A stretch of 45,786 nucleotides of DNA from positions 1 through 45,786 of the IMG/VR virus record IMGVR_UViG_3300022923_000027, one strand, 5' to 3'. Below the pieces are notes generated by a model that made no database searches, had not been told where the DNA came from, and saw only the letters and a list, made by a program, of their open reading frames with translations. This document shows positions 1 through 45,786 of this stretch, piece after piece. The position numbers and the translations under genes are program-made. This DNA comes from a virus. Its lineage: Duplodnaviria > Caudoviricetes. The number at the start of each line of letters is the position of its first letter. Positions within the stretch are counted from its first letter, which is position 1.

Positions 1-252
1 TAAAAACAGAAGATTTCTTCACAAATAAAGGTATTCAATTACAACACTCAAAAAAACAAATAAGAAAAAGAAATTCTTATAGTTTTTGGAAAAATATTGT
101 TGATGAAATTAGTCCAAGTTTAAGGACATTCGAGCGAAATAAAGTGATTCAAAAAATATGGCAAGAAATGAATGATCGCAGATGCTTTTCCACAATGACC
201 CAATCTGTTTATGACTTGGAATCTTTAGCCTTATGTACGGAAGATTACGATA

Positions 253-474
253 ATGGATATTGGAGAGAGGAGTAAAAAATATGTTCAATATCACATGGAC
301 AAAACATTTTTTCCAATCTTTAGGGAGAAAATAATGGTTAATGGCTTATGGCATGAAGCAGGTGGAGAGATAAGATACGAGGGGCTTGTCGAAGAAGAAG
401 ATGGAAGCCAATCTAGTTACCTCTTTCCCATCTTTGACCCCGAATCGGATGAGTTTGATGATTATGCAGGATAA
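253..474 (+). CDS. hypothetical phage protein
   Basis: ORF track; acidic small ORF co-oriented with neighbours; start uncertain. Confidence 0.5.
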   Translation: MDIGERSKKYVQYHMDKTFFPIFREKIMVNGLWHEAGGEIRYEGLVEEEDGSQSSYLFPIFDPESDEFDDYAG

Positions 475-517
475 TTTTATTCTTGACAAATATTTTATTT
501 TGTGTTAAGATATTGAA

Positions 518-673
518 ATGAAGCAAATAATACTACAAGTTCTTGAAGAGTTGAAAGACTCACAAATAAACCTACAAAGTGAATCTGCGAGAGAAGATAT
601 TGCAGAAGAATTATACAAAAGACTTGACAAATATGTTGTTGATGTTTTAGAATTAGCAATGACAGGAGAGTAA
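518..673 (+). CDS. hypothetical 51-aa protein (MKQIILQVLEELKDSQINLQSESARE...), not in ORF track
   Basis: Translated by hand; TTGACA(483)-N17-TAAGAT promoter ends 6 nt before ATG. Confidence 0.65.
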   Translation: MKQIILQVLEELKDSQINLQSESAREDIAEELYKRLDKYVVDVLELAMTGE

Positions 674-675
674 AT

Positions 676-924
676 ATGTTCGATCAATTTGAGTATGAAA
701 AAAGAATACAAAAAACGATTCAAGCAATCGATCTTATGTATGAAAATATAGGAGATGAATTGAGTGTTGAACAATTAGAACAAGTTCAATTTAGGCATCA
801 ACTTTTGATCGATCAAGCACAATTTTGGTTGACCCAAGATAATCAAGATAGATTTTTTTATGATCTAAAAGATTTCGGCAATTGGTTATTGGATTATTTA
901 GGTTGGGAAAAGGATGATGTGTAG
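676..924 (+). CDS. hypothetical phage protein
   Basis: ORF track; tightly packed in operon. Confidence 0.65.
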   Translation: MFDQFEYEKRIQKTIQAIDLMYENIGDELSVEQLEQVQFRHQLLIDQAQFWLTQDNQDRFFYDLKDFGNWLLDYLGWEKDDV

Positions 925-1181
925 TGAGTGCGAAAATTTCGGATGAGGATAGATTGTTTGAGTTTCGCTTGGAATATATAAGTAATAACTCTATGGGTCA
1001 CAACTATCATTATTATCTTGCACACAACGCAATCGAAGCATTAAAATTTCAAATAGAAATGATGGACTCAAAACAATGGAGTATAGAAATAATAAAACTA
1101 GAAAGAAAATGTCCATACGCAAATAAATGGATTAACGAAAGCGAGGTATTAAATAAGATAGATGAACTCAAAAATGGATGA
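924..1181 (+). CDS. hypothetical phage protein
   Basis: ORF track; GTG start overlapping upstream stop. Confidence 0.6.
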   Translation: MSAKISDEDRLFEFRLEYISNNSMGHNYHYYLAHNAIEALKFQIEMMDSKQWSIEIIKLERKCPYANKWINESEVLNKIDELKNG

Positions 1182-1359
1182 AACTATAACAGAGCATATT
1201 TACTACGAGCGAGGTAAAGAAGAATCTTCCAAACTTAATCGCACAAAAAAAGATGTTGAGTTATGGCAAGATGGATACAACAAGGGATTCGCAGATGCCC
1301 AAGAAAAATTGGCAAAGTTGTTCGACAAAAAGTTATCCGAAATACTTGAAGATCAATGA
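1162..1359 (+). CDS. hypothetical phage protein
   Basis: ORF track; overlaps upstream gene end; start uncertain. Confidence 0.55.
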   Translation: MNSKMDETITEHIYYERGKEESSKLNRTKKDVELWQDGYNKGFADAQEKLAKLFDKKLSEILEDQ

Positions 1360-1408
1360 TTTACAGAAAAAGCTTGACAAGCTCAAGAAATTTTTGTAAA
1401 CTTATGGC

Positions 1409-1633
1409 ATGATTGATTTTATTGCAGACATGAAAGCTTCGATTGCGAAGCATGAAAGAGAGTTAGCCTCAAAGCCTCGCAAGGGCATGATGGTATATTT
1501 AGATAAAAGCACTCCAATTTTGGTGCAGTACGCAAGTGAAGACGCTTTCAACAAAGCCAAGTCGGTCACTTCTCGTAGTGGGCAGTCGAGTTGCTTGCGT
1601 AATGTATTAGATGCAGGAGGAAGATTGCAGTAA
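1409..1633 (+). CDS. hypothetical phage protein
   Basis: ORF track; TTGACA(1374)-N17-TAAACT ends 6 nt before ATG. Confidence 0.65.
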   Translation: MIDFIADMKASIAKHERELASKPRKGMMVYLDKSTPILVQYASEDAFNKAKSVTSRSGQSSCLRNVLDAGGRLQ

Positions 1634-1747
1634 AAGCATGATAAAAGATGCAAAATAATTGTTTAAGTATATAAATACTAATTTTCCACCAATAACACAA
1701 CAAAATGCTTGACATATCATGCAATTTTAATAAACTCAATAATACAC

Positions 1748-1906
1748 ATGAACGAAGTAACAGACTTAATTGAACAAAAAATTTTAGAGATTGAAAATTA
1801 TCCAATCACCACACAAGAAGAAGAATCAATGATGATCTATGAACTCACTTGTCTTCACAAAATTCAGCGATTGTGCGAACAACTCAAAGAAAATTGCCCA
1901 ATTTAA
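1748..1906 (+). CDS. hypothetical phage protein
   Basis: ATG inside track ORF 1709..1906, downstream of TTGACA at 1709. Confidence 0.5.
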   Translation: MNEVTDLIEQKILEIENYPITTQEEESMMIYELTCLHKIQRLCEQLKENCPI

Positions 1907-1979
1907 AAAAAACACTTGACATACATCCGAATATATGAGATACTATATTCTTACTTAAAAAACACAAACCATAAAAATT

Positions 1980-4244
1980 ATGATTATTGCAGAAAACAAA
2001 CAAAACAAAGTTGTAACATCTCACGATTTCGATTCAGTAAATTGCACCATAGATGCAGAAGATATGCGTTATGTTGCCTCACTCTTGCGAAACAACTATT
2101 CAGACACTCAATTAGCAGTTATCAGAGAGATTAGTGCGAATGCTCTTGATGCAAACCTAGAAGCAAATTCCAAGCGAAAGATTGAAGTAACCTTGCCAAG
2201 CAAAATGAACACAAACTTTTGCGTTCGTGATTTTGGCAATGGTCTTAGTCAAGAAGATGTTTTTGGTTTATACTCCAAGTACGGCAAGTCAACCAAGCGA
2301 AGTTCCAACAACTATATTGGTGCATTTGGTATTGGCAAGTTTGCTCCTCTTTCATACGGAGACAATTTTACTTGCGTATCTTTTCATCAAGGAACAAAAA
2401 CTTCATACAATATTTTCGTTGACGAGCATGATGATACCAAGATTGTCAAGTTGCATGAAGAATCATCATCTGAACCAACAGGTTTAAGTATCGAAGTCGC
2501 AATTTCAGACTTGGATATAGATAACTTTAGAAAACTTTGTAAGAAATTCTTTAAATTCTTTCCGCAAAAAGATATGCCCAAGTTTCTTGGTGCAGAAGAA
2601 GGTTTCATAAGCACTCCGAAAATTTTACTTGAAAGTAAAAATGAAGATTGGTTCTTTATTGAACACGAATCTTCGTATTATTATCGACACAATTCTAATG
2701 CAAACATCATCATGGGCAGAGTATCTTATCCCATCAATTCTAGTGCGATAGATGTGAAGAATTATGTGCAGGATGATCGAATTATTGCTACAATAGAATC
2801 GCTCTTGCAGGATAGCAATTTTTACCTACGAGTACCTCTTGGTTGCGTTAAATTACATCATAGTCGAGAGTCCTTGGAGTACAACAAGCCAACACAAAAA
2901 TTTATTGTGCAGTTGATGGTTGAATCGGTCAAGGAAATTCAAGAATTAGCAAGAGAAAAACTTGCAGATTCTGAAGATTTATTTGAAGCAAAGTCAAATC
3001 ATGCAAAGATCGTAAATTCTTTGCCAAGCACTTTGCAACGAGCATTTCAGAATTCTTTTGCATGGAAAGGTATATCAATAAGTTCCTCTGCTTTTCATCG
3101 TCCTCATGGTATGCATGAAGATTTAATCATCACGCAAACAGATAGAGAATCAGACTCAAATGCAAGAGATGGTTTTCGTGTGCGTAGCAACAAAACGCAT
3201 AGATTAATTTGTCAAGATAATTGCTTGATTATGATTCAAGATATTGAATCTTCTCATGGTAACAATCTTAGGGCAAGAACTTTATTTACCGAGAACCCCG
3301 ACTTGCAAGTTGTTTATACTATTTTTGCAAAAGATAAATCTGCAAGATCAGTTATGAAAAATGATTGGCATTTTGATCGTGTAGACAAAAAACATTTACG
3401 CTATTCATCAAAAGTAGAAAAGCAAAAACCATTGCGTAATGGAGTACGCAAAAGCAATGGCAGTCGAGCAGATATTCAGTTATTCGAAATGATAACGGAC
3501 GGCACTCGTTGGAGAAATGCTGACTATTGGAAAAATGTCACCGAAGACATTTCTGCTTTGCAGGGCAAGAAAAATGCAAAAGGTTTAATTGATGGAAAAT
3601 TTGTTTATGTTCCCATTAAAAACTACAAGATAGATATTGAAGATCACGATCTTGAATCTATATCAAAAAAGTCTTCTCTTGTAAGAACAATGTCTTCTAA
3701 TTCGCAAGAAAAATCTTTTAGATTATTTGGAGTGCGTAGTGGCGATGTCTCGAAATTAGACAAAGATTCTTGGATTTCATTCATTGATGTTTACAAGCAA
3801 TTCATTCAATCTTACTTAAAAAACAATGTAGTTAAAGCCAAGCAAGCATACAAGTTAAATCTTGTGAACAACTCTCCATTCAGAAATGAAATCTCAGAGT
3901 TGCGTTATGGAATTGCACGAATTTTCTCGTCAGATCATTTTGACTCGCTCAATCTAGGCAAGAACCATTTATTTTCAAAACTGAAAGATGACATTAATTC
4001 TATTGTGAACAATGACATAAATAATCATTGCAAAATTTTCGTCAACTATCTTGCTACCAACGGAGAGAAAGATTGGCTTGAATTTAATCTTGATAGTGGA
4101 TTCTCACCCAAACAATTCAAGCAGGATATTGACTCAATCAACGACTCATATCCAATGTTAAAATATGTATCAAATAGTGTAAATTCTTATGGTCAAGATC
4201 AAAAGAAAATTTTCCAAGATATACTTGATTACATATCATCTTAA
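1980..4244 (+). CDS. rIIA: RIIA-like protein with N-terminal GHKL/HATPase_c domain
   Basis: REISANALDA, VRDFGNGLS, YGKSTKR and GAFGIGK GHKL motifs; SRESLEY motif; 754 aa; directly upstream of an rIIB-like gene. Confidence 0.85.
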   Translation: MIIAENKQNKVVTSHDFDSVNCTIDAEDMRYVASLLRNNYSDTQLAVIREISANALDANLEANSKRKIEVTLPSKMNTNFCVRDFGNGLSQEDVFGLYSKYGKSTKRSSNNYIGAFGIGKFAPLSYGDNFTCVSFHQGTKTSYNIFVDEHDDTKIVKLHEESSSEPTGLSIEVAISDLDIDNFRKLCKKFFKFFPQKDMPKFLGAEEGFISTPKILLESKNEDWFFIEHESSYYYRHNSNANIIMGRVSYPINSSAIDVKNYVQDDRIIATIESLLQDSNFYLRVPLGCVKLHHSRESLEYNKPTQKFIVQLMVESVKEIQELAREKLADSEDLFEAKSNHAKIVNSLPSTLQRAFQNSFAWKGISISSSAFHRPHGMHEDLIITQTDRESDSNARDGFRVRSNKTHRLICQDNCLIMIQDIESSHGNNLRARTLFTENPDLQVVYTIFAKDKSARSVMKNDWHFDRVDKKHLRYSSKVEKQKPLRNGVRKSNGSRADIQLFEMITDGTRWRNADYWKNVTEDISALQGKKNAKGLIDGKFVYVPIKNYKIDIEDHDLESISKKSSLVRTMSSNSQEKSFRLFGVRSGDVSKLDKDSWISFIDVYKQFIQSYLKNNVVKAKQAYKLNLVNNSPFRNEISELRYGIARIFSSDHFDSLNLGKNHLFSKLKDDINSIVNNDINNHCKIFVNYLATNGEKDWLEFNLDSGFSPKQFKQDIDSINDSYPMLKYVSNSVNSYGQDQKKIFQDILDYISS

Positions 4245-4287
4245 AATTAACTTGACAAAACAAACAAAATAGAATATATTATATATT

Positions 4288-5379
4288 ATGAACAAAGTAC
4301 CATATACAATAAGCGAAAATTCAATTACCATCTTTTGGGAAGGTAAACCATATACAATTCGTAAAGATCACGCAAATTACGAGTTGGCAAAGAAAGCCAT
4401 TTTTGATGCACGATATGATGATCTTGGGAACTTGATTGACATCAAGAAATCGATAGAAAATTTCATCGAGGGAGACATCGAAGTTCGTGACGAAGTTGTT
4501 TACTACAAGGGTCATCGATTGCATGGTGTTGTTGTTGACAAGTTGATAGATATGCTACGAAGCGGAATGAAAGACTCTGCTCCTCTCGTCAACTTTATCA
4601 CTCGACTGCAAGCCAACCCAAGTGCCAATAGCGTCAACGAATTGTACACCTTTTTGAGTTACAGAGCATTGCCGAATGATGAAGACGGCATGGTGCTTGG
4701 CTACAAAGGTGTTCAAGGTGATTATTGGTCACAAACAGGCAATGCAGATACGATTGTGGTGCAAGGCAAAACCAACGAACGCCATCAAATTTTTAATGGA
4801 GTTGGCGAGACTATCGAGGTTGCTCGTAGATGCGTTGATGACAATAAAAACAATCATTGCTCTTTTGGTCTTCATGTTGGTAGTTATGACTATGCAAACA
4901 ATTGGGCAGGAGAAAACGGCAAATTACTTGTCGTACAATTTGATCCTGCTGATGCAGTTAGCGTTCCTACTGATTGCGATTTTCAAAAACTACGAGTTAG
5001 CAAGTACAAGGTAATTTCAGACATTACTGATACTCGTACCGAACTTTTCAAGCCTGTCTACGAGGCAAACAAGCCCATATACGGAAGCGATGACGAGTTG
5101 GATACAGAAGATTATGATGACGAGGGATGCTATGGAGAATGCGACTCTTGTTCTTGTGATGACGAACAACAAGATTTAGAATATCTTGCGATAAGAAATT
5201 ACATCGAAAACAAGCACGAAGATGGAGACTATCCAACTTTAAAGCAAATTCAAAGCAGAATGAAAGGTTCTGAATTGAGTTGTGGAGAAATTCTTGACAT
5301 TGTCAAAGAACTAGATTATTATGTATGTGAAGACTTTGGTTCTCCAAGATCAATGTGGAGAGTAGAACCATCCTTATAA
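4288..5379 (+). CDS. rIIB: RIIB-like protein
   Basis: NPS..SV.ELY.FL, DG..LGYKGV, R..VDD....CS.GLHVG and DAVSVP.D...KLRV.KY motifs typical of rIIB; adjacent to rIIA. Confidence 0.85.
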   Translation: MNKVPYTISENSITIFWEGKPYTIRKDHANYELAKKAIFDARYDDLGNLIDIKKSIENFIEGDIEVRDEVVYYKGHRLHGVVVDKLIDMLRSGMKDSAPLVNFITRLQANPSANSVNELYTFLSYRALPNDEDGMVLGYKGVQGDYWSQTGNADTIVVQGKTNERHQIFNGVGETIEVARRCVDDNKNNHCSFGLHVGSYDYANNWAGENGKLLVVQFDPADAVSVPTDCDFQKLRVSKYKVISDITDTRTELFKPVYEANKPIYGSDDELDTEDYDDEGCYGECDSCSCDDEQQDLEYLAIRNYIENKHEDGDYPTLKQIQSRMKGSELSCGEILDIVKELDYYVCEDFGSPRSMWRVEPSL

Positions 5380-5401
5380 TTTAATTTAACAAAAAAATAT
5401 T

Positions 5402-5653
5402 ATGAATAACACTACAACTGATGTAAAATTGCTTGACCAAATCACTCAAGCGAACGAGGCTCAAGTCGATTCAATTTGGGCAATATTAAAATACAAAGAA
5501 ATTGGAATCTATCGGAAGATCGCTTGTATCTGTGAAGTCTTAAATCTTGACTTCCAAGAAGCATTAAGCGATCTCCCCCAAGACGAAGAAGGTAGAATAC
5601 TAGACTACAAGACTCGACACATGATTCACGATACTCTTATTGGAATCTCGTAA
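5402..5653 (+). CDS. hypothetical phage protein
   Basis: ORF track; operon position. Confidence 0.65.
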   Translation: MNNTTTDVKLLDQITQANEAQVDSIWAILKYKEIGIYRKIACICEVLNLDFQEALSDLPQDEEGRILDYKTRHMIHDTLIGIS

Positions 5654-5655
5654 AC

Positions 5656-6063
5656 ATGAGATTAACCAAGTCGAAGATGTTGAATCTTTACTTGGAACTC
5701 GATAAATGTATCGAAAAATTCGTTCAGCAAATTATCGTTAGAGGGTTTTTAAAAATCGGTGATGGTAGTTACAAATCAGTTTACTCCAAAAATAAATTAG
5801 GTTATGTAATTAAAATTGCCGAATCCCTCAACGATGAATTTGCGGAGTTGCCAAGTGATTTAAAAAAATTTTATATACAACCATACTATATCGACAATCA
5901 AATAGTAATCCAAGACAGGGCAAATACCAAGCAGAACGCACAAGCACACAAAAAAATTCATTCGATTCTAGGAAATGATCGTTGCCATGACCTCGACATT
6001 TACAAGCAAAATTGCGGTATGCTAAAAGGAAAACCTGTTGTATTTGATTTCGCACTCATTTAA
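5656..6063 (+). CDS. minimal protein-kinase-like fold protein
   Basis: IGDGSYKSVY Gly loop, VIK lysine, DIYKQNCG catalytic-loop-like and VFDF motifs in 135 aa. Confidence 0.6.
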   Translation: MRLTKSKMLNLYLELDKCIEKFVQQIIVRGFLKIGDGSYKSVYSKNKLGYVIKIAESLNDEFAELPSDLKKFYIQPYYIDNQIVIQDRANTKQNAQAHKKIHSILGNDRCHDLDIYKQNCGMLKGKPVVFDFALI

Positions 6064-6163
6064 TATGATAACACAAAACATTGATAAACAAAGCATTATA
6101 ACAAAATTAATTTTCTTGAAAAAAATCATTGACATTAACCAATAACCTGTCATACTTATAAAC

Positions 6164-6925
6164 ATGAACATTGCAGAAAACACATTGAACAAACAAGTAT
6201 TATTATTAGAGAACGCTATCGCTCCAATCAACGATTTGGTTGAAGTTGCAAAGCAGGAGAAGCAGGTTGATCCCCTCAAGGATGTAGATCGTTTCTTCAA
6301 TAACCTTAAACTCGGTGCAGTTCATGCAGAGCAAGAGTATTGGACTGACTTGATTCCCAAAGACGATTCGGAAATGTTTGCTCGTTGGGTGTTTGCCATT
6401 ATGAGTGTGCATACCACTTGGGAAAGTAATGTGCGAGGCTACGAGATTGCCATGAGCGATCTTTCTTGGACTATCTCCAAGGACAAACTAAAAGAGATGA
6501 TTGTCAAAGCGAGAGTCGGCTTGTACGAGCGTAGAGAGCGTGGATTATGGGACTTGGCAACCAAGTTTCGTGAGAATCCCGATCAATTCAAGAAGCAAGA
6601 TGATGAGACATGGCAAGAATGTCGCAATCGTTTAATTGGAAAAATTTATGGGTTAGGTAACGCAAAAACCACTTATGCTCTTGCGTTGAGTTATCCGACT
6701 GAAGCACAACTTTGTTGCTTGGATGTTCACCTGTTGCGTTTCATGGGTCACGATCTCAAGAAAGGTCACGCAAACACTCTCAAAGAGTATCAACGCATGG
6801 AGAACGAGTGGATCGCACGATGCGACAAGCATAGAATTTCCCCGAATGTTGCAAGAGAAATGTATTGGAACAAGGTTCAAGGCAGAAGAAATTCTCGCTA
6901 TTGGAGTTACTGCTTGGAGAGATAA
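6164..6925 (+). CDS. HhH-GPD superfamily DNA glycosylase-like protein
   Basis: IYGLGNAKT helix-hairpin-helix followed by CLDVHLLR catalytic Asp motif; leaderless promoter at 6129. Confidence 0.7.
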   Translation: MNIAENTLNKQVLLLENAIAPINDLVEVAKQEKQVDPLKDVDRFFNNLKLGAVHAEQEYWTDLIPKDDSEMFARWVFAIMSVHTTWESNVRGYEIAMSDLSWTISKDKLKEMIVKARVGLYERRERGLWDLATKFRENPDQFKKQDDETWQECRNRLIGKIYGLGNAKTTYALALSYPTEAQLCCLDVHLLRFMGHDLKKGHANTLKEYQRMENEWIARCDKHRISPNVAREMYWNKVQGRRNSRYWSYCLER

Positions 6926-6929
6926 AATT

Positions 6930-7142
6930 ATGAAATTATCAGACAAACAATTAATTGCATTACAAAATGTGTTGGATTGCATGGAACATTATATGTTGAT
7001 TGACCATGTGAGAGATGAATACGGAGAATCAGATTGGAATGATCTGCACGAACAAGTTGAGACTCTTCAAAGCATAGTCAACAAACACTTGCCTGTTGCA
7101 GATAGACCATTTGAAAGAATACAATTAGTATTTCCACAATAA
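6930..7142 (+). CDS. hypothetical phage protein
   Basis: ATG 4 nt after upstream stop, inside track ORF 6723..7142. Confidence 0.6.
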   Translation: MKLSDKQLIALQNVLDCMEHYMLIDHVRDEYGESDWNDLHEQVETLQSIVNKHLPVADRPFERIQLVFPQ

Positions 7143-7143
7143 C

Positions 7144-7350
7144 ATGAAAGAATATAATATACAATTAGGATTAACGCACGAAGAAATTCAAAGTTTATTG
7201 AACGGAGAAATTTCTACATTCAACTTTATTCCAACTGACGATACAGAATACAATGATAGAATCAGCGTTCACATCAAGAATGTCGAAGAAGATTCGCCAT
7301 TATCAGATTGCATGAATTTAGTTGTTGACAATCTCGCAGAAGTACAATAG
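7144..7350 (+). CDS. hypothetical phage protein
   Basis: ORF track; tight packing. Confidence 0.6.
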   Translation: MKEYNIQLGLTHEEIQSLLNGEISTFNFIPTDDTEYNDRISVHIKNVEEDSPLSDCMNLVVDNLAEVQ

Positions 7351-7359
7351 GATATTAAC

Positions 7360-7662
7360 ATGACTAAAAAAATACAAGCAGAACTTACTCGTGGAGATGA
7401 AATCCTAGAAGAATTATCAGACATCAATGAAGATGCAATTGTTCTTGAGCCTCGATCAACCTTTAATCGTGCGATTATCGGTAGTGATATTGATTGCAGA
7501 CTTGTTTATTCGATCACCAAGATCATTCGTGCATTAATGGATGAAGATGGTATGAATGAAGATGAAGCATTAGAATGGTTTGAGTATAATACTCTTGGAA
7601 CATTCAACGGCATGAACAACCACAACAAACCTATTTTCATGTATGATGAATTTATTTTCTAA
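7360..7662 (+). CDS. conserved phage hypothetical protein
   Basis: AIIG...VYS...M..DEA.EWFEYN.LG pattern, recalled as a common phage small-protein family. Confidence 0.7.
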   Translation: MTKKIQAELTRGDEILEELSDINEDAIVLEPRSTFNRAIIGSDIDCRLVYSITKIIRALMDEDGMNEDEALEWFEYNTLGTFNGMNNHNKPIFMYDEFIF

Positions 7663-7862
7663 TGAATTTTGATATTTTGATGAAAGTTCAAGAACAAGAA
7701 GAGGAAATTAACGATCTCAAGAAACATATCAGAGACTTGGAAATGGAACTTGAGTTTATGTATGTCAGAGAACCTAACGAAATAAAATATATTTCTAACT
7801 TAGAAAACACAATAGACCAATTATACGAAAAATTAGATGCATTTAGCGATGAGAACAACTGA
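7662..7862 (+). CDS. hypothetical coiled-coil protein
   Basis: ORF track; TAATG overlap. Confidence 0.6.
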   Translation: MNFDILMKVQEQEEEINDLKKHIRDLEMELEFMYVREPNEIKYISNLENTIDQLYEKLDAFSDENN

Positions 7863-8052
7863 ATTTCAGAGTCGAGAAGGTGAACCAACGATTGACGATA
7901 TGCGTTATGATCTTGCCGAACAAGACGCAATGAACATGAATACAGGTCAAATTATTGAAATTTTATTGGATGGAGTGCAAGGACTAAATGAAATTCCCGA
8001 CATTGAAATTAAAGATGAATGGAATAGCATTTTTGGTGTTGACAAAGATTAA
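7837..8052 (+). CDS. hypothetical phage protein
   Basis: ORF track; true start probably the second Met. Confidence 0.55.
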   Translation: MHLAMRTTEFQSREGEPTIDDMRYDLAEQDAMNMNTGQIIEILLDGVQGLNEIPDIEIKDEWNSIFGVDKD

Positions 8053-8424
8053 ATCATAGTTCATACTTATAGTTATGCAAAAAACATACAGAAAGATGCT
8101 ATACGAAGAATTACAAAGATTAGTATATAAAGAAAATTATTAAATTAGATTATGCAAATGATATTCTTGAATTATTTGATGAGGAGATTGAAGATGGACA
8201 TACTGATTCAACTGCATACAACAAAGCAATGCAAGATATAGATAATGTACAAAATGGAGAATGGGATTTATGAATTATACAGATGATAATATAGAGTTAG
8301 TTGCACAAAAAATTGTAGACGATATGGACTTAGATGATTTGATGAATTATGTCTATGATGACCTTTGTGCTATTATGGATAAAGATGAAGAATTATTTCA
8401 TGTAAATGTAGAAAACTTTATAGA

Positions 8425-8640
8425 ATGAAAATTACTAATAAATGGGAAGAAACTTTTGAAGTAAATGTTGGCGATTATGTTGGATTTAAATGCGACATTG
8501 AACAATGTGGGAAAGTAAAACAGATTCAATCAAGAGGAGCATTGATAGTTGAAAACAAAAATGGATTCGATGGAGATTATATCGGTGGAGATACCGAAGT
8601 ATTGGTTGGATTTGATGAAGTATGGAAAGAAAATTATTAA
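8425..8640 (+). CDS. hypothetical small beta-rich (SH3-like) protein
   Basis: VGDYVGFKCDIEQCGKV pattern. Confidence 0.6.
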   Translation: MKITNKWEETFEVNVGDYVGFKCDIEQCGKVKQIQSRGALIVENKNGFDGDYIGGDTEVLVGFDEVWKENY

Positions 8641-8652
8641 ACAAAATTAATT

Positions 8653-8862
8653 ATGAAATTAACAAAAAAGCAAAAAGAAACATTGAGTGACTATGGTTGG
8701 GACTTGATTACTGCATCTGAAGATGGCGAAGCACAAGATTGTGCATGGGTTAGCATTGCCCCCGAAGATGGAGCAATATATGGCGAGATTGTTTCTCATT
8801 TTGGCTTGACAGGTGAAGGCGAAGATGTTAAATTATTAGTTATCGGAACAAGCGAAGACTAA
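8653..8862 (+). CDS. hypothetical phage protein
   Basis: ORF track. Confidence 0.6.
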   Translation: MKLTKKQKETLSDYGWDLITASEDGEAQDCAWVSIAPEDGAIYGEIVSHFGLTGEGEDVKLLVIGTSED

Positions 8863-9164
8863 TGGAATTAAGAACTGCAATAGAACTTGTATTGAACGAA
8901 GCAGAAGCAAGTGCTTTGGGCGAAAACAATCAAGAGACACTAGAAGCAGTCACTTTATTGCATGATTTTTTGGATTGGGTTGCCGACGATGTGAAAATGT
9001 GGGATGAAACAATTCAACAAGATGAATCGCACGATTTCATGCAAGATCAAAACAAGATGCTCGATTTCGATGAATTAAGCAAACAAGAATTTTTAGATAA
9101 ATATCCTTTCACAACAGAAGAAGAATATAACATCACAAGAATAAATCAAAAAAACCAAAACTAA
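8862..9164 (+). CDS. hypothetical phage protein
   Basis: ORF track; TAATG overlap. Confidence 0.65.
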   Translation: MELRTAIELVLNEAEASALGENNQETLEAVTLLHDFLDWVADDVKMWDETIQQDESHDFMQDQNKMLDFDELSKQEFLDKYPFTTEEEYNITRINQKNQN

Positions 9165-9176
9165 TTGAATAAAAAA

Positions 9177-9782
9177 ATGAATTATTTTAATCACAAGCAA
9201 ATTGCGTGGAAAACATGGAGTCCACAGAATGTAGTATTTAAAAGCAACAACTTGATTAAAAAAGTTGTGCCAAGTGAAAACATTTTATCTTGGAGTAGCA
9301 AGGGTGATCGTGACCAAAAGATGTGCAAGCGAACCAAAGGTAGGTTAATTACATCCAAAAATTGGCAAGGTAAGGTAGAAACTTTTCATGGTTGCGAAAA
9401 CTATAATGGAGTTATGGTTCAAATGAAAGATGCCAAGAGTGAGTATCCATCATTCAATATCGACTTTATTGACTGCACAGAGAGACTAGATAGTGTTGGC
9501 AACCAAAAAGGTAGGCTCGACATTTTAGTTTATCTTAATTCTTTTCATCAGACTTACAAGTGGGTTGCAGATAGCAATGGTAATTATACCAAGCAAGCGA
9601 GTGGAAATGTCACTCCATTGCGAGAAGGTTATCGTATGTGCTATGGTGGACAAGGAGATGCAAATAGTTTAGATTTTGATGAATTTCACGAAATGATTCA
9701 GATCACAGAAGCATTGCGAGATTTTCTTGTTGAGGTTGTTGTTCCAACCAAAAATGGAGAATTCCTAGACTTAGTTGCATGA
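9177..9782 (+). CDS. hypothetical phage protein
   Basis: ORF track 9165..9782; first ATG at 9177. Confidence 0.7.
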   Translation: MNYFNHKQIAWKTWSPQNVVFKSNNLIKKVVPSENILSWSSKGDRDQKMCKRTKGRLITSKNWQGKVETFHGCENYNGVMVQMKDAKSEYPSFNIDFIDCTERLDSVGNQKGRLDILVYLNSFHQTYKWVADSNGNYTKQASGNVTPLREGYRMCYGGQGDANSLDFDEFHEMIQITEALRDFLVEVVVPTKNGEFLDLVA

Positions 9783-10010
9783 GAATTTTCATTAAATCAG
9801 ATACAATACTACTTTCAAATCAAGAGTCAGATATTGCTTACGCAAAAAGATGTAAATTAAAAGAAATAAAAAAATGATACAATTACCCGAAATATTTCAA
9901 GCAATGAGCGTTATACTTGGTTGCGTTCTTGTTTTATTGTTCATGCTGATAATCGCAAATACAGAAGAATAATGCTTGACAAGCACTAGGATTTACCTTA
10001 TTCTTTAATT

Positions 10011-10238
10011 ATGAACAAAACATTTGAAGTAGAAATTGAAAGCACAACTTATCGCACTTATACAATCGAAGCAGATTCAGCAAGTGAAGCACAAGAGATT
10101 GCTTTCGCACAATTAGACGAAGACTATATGATTAGCACGGCATGGAAAGAGGGAGCAAAGGTTTCTTCCTGCAATCCTCTTGGTGGAACATCAAACATGG
10201 ATAATGATGAGTTTGGGAAATATATTAGAGGAGAGTAA
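10011..10238 (+). CDS. hypothetical phage protein
   Basis: Y.IEA.S..EA motif; TTGACA(9976)-N17-TATTCT ends 6 nt before ATG. Confidence 0.7.
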   Translation: MNKTFEVEIESTTYRTYTIEADSASEAQEIAFAQLDEDYMISTAWKEGAKVSSCNPLGGTSNMDNDEFGKYIRGE

Positions 10239-10241
10239 AAG

Positions 10242-10814
10242 ATGAGTGGCGAAGGACTATCAGTAACTTTTAGAAGAACAAAACAAACCGCTAAATCTAA
10301 TAATGATCTCCTTGAGGAGTTTAAGACATTGGTTTATTCTAGCAAGAAGATCATGTCTCACATGAAATGGTATGGCAAAGAATATAGCGTTGAATTAATA
10401 GAGCATGGAGACGAGGAATTAAGATATTGGGAAAAAGAAGATGTTGCTATAAAAGATAGTTTTCAATTTCGCATTAGCGTTTGTGAGTCTTGGGGCAATG
10501 ATTCAAACTATTATGAATGTCATCAAACAGAAGGAAGTTTTGTTTCAGTTGCACGAAAATTTGCGTTAGATTATAATTTAATGTATTTTCCTTATGGCTT
10601 AAATATCGAATGGATAGAAACGCAAACTGATAATGGAGAAAGATGTTGGAATCATTTTATAGTAAAAGCCGATGATAAAAACATTGACATGATATGTGAT
10701 ATATGGTATAATTATGGCATATCAACAATAACACAAGATACAGATTATTTGAGTCAAACTCAAGACCAAATCAAACAATTAATGAGTCAAGAACAATGCG
10801 AGATTATTCGATAA
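10242..10814 (+). CDS. hypothetical phage protein
   Basis: 190-aa ORF preceded by GAGGAG. Confidence 0.7.
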   Translation: MSGEGLSVTFRRTKQTAKSNNDLLEEFKTLVYSSKKIMSHMKWYGKEYSVELIEHGDEELRYWEKEDVAIKDSFQFRISVCESWGNDSNYYECHQTEGSFVSVARKFALDYNLMYFPYGLNIEWIETQTDNGERCWNHFIVKADDKNIDMICDIWYNYGISTITQDTDYLSQTQDQIKQLMSQEQCEIIR

Positions 10815-11113
10815 TAGAAGGTTGCATTAGACAAAGTTTAGAATTACCAATTATGAAAGACGAAATTTTAGTTGAAGAAAAAAAATTAAAGAATAGAAGA
10901 AATCCTTTATTTGTGGTCACATCGAGTCATGCAGAAGCAATAGAGAATCTTGCTCGCAGAAAGAGTCTTGATGAGGTTGACCTACAATCCCTTAAAGACT
11001 TGGGTTTCGCAATTGCTTATAATAAACTTGACGAGGATGGCGAAAAATGCTATATTAAACATAACGCAAGAACATTTGCCGACAAAATGAAACGCAAGAA
11101 ACTTGAAGTTTAA
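10796..11113 (+). CDS. hypothetical phage protein
   Basis: ORF track. Confidence 0.55.
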   Translation: MRDYSIIEGCIRQSLELPIMKDEILVEEKKLKNRRNPLFVVTSSHAEAIENLARRKSLDEVDLQSLKDLGFAIAYNKLDEDGEKCYIKHNARTFADKMKRKKLEV

Positions 11114-11476
11114 ATACAACATATCTCATACAATCAACAACGAGGAAAAGATCATAGGATTTCATTCAGAAAGAAACATGATTGACTACTTAAACAAAAA
11201 CACTAATTATTTAAATACATTAAATCATGTATATTTGAATTTTAAAACTATCAAACTTTCACTAAACCAATCAAGATGGAGAAAAAAATAAATGCAAGAA
11301 ATAATAAATAAAATCTATGAGCGTATGAATTTCCTCGCTCATGCACACACAAATTGCCAAGAAACCGAGCAAGCATACATTGCCGAGTTGAGTTGTCTGA
11401 ATGAAGTTTTAGATTCAATTGAGGATTTTCCTTGGGCAGAGTCACAAGTTAATTAAACAAGAAAAACAATATAATT

Positions 11477-11659
11477 ATGGGAAAGAAAGCACGAGAAAGA
11501 GGAATCGCAGATCAAGCCAAGCATGGCATTCTGCACAAGAAAACCAAGTTGACATCACATACAGGAGCAAAACCTCTTGTTGAGTCGTTCACCAACAAGG
11601 GAGTGATGGTCACTCAAAAGGTCAGAGATGCACAACAACGCAGAAGACAATCAAACTAA
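11477..11659 (+). CDS. small basic hypothetical protein
   Basis: ORF track; K/R-rich. Confidence 0.55.
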   Translation: MGKKARERGIADQAKHGILHKKTKLTSHTGAKPLVESFTNKGVMVTQKVRDAQQRRRQSN

Positions 11660-11831
11660 TTTATTTTTGCAATTGACCGAGCGTTGGCAAGATGGACAAT
11701 ATGCTCAAGTCGTAGATTATATAAGGCATGGCATCGAATTTTCAGATCGTGCTAATATCATAGATTTTTGCGTATATCTATCTAAACACTTGGGATTCAA
11801 AGAATTAAACATTTTGCAGAAATTAATTTAA
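11628..11831 (+). CDS. hypothetical phage protein
   Basis: ORF track. Confidence 0.55.
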   Translation: MHNNAEDNQTNLFLQLTERWQDGQYAQVVDYIRHGIEFSDRANIIDFCVYLSKHLGFKELNILQKLI

Positions 11832-11875
11832 AAATAGTATTGACACATCACAACTAATGGTCTAGTATATTAAAC

Positions 11876-13066
11876 ATGACAAAGAAATTGCAGACATTAT
11901 ATAAAATCGACACTAAAGGCAAATTGCGTGAATGGACAATGCACATTGATGGTGCATCATTTTATGCAGTCAAGGGTCTTGTGGATGGTAAAAAGACTAC
12001 CGACAAGGCAACAACCACAATTGCCAAGAATGTTGGCAGAAGCAACGAAACAACTCCCGAAGAGCAAGCAGAGTTGCAAGCCCAAGCCAAATTTCAAAAA
12101 AAGTTGGATAGTGGATATGCTCTTGATGAGATAGATGCACAGAAAAAAAAGTTCTATGAACCAATGCTTGCACACAATTTCAAAGATCGACAAGATGAAT
12201 TGGTTGGCAAGTATCCTGTTTTCTCGCAACCAAAACTTGATGGTATTCGTTGCATTGTACGCAAAGAGGGCGATACGCTCATAGGAAGAACTCGCAATGG
12301 CAAGGAGATAGAGTGTATTCCTCACATCCTCAAAAGCCTAAATGGGTTCTTTCTCGCTTATCCAAAGGCTATTCTAGATGGTGAACTATACAATCACGAT
12401 TTGCGAGACAACTTTAACAAGATAACATCACTTGTTCGCAAGCAAAAACCAATCAAGTCAGACAAGATGACCGATAAAGCATTTGATAAGAAAGTCGCAG
12501 AATACAAAGAAAGATTAGCTGAAGCAGAAGATACAATACAATATCATGTATATGATGCACCAAGAATAAATGATACAATAAATGAAAAACAATCATTTGA
12601 CCATAGAATGGATGAACTGAAAGCACATCTAACACAAAACAAACACATTGTATTGGTTGAAACATTGGAAGTTTATAGTAAAGGAAATTTAGATGATTTA
12701 TATGGTCAGTATCTTGAACAAGGATACGAAGGTCAGATGGTTCGCAAATCATTATCTAGTTACGAAAACAAGCGTAGCACATCTTTATTGAAAAGAAAAG
12801 AATTTGTGGATGCAGAATATCGTGTTGTGGATATTGATGTTGGAAATGGTAATCGTAGTGGAACTGCGAAACATCTTGTTTGCTACTGCGAGACAACCAA
12901 AAAGACATTCAATAGCAACATCAAGGGTTCATTTGATTACCTCAAGGAAATCTACGATAATCGCAAAGATTATATTGGTAAATTGGCAACCATCAAGTTT
13001 TTCCAACTGACTCCCGATGGAATTCCACGCTTTCCTTATGCTATCGGTTTTCGTGATTATGAATAG
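11876..13066 (+). CDS. lig: ATP-dependent DNA ligase
   Basis: Motif I QPKLDGIRC, III LDGELY, IIIa YHVYD, IV YEGQMVR, V LLKRK, VI PRFP. Confidence 0.95.
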   Translation: MTKKLQTLYKIDTKGKLREWTMHIDGASFYAVKGLVDGKKTTDKATTTIAKNVGRSNETTPEEQAELQAQAKFQKKLDSGYALDEIDAQKKKFYEPMLAHNFKDRQDELVGKYPVFSQPKLDGIRCIVRKEGDTLIGRTRNGKEIECIPHILKSLNGFFLAYPKAILDGELYNHDLRDNFNKITSLVRKQKPIKSDKMTDKAFDKKVAEYKERLAEAEDTIQYHVYDAPRINDTINEKQSFDHRMDELKAHLTQNKHIVLVETLEVYSKGNLDDLYGQYLEQGYEGQMVRKSLSSYENKRSTSLLKRKEFVDAEYRVVDIDVGNGNRSGTAKHLVCYCETTKKTFNSNIKGSFDYLKEIYDNRKDYIGKLATIKFFQLTPDGIPRFPYAIGFRDYE

Positions 13067-13209
13067 TATTTGTTTAACAACATATAAAAAACTATACAAC
13101 CAACATATATCATACATATACTAGAATATATAGATAATACAATACAATCAATAACCACTAATAGATTAATATATATATCATTTACTACTATAAAATATAA
13201 AAATAGTGT

Positions 13210-13245
13210 GTGGAGTAAAGTGGGTTAAAATGGGTTATTAGGGAG
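13210..13245 (+). promoter_or_regulatory. four direct repeats at exact 10-bp period (GTGGAG, GTGGGT, ATGGGT, AGGGAG), MraZ-box-like
   Basis: G-rich island at 13210, 13220, 13230 and 13240 inside an extremely AT-rich intergenic region. Confidence 0.5.
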
Positions 13246-13315
13246 TACGCGACTTAAATATATAAAATAATAGATTCAATTATATTTCAAAAACAAAAAA
13301 TAAAAAAATAAAAAA

Positions 13316-13738
13316 ATGCAAATTACAATAGGAGAATACAGAATAAGAAGATATGATAATTTAAATTTGTGTGTTGAGCAGAAAAAAATAAAACAAAAAG
13401 CAAAAAATCCTTATGGCAGGAACGGCAAGCAGGGTGACATCGCAATTGCACAAAATAATTCATGCAATAAAGTACAATATAAATGGCATTTAATATGTTA
13501 TTCTAGTACATTAGATTATTGTTTAAAGAAATTGGTAGAGCATTGTTTGACAAATGATGATGAAATAAATACAATAAAAGAGTTACAAAATAAAATAAAT
13601 CAATTAAATGAAAAAATTAATACAATTAACACACAATATGGCGAGACAATTTCACAAAATATTTTATCAAATAAGGCGGATCAAGAGGATCACATCCTCA
13701 ACCAAGCAGACCGAATCGCAGAAGATTGCCTTGGATGA
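13316..13738 (+). CDS. hypothetical phage protein
   Basis: 140-aa ORF; D.LN......K....W....Y pattern. Confidence 0.7.
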   Translation: MQITIGEYRIRRYDNLNLCVEQKKIKQKAKNPYGRNGKQGDIAIAQNNSCNKVQYKWHLICYSSTLDYCLKKLVEHCLTNDDEINTIKELQNKINQLNEKINTINTQYGETISQNILSNKADQEDHILNQADRIAEDCLG

Positions 13739-13783
13739 GCGAAATAGTCACGGATTTCCAACCTTTTTCAGATAATTATAATA

Positions 13784-13808
13784 CAAGTCATTGATTTATA
13801 AGGTTTTA
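13784..13808. promoter_or_regulatory. isolated IHF-consensus-like site related to the dyad-element palindrome
   Basis: CAAGTCATTG-ATTTA-TAAGGTTTTA; minus strand reads AATCAATGACTTG, matching WATCAANNNNTTR; 20 bp upstream of TTGACA at 13829. Confidence 0.45.
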
Positions 13809-13869
13809 CATTATATTTCATTTTATTGTTGACATTCTCATGTATGTATCTTATAGTATATAGTATATT

Positions 13870-14061
13870 ATGAAACAAACACCCGAAGAAATAAGAAAAG
13901 CATTAAAAGAAAAAGGATTTTCTGATGATAAAATAGATTTAATCATAGAAAAAGCATTAAATGCACAAGAAAAAATATTAAAAATGCAACCAAAGACAAT
14001 TGAGATTAAAGAATTTGAAAAAAATATAGATATAATAAAAAAAATAAAACAAAATGACTGA
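13870..14061 (+). CDS. hypothetical phage protein
   Basis: ORF track; promoter at 13829. Confidence 0.55.
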   Translation: MKQTPEEIRKALKEKGFSDDKIDLIIEKALNAQEKILKMQPKTIEIKEFEKNIDIIKKIKQND

Positions 14062-14251
14062 ATTGCAAAAAATAAGTGGCGAAATATGTGAAATATTCCA
14101 AAACAAGATAAAGGAACTAACTGATGAACAGGCACAAACATTAAACTTGCACAATAATAGCATGAATTTTTGTATTCAATTGGGCGACGAGGCAAAAGCC
14201 ATGTGGGAAGCACGGCAAACACTAAAATATCTCCACGAAATAACCAAATAA
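14054..14251 (+). CDS. hypothetical phage protein
   Basis: ORF track. Confidence 0.55.
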   Translation: MTELQKISGEICEIFQNKIKELTDEQAQTLNLHNNSMNFCIQLGDEAKAMWEARQTLKYLHEITK

Positions 14252-14472
14252 TGGAAGATGATGATCCAAATATGGAGGAAGCATTGATTTTGACCTATGA
14301 GATTATACAATTGATAGAGCAAAATATAGAATCCTTTGATAATCAAGAGATGCAAGAAGTATTGACCTCGAATGACACAATAAAATTCTTTCTTGACAAT
14401 GATAATTCAGAAAGAGCATTAACAGAAGCACGCAATTTAAAGAAATATTTAATAAAATTAACTAAAAAATAA
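14251..14472 (+). CDS. hypothetical phage protein
   Basis: TAATG overlap inside track ORF 14170..14472. Confidence 0.55.
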   Translation: MEDDDPNMEEALILTYEIIQLIEQNIESFDNQEMQEVLTSNDTIKFFLDNDNSERALTEARNLKKYLIKLTKK

Positions 14473-14478
14473 TATATC

Positions 14479-14679
14479 ATGCACACACGAAGAGAAATAG
14501 ATAATTTGCTAGACAAAATGAATCAAATAATTGCAAATAAAAAAGAATCAAATAAAGATTGCGGCGAATTGAACAAAATAAAAGATGAAATAAACAAAAA
14601 AACCAACAACGGCAAATATGCCAAGGGTATGTGGACAGATAGCCCCGAATTTATGTACAGCAAATCGACACAACAATAA
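14479..14679 (+). CDS. hypothetical phage protein
   Basis: ORF track. Confidence 0.5.
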   Translation: MHTRREIDNLLDKMNQIIANKKESNKDCGELNKIKDEINKKTNNGKYAKGMWTDSPEFMYSKSTQQ

Positions 14680-15067
14680 TATATGTCGAAGAAACACAAA
14701 AACATCGACACATTTAATTATACAAAATAATTTATTAAATAATGAAACAAATTGCGAAAGAACTAGACAAAATAAAAGAACAAATATCTATTGCAAATGG
14801 ATACAAAGATGATATAAGAGTAGAGTTAAATAAAATAAATGAAACACTAATATTAATTGCTCAAATACTAAGAAATAAATAACTTAATTATACAAAATTA
14901 TGAAGCAAATAAACCCAAATAAATATTTAATCGGCAAAAAGAAAATGGGCAAGGGCAAAGTCGGAACAAAGGGCGGACAAGCCACTAGAACAGGGGCATT
15001 CGGCGGAAAAAGCAAGTTCAACAAAAAAAGGCTTGACAACACATTGTAATCTGCCATACTTGATATT

Positions 15068-15262
15068 ATGAAATTCAAAGAAATAAACTTACGCGACGAA
15101 AACGGAATGATTCCTGTGGGTTCAGAACTTGCAGTAATCGACAGAAAAGACTTGATGCAGGATGACCTCGACCAAGCACTCGTTCTTTATGGATGGGACG
15201 AAGTTGGTATGTTCGACCATGAATTCAGCCTTCCTGTTTATGGATTCATTTCGGGCAATTAA
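15068..15262 (+). CDS. hypothetical phage protein
   Basis: TTGACA(15033)-N16-CATACT ends 7 nt before ATG. Confidence 0.65.
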   Translation: MKFKEINLRDENGMIPVGSELAVIDRKDLMQDDLDQALVLYGWDEVGMFDHEFSLPVYGFISGN

Positions 15263-15413
15263 AAAAGACTTGACATACATTCTTGATCTGATATAGTATA
15301 AGATATGACCAACCAAGAGATAAGCATCATGATGATCGCACTTTCTTTGTTGGCATTGACTCTAACAATAACAATAGGTTGCAAAATAATAAAACACAAA
15401 AATAAATAAAATT

Positions 15414-15638
15414 ATGAGTATTGCGAAAAATGCACGAGCAAGCCAAGTAATGGCAGACATTAAAAGTGGCAAACATACCCCTGCGAACAGGCAAGGCAAG
15501 TTTGCGAATTTCGGATCAATTGCCGAGGATAGTATTTATTATTCTACTATGTTGGCACAAAAAGCAGACGCTGAACGCTTGGCAAGGATCGAGCGTAGCA
15601 AAGCGAGACTTGGTAGAAGATCATTTTTTGCATGGTAA
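15414..15638 (+). CDS. small basic hypothetical protein
   Basis: ORF track. Confidence 0.6.
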   Translation: MSIAKNARASQVMADIKSGKHTPANRQGKFANFGSIAEDSIYYSTMLAQKADAERLARIERSKARLGRRSFFAW

Positions 15639-15724
15639 AAGATGCAAATTTTGTATTTCACACACTTAATAAAATAAAATTATTAATACAATATCATTTT
15701 GCATGATAAAACAAGATAAATAAT

Positions 15725-16261
15725 ATGATAACATTAACAGAAGAATTCATTAGAACAATCAAGCCTCAGTTCAGACAATCAATTAAAAAGATTGGCAGAC
15801 TAAGAAGATTTAAAGGAGAAGCCGAAGAATTTAGTTGCGTTTACTTTTTAGTTTCAGAAGACGATGAGGTTGTTTATGTTGGATCAACAGGAAATTTACT
15901 CCAAAGAGTTGGAGCACATCAATCAAATAAAGATTTTAGTAAAATTTACTATTTACTTCCTCCGAGCCAAGTAGAAAAGAAGGCAGAAGCTTGGAGGCAA
16001 AAGCATAAAACTTATCTTAATTCAGAGTGGGTTAAAAAGCCTTTCAGCAGAAGGTTAGGGAACAAACCATCTCTCCGCAGACCTGAACCAAGCCCTTATG
16101 CAGTTTGGATTAATGAAACAGAGAAAAAATTTATTTTAGATTATTTACCAAAATACAATAATTGTGGCACAAAAAAGAAATCTCTTTCTGATCTTGCTCA
16201 AACTTATTCTTGGTTAAAAGCAAATAAAAAAAACTTAAATAAACTTAGTAAAATATTATGA
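15725..16261 (+). CDS. GIY-YIG nuclease family protein
   Basis: CVYFL...VVYVGSTGNLLQRVGAH, later E...I....P.YN. Confidence 0.75.
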   Translation: MITLTEEFIRTIKPQFRQSIKKIGRLRRFKGEAEEFSCVYFLVSEDDEVVYVGSTGNLLQRVGAHQSNKDFSKIYYLLPPSQVEKKAEAWRQKHKTYLNSEWVKKPFSRRLGNKPSLRRPEPSPYAVWINETEKKFILDYLPKYNNCGTKKKSLSDLAQTYSWLKANKKNLNKLSKIL

Positions 16262-16518
16262 TTAAATCACTATCTCCTAAAGCATCTATTTTTGCAACAG
16301 AGCAAGAGCTTCGTAATGAGTTAACCACAAAAGAATATGTTTATGTTAAACTCGCGAAGTTAGATGAGCATATCACTGATCTTCTCCACATGACCGAAAA
16401 AACCAACGGAGAACTAAGCATGACCGCATCAAGCAAATACAATTATATACAACAAATACAACAAGACCTATTGCGAATAAATAGAACATCAAATAACAAA
16501 ATAACTCTTGACAAATAA
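16258..16518 (+). CDS. hypothetical phage protein
   Basis: ATGA overlap. Confidence 0.55.
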   Translation: MIKSLSPKASIFATEQELRNELTTKEYVYVKLAKLDEHITDLLHMTEKTNGELSMTASSKYNYIQQIQQDLLRINRTSNNKITLDK

Positions 16519-16604
16519 CAAATAATATAGTATAATATATACATAAATTTGAGAACAAAACTCAATCAAATAAAATAATTGATCTTTTACATTTTTTAGA
16601 ATTT

Positions 16605-16810
16605 GGAGATTCTCGACGGAGATCTCCTGTGGGTGACTGAACAAACTCGTCGTGAGCGAGTTAAGGTACGCGATTCTCTGTGGTGGAGTGCTGATGGGCA
16701 AATGTCTGAGGCAGGACAATACCAAGTCTAATCGTAGTAGGAAGTAGGTAATCATAGAACTGCTGTTCACGCCGAAAACTTGAGGGTATACAGGAATCCC
16801 TTCCCACATC
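16605..16810 (+). ncRNA. structured RNA resembling the manA RNA motif of marine phages
   Basis: Non-coding GC-richer island after TTGACA(16508)-N17-TATAAT; closing helix TGTGGG/CCCACA, hairpins AACTCG/CGAGTT and GAGGG/CCCTT; GGGTGACTGAAYAAAC...GTTAAGGT...GGTAYACAGGAAYCC blocks recalled from phage manA RNAs. Confidence 0.6.
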
Positions 16811-16828
16811 TATTTCTTAATCATACTT

Positions 16829-16889
16829 GATCCCGTTCGATGCTAGTTTCCCTCCACCATCCCATGCTAGTGTCGGGCGGGATTTTTTT
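16829..16889 (+). terminator. intrinsic terminator with long stem and C-rich loop
   Basis: ATCCCGTTCGATGCTAG / CTAGTGTCGGGCGGGAT stem followed by a T-run. Confidence 0.7.
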
Positions 16890-16928
16890 GGACTTGACAA
16901 ATCCATGATATCTGGCATACTTGTATAC

Positions 16929-17183
16929 ATGAACACATTGAAACAAATTCTTGCCAACTACGGATACATCAACAAAGAGCAACTCGCCGAGATTGCCGAA
17001 CATTTTCCACACATGAAAGTGGTTATCAAATGGGGCGGACTTCCTCGCGAACGAGTTCATGCTTATCAAGCAATCGAAACCATCGAGCGAGTCGAACGAG
17101 AAAATTTAGATTATTGCCGAGAAGTATTTCTTTGCGGTAAAGATTGCGATAATCTTCGCACAGCACTTCACATTGCACAATAA
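16929..17183 (+). CDS. hypothetical phage protein
   Basis: ATG 7 nt after TTGACA(16894)-N16-CATACT; the track start at 16827 runs through the terminator. Confidence 0.65.
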   Translation: MNTLKQILANYGYINKEQLAEIAEHFPHMKVVIKWGGLPRERVHAYQAIETIERVERENLDYCREVFLCGKDCDNLRTALHIAQ

Positions 17184-17201
17184 CCATAAACAAAAATTAT
17201 T

Positions 17202-17777
17202 ATGATTAATCCAGCCAAAGTAACAAACTATAACAGAACACAATACGAATTAGAAGAATTTATTTTATTTTGTATTAATGTAGCAGGTAAAAAATCTGCA
17301 ATAGAAGCACCTAAATTAGAAGTATTCATTGAAAGAGCAAAAGATATAACAAAAGAAACAAGTCCATTTAATTGTATTAGAAAATTGATTAAACTCGGGC
17401 GACTCAACGAGATCATGCATTGGGCAAAACTATCTCCATATGCTCAGCGTTACAACTCCTATGTTGCTGTGTCTAAAATCAAAGACCTTCAGACTGTTAC
17501 TCTCAATCGTTTACTACAGGTTCCTGGCATAGGTCTCAAGACAGCACGATTCTTTCTTTCACATAGTCGCGAGGATTTCGATGAACCAATGCTCGACACA
17601 CACATCCTGCGTTTTCTTCGCGATCAAGGTTATGTCGACGCTCCAAAGAGCACGCCGAGCAACGAGAACACCTATCACTATTTCGCGAACATCTTTAAAA
17701 ACATTGCTCGCCAACTCGGCAAAACTGTCACTGATCTTGATCTTGAAATTTGGAAACAATACTCGAAGACCGTTTAA
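17202..17777 (+). CDS. HhH-GPD DNA glycosylase-like protein (Ogg-like)
   Basis: LLQVPGIGLKTARFFL HhH with Lys; MLDTHILRFL catalytic Asp; C-terminal DL.IW. Confidence 0.75.
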   Translation: MINPAKVTNYNRTQYELEEFILFCINVAGKKSAIEAPKLEVFIERAKDITKETSPFNCIRKLIKLGRLNEIMHWAKLSPYAQRYNSYVAVSKIKDLQTVTLNRLLQVPGIGLKTARFFLSHSREDFDEPMLDTHILRFLRDQGYVDAPKSTPSNENTYHYFANIFKNIARQLGKTVTDLDLEIWKQYSKTV

Positions 17778-17780
17778 CCT

Positions 17781-17858
17781 TTGGACATCACAACAATAAT
17801 AATAATCAGCAGCGTCGTAGGTTTCATCAGAATGATCAATGACATTCGTGAATGGTAG
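17781..17858 (+). CDS. 25-aa hydrophobic microprotein (MDITTIIIISSVVGFIRMINDIREW)
   Basis: TTG start; clear paralogue at 24628..24714 on the minus strand. Confidence 0.55.
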   Translation: MDITTIIIISSVVGFIRMINDIREW

Positions 17859-17863
17859 AAACC

Positions 17864-17960
17864 CAAATACGAAATAACCAAATAACAAATAATACAATGC
17901 CAAATACATAGGTACAAATAACAACAACCAAAAAAACAATAAACACAAAAACACAATAAA
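17864..17960 (+). repeat. degenerate (CAAATA)n A/C-rich tract
   Basis: ccaaatacgaaataaccaaataacaaataatacaatgccaaatac...; nearly G-free. Confidence 0.6.
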
Positions 17961-17994
17961 ATTTGTAAAATTAGAATAAAAATTAAAAATGATA

Positions 17995-18071
17995 TAAGTT
18001 GTTGAATATCAACGAGTTGCGCGAAAATCGCCTAGGCAGTTTCGCCTAAGTCATTGAACCGCAACAAGATA
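17995..18071. repeat. 77-bp dyad element E1
   Basis: TAAGTTGTTG-N5-CAACGAGTTG + 27 bp (CCTAGG) + TAAGTCATTG-N5-CAACAAGATA. Confidence 0.9.
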
Positions 18072-18091
18072 CAACTATTTTTAAAAAAGTG

Positions 18092-18119
18092 TTGACAGCA
18101 CGCAAAAATCTGTCATACT
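18092..18119 (+). promoter_or_regulatory. TTGAC...CTGTCATACT class early promoter (leaderless)
   Basis: TTGACA-N16-CATACT ends 6 nt before ATG 18126; same class at 6129, 15033, 16894, 20032, 21412, 22572, 22719. Confidence 0.75.
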
Positions 18120-18125
18120 AAAGTC

Positions 18126-18515
18126 ATGATTAAGGATGAACCTCGATACAAGATAGACTATAATCGCCCTGTTTTTGTATACCGCAACTTGCACAAAAAG
18201 TGTTGGAGTGTCAAGCAGGATGGTTTGGTCAAAGCTCACAGTCAACTTCTTGCCATGCACAGTTGCACTTTTAAAGTTAGTCAAGCAGGACGCAAGCGAG
18301 TAATCAAGGAGCAACGCAAAAATGTTCATGCAGGCGTTCATGGTTATCTTGAGAATTGGCAGATGGGCGAATGGATCGACTCGCATCCAACAGCAAGACC
18401 TGTAACTTATAACCCTTACAAGTATGAGAATTTTGTTGACAAAGACACCGAGCAAATGGTAGACTATGCTATTGCCGTAAGATTAGAACCCAAACAAGTA
18501 TTAGCAGTATTATGA
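18126..18515 (+). CDS. conserved phage hypothetical protein
   Basis: VYRNLHKKCWSV...F.VS.AGR.RV..E.RKNVHA...YNPYK, recalled as a widespread phage family. Confidence 0.8.
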   Translation: MIKDEPRYKIDYNRPVFVYRNLHKKCWSVKQDGLVKAHSQLLAMHSCTFKVSQAGRKRVIKEQRKNVHAGVHGYLENWQMGEWIDSHPTARPVTYNPYKYENFVDKDTEQMVDYAIAVRLEPKQVLAVL

Positions 18516-18663
18516 ACACAGACCAATTAACAAAAACACAACTAAAAAAAGAAATCCTCAATGAGTTCGATTATTTATCTCCAAGCGACTTGATAAGAAT
18601 TTTTGAGATGATTTTTGGACATGGTGAGGTTGAATTTAACGAAGTAGATTGGAGCAAGTAATT

Positions 18664-18888
18664 ATGACTCAAGCAAAAATTAGACAAGAAATCGCAGACA
18701 TTGTTCACGGAAATCTCCGCTATGCAGATCCGTTCGACAGAATGAATCTTGAGAAGGGTGAGCGAGTTGGAGTTAAGGGTTTCACAGTTCAGTCAGCAGA
18801 AGAGGTCTTGGATGACATCATTTGTGACTTGACAAGTTTGCAAGATGAGATTAGAATAGAATCATCTTTTCAATCAGCACAACTATAA
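18664..18888 (+). CDS. hypothetical phage protein
   Basis: First ATG in track ORF 18649..18888. Confidence 0.6.
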   Translation: MTQAKIRQEIADIVHGNLRYADPFDRMNLEKGERVGVKGFTVQSAEEVLDDIICDLTSLQDEIRIESSFQSAQL

Positions 18889-18901
18889 CACAAGAAAAAT
18901 T

Positions 18902-19321
18902 ATGGGATTAGATCAATACGCATACTCACGACCACCACGCAAACGCAACTCGGATGACGATGTGCAACTGATGGAGTGGCGAAAGCACAATCGCTTGCAA
19001 GGTTGGATGCAACAACTTTGGTACGACAAAGGTTGCCCAAATGCAAAAACAGAAGATGATGAGATGGGGGATTTTAATTGCGTTGAGTTGCAATTAACCA
19101 AGCAAGACATTGACAACTTGGAATATGCAATCGAGAATTTTGAATTGCCCGAAGCCAATGGATTCTTTTGGGGAAGCGATTCATACTTTTGGCATAACGA
19201 GAATGATGAACCATTTCCCGAGAATGACTATTGGTACAAGCAGAACGACCTTCAATTTGTTGAGGATGCAAAAAAAGCACTTGACAATGGACACAGAATC
19301 TACTATTCTTGTTGGTATTGA
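18902..19321 (+). CDS. conserved phage hypothetical protein (MGLD...WRKHN...GFF.G family)
   Basis: MGLDQY, WRKHNRLQGWM, FNC, GFFWG and YSCW motifs. Confidence 0.8.
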   Translation: MGLDQYAYSRPPRKRNSDDDVQLMEWRKHNRLQGWMQQLWYDKGCPNAKTEDDEMGDFNCVELQLTKQDIDNLEYAIENFELPEANGFFWGSDSYFWHNENDEPFPENDYWYKQNDLQFVEDAKKALDNGHRIYYSCWY

Positions 19322-19323
19322 TT

Positions 19324-19503
19324 ATGGAAGAACTACAAAACATCATTAACGATCTACAAGCACGACTAGCAATAGTTGGTGGTGGTAGAATCATCATTAC
19401 TAGCGACAATTGCTCAGTCAGTTTGGGCAAAGAACACGAAGATTTCGAGGTTCAAGAAAACCAAGCTGATGTTGAGATGTACAACCAAATGTGGGGACAA
19501 TAA
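19324..19503 (+). CDS. hypothetical phage protein
   Basis: ATG 2 nt after upstream stop. Confidence 0.55.
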   Translation: MEELQNIINDLQARLAIVGGGRIIITSDNCSVSLGKEHEDFEVQENQADVEMYNQMWGQ

Positions 19504-19506
19504 GTT

Positions 19507-19722
19507 ATGGAACGAAAAGAATACATTGATGCAGTTTGCCAAGGTGAGCCACTAGAAACACCATCTTACAATCACGCTTCAGATACTTGGAGTTTGTGGT
19601 TCGAGGAGTCTCCAACTCCTTATCACCCCTACTTTCAAAGGGATTTGATTGAAGTGAGCTTCGAATCCAAAACGGATGCCGAAAGGGCATATCACCATTA
19701 TTCACAGCCAATACAAGGTTAA
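19507..19722 (+). CDS. hypothetical phage protein
   Basis: ORF track. Confidence 0.6.
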   Translation: MERKEYIDAVCQGEPLETPSYNHASDTWSLWFEESPTPYHPYFQRDLIEVSFESKTDAERAYHHYSQPIQG

Positions 19723-19890
19723 TCATGTCAAACAAAAACATTGAAAACCTGCGCAAACAGGTTAGACAAATGGGCTACAACCTCGCAGAAATAGAGAAGC
19801 GCGGGCTTAAGGGCCCGGATCATGTTGCTCGCAGGCTTGCTCACAATCTATTGCTTGGTCAATTATACGAGCTAGAAAAGAGGGTTTAAC

Positions 19891-19929
19891 AGGTTGACGG
19901 GCCCGCTTGTGGGGGCGGGCCCGTTAACC
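19891..19929. terminator. strong GC-rich hairpin abutting element E2
   Basis: GGTTGACGGGCCCGC / GCGGGCCCGTTAACC inverted repeat at the end of an operon; no clear U-tract. Confidence 0.6.
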
Positions 19930-20000
19930 CCTTATCTTCAACGACTTACGAAAAACCGCCCAGGCCCGCATTTCATAACTCATTGAATACCAATCACTTA
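19925..20000. repeat. dyad element E2 (76 bp; first palindrome degenerate)
   Basis: ...CAACGACTTA + 27 bp (CCCAGG) + TAACTCATTG-N5-CAATCACTTA. Confidence 0.85.
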
Positions 20001-20080
20001 CAACAATCTTTAGTTTTATGCAAAAAAAGTGTTGACATAACATCATTTTCTGTCATACTTGTATACATAAAGACGATAAC

Positions 20081-20140
20081 CGCAAACAAAAAAAATTAGT
20101 CGAAACAAAAAAAACTTAATCGAAGAAAAAAAAGCTTGAC
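20081..20140 (+). repeat. three tandem 20-bp A-tract repeats ending in a -35 box
   Basis: cgcaaacaaaaaaaattagt / cgaaacaaaaaaaacttaat / cgaagaaaaaaaagcttgac. Confidence 0.7.
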
Positions 20141-20200
20141 AGATCAGCCAAAATTTAGTAAAATTAATCCATCAAGACAATAACTCACAAAGAAAAAATT

Positions 20201-20956
20201 ATGACCAAAAAAATCAACCTCTCCGTATGTGCAACCAAAGAATCTTCCTTCAAGGAAATTCAAGCAGTCAAGACTCCCGAAGCAACTGACTCTTGGCAAC
20301 CCATTAGTCATGCGTTTCTTGTGGATCGTGTGCAGAACCAAATGCAAGACAATGGTTGGGAAATTGTTGACACTTATCATTCCCTTCATCGCTTTGGTCA
20401 ACGCTACTTTGGCTTGTTTCATGTCAAGAATACAGGCGTTGACAATGACGAGCGTGGAACCATTGTTGGTCTTCGTAACTCGCACGACAAATGCTTTCCT
20501 GCAGGACTCTGCATGGGCAATGCTCCATTTGTCTGCTCAAATCTCATCTTCACCAATGAGGTTGTACTTGCAAGACGGCACACTAAAAACATCTTGAACG
20601 ACTTGTCTCAAGTTATCGCTCGCACTCTTGGCAAAATGACCGAGACATGGACGAGCGACGAGCAACGCATCCAAGCGTACAAAGAACATGAACTTGACAA
20701 CTCTCAAGCCCATGACCTTGTGATTCGTGCTTACCAAAATGGTGCGATCAGCAAAGCAAAAATCGCTGATGTTGTCGAGCAATGGCACAAGCCCGAACAC
20801 GATGACTTCTCACCTCGCACCATGCACTCGCTTTACAATGGATTCACGCATATCCTTAAAGGTGGAATCACGGCATTGCCAAATCGTTCTCTCGCTTTGC
20901 ATGGCGTTCTCGACTCTGAAGTGGGCTTGATTTCTCAACCTGCAAACGCATCTTAA
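20201..20956 (+). CDS. DUF932-family protein
   Basis: PISH, GLRNSHDK, G...FVCSN, RRHT and SLYN.FT motifs. Confidence 0.75.
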   Translation: MTKKINLSVCATKESSFKEIQAVKTPEATDSWQPISHAFLVDRVQNQMQDNGWEIVDTYHSLHRFGQRYFGLFHVKNTGVDNDERGTIVGLRNSHDKCFPAGLCMGNAPFVCSNLIFTNEVVLARRHTKNILNDLSQVIARTLGKMTETWTSDEQRIQAYKEHELDNSQAHDLVIRAYQNGAISKAKIADVVEQWHKPEHDDFSPRTMHSLYNGFTHILKGGITALPNRSLALHGVLDSEVGLISQPANAS

Positions 20957-20998
20957 TCATAACAAACCATAAACCTAAACCTAAAAAAAATTAAAATT

Positions 20999-21229
20999 AT
21001 GAAAAAGCAACCAAAACTCCAAAATGTAGTTGATAGTCTCAAGGGTCGTTTCGTTTCCCTTCTTGTAAAGCAAGGCGAGCAACGCAAAGCGTTCTCTGCA
21101 AAGGTAAACGGCGTCACCTCTCGCCATGTAATGTTCTCGGACATGAATGGAAGAAATCGTCGAGTTAATCGTCGCCATGTGCTTCGGGCAACTTGTGCCG
21201 ACAAGACTTTTAAAAGGTCGGTGAGTTAA
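20999..21229 (+). CDS. small basic hypothetical protein
   Basis: ORF track; followed by terminator. Confidence 0.65.
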   Translation: MKKQPKLQNVVDSLKGRFVSLLVKQGEQRKAFSAKVNGVTSRHVMFSDMNGRNRRVNRRHVLRATCADKTFKRSVS

Positions 21230-21253
21230 TCGAGGCAAGCCCTCGTATGTTAT

Positions 21254-21278
21254 AGCCTCCCTTCGGGGAGGCTTTTTT
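21254..21278 (+). terminator. intrinsic terminator
   Basis: AGCCTCCC-TTCG-GGGAGGCT then T-run. Confidence 0.9.
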
Positions 21279-21297
21279 GTTTTTAAATTTATTGCTG

Positions 21298-21374
21298 TAA
21301 GTTGTTGAATTTCAAGCAGTTATGCAAATCGGGCCTAGGCAATTTCGCGCAAGTCGTTGAGCCTCAGCAAGATG
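21298..21374. repeat. 77-bp dyad element E3
   Basis: TAAGTTGTTG-N5-CAAGCAGTTA + 27 bp (CCTAGG) + CAAGTCGTTG-N5-CAGCAAGATG. Confidence 0.9.
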
Positions 21375-21446
21375 CGTAACAAAACTTTTTTTATTTTTTT
21401 CAATTTAGGGGTTGACTTAGCGAGTTAATCTGTCATAATTATGTAC

Positions 21447-22175
21447 ATGATTAAGACAACTATTCTCACTCAAGGTAACGCAAAGATAGTCAAAGGCGAG
21501 GAGCTTGGCTATGTAACTAAAGGCATCCATTTTGCTCCTGCTAATCTTTCGGGCAATGAAGTTTGCCAATGGCGTAGCAAAGGTTGCACGGCAAGTTGCC
21601 TCAACACAGCGGGTCGTGGTCAAATGAATAGCATTCAACAATCACGCATTGCCAAGACAAAGTTATTCTTCGACAAGCAAATTGAATTCCTTCACAAGCT
21701 ATCGAAAGAAATTTCCAATTCAATCAAGTCATCGACAAAGAAGGGTATGAAGTCAGTCTTTCGTCTTAATCTCACAAGCGACATCGCTTGGGAGTCTGTA
21801 TTTTTCAATGAAGAAAAACCTCAAACAATCTTTGACAAGTTTCCGTCAATCCAATTCTACGATTATACAAAGTCATTCAAGAGAATGGCTCAGTATCTTG
21901 GCAAGCACAAAGAGTTTCCAAAAAACTATCACTTGACCTTTAGCCGTTCAGAAACAAACGACAAGCTTAGCCAAATGGTTCTTGAAATGGGTGGCAATGT
22001 AGCCGTTGTGTTTCGCAATCAACTTCCAAAAACATGGAAGGGTTACGAGGTTGTCAATGGTGATGACAATGACCTTCGCTTTCTTGACAAGCAAGGTGTG
22101 GTCGTCGGCTTAATCGAGAAGGGCATGGCAAAAAAGGATTCAACGGGATTTGTTCAAGAGGGAATTGACTCTTGA
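21447..22175 (+). CDS. GP88-like phage protein (Cys-rich, radical-SAM-like)
   Basis: C...S.GC...CL...GRG, FRLN.TSD..W, FYDYTK, YHLTFS, GD..DLRFLD, KG.AK.D..GFV; second Met fits the leaderless promoter. Confidence 0.75.
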   Translation: MIKTTILTQGNAKIVKGEELGYVTKGIHFAPANLSGNEVCQWRSKGCTASCLNTAGRGQMNSIQQSRIAKTKLFFDKQIEFLHKLSKEISNSIKSSTKKGMKSVFRLNLTSDIAWESVFFNEEKPQTIFDKFPSIQFYDYTKSFKRMAQYLGKHKEFPKNYHLTFSRSETNDKLSQMVLEMGGNVAVVFRNQLPKTWKGYEVVNGDDNDLRFLDKQGVVVGLIEKGMAKKDSTGFVQEGIDS

Positions 22176-22386
22176 CAATCCAACTCAACTCAACTATTAT
22201 TACATCATGACAGATACTTATTACGAATCGGCTGAAGACATTAAACTCTCACAACAAGAAGCATTCAATGTACTTGCTCAACATGGTTGCCAAGAGATTG
22301 ACGAATTCTTTCAAGACATGGGCGACAAGGAAGAGTATGATGCACAAAAAGTGTTGCAATGGTTAGGCTATTAACAAATCAAAGAT

Positions 22387-22491
22387 ATGAAAAAAATACT
22401 ATTATTCGGATCAATTTTATTCACCTTTAGTGCATACACTTTGCTTTGCATTTATGCGGATGTTGTAAACGCTTGGTTGCAAGCGAGTTAG
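22387..22491 (+). CDS. 34-aa single-TM microprotein (MKKILLFGSILFTFSAYTLLCIYADVVNAWLQAS)
   Basis: Translated by hand; 3' end runs through the first palindrome of E4. Confidence 0.45.
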   Translation: MKKILLFGSILFTFSAYTLLCIYADVVNAWLQAS

Positions 22492-22542
22492 GGCAAACCG
22501 CCCTGGCCAAAATCGCGCAAGTCGTTGATGAAGAAGCGCTTA
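22466..22542. repeat. 77-bp dyad element E4
   Basis: TAAACGCTTG-N5-AAGCGAGTTA + 27 bp (GGGCAAACCGCCCTGG...) + CAAGTCGTTG-N5-GAAGCGCTTA; spacer inverted relative to E6/E7/E9. Confidence 0.85.
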
Positions 22543-22605
22543 TGACTTTTTTTAATTTTATGTTTTTTATGTTGACTCTAGGCAAGGGTCTGTCATAATG
22601 ATACT

Positions 22606-22708
22606 TACCAACACGACCTGATCAAGCTGCAAATTGATGGAGGTGAAGAGAAGCATGATTGCAGTCAACGCTAAACTCTTGGGGGTTCGATTCCCTCCGT
22701 GTCTGGTA
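22606..22708 (+). ncRNA. unclassified 103-nt four-way-junction RNA with a tRNA T-arm
   Basis: Own promoter (TTGACT 22572, CATAAT 22594); terminal stem TACCA-ACACG / CGTGT-C-TGGTA; T-arm GGGGG-TTCGATT-CCCTC; two internal arms. Confidence 0.7.
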
Positions 22709-22752
22709 TGATTTTTACTTGACTTCTGCACTCACTCTGTCATAATTGAACC

Positions 22753-22866
22753 ATGATAAAGATTAGAAAAAAGATTCTCTTCACCAAGTCAAGACCACAC
22801 AAGGTCAAGGCGAAAGTGATCCATCGCAAACTCAAACACAAGGAGGCATTAACCCATGTATCTTAA
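22753..22866 (+). CDS. 37-aa very basic peptide (MIKIRKKILFTKSRPHKVKAKVIHRKLKHKEALTHVS)
   Basis: Translated by hand; TTGACT(22719)-N16-CATAAT ends 6 nt before ATG. Confidence 0.6.
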   Translation: MIKIRKKILFTKSRPHKVKAKVIHRKLKHKEALTHVS

Positions 22867-23101
22867 CGACCCACATCATATACAAGTCCAAGACTTGAAT
22901 GCAATCGAGGCAAACGAATTAGCAATGTCATTCATTCACGACGAACTCATCGAACCAATGGAAAGAAACAATTTGCTTGACAATGACGCACTTTCTCTAT
23001 TGAATGTAGTTGGTGGAGCATTAAAATCCATCGCTCAAAAAGCTCACTCATACGAAACCCTATACGAAAACAAGCACGATGCAAAGTATCTCCGTAACTA
23101 G
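22856..23101 (+). CDS. hypothetical phage protein
   Basis: ORF track; AAGGAGG upstream. Confidence 0.65.
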   Translation: MYLNDPHHIQVQDLNAIEANELAMSFIHDELIEPMERNNLLDNDALSLLNVVGGALKSIAQKAHSYETLYENKHDAKYLRN

Positions 23102-23280
23102 CAAAAAGTATCTCATCACCAAAAGCAATGATAATTGTGTGATCGCAGTTCTTTCTGAAGACAAGACATCGAAATCTGATTTCTTTATCAACGAAACAAC
23201 CATGAAAAAAAACATTGACAACAAGACATTTGTTCGCCATAATGTATTAAAGTATAACAACGAGCCAATCTACATCTACC

Positions 23281-23640
23281 ATGAAGACATTTAATGATTT
23301 AAATTTCCAACCTCATCCTCAAGCAGAAGACCTTGGTGTGCAAGCACGCATGACTTTTGACAATGGTTACGCTATCAGCGTGGTCGCGAACACGGAAGGA
23401 GGGACAAGTTTTTATGGAAATCATCCTGACACTTACGAGGTTGCTATTTTTAATCAGCGTGGAGATTTTGTTCCTTTGCAGAAATGTGATGATGTTATTG
23501 GTTGGCAAGACGCAATACAAGTATCCAAGTTGATGAAACAATTTCAAGAAGATGGCTTGCAACACGAAAAACTTTTGCATGCAATTAGGCAAGACTTCGA
23601 CAAGCAACTTAAACAAAAAAACCTAGCAAGATATGAATAG
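23281..23640 (+). CDS. conserved phage hypothetical protein
   Basis: F.NGY..SVV...YG...YEVA....DV.GW, recalled as a widespread phage family. Confidence 0.75.
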   Translation: MKTFNDLNFQPHPQAEDLGVQARMTFDNGYAISVVANTEGGTSFYGNHPDTYEVAIFNQRGDFVPLQKCDDVIGWQDAIQVSKLMKQFQEDGLQHEKLLHAIRQDFDKQLKQKNLARYE

Positions 23641-23797
23641 TTACCAAATATTAAACAACGGCGAGCCCGCGGGCATTGTGGGCACTCTCGACTATATAGT
23701 GATCGCACTTCGCAATCTTGAATCGAATATTGATCGGGCGACAACTCATTCACCTTATACAATTGCATTGGTAGAGCGGGCAATAAGAATGTCAACG

Positions 23798-23857
23798 CAA
23801 TAAATACCAAATAGAAATAGAACAAATACAAATAGAAATACAAATACAATAAATACA
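23798..23857 (+). repeat. degenerate (SAAATA)n tract
   Basis: caataaataccaaatagaaatagaacaaatacaaatagaaatacaaatacaataaataca. Confidence 0.7.
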
Positions 23858-23900
23858 TTTAAACTAAAAGCACAAATGCACTAAAGCGACAGAAATTCTG

Positions 23901-23977
23901 TAAGTTGCTATATATCAACGAGTTACGAAAAACTCGCCTAGGCGATTTCGCCTAAGTTGTTGAATACCAATGACTTA
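23901..23977. repeat. 77-bp dyad element E5, at the convergence of the two arms
   Basis: TAAGTTGCTA-N5-CAACGAGTTA + 27 bp (TCGCCTAGGCGA) + TAAGTTGTTG-N5-CAATGACTTA. Confidence 0.9.
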
Positions 23978-23982
23978 CTGAA

Positions 23983-24204
23983 CTATTCGTCCATCAACCA
24001 CTCGTCGAGTGCGTAGGTGTCTAGATCTGGATCCTTGAAGCTTGCTCCATCTGGAGTGCAGGGAGTACCCATCTCCTGAAGTCTATCCGCAAGGTCTTTG
24101 TAATTGACAAAGCGGCGAGAGAGCTTGTAAAGGCTTTCGTCGTTATCTAACCAAAGGGCAACATTCCAAGTCGCCCAATTTTTCCAACCGTTGTAATTTT
24201 CCAT
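23983..24204 (-). CDS. conserved phage hypothetical protein (YNGW.N..TW.V.LW family)
   Basis: YNGWKNWATWNVALWLDND...TPDG motif. Confidence 0.8.
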   Translation of the reverse strand: MENYNGWKNWATWNVALWLDNDESLYKLSRRFVNYKDLADRLQEMGTPCTPDGASFKDPDLDTYALDEWLMDE

Positions 24205-24244
24205 GATATTAATCTAGTTTAATTTTTTGTGAAAGTCAAGCGAA

Positions 24245-24430
24245 TCACTCCCATTCGGAGTGAAAGCCCCAATCAATGTCGGGCTGATCCTCGAACTCGA
24301 GCAGAGCAATCTGGTCTTCCAGCTCGCCGATTTCGTTGCGTATCGCAACTCTTTGCGAGTCAGTCAAAATGCACTCTTTGAGTGCTTTGTGAAGGTCGAT
24401 GATTTCTTTTTGCATTTCTGTTTTAGTCAT
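24245..24430 (-). CDS. hypothetical phage protein
   Basis: ATG 5 nt after minus-strand TTGACA-N17-TACCTT. Confidence 0.65.
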   Translation of the reverse strand: MTKTEMQKEIIDLHKALKECILTDSQRVAIRNEIGELEDQIALLEFEDQPDIDWGFHSEWE

Positions 24431-24494
24431 ACCTAAAGGTAGCATCATTAAGTAGCTTTGTCAAATTTTTTTTTAAATTATTTTTATTTTGTTG

Positions 24495-24571
24495 TAAAGC
24501 TTTGGGCGTCAACGAGTTACGAAAAACAGACCTGGGCGGTTTGCCCTAAGTCGTTGATGTTCAAGAGTTTG
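24495..24571. repeat. 77-bp dyad element E6
   Basis: TAAAGCTTTG-N5-CAACGAGTTA + 27 bp (CCTGGG) + TAAGTCGTTG-N5-CAAGAGTTTG. Confidence 0.9.
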
Positions 24572-24627
24572 GGAGAAAGGTCAAGCCCCGATACTCAGTG
24601 AATGACCTATACTCCCAAAAGTTTGTA

Positions 24628-24714
24628 TTAAAAGTCTGCCCCGAAAAAGAATTGGTTAATCATGCGAATGATTCCGACTATACTGCTGATGATGATGATT
24701 GTAGCTATATCCAT
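24628..24714 (-). CDS. 28-aa hydrophobic microprotein (MDIATIIIISSIVGIIRMINQFFFGADF)
   Basis: TTTACT-N17-TATAAT ends 6 nt before ATG; paralogue of 17781..17858. Confidence 0.65.
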   Translation of the reverse strand: MDIATIIIISSIVGIIRMINQFFFGADF

Positions 24715-24751
24715 GCGTATATTATACCAAAAATCAAGGTTCAAGTAAAGA

Positions 24752-25048
24752 TTAATCTTCAAAAACTTCACGCATCAATGGGCTGACTGCCGTCATGTCT
24801 GCAAGGTTTTCGTCGTTGTCGTAGTCTTCGTCCTCTGATGCTTTATCTTCACTTGACGCAAGCTCGGAAACCTCATCTTCTACATCTCGCTGATTTGCTT
24901 CAAGCAAGCCATGTTCGACGATTAATTCTTCTGCTAGTATATCAGCACGAAGGTCATCAACAAATGATTTAAGACCTGCAGGAAGCTCGGTTGCGTTATT
25001 GTTGCTCGCCATTTGGCGAATGATTTCTAATCTTTGTGATTCTGTCAT
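24752..25048 (-). CDS. acidic hypothetical protein
   Basis: ORF track. Confidence 0.65.
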   Translation of the reverse strand: MTESQRLEIIRQMASNNNATELPAGLKSFVDDLRADILAEELIVEHGLLEANQRDVEDEVSELASSEDKASEDEDYDNDENLADMTAVSPLMREVFED

Positions 25049-25264
25049 GATGTTAATTATGTTTAATTTTAAGAGTTTTGCAAGGAAAAAGTTTGCTGAT
25101 TTTTATTATTTTCGAGTATTTCGTCGAGTTCAATTTGTGCATTAATCACAAGTTGTTGAGCCCCAACATGACCAAGCTCGGCAAGTGAGGTGTGAATTCG
25201 TATGATTTCTTTGAGTTCGTTTATTTTGTTCATGATAGTAGAGTAAGGGAATTGATTTGATTTG

Positions 25265-25834
25265 TCAACCTAAAAGGTAATGATTTAAAGCACTCTCAAG
25301 CTTGCCTTTGTTAAGGTTTTCTTTTCGGTCGCGAGGAACAAAGTTTGACCAATGGTTAGAGCCTCCACTTTGTTTTTCTGTTATATGGTCAACATTCCAA
25401 GCGTTTTTAATGTTTCTGTTTGTCCAATTAGACCAATTTTTGCCGTCTTCAAGCTGAACATCAAGAAAGATTTTGAACTGATCAAAAGAACATCCCAAAG
25501 TTTTTTTGTTGGCTCCGAGAGCATGAATCCTTATCATAAATTTTGATCTTTCGGATCCATCTGTAATCATTGATACTTTTGGATCGTGGGCTACTTTATT
25601 TCTGATTCTTTTATACTTGGCTTTGACTTCAGATTTTTGTTGCCTTGTTTTTTTGATTAACTTTTGAAGTCTTGCAATCTTAATGTCCAACTCTTCAATT
25701 TGATTTCTTTCGGAGATTTTCAGCATATCGGCAAGATCAAGATCTGTTTTGCTATTATTTTCAATTTTTCTTGTTCCGTGGTGTTTGTTCCAAGCTTCAG
25801 ATATTTTAACTTTCATAATTTTATTTTTTAGCAA
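25265..25834 (-). CDS. HNH endonuclease domain protein
   Basis: C-terminal WNVDHITEKQSGGSNHWSNFVPRDRKENLNK; start uncertain. Confidence 0.75.
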   Translation of the reverse strand: MLKNKIMKVKISEAWNKHHGTRKIENNSKTDLDLADMLKISERNQIEELDIKIARLQKLIKKTRQQKSEVKAKYKRIRNKVAHDPKVSMITDGSERSKFMIRIHALGANKKTLGCSFDQFKIFLDVQLEDGKNWSNWTNRNIKNAWNVDHITEKQSGGSNHWSNFVPRDRKENLNKGKLESALNHYLLG

Positions 25835-25864
25835 TTAATGTATAAGTTTTATATTATATATAAT

Positions 25865-25990
25865 TTATTTTGTGTCAAACTTTTTTTTGCTTACATCCTT
25901 AAAAAGATCAATTTTCTTTTCGGTCATGGATTTGTGCATAAAGAAGAAAGCGGGAGCAAAAGTCAAGAGGATCAAGATATCGTAATTCAT
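25865..25990 (-). CDS. 41-aa membrane microprotein (MNYDILILLTFAPAFFFMHK...)
   Basis: Internal ATG of the track ORF; paralogue at 26170..26250. Confidence 0.6.
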   Translation of the reverse strand: MNYDILILLTFAPAFFFMHKSMTEKKIDLFKDVSKKKFDTK

Positions 25991-26095
25991 ATTTTTTTTC
26001 GTTAGGTTAATTAATGTTATGTATACAATGTATACGCAAAATCCGATAAAGTCAAGCAAAACGCAAAAAAAAGTTAAATTATTTTTATTTTGTTG

Positions 26096-26172
26096 TAAGT
26101 TGTTGTTGTTCAATGAGTTACGCAAAACGAGCCTGGGCGGTTTGCCCTAAGTCGTTGACTCTCAGCGACTTA
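26096..26172. repeat. 77-bp dyad element E7
   Basis: TAAGTTGTTG-N5-CAATGAGTTA + 27 bp (CCTGGG) + TAAGTCGTTG-N5-CAGCGACTTA. Confidence 0.9.
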
Positions 26173-26250
26173 CGAGTCGCTAAAGATGTCTTTGTGCATG
26201 ATGTAGAATACTGCAACCCAAGGCAAGAATAGTAGAATATCGTAACTCAT
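26170..26250 (-). CDS. 26-aa membrane microprotein (MSYDILLFLPWVAVFYIMHKDIFSDS)
   Basis: Translated by hand; paralogue of 25865..25990; its TAA is the end of E7. Confidence 0.55.
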   Translation of the reverse strand: MSYDILLFLPWVAVFYIMHKDIFSDS

Positions 26251-26467
26251 AGTTGTTTTGGTTATTTACTTGAGAGAATAGGGGCTTTGAACTTTACGCT
26301 TAATTTTCTAGCGATATGCATCGCTTGTGCGTGAGATTTAGCCGAGTCAACAAGTTTGCCATTATAGACAACGCTAAACCAATTCGAGAAATTCGGGCTT
26401 CTATGTACATTTATCATTTTATTATTTAATCAAAAATTAGAGATTTACGCAAGCAAAAAGTGTGATT

Positions 26468-26656
26468 TTATTGAAAAACCACATTAAAACGAAACTGATT
26501 GAGACCTTCGTCTCGCATGATTTGATTTAGGTAAGCTTCACTTGAAGCAGTGCGAACCCGTGGGCGATCATTGCCCTCTGAATCGATTCCTTGATCGAAG
26601 ATCTTGACAGACCAATGCGTTGACCATTTTTTAATGCGTACTTGTATTTTATTCAT
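26468..26656 (-). CDS. hypothetical protein, copy 1 (MNKIQVRIKKWSTHWSVKIFD...)
   Basis: ORF track; paralogue at 27557..27733. Confidence 0.75.
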   Translation of the reverse strand: MNKIQVRIKKWSTHWSVKIFDQGIDSEGNDRPRVRTASSEAYLNQIMRDEGLNQFRFNVVFQ

Positions 26657-26771
26657 AATTATTTTCGTTTAAGGATTTTAGTTAAAATGAGGATTTTTTC
26701 TCTTTCGGTTAAGTTTGTCATTATGTTATTACTATAAAAAATTTTTCGTATAATTGCAAGAAAAAAGTGAA

Positions 26772-27239
26772 TTATTTTTCTTCCCAAAGTTCGGGATGAC
26801 TTGGAAAGTGAAAAACAAAGCGACCTTGATTTTGTTGGGCAAAGTCAATTTCGAATTGGGAAGGCTCGACTCCATAACGAAGGCGAAAGTTTGCCTCGGA
26901 TGTCGAGATGCCAAGTTCCTTCTTGAGCTTTACGACTTGGTTCATGCTTGGACGAGCAAGCTTGTTTTTGAAAACCTTTTCTTTTGCTTTTGCTTTTGCT
27001 TTTGGGGCAAAAGTTTCATTGCCAACTTGGAAACGCTCGGGAGCGTATTGATTCCAAAGGGTTGCAACTTCGGAAGGTGTCTCGCCATTGGCGACAAGAG
27101 AATGAGCCATTGCCTCGAGATTCTTTTTTGCGTTGAATCCACGAGTCCAAACGGAATGGTCATCCGAGAAGTCAAAGAACCAATCATGTCCTTGAAGGGC
27201 GTTTACGAAGTCGTTAATCATTTTATTTGTCTTAATCAT
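26772..27239 (-). CDS. hypothetical phage protein
   Basis: L..HDW.F.FSDDH.VW..G motif; ATG follows a TTGACT promoter. Confidence 0.7.
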   Translation of the reverse strand: MIKTNKMINDFVNALQGHDWFFDFSDDHSVWTRGFNAKKNLEAMAHSLVANGETPSEVATLWNQYAPERFQVGNETFAPKAKAKAKEKVFKNKLARPSMNQVVKLKKELGISTSEANFRLRYGVEPSQFEIDFAQQNQGRFVFHFPSHPELWEEK

Positions 27240-27302
27240 ATACCTACAAGGTAGCACATAAACTAGCAAAAGTCAAATTTATTTGCAATTATTTTCATCA
27301 CA

Positions 27303-27327
27303 TAAAACACTATCAATCAAGCACTTA
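27303..27327. repeat. accessory third palindrome of E8
   Basis: TAAAACACTA-N5-CAAGCACTTA, starting 79 bp before E8. Confidence 0.65.
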
Positions 27328-27381
27328 CATAAAACCGCGAAAAAAACTTTAATTTATTTGCGATTATTTTTTATTTTGTTG

Positions 27382-27458
27382 TAAAGCGTTGACTGTCAAC
27401 GACTTACGCAAACCGGCCCTAGGATTTTTTACGCAAGTTGCTGATACGCAACAACTTA
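27382..27458. repeat. 77-bp dyad element E8
   Basis: TAAAGCGTTG-N5-CAACGACTTA + 27 bp (CCTAGG) + CAAGTTGCTG-N5-CAACAACTTA. Confidence 0.9.
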
Positions 27459-27474
27459 TGCAATCTTTTTAAAG

Positions 27475-27549
27475 TGGTGGGCTAAGGTGGATTTGAACCA
27501 CCGACCGCCGCGTTATCAACACGGAGCTCTACCGCTGAGCTATTAGCCC
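27475..27549 (-). tRNA. tRNA-Ile(GAT)
   Basis: GGGCTAA-TAGCTCAGCGGTAGAGC-T-CCGTG-TTGATAA-CGCGG-CGGTC-GGTGG-TTCAAAT-CCACC-TTAGCCC-A-CCA; full cloverleaf with encoded CCA. Confidence 0.95.
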
Positions 27550-27556
27550 GCTAGGA

Positions 27557-27733
27557 TCAATGCTGAGTGACAACATTAAAGCGAGGGGAATTTAACCCTT
27601 CATCTTTTTTTATTTCCCTAAGATACGCAAGGCTAGATGCACTTCTAACTCTAGGATATTCAGTTCCTGTATCAAAGATCTTGACAGACCAATGCGTTGA
27701 CCATTTTTTTATTCTAACTTCAATTTTATTCAT
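27557..27733 (-). CDS. hypothetical protein, copy 2 (MNKIEVRIKKWSTHWSVKIFDTGTEYPRVRSASS...), 58 aa, not in ORF track
   Basis: Translated by hand; 20 of the first 21 aa identical to 26468..26656. Confidence 0.75.
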   Translation of the reverse strand: MNKIEVRIKKWSTHWSVKIFDTGTEYPRVRSASSLAYLREIKKDEGLNSPRFNVVTQH

Positions 27734-27770
27734 AACTTTATTATAGGGTTAAAGGTTAAAAGCGCAAGCT

Positions 27771-28019
27771 TTATTTTACAAGTTCAAGTATTTCTTCGCA
27801 AGCTTCGACACAACCTGATTCCCACCACAACTCGGGATCTTGTATTTCAGAAACAACTTTTTCGGATGACAACTCGGAAGGCAAGGAAACAACTTCGCCA
27901 AGCCCAAGTTTACCACCAAAGGCTTCTGCCAAGTTGTCGCAAGCACGATCGTTGCAACCTTCGTCAGCGTCGGCAAGTATTGAAAAGAGGGCTTGTATTT
28001 TTTGTTGTGATAATTTCAT
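27771..28019 (-). CDS. hypothetical phage protein
   Basis: ORF track. Confidence 0.65.
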   Translation of the reverse strand: MKLSQQKIQALFSILADADEGCNDRACDNLAEAFGGKLGLGEVVSLPSELSSEKVVSEIQDPELWWESGCVEACEEILELVK

Positions 28020-28113
28020 TTTATTTATTCTTTAATTGTTTAACTTACTATATATACAAACTATATTAAAAATTCAAAAAAGTCAAGCACATAGCAAAAA
28101 AAACTTTGTATCA

Positions 28114-28138
28114 TAAACTATTGATTATCAAGTACTTA
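28114..28138. repeat. accessory third palindrome of E9
   Basis: TAAACTATTG-N5-CAAGTACTTA, starting 79 bp before E9. Confidence 0.7.
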
Positions 28139-28192
28139 TGTAAACACGCAAAAAAAAGTTGTTTTATTTTAAGAAAAGTTTTAGGTTTGTTG

Positions 28193-28269
28193 TAAGTTGT
28201 TGTATACCAACGAGTTACGCAAAAAACGCGTAGGCGGTTTGCCCTAAGTCGTTGACCCTGTGCTACTTA
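28193..28269. repeat. 77-bp dyad element E9
   Basis: TAAGTTGTTG-N5-CAACGAGTTA + 27 bp (CGTAGG) + TAAGTCGTTG-N5-GTGCTACTTA. Confidence 0.9.
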
Positions 28270-28575
28270 GAACACAAGTGGATCAGGAATTGCGGTATTG
28301 GATGCAAACCAATCGAATGGGTCAATTTCTTGACCGTTTAGCACAGGCTCAAACTTGACTTGGTGAACGCCTGCATTGGCTATGCCGTTGACGCGTTCGC
28401 GTGTGGTGGGCGTATTGTATCCCGCAAGCGACCATCTAACGAGCCCGTCAGGATCGCGTTTGACAATCGCGTTGCCATGTAGCCAAACGGTCTCGCCGTC
28501 GGTCATGGTATTGCCAACGCTTAAAGGTTGGCGGCGTTCAAATGCTTGTTTGATTTGTTGTGTTACTTTTCTCAT
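28267..28575 (-). CDS. conserved phage hypothetical protein
   Basis: MRK.....AF...NT...LHGN.I...G..T.TT.ER.N family pattern; its TAA is the end of E9. Confidence 0.75.
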   Translation of the reverse strand: MRKVTQQIKQAFERRQPLSVGNTMTDGETVWLHGNAIVKRDPDGLVRWSLAGYNTPTTRERVNGIANAGVHQVKFEPVLNGQEIDPFDWFASNTAIPDPLVF

Positions 28576-28781
28576 GTTATTTTAGTTTCTGCAAATTCTT
28601 AAGGCTTCAGCGTCCCAAATGTCGATGATGGCTGAGAGTATCCAAGCTTGTCTCTTTTCAAGTCGAGCCTTACGCATTACGGCTGTGATTTGTTGGAGTC
28701 TTGGTTGTGGTTTGTTAATTTCTTTCATACTATTACTATCGTTTATTTTTGATGCAATTGCAAGAAAAAAGTTTATTTTTT

Positions 28782-28955
28782 TTAAGAAAAGAAAGGGTGC
28801 TTCTTAACTTGCCAAGGCATGAAAGCGACACGCTTTTGCGAGCGATACAAACGGCAAAGAATTTGTTTGCCCAATCGATCGGTCTTGTAGGACGCATCGA
28901 CGACTTGAAAAATTTGACCTTTGCGGTCAACTACTACATCATTATTCTTAATCAT
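28782..28955 (-). CDS. hypothetical small protein
   Basis: Internal ATG of the track ORF, after a minus-strand TTGACT promoter. Confidence 0.6.
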   Translation of the reverse strand: MIKNNDVVVDRKGQIFQVVDASYKTDRLGKQILCRLYRSQKRVAFMPWQVKKHPFFS

Positions 28956-29264
28956 ATAAACAACATAGCACACAAACCTTGAAAAGTCAAGAAAAACTTT
29001 AAATTATTTTATTGCACGATACCCCCTCCCCCTGTGTGACCCTACCCATTAAATGAATTCATTTTGCAATCGAATTGTGCAGTAGTGGCGGGGGGTGCCT
29101 TTTTTCAATATGAAATTGAACATCATACATTACAACATATTGCTTGGCTCAAAAAAAATCGGCGGCCCTTTCTAAAACAATCAATTTTGCACATATATAA
29201 ATAACAATGTCCGCCTTTAAAAAACATAAAAAAACGTGTAACTTATGTTAATATAATATATATC

Positions 29265-29996
29265 ATGCCTCGACGCAAGAAAAAACCCGAAATCGTGAAT
29301 GAAGACGAAATTGAAAAAATTCGTAAATCATTAACCAAAACAAACATCAAGTTAAAGAAAATAAGTTTAACTGACAAACAAACACAATTGTTGAAAATAA
29401 TATTCGACAATGACAGTAAAATTGTGTTCATCAGTGGCCCTGCTGGCACCAGCAAGACATACGTTGCCATATACGGCGCTCTGCAGCTTTTCAACATGAA
29501 CAATGAGCGCGGCATCACCTATGTGCGAACCATCGCAGAAAGTGGCGAAAAGAGCCTCGGCGCGCTTCCCGGAGAAATGGCCGAGAAAATCAACCCATAC
29601 ATGATGCCCATGAACGAAAAGCTTGATGAGTTATTGATTCCTGGTCAGGCAAGTATATTAAAAGAAAAAGAAATAGTAAAAGGCATGCCAATCAATTATC
29701 TTCGCGGCGCAAGTTGGCGCAACGAGGTGGTAATCGCGGATGAATCTCAAAATTTCACATTCAAAGAATTGACAACCTTGATGACTCGCCTTGGCGAGGG
29801 CAGCAAGTTGATCATTTGCGGCGATCCCATGCAAAGCGACATCAATGGAAAAAGCGGTTTCGCGGACATGTACGGATTATTCAATGATGCAGAAAGCAAA
29901 GAAAAAGGAATACACACCTTTCATTTTGGAGCAGAAGACATAAAAAGAAGTGAAATATTAAAATATGTAATTGCAAAAATACAAAATAAAAAATGA
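29265..29996 (+). CDS. phoH: PhoH-family ATPase
   Basis: Walker A GPAGTSKT, LG.LPG...EK..PY, YLRGASW, DESQN, TRLG.GSK..ICGD..QSD. Confidence 0.93.
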   Translation: MPRRKKKPEIVNEDEIEKIRKSLTKTNIKLKKISLTDKQTQLLKIIFDNDSKIVFISGPAGTSKTYVAIYGALQLFNMNNERGITYVRTIAESGEKSLGALPGEMAEKINPYMMPMNEKLDELLIPGQASILKEKEIVKGMPINYLRGASWRNEVVIADESQNFTFKELTTLMTRLGEGSKLIICGDPMQSDINGKSGFADMYGLFNDAESKEKGIHTFHFGAEDIKRSEILKYVIAKIQNKK

Positions 29997-32900
29997 TTGA
30001 ATTCCCTCAAGACGGTCAGATCTCGATACAAGATCTTAAGGCTTTTATTGAGGCAAAGCTTGGCGAAGGAGCTGTAACCGATCAAAACTTAAAAAATTTA
30101 TTTGCCAAAATGGAAGAACATTCATTTCAACTTCCAAATGCCGATCTTGACGCTCAAGGCGATTCTCAAGCTTTTATCGAGCCTCATAAAATGAGTGAAG
30201 TTTATGGAGGCAAGGCCCCAATAACCGAAGAAGGTATTAAATATGGCAACCATCAACTTTCTTTGGAAATTATAAGGGAGAGCGAAATATGGGAATTCCT
30301 TTCTAATAATCGTCAAAATATTCCTTTCACTGCTTGTTATTCAGATGAAGATGTTTCAAGTTTTCAAAAGGTAGAACTTTCCTCAACCAGTAATTATACA
30401 ATACCATTTGGTTCTGCAGGTTTATTTTCGAGCGAACAGGATATCAATTCATGGACAAAAACCAGCGCTTCATTGTCCAACATAGAGGGTTATTTTGTAG
30501 GAAAAATAACCCCAACTTTTCCTGGAGGAGGAATCTACTTAAGTTTTCAAGCAAATATCGGAGAGACTTATGTTTTTTCTGCAGTGAGTATTTTAAAAAA
30601 TAACATTTTTCCTGAGATCACTGCAAACGCAAGAATTCGAATTGGCACAAGCCCATGGGACAACACATATTTAGATAATATAGCGGAGTCATCTAGCGTG
30701 TTAGCTGAATTTATTCCGACCAGTTCCACCGTTTATATATCCATAACTTCTGAGTATTCTTACGGTTATAATCCATTTGCTGCGGCTTTGGTTCAATGTT
30801 TTGAAGCTTATGAGCACGGGCAGGTTAAATTTGGATACTGCAATGTAGAGCTGCACCACCCTAGTTTCCCAGTGCTTCCTCTTCCGGAAGTAGATAGTTC
30901 TTTGTATGATGATCCCCAGAACATCGAATCATTCAATGTAAAGGCCTCTTCAAGAGGAGCTTATTTGAGATTAAGTTCAGAAGGAACCGTTTTGTTGGAT
31001 CAAGAAAGTTTGCGGAAATATTTTTCCCAATATAACAATGAATACAATTGTTTTTTTGATATTTTTACGGAACAATCTCAATACGAGGGTTATTCCACCA
31101 AGCAGTCATTCAAGTGTTTGGTGACGCTGAATGACTTTTCATTTAACCCTTTTATTAGTCAACCCACAGCAACAATGAAAGGAAGTCTTAATATTCCTTT
31201 TATCTCCAGCAATGGAAATAGCGGATTCAGCAATTTATCTATTAATTTTATAAACTCTTCGAATTATGGGGTCATTGACTTTGCTTCTGGTGACGCTAAC
31301 ATTTATGATTCTGCGGGGCAAATTGTTTCTTCGCATCAATCTAAAGATGATGCAATATCAGTGTGGAAACAAAATTATTTACAAGAAGGGGAGTTCTATC
31401 TATCAAATTCTGGCAATCGATTATTTGATTGGATTACTATATCTGTAAGTCCTATATTCCCTAATATCGAAATAGACTTGATAACGGATACAATAAACTT
31501 TTATCAATACTATGCATATACTCAAGTCCGAAACATAAATTTAAGCGTAGGAATGGAATATCCAAGGCACACTTCATTTCCTGTTTATGGAACAGGCAAC
31601 GAAGGTTTTCGCATTAAACCATTTTACTATATAAATATAAACGAAAATCAAAGACTACAAATAGAAAAAGCAATACAAAAATGTGAATCTATGCTTGATC
31701 AATTTTATAATTTTAATTTATTCTTTTTACCGTTAGAGGATTCTAGGTCTGGGGGTACACTTGCTGCAGCCAGGCCCAATGTGTCAGACTCGATTGAAAA
31801 TGGCCTATTCAAAAATAAAAAATTACAAACGATTTTTAACCTTAATTCTAGCACCCCGGTTTCTTATAGTTCATATTTAAATAAAATTTCGTATGCAGAC
31901 CGCTTGCATTTTGAAGTTACATCAACCGGTAGATTAAGATGTTATGCGGGATTTAATCTTGGAACGCTAAAAAAAGATCATTTTTATGAAATAAATATTA
32001 ATTACAGTTATGACGACAATGACTTTGTCTTCTTCATTAATGTTTGCGTCGATGGCTTTGAAGAAGGGGATAAAAGAAATGTGGGTAGAGTTGCTACTAT
32101 GTCTACTGATACGCTGCAGGCTGAACGTGCTGGACATGCCGCAATTTTTCAATGTGAATCCAGTCAGGTTCATTATATTGAATTAGAAGTTGTTAACGCG
32201 GATATTTTGCCGGGCACAGCGAGCATTTCTTCTGGTTCGAACATTCTTTATTCAAACAGAGATTTAACATCTAATCTTTCTGGGTCTGCCCTAGGGGGGT
32301 ATTACGTTTTAATAAAAAGAAAAGTTTACTATGTGAGCAGCGTGTCAAAACAATACGATGAAGATGGAAATATTATTGGCTCAATTGTTTATCTTGCCTC
32401 AAACTATATTTATGATACCGCAGAGGATGTCGTTATTTATAGGGTTAACCTTGTAGGTGCTGGTGATAATTGGGAGGTATACTCTCTTCAGGTTTCTGAA
32501 ATAAAAACTTTCAGAACAAACGATGCAAGTCAAACAACAATTGATGCAGAGCCTAGAGACAGAATCAACTCTGGAACAATATTTATTGATCAAATAGACT
32601 TTAACTCTGAGGCATCAAATAGGATTTTACACGATGATAAAACCTTGGTTTATTATATTGTATTACATGAAATTTTGCACGCCCTAGGTTTAAGCTCTTA
32701 TTATTTCAACAAATACAATTTAAAAAGCGAAGACGGTTACCCAACCCAATACCAAGGTTATTATGGAAACTTAATGTATGCTAATCTTGTTATTAACAAA
32801 TTAAATGATCTTGGAAAAAATTTAACCGATTATTATTACAATTCTTTGCCTATGCAGGGTTCATCTACTCATTTGGCAGAATTTGCTAAAAATTTTAATG

Positions 32901-33175
32901 GAAAAATTCAACCATCTTTTATGAATGAATTAATGACTCCTTATTATGATTATGCTCGAGGTATACTTTCTGAGATAACTTTAGGAATTTTTGAGGATCT
33001 TGGTTACAATGTAAATTATAATATTGCGGAAAACCCTATTTTACTGGAATTACATGAAGACACTTCGGTGTCAGAAGATCCAGGTAGTTCAAATTATGAT
33101 GAATTAATTGAAAAAAACAATAAAAGGGCATGCTATTGCGACAGACATGCTAACCGAAATGAAATTAATCATTGA
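29993..33175 (+). CDS. 1060-aa putative virion protein with C-terminal zinc metalloprotease (M8/leishmanolysin-like) domain
   Basis: HEILHALG, downstream H in STHLAE and Met-turn NELMTP, then T.G.F.DLGY; N-terminal P..GQIS..D...PH.MSE.YG motif recalled from phage tail proteins. Confidence 0.65.
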   Translation: MIEFPQDGQISIQDLKAFIEAKLGEGAVTDQNLKNLFAKMEEHSFQLPNADLDAQGDSQAFIEPHKMSEVYGGKAPITEEGIKYGNHQLSLEIIRESEIWEFLSNNRQNIPFTACYSDEDVSSFQKVELSSTSNYTIPFGSAGLFSSEQDINSWTKTSASLSNIEGYFVGKITPTFPGGGIYLSFQANIGETYVFSAVSILKNNIFPEITANARIRIGTSPWDNTYLDNIAESSSVLAEFIPTSSTVYISITSEYSYGYNPFAAALVQCFEAYEHGQVKFGYCNVELHHPSFPVLPLPEVDSSLYDDPQNIESFNVKASSRGAYLRLSSEGTVLLDQESLRKYFSQYNNEYNCFFDIFTEQSQYEGYSTKQSFKCLVTLNDFSFNPFISQPTATMKGSLNIPFISSNGNSGFSNLSINFINSSNYGVIDFASGDANIYDSAGQIVSSHQSKDDAISVWKQNYLQEGEFYLSNSGNRLFDWITISVSPIFPNIEIDLITDTINFYQYYAYTQVRNINLSVGMEYPRHTSFPVYGTGNEGFRIKPFYYININENQRLQIEKAIQKCESMLDQFYNFNLFFLPLEDSRSGGTLAAARPNVSDSIENGLFKNKKLQTIFNLNSSTPVSYSSYLNKISYADRLHFEVTSTGRLRCYAGFNLGTLKKDHFYEININYSYDDNDFVFFINVCVDGFEEGDKRNVGRVATMSTDTLQAERAGHAAIFQCESSQVHYIELEVVNADILPGTASISSGSNILYSNRDLTSNLSGSALGGYYVLIKRKVYYVSSVSKQYDEDGNIIGSIVYLASNYIYDTAEDVVIYRVNLVGAGDNWEVYSLQVSEIKTFRTNDASQTTIDAEPRDRINSGTIFIDQIDFNSEASNRILHDDKTLVYYIVLHEILHALGLSSYYFNKYNLKSEDGYPTQYQGYYGNLMYANLVINKLNDLGKNLTDYYYNSLPMQGSSTHLAEFAKNFNGKIQPSFMNELMTPYYDYARGILSEITLGIFEDLGYNVNYNIAENPILLELHEDTSVSEDPGSSNYDELIEKNNKRACYCDRHANRNEINH

Positions 33176-33482
33176 ATCTTGCTTATCCGAACCGCCGAGC
33201 GAAATATCTTGTTTTCGCGATGTCACATTGTATGCAAAAACATATTGTTTTGAAGATATTCTTGTTCAATGCCCCCCTGGCACCAGATCATTGTATTGGA
33301 ATTGGCTCAAGCGCCACGGCGCTCATGATTTCATAAGTTACTTGATCCGCATGGACGAAAAAGAACCCGGATATAGCATGGGAACTACTCCGGGTTCTGA
33401 CATAGTAACAGACCGCATCGCCTGTTGTAATTTAAGCGAAATTATTAACTCGCTGCAGCAGTTTCGGCGCTTTCTTCGCTGA
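33108..33482 (+). CDS. hypothetical protein
   Basis: ORF track; true start probably a downstream Met. Confidence 0.55.
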   Translation: MKKTIKGHAIATDMLTEMKLIIESCLSEPPSEISCFRDVTLYAKTYCFEDILVQCPPGTRSLYWNWLKRHGAHDFISYLIRMDEKEPGYSMGTTPGSDIVTDRIACCNLSEIINSLQQFRRFLR

Positions 33483-33765
33483 CCTCTTCCACTGCTTGAT
33501 TCGCGGCATCTTCAGTTTTTGCTTTTTCAACTGCTTGAAGTAAATCTGCGACTTGGTCGTCGGTCATTTCCTTGACCTGTTCGCGGCCTTGTTCAATAGC
33601 TTTATTTTGAGACAATTGAATGAGCGCATTCAAGGAAACCTGGGAAAGTGCTTCTCCGAGTGTTGCTCGGCCAAGAAATTCGTTGGCCAATACCACGGCA
33701 GCTTGTTCGCGTTCGGGCGAGGCGTTATTGTTTGATTCTTTATTTTGAGTGTTTTGATCTGTCAT
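33445..33765 (-). CDS. hypothetical protein
   Basis: ORF track; protein-like composition. Confidence 0.65.
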   Translation of the reverse strand: MTDQNTQNKESNNNASPEREQAAVVLANEFLGRATLGEALSQVSLNALIQLSQNKAIEQGREQVKEMTDDQVADLLQAVEKAKTEDAANQAVEEVSEESAETAAAS

Positions 33766-33802
33766 GTTAGATGTTAATCGTTTTTTTTAGTTTTTAAATT
33801 TT

Positions 33803-33985
33803 TTATTGATAATTTATTGATTCTTTTTGTGCCATGCCCATGAATATATTTTGAATCAATATTTGTTGTTTTAGTTGATTTATTTCTTGATTTTGTTTTT
33901 TTATCACTTGATTCTGCTCCCACATGAACCACCCCATGTAGAACAACAGCAACAATGTGCTCACGACGCTTAAATGCTTGTTCAT
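33803..33985 (-). CDS. small TM plus coiled-coil protein
   Basis: N-terminal hydrophobic helix, Q/N-rich tail. Confidence 0.6.
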   Translation of the reverse strand: MNKHLSVVSTLLLLFYMGWFMWEQNQVIKKQNQEINQLKQQILIQNIFMGMAQKESINYQ

Positions 33986-34128
33986 GTTTTATGATAATGC
34001 GCGCTCATCAAAAATTCAAAAACTATATAATTTTATATAATTGAAAACATATTCAAGAATCAATAAAATAAAGATGTGCAAAAACTTTGCAATCCTCTTT
34101 TAAGAAAAAATAGTGTAACAATAGATTC

Positions 34129-35038
34129 ATGAGCAACAAAAAAATTCACGAACTACCCGAACTGGATCCTGAAGATTTTGAGCCTGGAAATGACAAGTTT
34201 ATTATTCAAAGCGAAGGAGACAATAACAAAGGAACTTATTCTTCCACAATCACCGAAATGATAAACAATGGATCTGCCGAACTTCCTGGGTCAACAGATT
34301 GGCAGTGGAATTTTCTAGATGAGCCTGCTACAATTGTAGGTTTTCAGTTTGGGGGCACGGCCAACAAAGATCATCCAAGCACAGGAGGCGGCTTGACTGC
34401 GAGCGAAATTAGAATTAACGATATAGATGTGACTGTAGATAAAGATGGAAATGCTACGGGCATACCAAAGACAGCTCAAAACTATTTGTGTGTTGTTTGC
34501 TCCAGAAATGTTGGTTTAAATTTCTTTGTGCCAAGGGGCAAAATTAAAATAATCGATACCAAAAATACAGCAAACAATTTTGATTCTCCAAGAGACTCAT
34601 ATGCAAATTATATAAACGCCACTAGCGCATTTACTAAAGCTTCGGACATAGCAAATCCGATTCAAGAAAAAATGTTTGTTGTGGAAAATATTTCTTTTCC
34701 GCAAGATCGAAAAATAGACATTGATTCTGGAAAAAACCCCACATACAGAGATGCCGGGAAAATAAATTTATCTATCACTCCTCATGTCCATCTGAGCTCA
34801 ACAGTGGGTCACGATAACTGGTAACAAAATGTTTAATTTTTTTTCACCTTCAAGCGGTCCTACCAACAGCGACAACCAGCAAATTAGCTTTACACCCACA
34901 CCCATGCTGGACCCCGTGAAGATAGCCCTAAAGGTGCAAAATGATTATATGGCAAGCAAGGCGACAGCAAGGCAAATAGATTACTGGAATATTGCCCCTT
35001 GGGAGTTGTATTATGTCAAAATAATAGCCTGGAACTAA
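34129..35038 (+). pseudogene. tail-like paralogue 1, split by an apparent +1 frameshift (34129..34824 and 34829..35038)
   Basis: N-terminal KKIHELPEL motif in ORF1; family C-terminus KIIAW in ORF2; removing one G at 34806-34808 fuses them. Confidence 0.55.
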
Positions 35039-35716
35039 ATGAATTTTGGAAATCTTGATTTAATAGATCATCATCAACAATTAGACATAGAAAAAGATAA
35101 AGTAATTGTTGAAAAAAGCGGTAAAGCTTACCAAATCGGAATCGAGTCATTAATTGACCGAATAGACACGAAAGCAAGAGCCATAACAAAGACTTCTTGG
35201 GTTTTTTTGGGTCGAGACGACGTAAAAGACATATTGAATGAAGAGATTGAAGTGCGAGCCAATCAAACCACCTCAAGAACTCTGAAGGTCGCTGATTTTG
35301 ATGATATCGCTGTGCCAGCATTTTGCAGGAGGCTTCTTTTTGTTTTTGATATTGATAATCTTGATGTTTTTACGAAATATCGTGGTTTTTATAGAATTGT
35401 TTCTCCAGCAATAGGTTCAAGAAAAAAAATTTTAGTCATACTTGAGAACGTTCAGGATGTAGATTTAGATTCTAAATCTAAAGAAGTCAGTAAACAAAAA
35501 ATTGAAGATCAATTTATAAAGCTTCTACGGGGAGACCGATCAGAATTTAATAGGCTTGAAAAATTACTAGGACCTTTGTCTGCTGCAAATAAAATACCAA
35601 ACGTATCTTTTCCAAACAGAAATATGGAGCCTGCTAATAAAATAAAAATAGATATTAAATCTGGCAACTCAAAAGGTTACCTGCATTCCATGAAAATTTT
35701 AGCATGGAGTTATTGA
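35039..35716 (+). CDS. tail-like paralogue 2
   Basis: Shares D.EKDK.IV, W.FL, VP, LEN and KILAWSY motifs with neighbours. Confidence 0.65.
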   Translation: MNFGNLDLIDHHQQLDIEKDKVIVEKSGKAYQIGIESLIDRIDTKARAITKTSWVFLGRDDVKDILNEEIEVRANQTTSRTLKVADFDDIAVPAFCRRLLFVFDIDNLDVFTKYRGFYRIVSPAIGSRKKILVILENVQDVDLDSKSKEVSKQKIEDQFIKLLRGDRSEFNRLEKLLGPLSAANKIPNVSFPNRNMEPANKIKIDIKSGNSKGYLHSMKILAWSY

Positions 35717-35717
35717 C

Positions 35718-36275
35718 ATGAACAAGACGATTGGTGGATTATCAAAATTAAATACTCAATACTTTGACCCAGACAAAGACTGTTTTGTTGTGCAAAAAGC
35801 AGTTGATCAAAAATTATATAAAGTACCATTCAATACTTTGATGAAATCAATTTATCCGCATCATGATGATCGAGTATTTGAATGGAATGAAACAAATGAT
35901 ATTTTACTGTCCAAAGTAAATAAATACACACAAGCAGGATACGATTATTTTGATTGCCGCGTGGCGGATATAGACAATTTTGGTTCCAGTCTAGATATTC
36001 CTGAGCCAGCAAAATTTATTTTGCTGAAAATGTCTCAAACAAATCTGGACATTTCAGGCCCAGCGGGATGGGAGCCTATTGGTTCAGGCATAACAGTTTT
36101 TCTGCTAGAAAATATGCAATACCCAAAAGAAAGAATTTTAGATGTCGGCCAAGAGGAATCTATTCCCGACGGGCTCAATCATTTCAATATGACTCCAATC
36201 AATCATGCAAGCTTCAGATGCCTTGAGGGGCAAACTGATTCCCAGAGGATATGGGCTACGGCTTGGAGCTATTAA
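35718..36275 (+). CDS. tail-like paralogue 3
   Basis: FDPDKD.FVVQ, IP.PA..ILL, LENMQYP and AWSY. Confidence 0.65.
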   Translation: MNKTIGGLSKLNTQYFDPDKDCFVVQKAVDQKLYKVPFNTLMKSIYPHHDDRVFEWNETNDILLSKVNKYTQAGYDYFDCRVADIDNFGSSLDIPEPAKFILLKMSQTNLDISGPAGWEPIGSGITVFLLENMQYPKERILDVGQEESIPDGLNHFNMTPINHASFRCLEGQTDSQRIWATAWSY

Positions 36276-36463
36276 CTTTTTTTATTTTTAATTCTTTTTA
36301 TTTCGTCGGGCAATATTTTTGCCACTTTATCGGTTTTATTTTCCATCATCAGTTCTGCTGGAGTTGCGCCATTGAGTTTGGCATTTTCGGTTTTAAGCCA
36401 GCATGTTGATTGATAAGAATTTAAATTTTTACTTAGTGTTTCAAGAATAGACTTTTGTGACAT
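36272..36463 (-). CDS. stand-alone MbcA/ParS/Xre antitoxin C-terminal-like (DUF2384) protein
   Basis: WLKTENAKLNGATPAELM matches the WL..PN..L.G..P.ELL family pattern; 63 aa from the ATG after GTGTAA. Confidence 0.6.
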   Translation of the reverse strand: MSQKSILETLSKNLNSYQSTCWLKTENAKLNGATPAELMMENKTDKVAKILPDEIKRIKNKKS

Positions 36464-36519
36464 GCTATATATTACACATAATTTAATATTTTTTAAGTAA
36501 AGCGGTGTATATATAATGT

Positions 36520-36954
36520 ATGGGGCCGATATTGAATACAATTATAGGAGCCGGAATAAAACTGGCTTGCAACTTAATAAATGCATGGCTGGAGCAAAAG
36601 AGGCAAGATCAATTGGCACTGGCTGCGCGCGATGAAAAAATGCTTGATGCATTGATCGCAAGTCAATCAGAAAACGCGCGAGATCCATTTGTAAAGGTTA
36701 CTCGCAGAATACTCTTCATGAGCATCACTTTTACGATGTGTTTTTTGATGATATATTATGCCATGAATCCCAGCATAACATACAACATCATTGTTCCAAA
36801 AGGAGATGGCGCGAAATTAGGATTTTTTAGTTGGATATTTGGAGGCAAAGACTGGGAGATGGTGCAAATGACTGGCGGGCTGATGCTTGCATCTTTCATG
36901 GATTTATGTTTTATGGTAGTGGGATTTTATGCAATTCCAAGCAAGCGTCGATGA
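36520..36954 (+). CDS. membrane protein, putative holin
   Basis: Two hydrophobic helices, TRR before TM1, GFY near the basic C-terminus. Confidence 0.5.
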   Translation: MGPILNTIIGAGIKLACNLINAWLEQKRQDQLALAARDEKMLDALIASQSENARDPFVKVTRRILFMSITFTMCFLMIYYAMNPSITYNIIVPKGDGAKLGFFSWIFGGKDWEMVQMTGGLMLASFMDLCFMVVGFYAIPSKRR

Positions 36955-37178
36955 GATTTTTAGTGTTGATTTGCTTGCTCTTTTGTTCGTGCTCCAAAAA
37001 GTTTGTACAGAAAACAGAAAAACATGACAAAATAGATTCTCCTACGGTTGATTCTAATGTATTATCTATTGTAAATGAATCACAAAATTATGACTATCTT
37101 GGGCCTTGGATTTGGTTTGGATTGATAATAGGTATTGTTCTTTTTTGTTCGTTTGCTTCTTTGATTTTTAAAAAATGA
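36951..37178 (+). CDS. lipoprotein with C-terminal TM (unimolecular spanin-like)
   Basis: MRFLVLICLLFCSC lipoprotein-like signal; C-terminal WIWFGLIIGIVLFCSFASLIF; ATGA overlap. Confidence 0.45.
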   Translation: MRFLVLICLLFCSCSKKFVQKTEKHDKIDSPTVDSNVLSIVNESQNYDYLGPWIWFGLIIGIVLFCSFASLIFKK

Positions 37179-37765
37179 ATAGTGGACTTGATATATTAAG
37201 CGTGCTGACTGGTATTGTTTCTGCGATAACAGCAGTTGTAGGTATGTGGTTGAAATTAAAGTATGATGAAAAGAAAAGTAAGGAATTTGTGTACGATCCA
37301 AACTGCCATAGCAACATAGTCTCTGCATTAAATTATGTTCTTGATGAGGCACAGGCGGATCGAGTATATATTCTTGAATTTCACAACGGTGAGCATTATT
37401 TTTCTGGAAGAAGTCAGCAAAAATTAAGCTGCACTTACGAGGTGGTCAGTGAAGGCATCAGCTCTGAGTGTCAAAGACTTCAAAACATCAGAACATCGAA
37501 TTTTCATGGATTGATCGAAACCATCGCAAGAGAACAAACGTTCAAGTGCCCAAAGTCAGAAGAATATAAGCAAGATATAGGTTTTAAATCATTTCTTCAA
37601 CAAAAGGGTGTAAAAAGTTTCTTTGCTCGACCCATAAAAACATTGAACGGAAAAATTCTTGGCATCATCTGTTTGGAGTATGTAAAAGAAAACAGAGTTT
37701 GGGGAGAAGAAGCTGAAGAGTTTACAAAAAAACAATCGCGTGTTATAAGTGGTTATTTGATATAA
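37175..37765 (+). CDS. N-terminal TM plus GAF-like domain protein (T4 holin T-like architecture)
   Basis: Single TM, then ADRVYILEFHNG...G.KS....PI......ILGIICLEY GAF pattern. Confidence 0.55.
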   Translation: MNSGLDILSVLTGIVSAITAVVGMWLKLKYDEKKSKEFVYDPNCHSNIVSALNYVLDEAQADRVYILEFHNGEHYFSGRSQQKLSCTYEVVSEGISSECQRLQNIRTSNFHGLIETIAREQTFKCPKSEEYKQDIGFKSFLQQKGVKSFFARPIKTLNGKILGIICLEYVKENRVWGEEAEEFTKKQSRVISGYLI

Positions 37766-37792
37766 TTATTTTTTAGGCTATAATATATCATT

Positions 37793-38164
37793 ATGGCTTT
37801 CTCTTATTGTCCTCATTGTGGCTTCAAAAATATGTACTCTTTACAGGCACCAAAATTTTGCGGTGGTTGTGGCGAGAGTTTGAACATATTATCTGCAGCA
37901 AAACAACCAACCACTGTTACAACAAAAACGCCCGCGAGAAAATTAAGATCTCGCCCAGTCCAAGATGAAGATTCATATGATCCTGATGGCTCAGATGTTT
38001 ATGAAGTTCCGAATATATCGAAATTGTCATACAGTATCGAGCAGGATAAAAACAAATTTAGCTTGAAAGATATAATTCCTTTGGAGGAGTTGGATCCAGA
38101 AGCAGAACCCGAAAAACCCACACCAAAAAAAGCAAAGAAACGTGGAAGACCAAGAAAGTCCTAA
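37793..38164 (+). CDS. zinc-ribbon protein
   Basis: YCPHCG...PKFCGGCG; C-terminal KRGRPRK AT-hook-like motif. Confidence 0.7.
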   Translation: MAFSYCPHCGFKNMYSLQAPKFCGGCGESLNILSAAKQPTTVTTKTPARKLRSRPVQDEDSYDPDGSDVYEVPNISKLSYSIEQDKNKFSLKDIIPLEELDPEAEPEKPTPKKAKKRGRPRKS

Positions 38165-38885
38165 ATTCACATACGAGGACAAGTCCGACGAGATTGACTT
38201 AGAGGTAAGAAAGCGCAGGGGAAAATGGTTCTTGGATTCTCTTGCCTGGTTTGATTTTGAGGATGTTGAACAAATCATAAAAGCTCACATCTACAAAAAA
38301 TGGGATCAATGGGACCAAAGAAGATCCTTGAAGCCATGGATCAATAAAATCATCACCAATCAGATGAAAAATATCTTGCGCAACAATTATAGCAATTTCG
38401 TGAGACCCTGCCTCAACTGCCCATTTAATCAATCTTGTGCCACAAAAGATGGAGGAGAATCTTCTCTGTGCGGCTTCACCAAAAGTGGGCTGCAAGACTC
38501 GAGTTGCCCTTTATATGCAAAATGGGAGCGCACCAAAAAACCTGCCTATGGAATCAAGATGGCTTTGGCTTTAGAAAATCATACGCACGAAGTTGGAGCC
38601 ATGCAAGATCACAATTTCGACATCATTGAATCACACAAAAAATTAAATGAACACATGCAAAAAGAATTATCTGCAAAACAGTATCAGGTATATGAACTTT
38701 TATTTGTTGAGCATATGGATGAAGAAGAGGTTGCAAAGAGAATGGGCTACAAGACCAGCGAGAAAGGCAGAAAAGCTGGTTACAAGCAAATCAAAAACTT
38801 AAAGAAAATTTTTAAACAAAAAGCTCAAGAAATTTTAAAAACACAAGATGTAATCGCTGTAAGAGGGGTTCCGCCATGGAGTTAA
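38142..38885 (+). CDS. phage sigma70/ECF-like sigma factor with Cys-rich insert
   Basis: Region 2 (FEDVEQ...KKWDQWD...LKPWINKIITNQMKNILR) and region 4 (LSAKQYQVY...MDEEEVAKRMG); CLNC...C...C...C insert. Confidence 0.75.
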   Translation: MEDQESPKFTYEDKSDEIDLEVRKRRGKWFLDSLAWFDFEDVEQIIKAHIYKKWDQWDQRRSLKPWINKIITNQMKNILRNNYSNFVRPCLNCPFNQSCATKDGGESSLCGFTKSGLQDSSCPLYAKWERTKKPAYGIKMALALENHTHEVGAMQDHNFDIIESHKKLNEHMQKELSAKQYQVYELLFVEHMDEEEVAKRMGYKTSEKGRKAGYKQIKNLKKIFKQKAQEILKTQDVIAVRGVPPWS

Positions 38886-39928
38886 CAAAAGAACAAAAAC
38901 AAATTCTCCGCGAAAACGCAAGAGACATAACCGATTTAACCGAGCTGACAAGGCTAGCATTTCCTGACGCAGAAAAGGTCGACGGAAGAAGCAAGCAGGG
39001 CAGGGCGGTTAGAGAATTTTTGCTAAGCAATGAAATAGAATATGAAACCAAGCACATTTACCCCAAGGATAATATTGAACTAACTCAAGATCAAAAAGAT
39101 TTCGTGGATGAGTCCGTGTCCAACGGAATGACTTGCGCACAGGTGGCTTCGGTGCTTTTTCCTGAAGCCAGAATCACCCATACATCCAAAGAGTATCAAG
39201 CTGTGTTTGAATATGTTGATGCGAACGATTCAATCAAGACTCCTCCTTCAGAAGATGCAATAAACAGAAGATATTCTCCCCCAAAAGCTGCAAGCAAAAT
39301 CATCAAAAAAATAAATGATTCTGCACAAACAAACATCAACGAAGATAAGTTGAGCATGTCCGAGAGAAAGGGAATTGAATCTCTTGGAGGCTTTCTCGCA
39401 TCTCCGCGATTCATTCAAGTGATCAATACTTACGATAGTCAGGCTGATCGAGATCTATTTGAGGCAGAATTTGTTCGTGCAACCTGGGACAAACCAGATT
39501 TAACAAGTGATGAAATTAATTTATATATCAATGTATGTATGGATTATATTCATTTAAAAAATATTCAAAGTGCAATCAATAAATTAAATAGAATGTTTGA
39601 TGAAGCAGAAGATCAGCAAGATCTAACTGTTCGATTGGCAGAACTATTAAAAACAAAAAGCGAAGAATACAATCAATGCGAAAAACGTATGGAATCACTT
39701 ATCCAAAAACTTCAAGGTGACCGATCAAAAAGAATCAACAGTAAACAGCAACAAAATGCAAGTATATTATCATTGGTTCAATTGTTTCAAGAAGAAGAAG
39801 AGCGGGAGGTCATGGTCAAGATTGCTCAAATGCAAAAACAAGCTGCAAGCGAAGAAGCAGATCGATTAGAGTCTATGCCAGATTGGAAGGCCAGAGTATT
39901 GGGAATTTCTAAAGAAGATGTCGTGTGA
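38876..39928 (+). CDS. conserved hypothetical protein, helical/coiled-coil
   Basis: 350-aa ORF in the operon leading to terminase; possible TerS by position only. Confidence 0.6.
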   Translation: MELTKEQKQILRENARDITDLTELTRLAFPDAEKVDGRSKQGRAVREFLLSNEIEYETKHIYPKDNIELTQDQKDFVDESVSNGMTCAQVASVLFPEARITHTSKEYQAVFEYVDANDSIKTPPSEDAINRRYSPPKAASKIIKKINDSAQTNINEDKLSMSERKGIESLGGFLASPRFIQVINTYDSQADRDLFEAEFVRATWDKPDLTSDEINLYINVCMDYIHLKNIQSAINKLNRMFDEAEDQQDLTVRLAELLKTKSEEYNQCEKRMESLIQKLQGDRSKRINSKQQQNASILSLVQLFQEEEEREVMVKIAQMQKQAASEEADRLESMPDWKARVLGISKEDVV

Positions 39929-40601
39929 GCGGAAAGTATTCAAGGGTCAGTATTTTAAATCGCCCACGCAAGAAAACTCGGAATCCAAGTTTTACGGTAA
40001 AAACGCTTTAGGATTTTCTTGGCGAGCAGGTCAAGAAGAATTTTCCATAGAAATCGACTCTTGCACAATCGACGGCAAGGGAGTCGCGGAAGGATTAAAA
40101 TTATCTTGCTGTAGAAATGTAAAGGTATTGAACTCAATCATCATCGGAGGCTACGAAGATTGCGTTGATATTGTGCGTGGAGAAAATATAGAATTTATAA
40201 ATTGCACATTCATTTCTAGCGGCAAAACAAAACAGCATATAACCTGTAAAGGTGGCGCGAAAAACATTTCTTTTGTTCGATGCAAATTCGTTGGTTCGTT
40301 TAGAAATTTTTGGGATGGAGCCTGCATTGATTTAGGAAACTGGACTGATTATGATGATGCCAAGAGACCAAGGGTTAGAAACATAAAAATTGAAGATTGT
40401 CAGATGAATAATGTGTTGTACCCCGTTTTATATAGAAGATTATATTCTGAGACTCCAGTGGTCGAGCGTACGCGTGGGTTTGGTTTGAAGATTCCAAGAT
40501 TTTTTGTGGCTGCATTTTGGTTTCTTCAGAGAAAAGGTTTGATTGGAGAAAGAAGAAGATTTCACTCTAGCGGTTTAAAGATTTTAGATTTCGAGAAATG
40601 A
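39918..40601 (+). CDS. right-handed beta-helix (pectin-lyase-like) protein
   Basis: Repeats of NV.V.N..I, EDCVDI..G.NI.F.NC.F and NI.F..C.F. Confidence 0.65.
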   Translation: MSCERKVFKGQYFKSPTQENSESKFYGKNALGFSWRAGQEEFSIEIDSCTIDGKGVAEGLKLSCCRNVKVLNSIIIGGYEDCVDIVRGENIEFINCTFISSGKTKQHITCKGGAKNISFVRCKFVGSFRNFWDGACIDLGNWTDYDDAKRPRVRNIKIEDCQMNNVLYPVLYRRLYSETPVVERTRGFGLKIPRFFVAAFWFLQRKGLIGERRRFHSSGLKILDFEK

Positions 40602-41515
40602 ACGTTTGTAAAATATGCTCTCAAGAATTTGAAAGCGAAAAGAAGCTTCACATGCATCTTCGCTCTCACAAGGTAACTCTTGCGGAATATTATGTAGAAC
40701 ATTATCCAAGAAAAAATTTATATACAGGTGAGCCATTACCTTTTAAAAATAAAGATCAATATTTCGGTAAGGATTTTTCTACCCGAGATCAATTATTAAA
40801 ATGGTGCGATTCAGAAAGCGATGAAGTTGTATCTGCTTATATAATCGATTTACTGAAAAAGAGAGTTGATCAAAAAAATTTGAGTCTTGCTCCTTCGCAT
40901 CTGGAATTAAAGATCAATGAACTTCCAACCGTAGATATTTATCAAAAACATTTTGGTTCATACACTGCGGCTTGCCATCAGGCAGGAGTCAAACCCATGT
41001 TTGGATCTCAGCTTCCATCCGCTTGGAATGACCCTGTGCCTCAAGATGTCAAGATATTTATTGACACACGCGAACAGCAGCCTCTTGAATTTAAAAATTC
41101 AGAATCTCTCAAACTTGACTTTGGGGATTATGCTGTAGGCTCAAAGCATTATGATTATACTTATGTGGATCGAAAAAGCGAACAAGACTTTAAATCGACT
41201 TTGAGCAAAAACAATTATGAAAGATTCCGCGAAGAACTTAAAAGGACTAGAGATTTTGATAGCTACCTTTTTGTGGTCACAGAGGGAAGTACATCAAGCA
41301 TCGAGAGAAGCAATCGCTGGGCCCCACACATGTCAAACATGAAATATATTTATCACAACATGAGGGTGTTGGCTCACGAGTTTGCTGGCTCGTGTCAGTT
41401 CATATTCACAGGAAGTCGAGAAGAGTCTGAACGCTTGATTCCAAAAATATTAACTCTTGGCAGAAAACTTTGGAACGTAGACTTACAATATTACATCGAC
41501 AACAAAAAAATATAA
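40598..41515 (+). CDS. C2H2 zinc finger plus ERCC4/XPF-like nuclease
   Basis: CKIC...LHMHLRSH; IDTREQQP, GDY, DRKS..DF...R...E..R. Confidence 0.8.
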   Translation: MNVCKICSQEFESEKKLHMHLRSHKVTLAEYYVEHYPRKNLYTGEPLPFKNKDQYFGKDFSTRDQLLKWCDSESDEVVSAYIIDLLKKRVDQKNLSLAPSHLELKINELPTVDIYQKHFGSYTAACHQAGVKPMFGSQLPSAWNDPVPQDVKIFIDTREQQPLEFKNSESLKLDFGDYAVGSKHYDYTYVDRKSEQDFKSTLSKNNYERFREELKRTRDFDSYLFVVTEGSTSSIERSNRWAPHMSNMKYIYHNMRVLAHEFAGSCQFIFTGSREESERLIPKILTLGRKLWNVDLQYYIDNKKI

Positions 41516-43386
41516 TGGCTTGGGAAACAGGAAATCAATTATCTAGAAAAACCGAAAAAGACTTCAATGAAGAACTTCTCAAGCTTGAGGGCTTTATAGA
41601 AGAAAAAGAGGCTAAAATTTTGTTGTATAAATTTCTGCGAGAGAATATAACTTTCTCGGCAGATTTAATCAGTGGAGTCAAGCTTTTTCCTTTCCAGCAT
41701 ATGGCCATCAAGTCAATGTTCACAACTGATTATTTTATGGGCGTATGGAGTCGAGGAATGAGTAAGTCATTTACCACGGCAATTTATGCATATATGGATG
41801 CAATATTAAACCAGGGAGTTGAGATCGGAATTCTATCAAAATCATTTCGTCAAGCAAAAATGATATTCAAAAAGATAGAGGATATAGCTTCCAAGCCTGG
41901 CGCACTTTACTTGAATCAATGCATAACTCACAAATCAAAAAGTAATGATGAATGGTTGCTGGAAATTGGAAGCAGTCGAATTCGCGCATTGCCTTTGGGC
42001 GACGGTGAAAAGCTTCGTGGTTTTCGTTTTCACAGAATCATTATTGACGAGTTCGCACTGATGCCCGAGCGAATCTACAATGAGGTTATCATTCCGTTCT
42101 TGAGTGTAGTTGAGAATCCCACTCAAAGAGAAGAGCTTTACAATCTTGAAACAGAATTGATTGCCAAAGGGGAAATGAAAGAAGAGGATCGTCATGTGTG
42201 GCCAAACAATAAATTGATTGCTTTATCATCTGCAAGTTATAAATTTGAATATATGTATAAAGCTTATGAGCAATTTGAGGAATTGATTAGAACAGGAAGC
42301 ACCAAACAAACAGACGCAAACAGAATCATCATGCAATTTAGCTATGATTGTGCGCCAAAACAATTGTACGACAAAAATTTGCTTGATCAGGCCAAGTCCA
42401 CAATGAGTCAAAGTCAGTTTGATCGAGAGTTTGGTTCAATATTCACAGACGATAGCAGTGGTTATTTCAAGACCTCCAAAATGGCCGCTTGCACATTAAA
42501 AGATGGAGAAAGTCCGAGCATCGAAGTGGCTGGAGATGTTAAAGAAAAATATATTCTTGCATTTGACCCAAGTTGGGCAGAAAATGAAAGCAGTGATGAT
42601 TTCGCAATGATACTTTTAAAATTGAATGACGACAAAAAAATAGGAACTGTTGTTCACAGTTATGCATTAAGTGGAGCAAATTTAAAACAACACATATTTT
42701 ATTTTCATTATTTGTTGAGTAATTTTAATGTTGTATCTATCATTGGTGACTATAATGGTGGTGTTCAGTTTATCAATGCTGCAAATGAAAGTAGTTTGTT
42801 TAAGAAACATAACATAAACATAAAATGCTTGAACACAAATTTTGATGATCTAGAAAATTATCAACAAAAACTAACCGAAGGAAAAAAAGAATACAATCTA
42901 AAAGACAAAACAATTTGCTATCTGCGAAAACCAACAAGTCAATGGATACGATTAGCCAACGAATTGTTGCAGGCAAATTTTGATCACAAAAGAATCTACT
43001 TCGCAAGTCGCGCGATTGATGATTCATACAACGAACAACGCAACAAAAAAATACCCATTCAAGACATAAAGTTTTTGAGAACCTCCCAAAGTTTAGAGCG
43101 TCAAACAAATGCTGCAAAAATGATCGACTTTGTGGAGCATCAATTTGATATGCTCAATTTAATGAAAACAGAATGCTCCTTGATTCAGATAACAACCTCT
43201 GCTAGTGGCACTCAGAATTTTGATTTGCCGCCAAGTTTAAAACGGCAAACTGGACCCGAAAAAGCAAGAAAAGACTCGTACTCCGCATTGGTGCTTGGAA
43301 ATTGGATGGTAAAACTTTATTATGATATGATGAATGTAAAGGTGGAAAATGTAAATTATACTTTTACTCCCATGTTTATAAACTAA
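41515..43386 (+). CDS. terL: terminase large subunit
   Basis: LFPFQ Q-motif, Walker A SRGMSKS, LRG.R, Walker B IIIDEF, motif III LSSA, RNase H LAFDPS and KDSYSA; start at TAATG overlap. Confidence 0.88.
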   Translation: MAWETGNQLSRKTEKDFNEELLKLEGFIEEKEAKILLYKFLRENITFSADLISGVKLFPFQHMAIKSMFTTDYFMGVWSRGMSKSFTTAIYAYMDAILNQGVEIGILSKSFRQAKMIFKKIEDIASKPGALYLNQCITHKSKSNDEWLLEIGSSRIRALPLGDGEKLRGFRFHRIIIDEFALMPERIYNEVIIPFLSVVENPTQREELYNLETELIAKGEMKEEDRHVWPNNKLIALSSASYKFEYMYKAYEQFEELIRTGSTKQTDANRIIMQFSYDCAPKQLYDKNLLDQAKSTMSQSQFDREFGSIFTDDSSGYFKTSKMAACTLKDGESPSIEVAGDVKEKYILAFDPSWAENESSDDFAMILLKLNDDKKIGTVVHSYALSGANLKQHIFYFHYLLSNFNVVSIIGDYNGGVQFINAANESSLFKKHNINIKCLNTNFDDLENYQQKLTEGKKEYNLKDKTICYLRKPTSQWIRLANELLQANFDHKRIYFASRAIDDSYNEQRNKKIPIQDIKFLRTSQSLERQTNAAKMIDFVEHQFDMLNLMKTECSLIQITTSASGTQNFDLPPSLKRQTGPEKARKDSYSALVLGNWMVKLYYDMMNVKVENVNYTFTPMFIN

Positions 43387-43403
43387 GTGTAACATTTACA
43401 TAA

Positions 43404-45017
43404 ATGTCTAAACAATATAAATATACAACAACATTTGACAGCGTAGTTTTTGCTTCAAGCGACATTGAAGAGTCGAACATCAGCAAAGCTTCTCTGGAAT
43501 CACTACGACCATTGATCCCTCAAGATATTGATCTTGATCGAAACATTGACCTGCTTGGTGTCGCATTCAATGCGGCGGTAGTAAATAAATTTAACAAAAA
43601 TGGAGACGGCATTGCCAGCGAGGCAGCCGTGGCAATCAAAGACTACTTCGTTCACAAACCAACCAACATTGAGCATGATCGAGACAGAATTGTTGGTCAC
43701 ATTGTTTCTGCTGGATTCTCTAGATATGGAGATTCTTCTGAATTGATTTCTGATGATGAAGCCTTGATCACTGAAGGAGCATACAATATAGCGTTGGCCG
43801 CAGTGGTCTACAAAACTGCCAGCAAAGAATTTGCAGATCTAGTGATGAACTCGACCGATCCAGAGAGCGATTATTATCAAACCGTTTCCACAAGTTGGGA
43901 AGTTGGTTTTAATGATTATGTGATATCTGTCGGCGGAGATGATCTGCATGAATCTTCGATCATATCTGATCCCCAAGAAATCGAAGCATACTCTCCGTAT
44001 TTAAAATCTTTAGGAGGAAAAGGTCAACTTCAAGATGGCCGCAAGGTTAATCGATTGATTGTTGGTGAGATTTATCCACTGGGAATTGGATTCACCTCCA
44101 ACCCCGCTGCTGACGTTAAAGGTTTGATTGCAGACAAAAAAGAAGTCGAGCAAAAAGCTTCAAGCAGAAATCAACCAATCGACAAGATCATAACAAAAAG
44201 CAAAAAAACTTCCCATTCCTCTCAAGAAAATGTACTAAACAAAGAACCTAATAATAATATTATGGACAAAGACACAATAATAAATGAATTCCGAGCAGCT
44301 TTAGACGAAAAGCTTGGCAACCAAGATTTCTCTGAAGAGAGCGTCGCAAGCATCTCTAAAGTGTTTATCGAGGCTATCCGCGAGAAAGGCGAACAATACG
44401 TTGCTGATCTTGAAAAGGCTAAAGCTGAAAAAGAAGAAGCTGTTCAGGCTCAAAATTCTCTTCAAGAGAAAATGGGTGAAGTGGAGCAGCAACTACAATC
44501 GACTCAAGAAAAGCTTTCAGCTCTCGAACAAGAGAATGCTGCTCGCGAATCTGAAGTTCGTTTCAATGCCCGCATGGAGTTGTTGAACGAAATCTATGAC
44601 CTTGATGAAGAAGATTCCAAGATCGTAGCATCTGAACTTGCTAGCCTCGACGAAACCGAAGAAAGTTTTGCTGGTTACCAAGAAAAGCTTGCTAAAGTTT
44701 GGAAACACAAAAACAAAGAATTTATCGCTGCCGAGCAAAAGGCATTCGAAGAGCGTGTGGCTGCAGAAGTTGCAAAGCGCCTCGAAACAGTCGAAGCTGC
44801 GACAGAAGAAAAAACAGAAGAAGTTGAAGTTGCACAAGCATCCGAAACTCAAGAAGAAGTTGTTGAAGAGACCTCTGATGAAGTTTCCGAAGCTCTTGAC
44901 GCTCTTGAAGTTGAAGAGGCTGCGGTGATCAACAACAACGAGAGTTCTTCCGAGGGAGATTCTCTTCGCGATCGTTTCGCAAAAACTTTCAAAGATTCTG
45001 TTAAAATTTCATACTAA
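43404..45017 (+). CDS. prohead protease fused to coiled-coil scaffold
   Basis: NKNGD, NIEHD...IVG, SWEV catalytic Ser, FTSNPAA; long acidic coiled-coil C-terminus. Confidence 0.75.
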   Translation: MSKQYKYTTTFDSVVFASSDIEESNISKASLESLRPLIPQDIDLDRNIDLLGVAFNAAVVNKFNKNGDGIASEAAVAIKDYFVHKPTNIEHDRDRIVGHIVSAGFSRYGDSSELISDDEALITEGAYNIALAAVVYKTASKEFADLVMNSTDPESDYYQTVSTSWEVGFNDYVISVGGDDLHESSIISDPQEIEAYSPYLKSLGGKGQLQDGRKVNRLIVGEIYPLGIGFTSNPAADVKGLIADKKEVEQKASSRNQPIDKIITKSKKTSHSSQENVLNKEPNNNIMDKDTIINEFRAALDEKLGNQDFSEESVASISKVFIEAIREKGEQYVADLEKAKAEKEEAVQAQNSLQEKMGEVEQQLQSTQEKLSALEQENAARESEVRFNARMELLNEIYDLDEEDSKIVASELASLDETEESFAGYQEKLAKVWKHKNKEFIAAEQKAFEERVAAEVAKRLETVEAATEEKTEEVEVAQASETQEEVVEETSDEVSEALDALEVEEAAVINNNESSSEGDSLRDRFAKTFKDSVKISY

Positions 45018-45037
45018 TATATAGAAAGAAAAAAATT

Positions 45038-45700
45038 ATGGCAAAAAGAATACTACCATACCGTGACTACAGTGAACATGACGTTTTGAATTTGTTCTCT
45101 TTAGATACATCTGCTGAAGCAGCTGGCTTTGCTGGTTGGACAGAAGCTGCATCTGGAGATCATGATTCTGGTGTTGTGGTCAAAGTAAAAACAGGTGAAC
45201 TGCCCGGTGATCTGCCTGGTGGACTTAGCGAGCATGCTTCTGGCGATGAGCTTAGAAAGTATCTCGGAGCAAGTCCAACAAGTGCACACATCGGATACAA
45301 TGCATACCCCTATAACGGTATGACAGTTGAACCTGCTGACGCTGGCGACGTAGCCGTAGGAATCACATTGCGTGAAACCTTGGCGTACGACGAAAATGGA
45401 GAAAAACTTCTCTATTATAAACAAAAACTTGATGAAGCACAAGCAGTTCTTCCTGGTCAAACAGTTCCTGTTTTGACTCGTGGACTCGTTCTTCTTGATT
45501 CCTCAGCTTTTGGCGTAGTACCAACTGCAGTAGGAGCGAAATTATATCTCGCCGCAGGCGGAAAATTAAGTGCTGCTACAAGCGACTGGAATGATGACGG
45601 CGACGATGGAACAACTCCAGAAGTGGCTGACACTCGTTCGTTCGGAACAGTTTTAGCTTTATCCGGATCAGACAAGTTTCTCTGCAAAATCAGCTTCTAA
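45038..45700 (+). CDS. head decoration/cement-like protein
   Basis: Between protease and capsid; GI.L...V.PGQ.VPVLTRG, G.KLY....GKL. Confidence 0.6.
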   Translation: MAKRILPYRDYSEHDVLNLFSLDTSAEAAGFAGWTEAASGDHDSGVVVKVKTGELPGDLPGGLSEHASGDELRKYLGASPTSAHIGYNAYPYNGMTVEPADAGDVAVGITLRETLAYDENGEKLLYYKQKLDEAQAVLPGQTVPVLTRGLVLLDSSAFGVVPTAVGAKLYLAAGGKLSAATSDWNDDGDDGTTPEVADTRSFGTVLALSGSDKFLCKISF

Positions 45701-45718
45701 GAAAGGAAATTTAATATA

Positions 45719-45786
45719 ATGAAAATTACTTTAGAAAGAACACCCGAGCAAGTCGAGCTTATCAAAGCTATGGCTTCGAAGAATCG
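45719..45786 (+). CDS. probable major capsid protein, 5' fragment (MKITLERTPEQVELIKAMASKN...)
   Basis: Open to the window end, AAGGA upstream, position after protease and decoration genes. Confidence 0.5.
   Translation, partial: MKITLERTPEQVELIKAMASKN

What the first reader, a model, noticed from the sequence alone, without database searches (positions are those of the whole stretch)
17995..28269. Nine fixed-geometry 77-bp dyad elements divide the accessory region into gene cassettes
Seen: elements start at 17995, 19925, 21298, 22466, 23901, 24495, 26096, 27382 and 28193. Each has a 25-bp palindrome (consensus TAAGTYGTTG-N5-CAAYGASTTA; 24 bp in E2), a spacer of exactly 27 bp in all nine with a CCTAGG-like centre flanked by A and T tracts, and a second palindrome. 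The sequence drifts but the geometry does not: the palindrome centres are 52 bp apart, about 5 helical turns. The elements delimit blocks of 0.5-1.9 kb (1853, 1297, 1091, 1358, 517, 1524, 1209, 734 bp) and are absent from the structural region. Each except E5 lies just upstream of a TTGAC promoter. Transcription converges on E5, and the E4 spacer (GGGCAAACCGCCC) is the reverse complement of the E6/E7 spacer. Established: terminator+promoter cassettes (PeSLs) shuffle early genes in some T4-type phages, and integrons array cassettes between attC sites. This motif resembles neither. Inference: it may be an undescribed cassette-shuffling/recombination or nucleoprotein-organising system. No recombinase is visible in this window.
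Basis: partly seen in the sequence, partly recalled or inferred. Interest (0 to 1): 0.9.

Follow-up and report, generated by a model that had tools for sequence, protein, structure and literature searches.

The report
Twin IHF-type sites before phage promoters
Nine real, rigidly spaced pairs of mirror-symmetric DNA sites lie between the early genes of an uncultured salt-marsh phage, eight of them upstream of a promoter; they are likely docking sites for a host DNA-bending protein (IHF family) that would fold and tune these promoters, and gene gains and losses in related phages fall on them no more often than on other intergenic DNA, so they are probably not a new recombination system.

Summary
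The nine 77-bp elements are real (leave-one-out 59-91 bits against a background of -32 or less). Each 25-bp palindrome is a mirrored IHF consensus (TAA-N4-TTG..CAA-N4-TTA) whose invariant steps lie 9 bp apart, the spacing of IHF kinks. Whole-element hairpin pairing shows no covariation. Gaps to the -35 box cluster near 20, 30, 40, 93 and 105 bp. The same palindrome is enriched in Verrucomicrobiota and Planctomycetota chromosomes but not in Pseudomonadota, and a complete relative carries PVC-type genes. The 52-bp spacing is lineage-specific (48-58 bp in other phages of the family), and close relatives use a different arm at the same positions. Cassettes are gained, lost and reordered, but only 20 of 74 breakpoints fall in elements (25% expected for intergenic DNA). 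Crossovers are not fixed at the centre, no inversions occur among 91 type-A pairs, and no recombinase or HU/IHF was found in five related records. Best reading: host IHF-family architectural sites at early promoters, shuffled by ordinary homologous recombination, a PeSL-like variant. This scan reported the same element before in other genomes; I found no paper on it.

The parts
17995..18071 (.). E1 twin-palindrome element; -35 box 20 bp downstream (18092, +)
19892..19929 (+). 17-pair GC-rich hairpin abutting and overlapping the start of E2 (terminator-like; a tRNA gene stands here in L001 and L023)
19924..20000 (.). E2; -35 box 31 bp downstream (20032, +)
21254..21273 (+). Intrinsic-terminator-like hairpin (TTCG loop, T run) 24 bp before E3
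21298..21374 (.). E3; -35 box 37 bp downstream (21412, +), about 3 bp off phase, as in its orthologues (36-38)
22466..22542 (.). E4; -35 box 29 bp downstream (22572, +)
23901..23977 (.). E5 at the point where the two transcription arms converge; no promoter
24495..24571 (.). E6; -35 box 30 bp away on the - strand (24464)
26096..26172 (.). E7; -35 box 40 bp away on the - strand (26055)
27382..27458 (.). E8; TTGACT box 105 bp away on the - strand (27276); lies 16 bp past the 3' end of tRNA-Ile
27475..27549 (-). tRNA-Ile(GAT) inside the E8-E9 cassette
28114..28138 (.). Solo palindrome 79 bp from E9, between E9 and its promoter; conserved in L001, L010, L012, L014 and L020
28193..28269 (.). E9; -35 box 106 bp away on the - strand (28086)
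13784..13808 (.). Solo palindrome 20 bp before a TTGAC box, outside the cassette region; a matching solo site with gap 20 or 29 occurs in type-A relatives and with gap 20 in type-B relative L003
11783..11807 (.). Solo palindrome about 31 bp before the TTGAC box ahead of the DNA ligase gene; counterparts in L007, L009 and L020
1339..1363 (.). Solo palindrome 10 bp before a TTGAC box (1374)
18126..23803 (+). Left arm of small early-type genes (L5 gp82-like, DUF932, gp88-like); order conserved in most relatives
23983..28575 (-). Right arm of small genes (DUF7249, Kyano gp96-like, ORFans); content and order highly variable among relatives

Best explanation
Each element is a pair of mirror-symmetric sites likely bound by a host IHF-family DNA-bending protein, which would fold the DNA upstream of the phage's strong sigma-70-type early promoters and so tune or insulate them, while ordinary homologous recombination probably accounts for the cassette gains and losses. 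Shown: the palindrome reads TAA-N4-TTG-N5-CAA-N4-TTA, that is two copies of WATCAANNNNTTR sharing the central W. Its invariant T|T and A|A steps are 9 bp apart. Element-to--35 gaps cluster at multiples of about 10.5 bp. The motif is chromosomal in PVC bacteria, and breakpoints are not concentrated in elements. Inferred: the binder is an IHF-beta-like homodimer of a Verrucomicrobiota or Planctomycetota host, which explains the symmetry. One dimer per palindrome makes a U-turn, and two U-turns 52 bp apart make a compact loop whose proximal bend sits near -80 to -90 of most promoters. The loop helps RNA polymerase engage these promoters and/or separates them from upstream transcription. The copies are kept alike and occasionally swapped by RecA-type recombination and gene conversion.
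For: Motif: information peaks at TAA, TTG, CAA and TTA (1.0-1.5 bits) with weaker N4 (0.6-0.8 bits), from 137 palindromes not in the window. Positions 9, 17, 23, 24, 54, 55 and 61 are 99-100% conserved in 100 distinct elements. The IHF consensus, AA kinks 9 bp apart and the role of TTR are stated in passages of PMC1874591, PMC5829579 and 10.1101/382655. Other phages of the family match the full mirrored consensus (TTGATWATCAA core). No whole-element hairpin: within-element pairing is at or below shuffled partners for all 6 region pairs. Phasing: gaps 20, 29-31, 36-38, 40-42, 92-94 and 104-106; Rayleigh p about 0.003 at period 10.5 on 12 values I chose by hand, one per junction class, best of 15 periods tried. 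Solo copies of the palindrome sit 10, 20 and about 31 bp before promoters outside the cassette region. Chromosomal counts, motif versus reversed control: Verrucomicrobiota 19 of 121 genomes, 69 versus 2 sites (18 of 120 and 65 sites without the centre genome, which was chosen for its match); Planctomycetota 23 of 121, 35 versus 1; Bacteroidota 17 of 121, 23 versus 10; Pseudomonadota 3 of 121, 4 versus 7. Complete relative G001 encodes DUF1501, DUF1549 and DUF1553; its DUF1501 is 50-51% identical to the best Verrucomicrobiota and Planctomycetota hits. Each of 5 motif-bearing Verrucomicrobiota genomes has one IHF-like protein with Arg at the IHF-beta R46 position (4 of 5 also keep E44), and none of the 10 HU/IHF proteins found has the alpha-type KLSG stretch. 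That R46/E44 read TTR is recalled, not checked in a paper. G001 encodes RecA, an SSB, a Holliday-junction nuclease and an ERCC4 nuclease. Near-identical L023 and L024 have exchanged spacers between paralogous positions.
Against: No binding or transcription experiment exists; the host is inferred from a relative's genes only. The WA of WATCAA is barely conserved in this lineage (0 bits at palindrome positions 12-14). Spacing is 48-58 bp in other lineages, including 58 bp (5.5 turns, out of phase), so an in-phase loop is not universal. E3 orthologues are about 3 bp off phase, and the solo site at 28114 is 26-27 bp from its -35 box. Window-only phasing is weak (p about 0.04). Chromosomal sites in Verrucomicrobiota are solo (1 of 52 loci had a neighbour) and show no phasing to -35 boxes (11 gaps, p=0.99), so promoter activation is not their general host role. 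E5 has no promoter. Right-arm elements show some covariation in a 4-bp mini-hairpin (0.896 versus 0.816 shuffled, 0 of 500) and slightly in the inner arms (0.762 versus 0.738), though the sequences are related and not independent. Close relatives do without these arms altogether (type B).
Confidence: 0.55

Rival explanations
1. IHF-family sites whose main job is not transcription initiation but structuring the first-entering DNA: compaction that helps genome uptake, protection of a terminal repeat, topological insulation or roadblocks between converging operons, or titration of the host's IHF.
For: The sites are confined to one block of small genes with strong promoters. E5 has no promoter. 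In near-identical contigs, depth inside the block was about twice that outside in 2 of 4 DNA runs (X2 about 10-12 versus 4-7; X5 about 21-26 versus 6-11), in line with the terminal-repeat lead of note e1-5836085. Spacing varies between lineages without keeping helical phase.
Against: The other 2 of 4 runs show no step (X13, X14), and the tool warns that contig depth is no copy number. Phasing to -35 boxes and solo sites at promoters outside the block point to polymerase contact.
Confidence: 0.22
2. PeSL-type terminator-promoter cassettes in which the GC-rich spacer is a degenerate stem-loop and the palindromes are incidental.
For: The 58-bp lineage has a clear hairpin core with TTCG/TACG loops in both orientations, and type-B relatives have G-run/C-run cores as in RB49 PeSLs (PMC4122927 passages). 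There is mini-hairpin covariation in right-arm elements, and true terminator-like hairpins precede E2 and E3. Four RNA runs hold contigs from the block.
Against: In this lineage the spacer folds weakly (median -6.6 kcal/mol; 25% reach -8), and only E5 was called terminator-like by the scan. The palindromes, not the core, carry the invariant bases. Fixed length and promoter phasing are not explained by an RNA hairpin.
Confidence: 0.13
3. Sites of a dedicated site-specific recombinase (integron- or shufflon-like) supplied by the phage or host.
For: 7 of 37 indel events have both ends in elements. L010 has one element where the window has E5 and E6, and L020 has the E9 cassette before the E8 cassette. 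A contig joint 27368 to 28179 skips the E8-E9 cassette in register in 2 of 4 DNA runs. IHF sites are classic accessories of recombinases.
Against: Boundaries in elements are 20 of 74 versus 25% expected for intergenic DNA. Identity decays gradually across the element, with no step at the centre. Neither the central 5-mer nor the N5 is constant. There are no inversions in 91 type-A pairs despite dyad symmetry. Cargo moves between phages with different arm types (gp88 of L020 groups with type-B L007/L028 at 100/99). PF00589 0 of 5 records, PF00239 0 of 2, PF07508 0 of 4 over cut-off (two weak sub-threshold hits). The read joints have short sides and may come from relatives.
Confidence: 0.07
4. 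Operators of a phage-encoded repressor that shuts off early genes.
For: Dyad symmetry, promoter-proximal position, and genome-wide uniform arm type.
Against: The sites do not overlap the promoters (20-106 bp upstream of -35). The same motif is chromosomal in three bacterial phyla and shared by distant phages. About ten short unannotated ORFs are shared by type-A G002 and G003 and missing from type-B G001; they were not characterised, so a phage binder is not excluded.
Confidence: 0.05

Closest known systems
PeSL (promoter-early stem-loop) cassettes of T4-type phages RB49/phi1, PST/T4, nt-1/KVP40 (PMC2839356: abstract, introduction, methods and passages read; PMC4122927: passages read)
   Same: Repeated intergenic units tied to strong sigma-70-type early promoters in the variable region; small ORFans gained, lost and swapped at or near them; no dedicated recombinase identified.
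   Different: The conserved part here is a rigid pair of IHF-type palindromes in helical register with the promoter, not a terminator stem-loop ('IHF' occurs 0 times in PMC2839356). The phage is not T4-like in the genes seen. Minicircles were not shown here.
IHF cognate sites (lambda H', WATCAANNNNTTR; passages of PMC1874591, PMC5829579, 10.1101/382655) and IHF-assisted promoters (lambda PL, Mu Pe; recalled)
   Same: TCAA-N4-TTR, AA steps 9 bp apart, upstream of sigma-70-type promoters.
   Different: Two-fold symmetric (TTR on both flanks, no upstream A-tract at the E. coli position), always doubled at a fixed distance and repeated nine times; the binder is inferred to be a homodimer (Hbb-like, recalled).
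Integron attC cassette arrays and tyrosine/serine recombinase sites (recalled)
   Same: Imperfect inverted repeats between small genes.
   Different: No covarying long hairpin, no fixed crossover base, no integrase, and genes carry their own promoters.
CRISPR leaders folded by two IHF sites (10.1101/2023.05.26.542337, search listing and start of abstract only)
   Same: Two IHF sites fold a short DNA stretch.
   Different: No CRISPR array near any of 121 bacterial paired-site hits, and no cas genes were seen among the annotated ORFs.

Membership tests
PeSL cassette | Strong sigma-70-like early promoter in the unit | tested here: met
   TTGAC-type promoter matches for 8 of 9 elements, 20-106 bp away; sequence match only
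PeSL cassette | Stem-loop just upstream that acts as a terminator | tested here: inconclusive
   No whole-element covariation; weak 4-bp mini-hairpin covariation in right-arm copies; separate strong hairpins only before E2 and E3; termination not testable
PeSL cassette | Located in a hyperplastic ORFan region, with indels near the units | tested here: met
   13 of 37 events touch an element; enriched over all DNA (p=1e-6) but not over intergenic DNA (p=0.40)
PeSL cassette | Minicircles from recombination between neighbouring units | tested here: inconclusive
   Only assembled contigs were available; in-register joints 27368-28179 and 28223-27426 may come from relatives
IHF cognate site | WATCAANNNNTTR consensus | tested here: met
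   Inner halves differ by 0-2 bases in 17 of 18 palindromes; TCAA and TTR conserved, WA poorly
IHF cognate site | Two AA steps 9 bp apart at the kink positions | tested here: met
   T8|T9 and A17|A18, with T9 and A17 invariant in 100 of 100 elements (PMC1874591)
IHF cognate site | Bound and bent by an IHF-family protein | not testable with these tools
   Candidate host proteins exist; no binding data
Site-specific recombination site (tyrosine/serine/attC) | Fixed crossover position with matching overlap sequence | tested here: not met
   Gradual identity decay and variable centres
Site-specific recombination site (tyrosine/serine/attC) | Cognate recombinase in the element's genome | tested here: not met
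   None over cut-off: PF00589 in G001, G002, G003, G489, G490; PF07508 in four of them; PF00239 in G001 and G002; a host enzyme is not excluded
Site-specific recombination site (tyrosine/serine/attC) | attC-like covarying single-strand hairpin | tested here: not met
   Within-element pairing at or below shuffled
CRISPR leader | Adjacent repeat-spacer array | tested here: not met
   0 of 121 bacterial hits (41 held only about 300 bp of flank or less); none in the window

The most novel reading that the evidence does not exclude
A whole family of large PVC-infecting phages builds its own 'chromatin' on the first-expressed DNA. It recruits a host IHF-beta-type homodimer to tandem symmetric sites to fold a rigid microloop at every transcription-unit boundary. 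Lineages switch en bloc, by gene conversion, to a different spacing or to arms for a different host protein, so the choice of architectural protein would track or set host range.
Probability: 0.2. Interest if true: 0.75.

Novelty: new variant of a known kind. Interest (0 to 1): 0.45.

Why it matters
If right, it shows a lytic-type phage family using arrays of doubled IHF-type sites, rather than terminator hairpins, as the repeated unit of its early region. It also gives a ready-made predicted binding site for the untested IHF-like proteins of Verrucomicrobiota and Planctomycetota, and the motif could serve as a host-prediction marker. It removes the case for a new recombinase system: the shuffling looks like the PeSL process already described. 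Paper searches returned nothing on this element in listings, but the library lacks most subscription papers, and this scan has already noted the element in several other genomes.

Tried and rejected
Rfam: no family over the elements. Cultured relatives: none; only a 54-bp match to cyanophage S-SKS1, and terminase hits of 23-27%. Dcm/CCWGG or CTAG crossover core: rejected, the centre is variable. Long hairpin or cruciform: rejected. CRISPR-leader mimic: rejected, 0 of 121. Integrase-linked att sites for the bacterial paired hits: 50 flanking ORFs from 25 loci gave no phage integrase, mostly ordinary genes plus a few transposases. Phage-encoded HU/IHF: 0 of 5 records. Terminal repeat from depth: inconclusive, 2 of 4 runs. 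RNA runs: contigs only and low depth, so no starts, ends or strand; one RNA contig spans E3 and another joins 22568 to 22719. My first promoter regex missed the minus-strand promoters and was relaxed. Gene labels were noisy, so the statistic was redone with strand-aware ORFs; its 9 genome pairs share genomes, so some events are counted twice. The search for a paper on IHF R46/E44 failed. The type-B arm (TTGCACAAT..GGGGCCCC..ATTGTGCAA) was not matched to any protein. Records behind L003, L016, L020, L021, L065 and L081 were not held for whole-genome search. No supplements were read.

Full report
Setting. The window is the whole record G000, a 45.8-kb fragment of a large tailed phage: rIIA/rIIB, ATP-dependent ligase, PhoH and terminase, a manA RNA at 16605-16812 and tRNA-Ile. 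No cultured relative was found. The DUF932 gene fetched 35 viral loci, 28 of them at 78-94% identity, from contigs up to 184 kb. Runs holding this DNA are labelled salt-marsh metagenomes.

Observation. All nine elements are present with a 27-bp spacer. Leave-one-out scores are 59-91 bits against at most -32.5 elsewhere. The palindromes are imperfect (4-9 of 10 pairs), CCTAGG occurs in 4 of 9, and the dyad centre is one base. In L001-L035 a variable-spacer scan gave 89 of 111 pairs at 27 bp, 9 at 26 and 4 at 24. Whole records G002 and G003 have elements only in the matching ~10-kb block. Solo palindromes also occur at 1339, 11783, 13784 and 28114.

What the palindrome is. A symmetric profile from 137 non-window palindromes has its information in TAA, TTG, CAA and TTA, with weaker N4. 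This is WATCAANNNNTTR read outward on both strands from a shared W. PMC1874591 (passages) states that IHF kinks DNA at two steps, usually AA, nine base pairs apart, and that WATCAA starts near the centre of the site. Here T8|T9 and A17|A18 are 9 bp apart; T9 and A17 are invariant in 100 of 100 distinct elements, and the TT of TTA is too. Related phages show the full TTGATWATCAA core. Against: the WA positions carry no information in this lineage. Pairing within an element is at or below that of shuffled partners for all six region pairs, so a long hairpin is not selected. After orienting by transcription, right-arm copies show covariation in a 4-bp GGGC/GCCC mini-hairpin (0.896 versus 0.816) and slightly in the inner arms, in related sequences.

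Host link. With one mismatch allowed, the palindrome was found in 19 of 121 Verrucomicrobiota genomes (69 sites versus 2 for the reversed control; four genomes have 11-13 each). It was found in 23 of 121 Planctomycetota (35 versus 1), 17 of 121 Bacteroidota (23 versus 10) and 3 of 121 Pseudomonadota (4 versus 7) (phyla taken from record titles of L281, L260, L293 and L298). Complete relative G001 carries DUF1501, DUF1549 and DUF1553 (PVC-typical, recalled), about 50% identical to both PVC phyla. Five motif-bearing Verrucomicrobiota genomes each have one IHF-like protein keeping the IHF-beta R46 position; none of the 10 family members found has the alpha-type stretch. A beta-type homodimer would read TTR on both flanks (inference; residue roles recalled). 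Host sites are solo, 4 of 49 distinct ones lie 8-9 bp past a tRNA 3' end, and they are not phased to promoters. No phage HU/IHF was found in 5 records.

Position. Gaps from element to -35 box fall at 20, 29-31, 36-38, 40-42, 92-94 and 104-106 bp. On 12 hand-chosen class values the best of 15 periods is 10.5 (p about 0.003); in the window alone p is about 0.04. Solo palindromes sit 10, 20 and about 31 bp before promoters outside the block, and counterparts persist in relatives that lack twin elements. Several of these promoters have ATG 6-7 nt after the -10 box, so transcripts are probably leaderless.

Geometry across the family. Several share gp88-like, DUF932-like or PhoH genes. The 58-bp lineage has a true tetraloop hairpin core. 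Close relatives L003, L007, L009, L013 and L028 have at the same positions a different unit, TTGCACAAT..GGGGCCCC..ATTGTGCAA, and L026 has hybrids with one arm of each type. Arm types are intermixed on trees of four proteins.

Shuffling. The left arm keeps its order; the right arm gains, loses and reorders cassettes. Clean cases exist: L010 versus L012 (1.19 kb between two elements), L016 versus L017 (deletion leaving a triple palindrome, i.e. a crossover between a right and a left palindrome), and spacer swaps between L023 and L024. But across 9 genome pairs only 13 of 37 indels touch an element and 7 have both ends in one. Boundaries in elements are 20 of 74, versus 25% expected for intergenic DNA (p=0.40) and 8% for all DNA (p=1e-6); events are not independent. 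Identity between recombinant pairs decays gradually, with no step at the centre. Reverse-strand matches of 200 bp or more occur in 2 of 153 pairs, and in none of the 91 type-A pairs. No integrase or large serine recombinase was over cut-off in the records searched, including complete type-A genomes G489 and G490 (resolvase profile on two records), whereas G001 has RecA and Holliday-junction nucleases. Contig joints in register between E8 and E9 occur in 2 of 4 DNA runs but have short sides and may come from relatives.

Mechanism. Shown: motif, geometry, phasing trend, phylum bias, lack of a recombination hotspot. Inferred: a host IHF-family dimer binds each palindrome and makes a U-turn. The pair folds about 80-110 bp into a loop upstream of strong early promoters, aiding polymerase or insulating units, and homologous recombination homogenises and sometimes swaps the copies (0.55). 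Rivals: a structural role in first-entering DNA (0.22), a degenerate PeSL terminator (0.13), a site-specific recombinase (0.07), a phage repressor (0.05).

Comparison and novelty. It works like a PeSL cassette system (PMC2839356, PMC4122927; these identifiers came from earlier scan notes). It meets the promoter and variable-region criteria; the stem-loop criterion is inconclusive. It fails the tests for a site-specific recombination site. Eight earlier notes of this scan describe this element or its type-B counterpart in other genomes, with the same IHF and PeSL reading. I had noted the IHF resemblance before reading them. My breakpoint test tempers their claim that the elements mark where cassettes change. 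Verdict: real, apparently unpublished, a new variant of a known kind; interest 0.45.

Noticed in passing
L003, L007, L009, L013, L028 (e.g. L009 13136-13198); hybrids in L026 (6756, 10617, 14457): A second element type (TTGCACAAT..G-run/C-run..ATTGTGCAA) replaces the IHF-type arms at all equivalent positions in close relatives; its binder is unknown.
   Followed up: partly
L099-L104, L043, L114 (58-bp lineage): The spacer is a covarying hairpin with TTCG/TACG loops, and CGAA/CGTA in the reverse orientation, between the same palindromes.
   Followed up: partly
L348, L349, L366, L371 (Verrucomicrobiota); window 27382-27549; L001 and L023 upstream of E2: The palindrome sits 8-9 bp past tRNA 3' ends in several host genomes, and phage tRNAs lie just upstream of E8 and of E2 orthologues, an arrangement typical of island attachment sites (recalled).
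   Followed up: partly
G022, G087, G108, G113: Four small Verrucomicrobiota genomes carry 11-13 copies of the palindrome, in G022 and G113 inside longer repeated sequences (possible MITE-like repeats).
   Followed up: partly
window 16605-16812: manA RNA (Rfam RF01745, 82 bits) just left of the cassette block.
   Followed up: no
window 6129, 15033, 18092, 21412 (+), 24464, 25268 (-): The start codon lies 6-8 nt after the -10 box, so many early transcripts are probably leaderless.
   Followed up: no
window 17880-17990 and 23800-23895: Long A/C-rich, G-poor low-complexity tracts precede E1 and E5 and are homologous to each other; a possible origin or termination signal.
   Followed up: no
window about 16500-29900: Contig depth is about twofold higher inside than outside in 2 of 4 DNA runs, a weak hint of a long terminal repeat.
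   Followed up: partly
L221, L272, L249 and many other Acidobacteriota loci: A conserved pair of inverted IHF-like half sites 30 bp apart, with shared flanks, recurs next to unrelated genes in Acidobacteriaceae (38 of 121 bacterial hits have spacer 30).
   Followed up: partly
window 6164-6925 and 17202-17777: Two paralogous genes with weak 8-oxoguanine glycosylase (HhH) similarity.
   Followed up: no
G001 (L202 10391-13725): The complete relative carries the DUF1501 / DUF1549-DUF1553 gene pair, a SET-domain gene and many glycosyltransferases.
   Followed up: partly

What the first reader, a model, noticed from the sequence alone, without database searches (positions are those of the whole stretch)
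22606..22708. Unrecognised 103-nt tRNA-mimic RNA with a perfect four-way junction and complementary loops
Seen: the predicted start (7 nt after CATAAT) coincides with the first base of a 10-bp terminal stem with one bulged C (TACCA-ACACG / CGTGT-C-TGGTA). Arm 1 is ACCT/AGGT plus ATCAA/TTGAT with loop GCTGCAAA. Arm 2 is AAGAG/CTCTT, AGC/GCT and TGAT/GTCA. Arm 3 is a canonical T-arm, GGGGG-TTCGATT-CCCTC. CTGCAA (22627-32) is exactly complementary to TTGCAG (22659-64), allowing a loop-loop pseudoknot. There is no D-arm or 3' CCA, so it is not a normal tRNA, although CTGCAAA equals a Cys anticodon loop. It is the first transcript of the E4 cassette. Inference: a tRNA-mimic ncRNA, possibly a decoy for anticodon nucleases or other tRNA-sensing defences, or a Y-RNA-like molecule.
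Basis: partly seen in the sequence, partly recalled or inferred. Interest (0 to 1): 0.78.

Follow-up and report, generated by a model that had tools for sequence, protein, structure and literature searches.

The report
Marine-phage counterpart of T4 RNAC
An uncultured phage carries a conserved 103-base RNA gene of an uncatalogued family, with the same predicted layout as phage T4's RNA C, whose function is still unknown (a tRNA-type T-arm, a fixed GG, and two arms with complementary tips); it likely shows host proteins a tRNA 'elbow' with no free anticodon, an idea that could be tested in T4.

Summary
The RNA is real. I found 30 distinct sequences (55-99% identical) in uncultured phages. Their stems covary: 15 of 32 tested pairs change on both sides. 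The loop-loop helix has one compensatory change (CUGCGA/UCGCAG). No Rfam or ARAGORN hit.

A D-arm equivalent exists: a short stem plus an unpaired GG (22639-40), invariant in 30 of 30, placed like tRNA G18-G19 to meet the T-loop. The 'Cys anticodon' follows its partner loop, not its decoding identity.

T4 RNA C (function unknown) has the same plan: terminal stem, short stem with GG, two complementary 6-nt loops (also with one compensatory change), and a T-arm. The long and short arms are swapped, and neither family's model detects the other.

The gene has its own promoter, is missing from one complete relative, and also sits in an unrelated 84-kb phage. No Ro60 domain or shared phage protein was found.

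Best reading: a stable tRNA-elbow mimic acting in trans on host tRNA-binding proteins. The fold is well supported; the function is inferred. Transcription is not shown.

The parts
22572..22599 (+). Predicted sigma-70-type promoter TTGACT-N16-CATAAT, one of 7 copies of a TTGAC-N11-CTG(T/C)CATA(A/C)T motif in the window
   Evidence: At 5 of the other 6 copies an ATG follows 6-7 nt after the -10 box (leaderless layout), which puts the start here at 22606/22607 (inferred).
22606..22708 (+). The RNA gene (103 nt), four-way junction
   Evidence: Model R1 scores members 87-117 bits and non-members at most 22 bits.
22606..22615 (+). P1 (acceptor-like terminal stem), 5' strand; pairs with 22698-22708, bulge C22703
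   Evidence: 3 of 9 pairs compensatory in A1; further variants in L428, L416, L441, L425 and L433.
22616..22644 (+). Arm 1: 3-4-bp D-like stem, purine 22620, 6-bp inserted hairpin, unpaired GG
   Evidence: Inserted hairpin: 5 of 6 pairs compensatory. Position 22620 is a purine in 30 of 30.
22627..22632 (+). Kissing loop L2, CUGCAA
   Evidence: Pairs with 22659-64: 4 pairs never vary, 1 has a compensatory change (L428), 1 is broken once (L425).
22639..22640 (+). Invariant unpaired GG, predicted equivalent of tRNA G18-G19
   Evidence: 30 of 30; kept in 23 of 23 members found with a pattern that did not contain it. The T-loop contact is inferred from tRNA structure (recalled).
22646..22680 (+). 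Arm 2: 5-bp stem AAGAG/CUCUU, two internal loops, 3+3 bp
   Evidence: Distal helices: 5 of 6 pairs compensatory. Proximal helix is nearly invariant.
22659..22664 (+). Kissing loop L3, UUGCAG
22681..22697 (+). Canonical T-arm, loop UUCRAYU
   Evidence: U54, U55, C56, R57, A58 equivalents in 30 of 30; kept in 23 of 23 members from the T-loop-free search. One stem pair is unpaired in 5 of 30.
22709..22718 (+). U-rich trailer, predicted 3' end or trimming zone; no encoded CCA
   Evidence: TTT within 10 nt in 30 of 30 (related sequences) versus 18% of 10-nt windows; CCA near the end in 0 of 30.
22719..22746 (+). Next predicted promoter, for the downstream 37-codon ORF at 22753; the RNA is therefore not that ORF's leader
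22480..22528 (.). Copy of the palindromic boundary repeat that separates the early cassettes
   Evidence: Family D2.

Best explanation
This is a conserved phage RNA gene, behind a predicted promoter of its own, with covarying stems and the same predicted layout as T4 RNA C; it likely folds into a tRNA 'elbow' (T-loop docked on the invariant GG) locked by a six-pair loop-loop kiss, and would act in trans as a stable decoy for host proteins that grip the tRNA elbow. Shown: the four helices, complementary loops with one compensatory change, invariant GG and T-loop, no encoded CCA, no fixed neighbouring gene, presence in an unrelated phage, and absence from a complete relative. Inferred: (1) transcription early in infection from the host-type promoter; (2) G-U55 and G-C56 contacts as in tRNA; (3) the kiss forms within one molecule and buries both loops, so no anticodon is offered to ribosomes, synthetases or anticodon nucleases; (4) the exposed elbow titrates a host elbow reader, such as a tRNA-degrading or tRNA-sensing defence protein, RNase P or a T-loop modification enzyme, and so favours phage translation. 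My odds: secondary structure about 0.95, kiss about 0.85, elbow about 0.7, decoy role about 0.4.
For: Covariation in the stems. Compensatory A-U to G-C change in the kiss in L428, whose nearest relatives (86-87% identical) keep A-U. GG and T-loop kept in 23 of 23 members found without those letters in the pattern. T4 RNA C and 7 homologues show the same parts in the same order, including GG just 5' of the short stem in 8 of 8 and a compensatory loop pair in phage TG1, so two families without detectable sequence likeness keep the same three features. Trans action: a promoter on each side, different neighbouring genes across clades, presence in an 84-kb siphovirus-like genome that matches only 2 of 91 window proteins, and clean absence at the syntenic site of complete relative G003. 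Half of the members (15 of 30) have a leader starting AGTTCTTT, which resembles the boxA of stable-RNA operons (motif recalled).
Against: No experiment or read data shows a discrete transcript. No target or partner was identified and the host is unknown. The GG/T-loop contact cannot covary here because both sides are invariant. The kiss rests on one compensatory event per family, and L425 breaks its outer pair. One RNA C homologue (TG1) has C at the U54 position. The tRNA connector (U8/N9) and variable loop are missing and P1 is 10 bp with a variable bulge, so the L shape is not guaranteed. With tRNA-like stacking the two loops would start at opposite ends, which could favour a kiss between molecules. 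T4 RNA C was classed as a late RNA (PMC9697503, passage), whereas this gene lies in an early-type cassette.
Confidence: 0.42

Rival explanations
1. The two loops pair between molecules, so the RNA assembles into rings, chains or cages (like phi29 pRNA, ROOL, GOLLD or manA), each subunit displaying a tRNA elbow.
For: If P1 stacks on the T-arm and arm 1 on arm 2, as in tRNA, the loops point apart (inference). Covarying loop pairs first read as tertiary proved to be intermolecular in ROOL and GOLLD (10.1101/2024.12.08.627333, passages). manA, found in the window and in G001 and G005, forms kissing-loop cages (10.64898/2026.07.01.735769).
Against: In both families one arm is long with internal loops and the other is short and straight, and they trade places, which fits one arm reaching round to the other within a molecule (inference). 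Self-pairing through the UGCA palindrome is lost in L428 (duplex -2.3 versus -7.8 kcal/mol for the hetero pair), so a symmetric HIV-DIS-type dimer is disfavoured.
Confidence: 0.2
2. It is a tRNA-like processing or stability element: RNase P, RNase Z or exonucleases cut at it, or it caps the 3' end of a longer phage RNA.
For: In G006 it lies at the 3' end of a roughly 1,070-nt ORF-free, strongly folding region with no promoter-like motif seen directly in front. RNA C homologues lie between tRNA genes. 15 of 30 members have a 14-24-nt leader that would need trimming.
Against: In the window's clade the predicted start coincides with the first base of P1 and the next gene has its own promoter, so there is nothing to process. 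A processing signal would not need an invariant kiss.
Confidence: 0.15
3. It is a Y-RNA-like adaptor that tethers a protein to a nuclease or ribosome through its tRNA-like module.
For: YrlA RNAs also carry T- and D-like elements and occur in phages (PMC4201824, passages). The host is unknown and could encode Ro60.
Against: GNCGAAN0-1G absent in 30 of 30. No TROVE domain in 6 carrier records, 2 of them complete, whereas nearly all YrlA genes lie within 4 kb of Ro60. Arm order differs; no Rfam hit at E up to 10.
Confidence: 0.07
4. It is a Cys-anticodon decoy for anticodon nucleases, or a decayed tRNA-Cys.
For: CUGCAAA reads like a Cys anticodon loop. The T-arm and the CUCUU before it resemble class II tRNAs: T4 tRNA-Leu scores 18.4 bits with R1.
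Against: The loop is 6 nt by covariation, changes to CUGCGA together with its partner, and sits in the D-arm position. Length and helices are strictly conserved across 55% divergence, which is not decay.
Confidence: 0.05
5. It is a cis-acting leader or riboswitch for the downstream gene.
For: Kissing loops and T-loops occur in riboswitch aptamers (recalled).
Against: A second promoter-like motif separates it from the next ORF in the window and in most flanks. Downstream genes differ between clades. No expression platform was seen.
Confidence: 0.05

Closest known systems
Phage T4 RNA C (rnaC, species 1 RNA; NC_000866 70908-71046)
   Same: Same order of parts: irregular terminal stem; 3-4-bp stem with GG immediately 5' of its 3' strand; hairpin ending in a 6-nt loop; second arm ending in the exact complement; canonical T-arm; no encoded CCA. 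One compensatory loop pair in each family. The long arm ends in UUGNNG and the short arm in CNNCAA in both. Function unknown (PMC9697503, PMC3014915, passages).
   Different: 139 versus 103 nt. In RNA C arm 1 is long and arm 2 is a straight 10-bp hairpin behind a 7-9-nt A-rich linker; here arm 1 is short, arm 2 long, and the linker 1-2 nt. No sequence-level link: R1 gives RNA C 13.6 bits and R2 does not report this RNA even with filters off. RNA C lies in the tRNA cluster and was classed as late; this gene stands alone in an early-type cassette.
tRNA (RF00005) and the tRNA-like domain of tmRNA (RF00023)
   Same: T-arm consensus, GG at a D-loop-like position, T-arm continuous with a terminal stem.
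   Different: No 7-nt anticodon loop, no variable loop, no U8/N9 connector, 10-bp bulged terminal stem, no CCA in 30 of 30; not called by ARAGORN or Rfam.
Bacterial Y RNA (YrlA)
   Same: Non-coding RNA carrying T- and D-like tRNA elements; found in phages (PMC4201824).
   Different: No Ro60-binding motif, no TROVE gene in the carriers searched, different arm order, and a kissing-loop pair.
Kissing-loop oligomers: phi29 pRNA (recalled), ROOL, GOLLD, manA
   Same: Phage RNAs with complementary loops; manA occurs in the same genomes.
   Different: No Rfam match to any of them. Oligomerisation is untested here. None of the passages read describes a T-arm/GG module in them.

Membership tests
T4 RNA C type | Four-way junction: terminal stem, two arms, T-arm last | tested here: met
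   These features were derived here from T4 and 7 homologues; no Rfam family or published definition was found.
T4 RNA C type | Two complementary 6-nt loops with a compensatory change | tested here: met
   L428; TG1.
T4 RNA C type | Unpaired GG just 5' of the 3' strand of a short D-like stem | tested here: met
   30 of 30 here; 8 of 8 RNA C sequences read.
T4 RNA C type | Sequence homology (detectable by covariance model) | tested here: not met
T4 RNA C type | Gene inside a tRNA cluster | tested here: not met
   Nearest tRNA is about 4.8 kb away on the other strand; none in the member loci scanned.
T4 RNA C type | Stable discrete transcript | tested here: inconclusive
   Only assembled contigs were available.
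tRNA | T-arm consensus | tested here: met
tRNA | 7-bp acceptor stem with NCCA end, 5-bp anticodon stem with 7-nt loop | tested here: not met
tRNA | D-loop/T-loop tertiary contact | not testable with these tools
   Both partners are invariant; needs probing or a structure.
Y RNA (YrlA) | GNCGAAN0-1G Ro60 motif near the 5' end | tested here: not met
   0 of 30; motif from PMC4201824.
Y RNA (YrlA) | TROVE/Ro60 gene nearby | tested here: not met
   0 of 6 carrier records, 2 complete; three further records were not held; host genome not testable.
tmRNA (one- or two-piece) | Tag ORF, CCA end, ARAGORN/Rfam call | tested here: not met
   Relatives G001 and G002 carry a separate tmRNA as well as this RNA.
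Kissing-loop RNA oligomers (pRNA, ROOL, GOLLD, manA) | Loop pairing between molecules | not testable with these tools
   Covariation cannot tell intra- from intermolecular pairing.

The most novel reading that the evidence does not exclude
This RNA and T4 RNA C are two independent solutions to one unrecognised class of phage RNA, a 'clamped tRNA elbow': it keeps the T-loop/GG corner, replaces the anticodon with a six-pair kiss, moves between unrelated phages as a promoter-plus-RNA cassette, and works as an RNA anti-defence factor (or as a self-assembling elbow array) against host machines that read tRNA shape.
Probability: 0.3. Interest if true: 0.88.

Novelty: new variant of a known kind. Interest (0 to 1): 0.7.

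Why it matters
T4 RNA C is a long-known stable phage RNA whose role is still described as unknown (PMC9697503, PMC3014915). A second family from unrelated marine-type phages, with no detectable sequence likeness, keeps the same three features: T-loop, a positioned GG and a six-pair kiss. That tells which nucleotides should matter, and turns an untestable metagenomic RNA into point-mutant experiments in T4 and laboratory E. coli. If the elbow decoy holds, phages counter tRNA-directed host functions with a dedicated RNA rather than a protein. If the kiss is intermolecular, this would be a very small natural self-assembling RNA carrying a tRNA face.

Tried and rejected
Rfam: no match at gathering scores in the window or at the RNA in 20 + 16 other loci; at E up to 10 only 5 chance matches.

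Cultured phages: no full-length match for the window RNA (only T-arm fragments) or for a distant member. Cellular genomes: an exact pattern for the 3' half found 0 stretches in the GTDB collection. A looser pattern saturated with chance hits after 1 of 64 parts and was not analysed.

False families from loose patterns were rejected: the L127 type and the L137/L150 type, which I read as antisense strands of coding genes (gene identity recalled, not searched), and 10 of 33 stretches (no R1 match). L206 scores 22 bits and lacks the complementary loops; left out.

T-loop docking on the P1 bulge was dropped because the bulge is 0-3 nt. A self-complementary UGCA dimer was dropped because of L428.

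Expression: 12 runs were listed and 4 salt-marsh metatranscriptomes laid. Contigs in X3 and X4 cover 22588-22724, but they run on beyond the gene, neighbouring DNA is covered at similar depth, and contigs cannot show ends or strand. This is no evidence either way.

Partner search: no TROVE and no PolyA_pol/CCA-enzyme domain in 5 of 5 records. No protein is shared by all five carrier records at tblastn E 1e-5, though three are incomplete; 4 of 113 G006 ORFs match G005 and were not followed up. Host identification failed.

In one search my first helix (columns 9-11/77-79) was placed out of register on a gapped part of the alignment and scored 25% paired; the short stem was read from the single folds instead.

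Literature: 9 searches listed no paper describing this RNA or a kissing loop in RNA C; the library lacks most older subscription papers on T4 species 1 RNA. The viral RNA catalogue PMC10690425 could hold the family: 4 of its readable supplements gave no hit for short motifs, but its two zip archives and three large files could not be read.

Full report
Setting. The window is a 45.8-kb fragment of an uncultured phage: rIIA/rIIB, DNA ligase, PhoH and a terminase large subunit, a manA RNA at 16605-16812 and a tRNA-Ile at 27475-27549. Its terminase is only about 25% identical to those of cultured phages; a complete relative is 184 kb (G003). The host could not be determined. The candidate lies in a region of small genes divided by palindromic repeats, between two copies of a promoter motif that occurs 7 times in the window; at 5 of the other 6 copies an ATG follows 6-7 nt after the -10 box, which places the start here at 22606/7 by analogy.

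The observation. All helices are present as written. The single-sequence fold is only moderately unusual (z -1.91; 7 of 200 shuffles as good). ARAGORN and Rfam do not call it.

Homologues. I searched with patterns that each left out different features. A pattern using only the terminal stem and T-loop gave 17 members among 21 viral stretches and 33 among 103 metagenome stretches (some are the same assembly seen twice), or 25 distinct sequences with the window. A pattern free of both loops and of the terminal stem added five more. A pattern free of the T-loop, the GG and the terminal stem returned 33 stretches, 23 members and 10 chance hits. converge on the same 23 viral contigs, and one search added none among the 100 loci given to the model. 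Model R1 separates members (87-117 bits) from everything else (22 bits at most). The 30 distinct sequences are 55-99% identical, mean 75%. An exact pattern found no copy in cellular genomes, and BLAST found none in cultured phages.

Structure. In the 25-sequence alignment 17 of 35 predicted pairs change on both sides. In the 30-sequence alignment 15 of the 32 pairs I tested do, and 97.9% of cells pair, against 38-46% in slid registers (I left out the outer terminal stem and the short D-like stem there because indels misalign them). Both loops are 6 nt. The loop-loop helix was invariant in the first 25 sequences, which says nothing by itself. L428 then showed CUGCGA/UCGCAG, an A-U to G-C change on both sides, while its nearest relatives keep A-U; L425 breaks the outer pair. 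One event is thin support, but it is the predicted kind. It also removes two readings: the 'anticodon' changes from GCA to GCG, and the UGCA palindrome that could have made a symmetric dimer is lost. The terminal-stem bulge varies from 0 to 3 nt.

It is invariant in 30 of 30, with a purine opposite in 30 of 30. It and the canonical T-loop are kept in 23 of 23 members found without asking for them. In tRNA, G18 and G19 of the D-loop pair with U55 and C56 of the T-loop to make the elbow (recalled). Arm 1 therefore reads as a D-arm with a 6-bp hairpin inserted in its loop. The contact itself is inferred.

Context. Neighbouring genes differ between clades. Of the four close relatives found through a neighbouring protein, two carry the RNA and two do not; in complete G003 the promoter-plus-RNA unit is simply absent between the same flanking genes. 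G006, a complete 84-kb genome with portal, prohead protease, capsid and tail genes of siphovirus type, matches only 2 of 91 window proteins yet carries the RNA, at the 3' end of a roughly 1,070-nt ORF-free region that folds far better than shuffles (z -7.1, 20 shuffles) and has no Rfam match. No protein is common to all carriers tested. A TTT run follows within 10 nt in 30 of 30, none has CCA near the end, and 15 of 30 have a leader starting AGTTCTTT, which resembles boxA (recalled). Together this points to an accessory, mobile, trans-acting RNA whose partner, if any, is a host molecule.

Closest known RNA. Earlier scan notes named T4 RNA C for similar-looking RNAs, so I fetched it. It folds into a terminal stem, a short AGG/CCU stem with GG at the same place, a long arm ending in UUGACG, a second arm ending in CGUCAA (the exact complement) and a canonical T-arm. 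BLAST found it in 748 phage records; I took 7 of these, 6 divergent. All 8 keep the fold, the GG and the complementary loops; phage TG1 has the compensated pair UUGAUG/CAUCAA, though it also has C at the U54 position. In both families the long, internally looped arm ends in UUGNNG and the short arm in CNNCAA, but the arms have swapped places. Neither model detects the other family, so this RNA is built like RNA C but is not shown to be homologous to it. RNA C is described as of unknown function in PMC3014915 (one passage) and PMC9697503 (passages; Northern-validated, classed as late). I found no paper noting its loop complementarity, but the older T4 literature is largely outside the library.

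Other families. Y RNA fails on motif, gene context and arm order (PMC4201824 passages). tRNA and tmRNA fail on acceptor, anticodon and CCA. Kissing-loop oligomers remain open: in ROOL and GOLLD some covarying loop pairs proved intermolecular (10.1101/2024.12.08.627333, passages), and manA, which these phages also carry, forms cages through kissing loops (10.64898/2026.07.01.735769, part 1 of 5 and passages). PMC2864571 and PMC9964418 (passages) cover manA only. PMC10690425 (parts 1-2 of 5) may include this family among its 8,495 models; its alignments could not be read.

Mechanism. I commit to a clamped tRNA elbow acting as a decoy. The RNA would be made early from a host-type promoter, fold with the T-loop on the GG, and bury both loops in the kiss, leaving an elbow without an anticodon or encoded CCA. 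It would then occupy host proteins that read the elbow. The fold is well supported, the elbow is likely, and the decoy role is about 0.4. The main rivals are intermolecular assembly (0.2) and a processing or capping element (0.15). Transcription was not shown: only contigs were available. An earlier AI note on another genome described what appears to be the same family without the GG or the RNA C link; it is not independent evidence.

Verdict. A real, uncatalogued RNA family and a new variant of the T4 RNA C kind. Interest 0.70, chiefly because the shared features make a long-standing orphan RNA of T4 directly testable.

Noticed in passing
L724:7421-8490 (G006; also L425:383-1452): A roughly 1,070-nt region without ORFs (longest 62 codons stop to stop), folding at -327.7 kcal/mol (z -7.1 against 20 shuffles), with no Rfam match at E up to 1 and no homologue among loci held; it lies directly upstream of this RNA behind a TTGACA motif. 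Possible new giant phage RNA of GOLLD/ROOL size.
   Followed up: partly
L748:1409-1547 (-), T4 rnaC: T4 RNA C has two complementary 6-nt loops with a compensatory change in phage TG1, and a GG at a D-loop-like position; not found described in the papers searched.
   Followed up: yes
L381, L382, L390, L393, L408, L419, L426, L442 (about 1480-1600): A tRNA-like RNA with five arms, in which the anticodon-position loop (TGGCA) is complementary to the variable-arm loop (TGCCA); no Rfam hit at the element in L381. L407 and L417 look related.
   Followed up: no
L385:1488-1576 (-), L391 about 1455-1560 (+), L423: A tRNA-like RNA inside tRNA clusters, with a normal D-arm and an anticodon-position loop ACCCT complementary to AGGGT/AGGGA in a long variable arm; no Rfam hit at the element in L385 or L391. 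L149, L424, L434 and L378 have similarly expanded arms.
   Followed up: no
L206:1468-1559 (+): A 92-nt T-arm RNA with terminal stem and two arms but without clear loop complementarity; 22 bits with R1, no Rfam or ARAGORN call.
   Followed up: partly
window 6129, 15033, 18092, 20032, 21412, 22572, 22719 (+): Seven copies of a promoter motif TTGAC-N11-CTG(T/C)CATA(A/C)T; five are followed by an ATG 6-7 nt later, suggesting leaderless mRNAs.
   Followed up: partly
window 17981-28269: Seven to eight copies of a roughly 50-90-bp palindromic repeat that separate small gene cassettes; earlier scan notes cover it.
   Followed up: no
window 16605-16812 (+); L719:6490-6699; L726:16282-16491: manA RNA in three carriers of this RNA; manA was recently reported to form cages.
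   Followed up: partly
L729:8119-8510, L736:6721-7082, L745:12536-12946: Relatives G001, G003 and G002 each encode a tmRNA, with unlike tag peptides.
   Followed up: no
L253, L305, L311, L314, L428, directly 3' of the RNA: A conserved stretch (GCGGAAGTA.TTCGGGC ... ATCCATG.ATGAAAAA ... TTTTCCGTCC) with a variable insert follows the RNA in one clade; possibly a second structured RNA.
   Followed up: no
L725:45-605 (G006); L720:14980-15753 (G005): G006 encodes a KhpA/B-type KH-domain protein and G005 a protein with an arginyl-tRNA-protein transferase C-terminal domain.
   Followed up: partly
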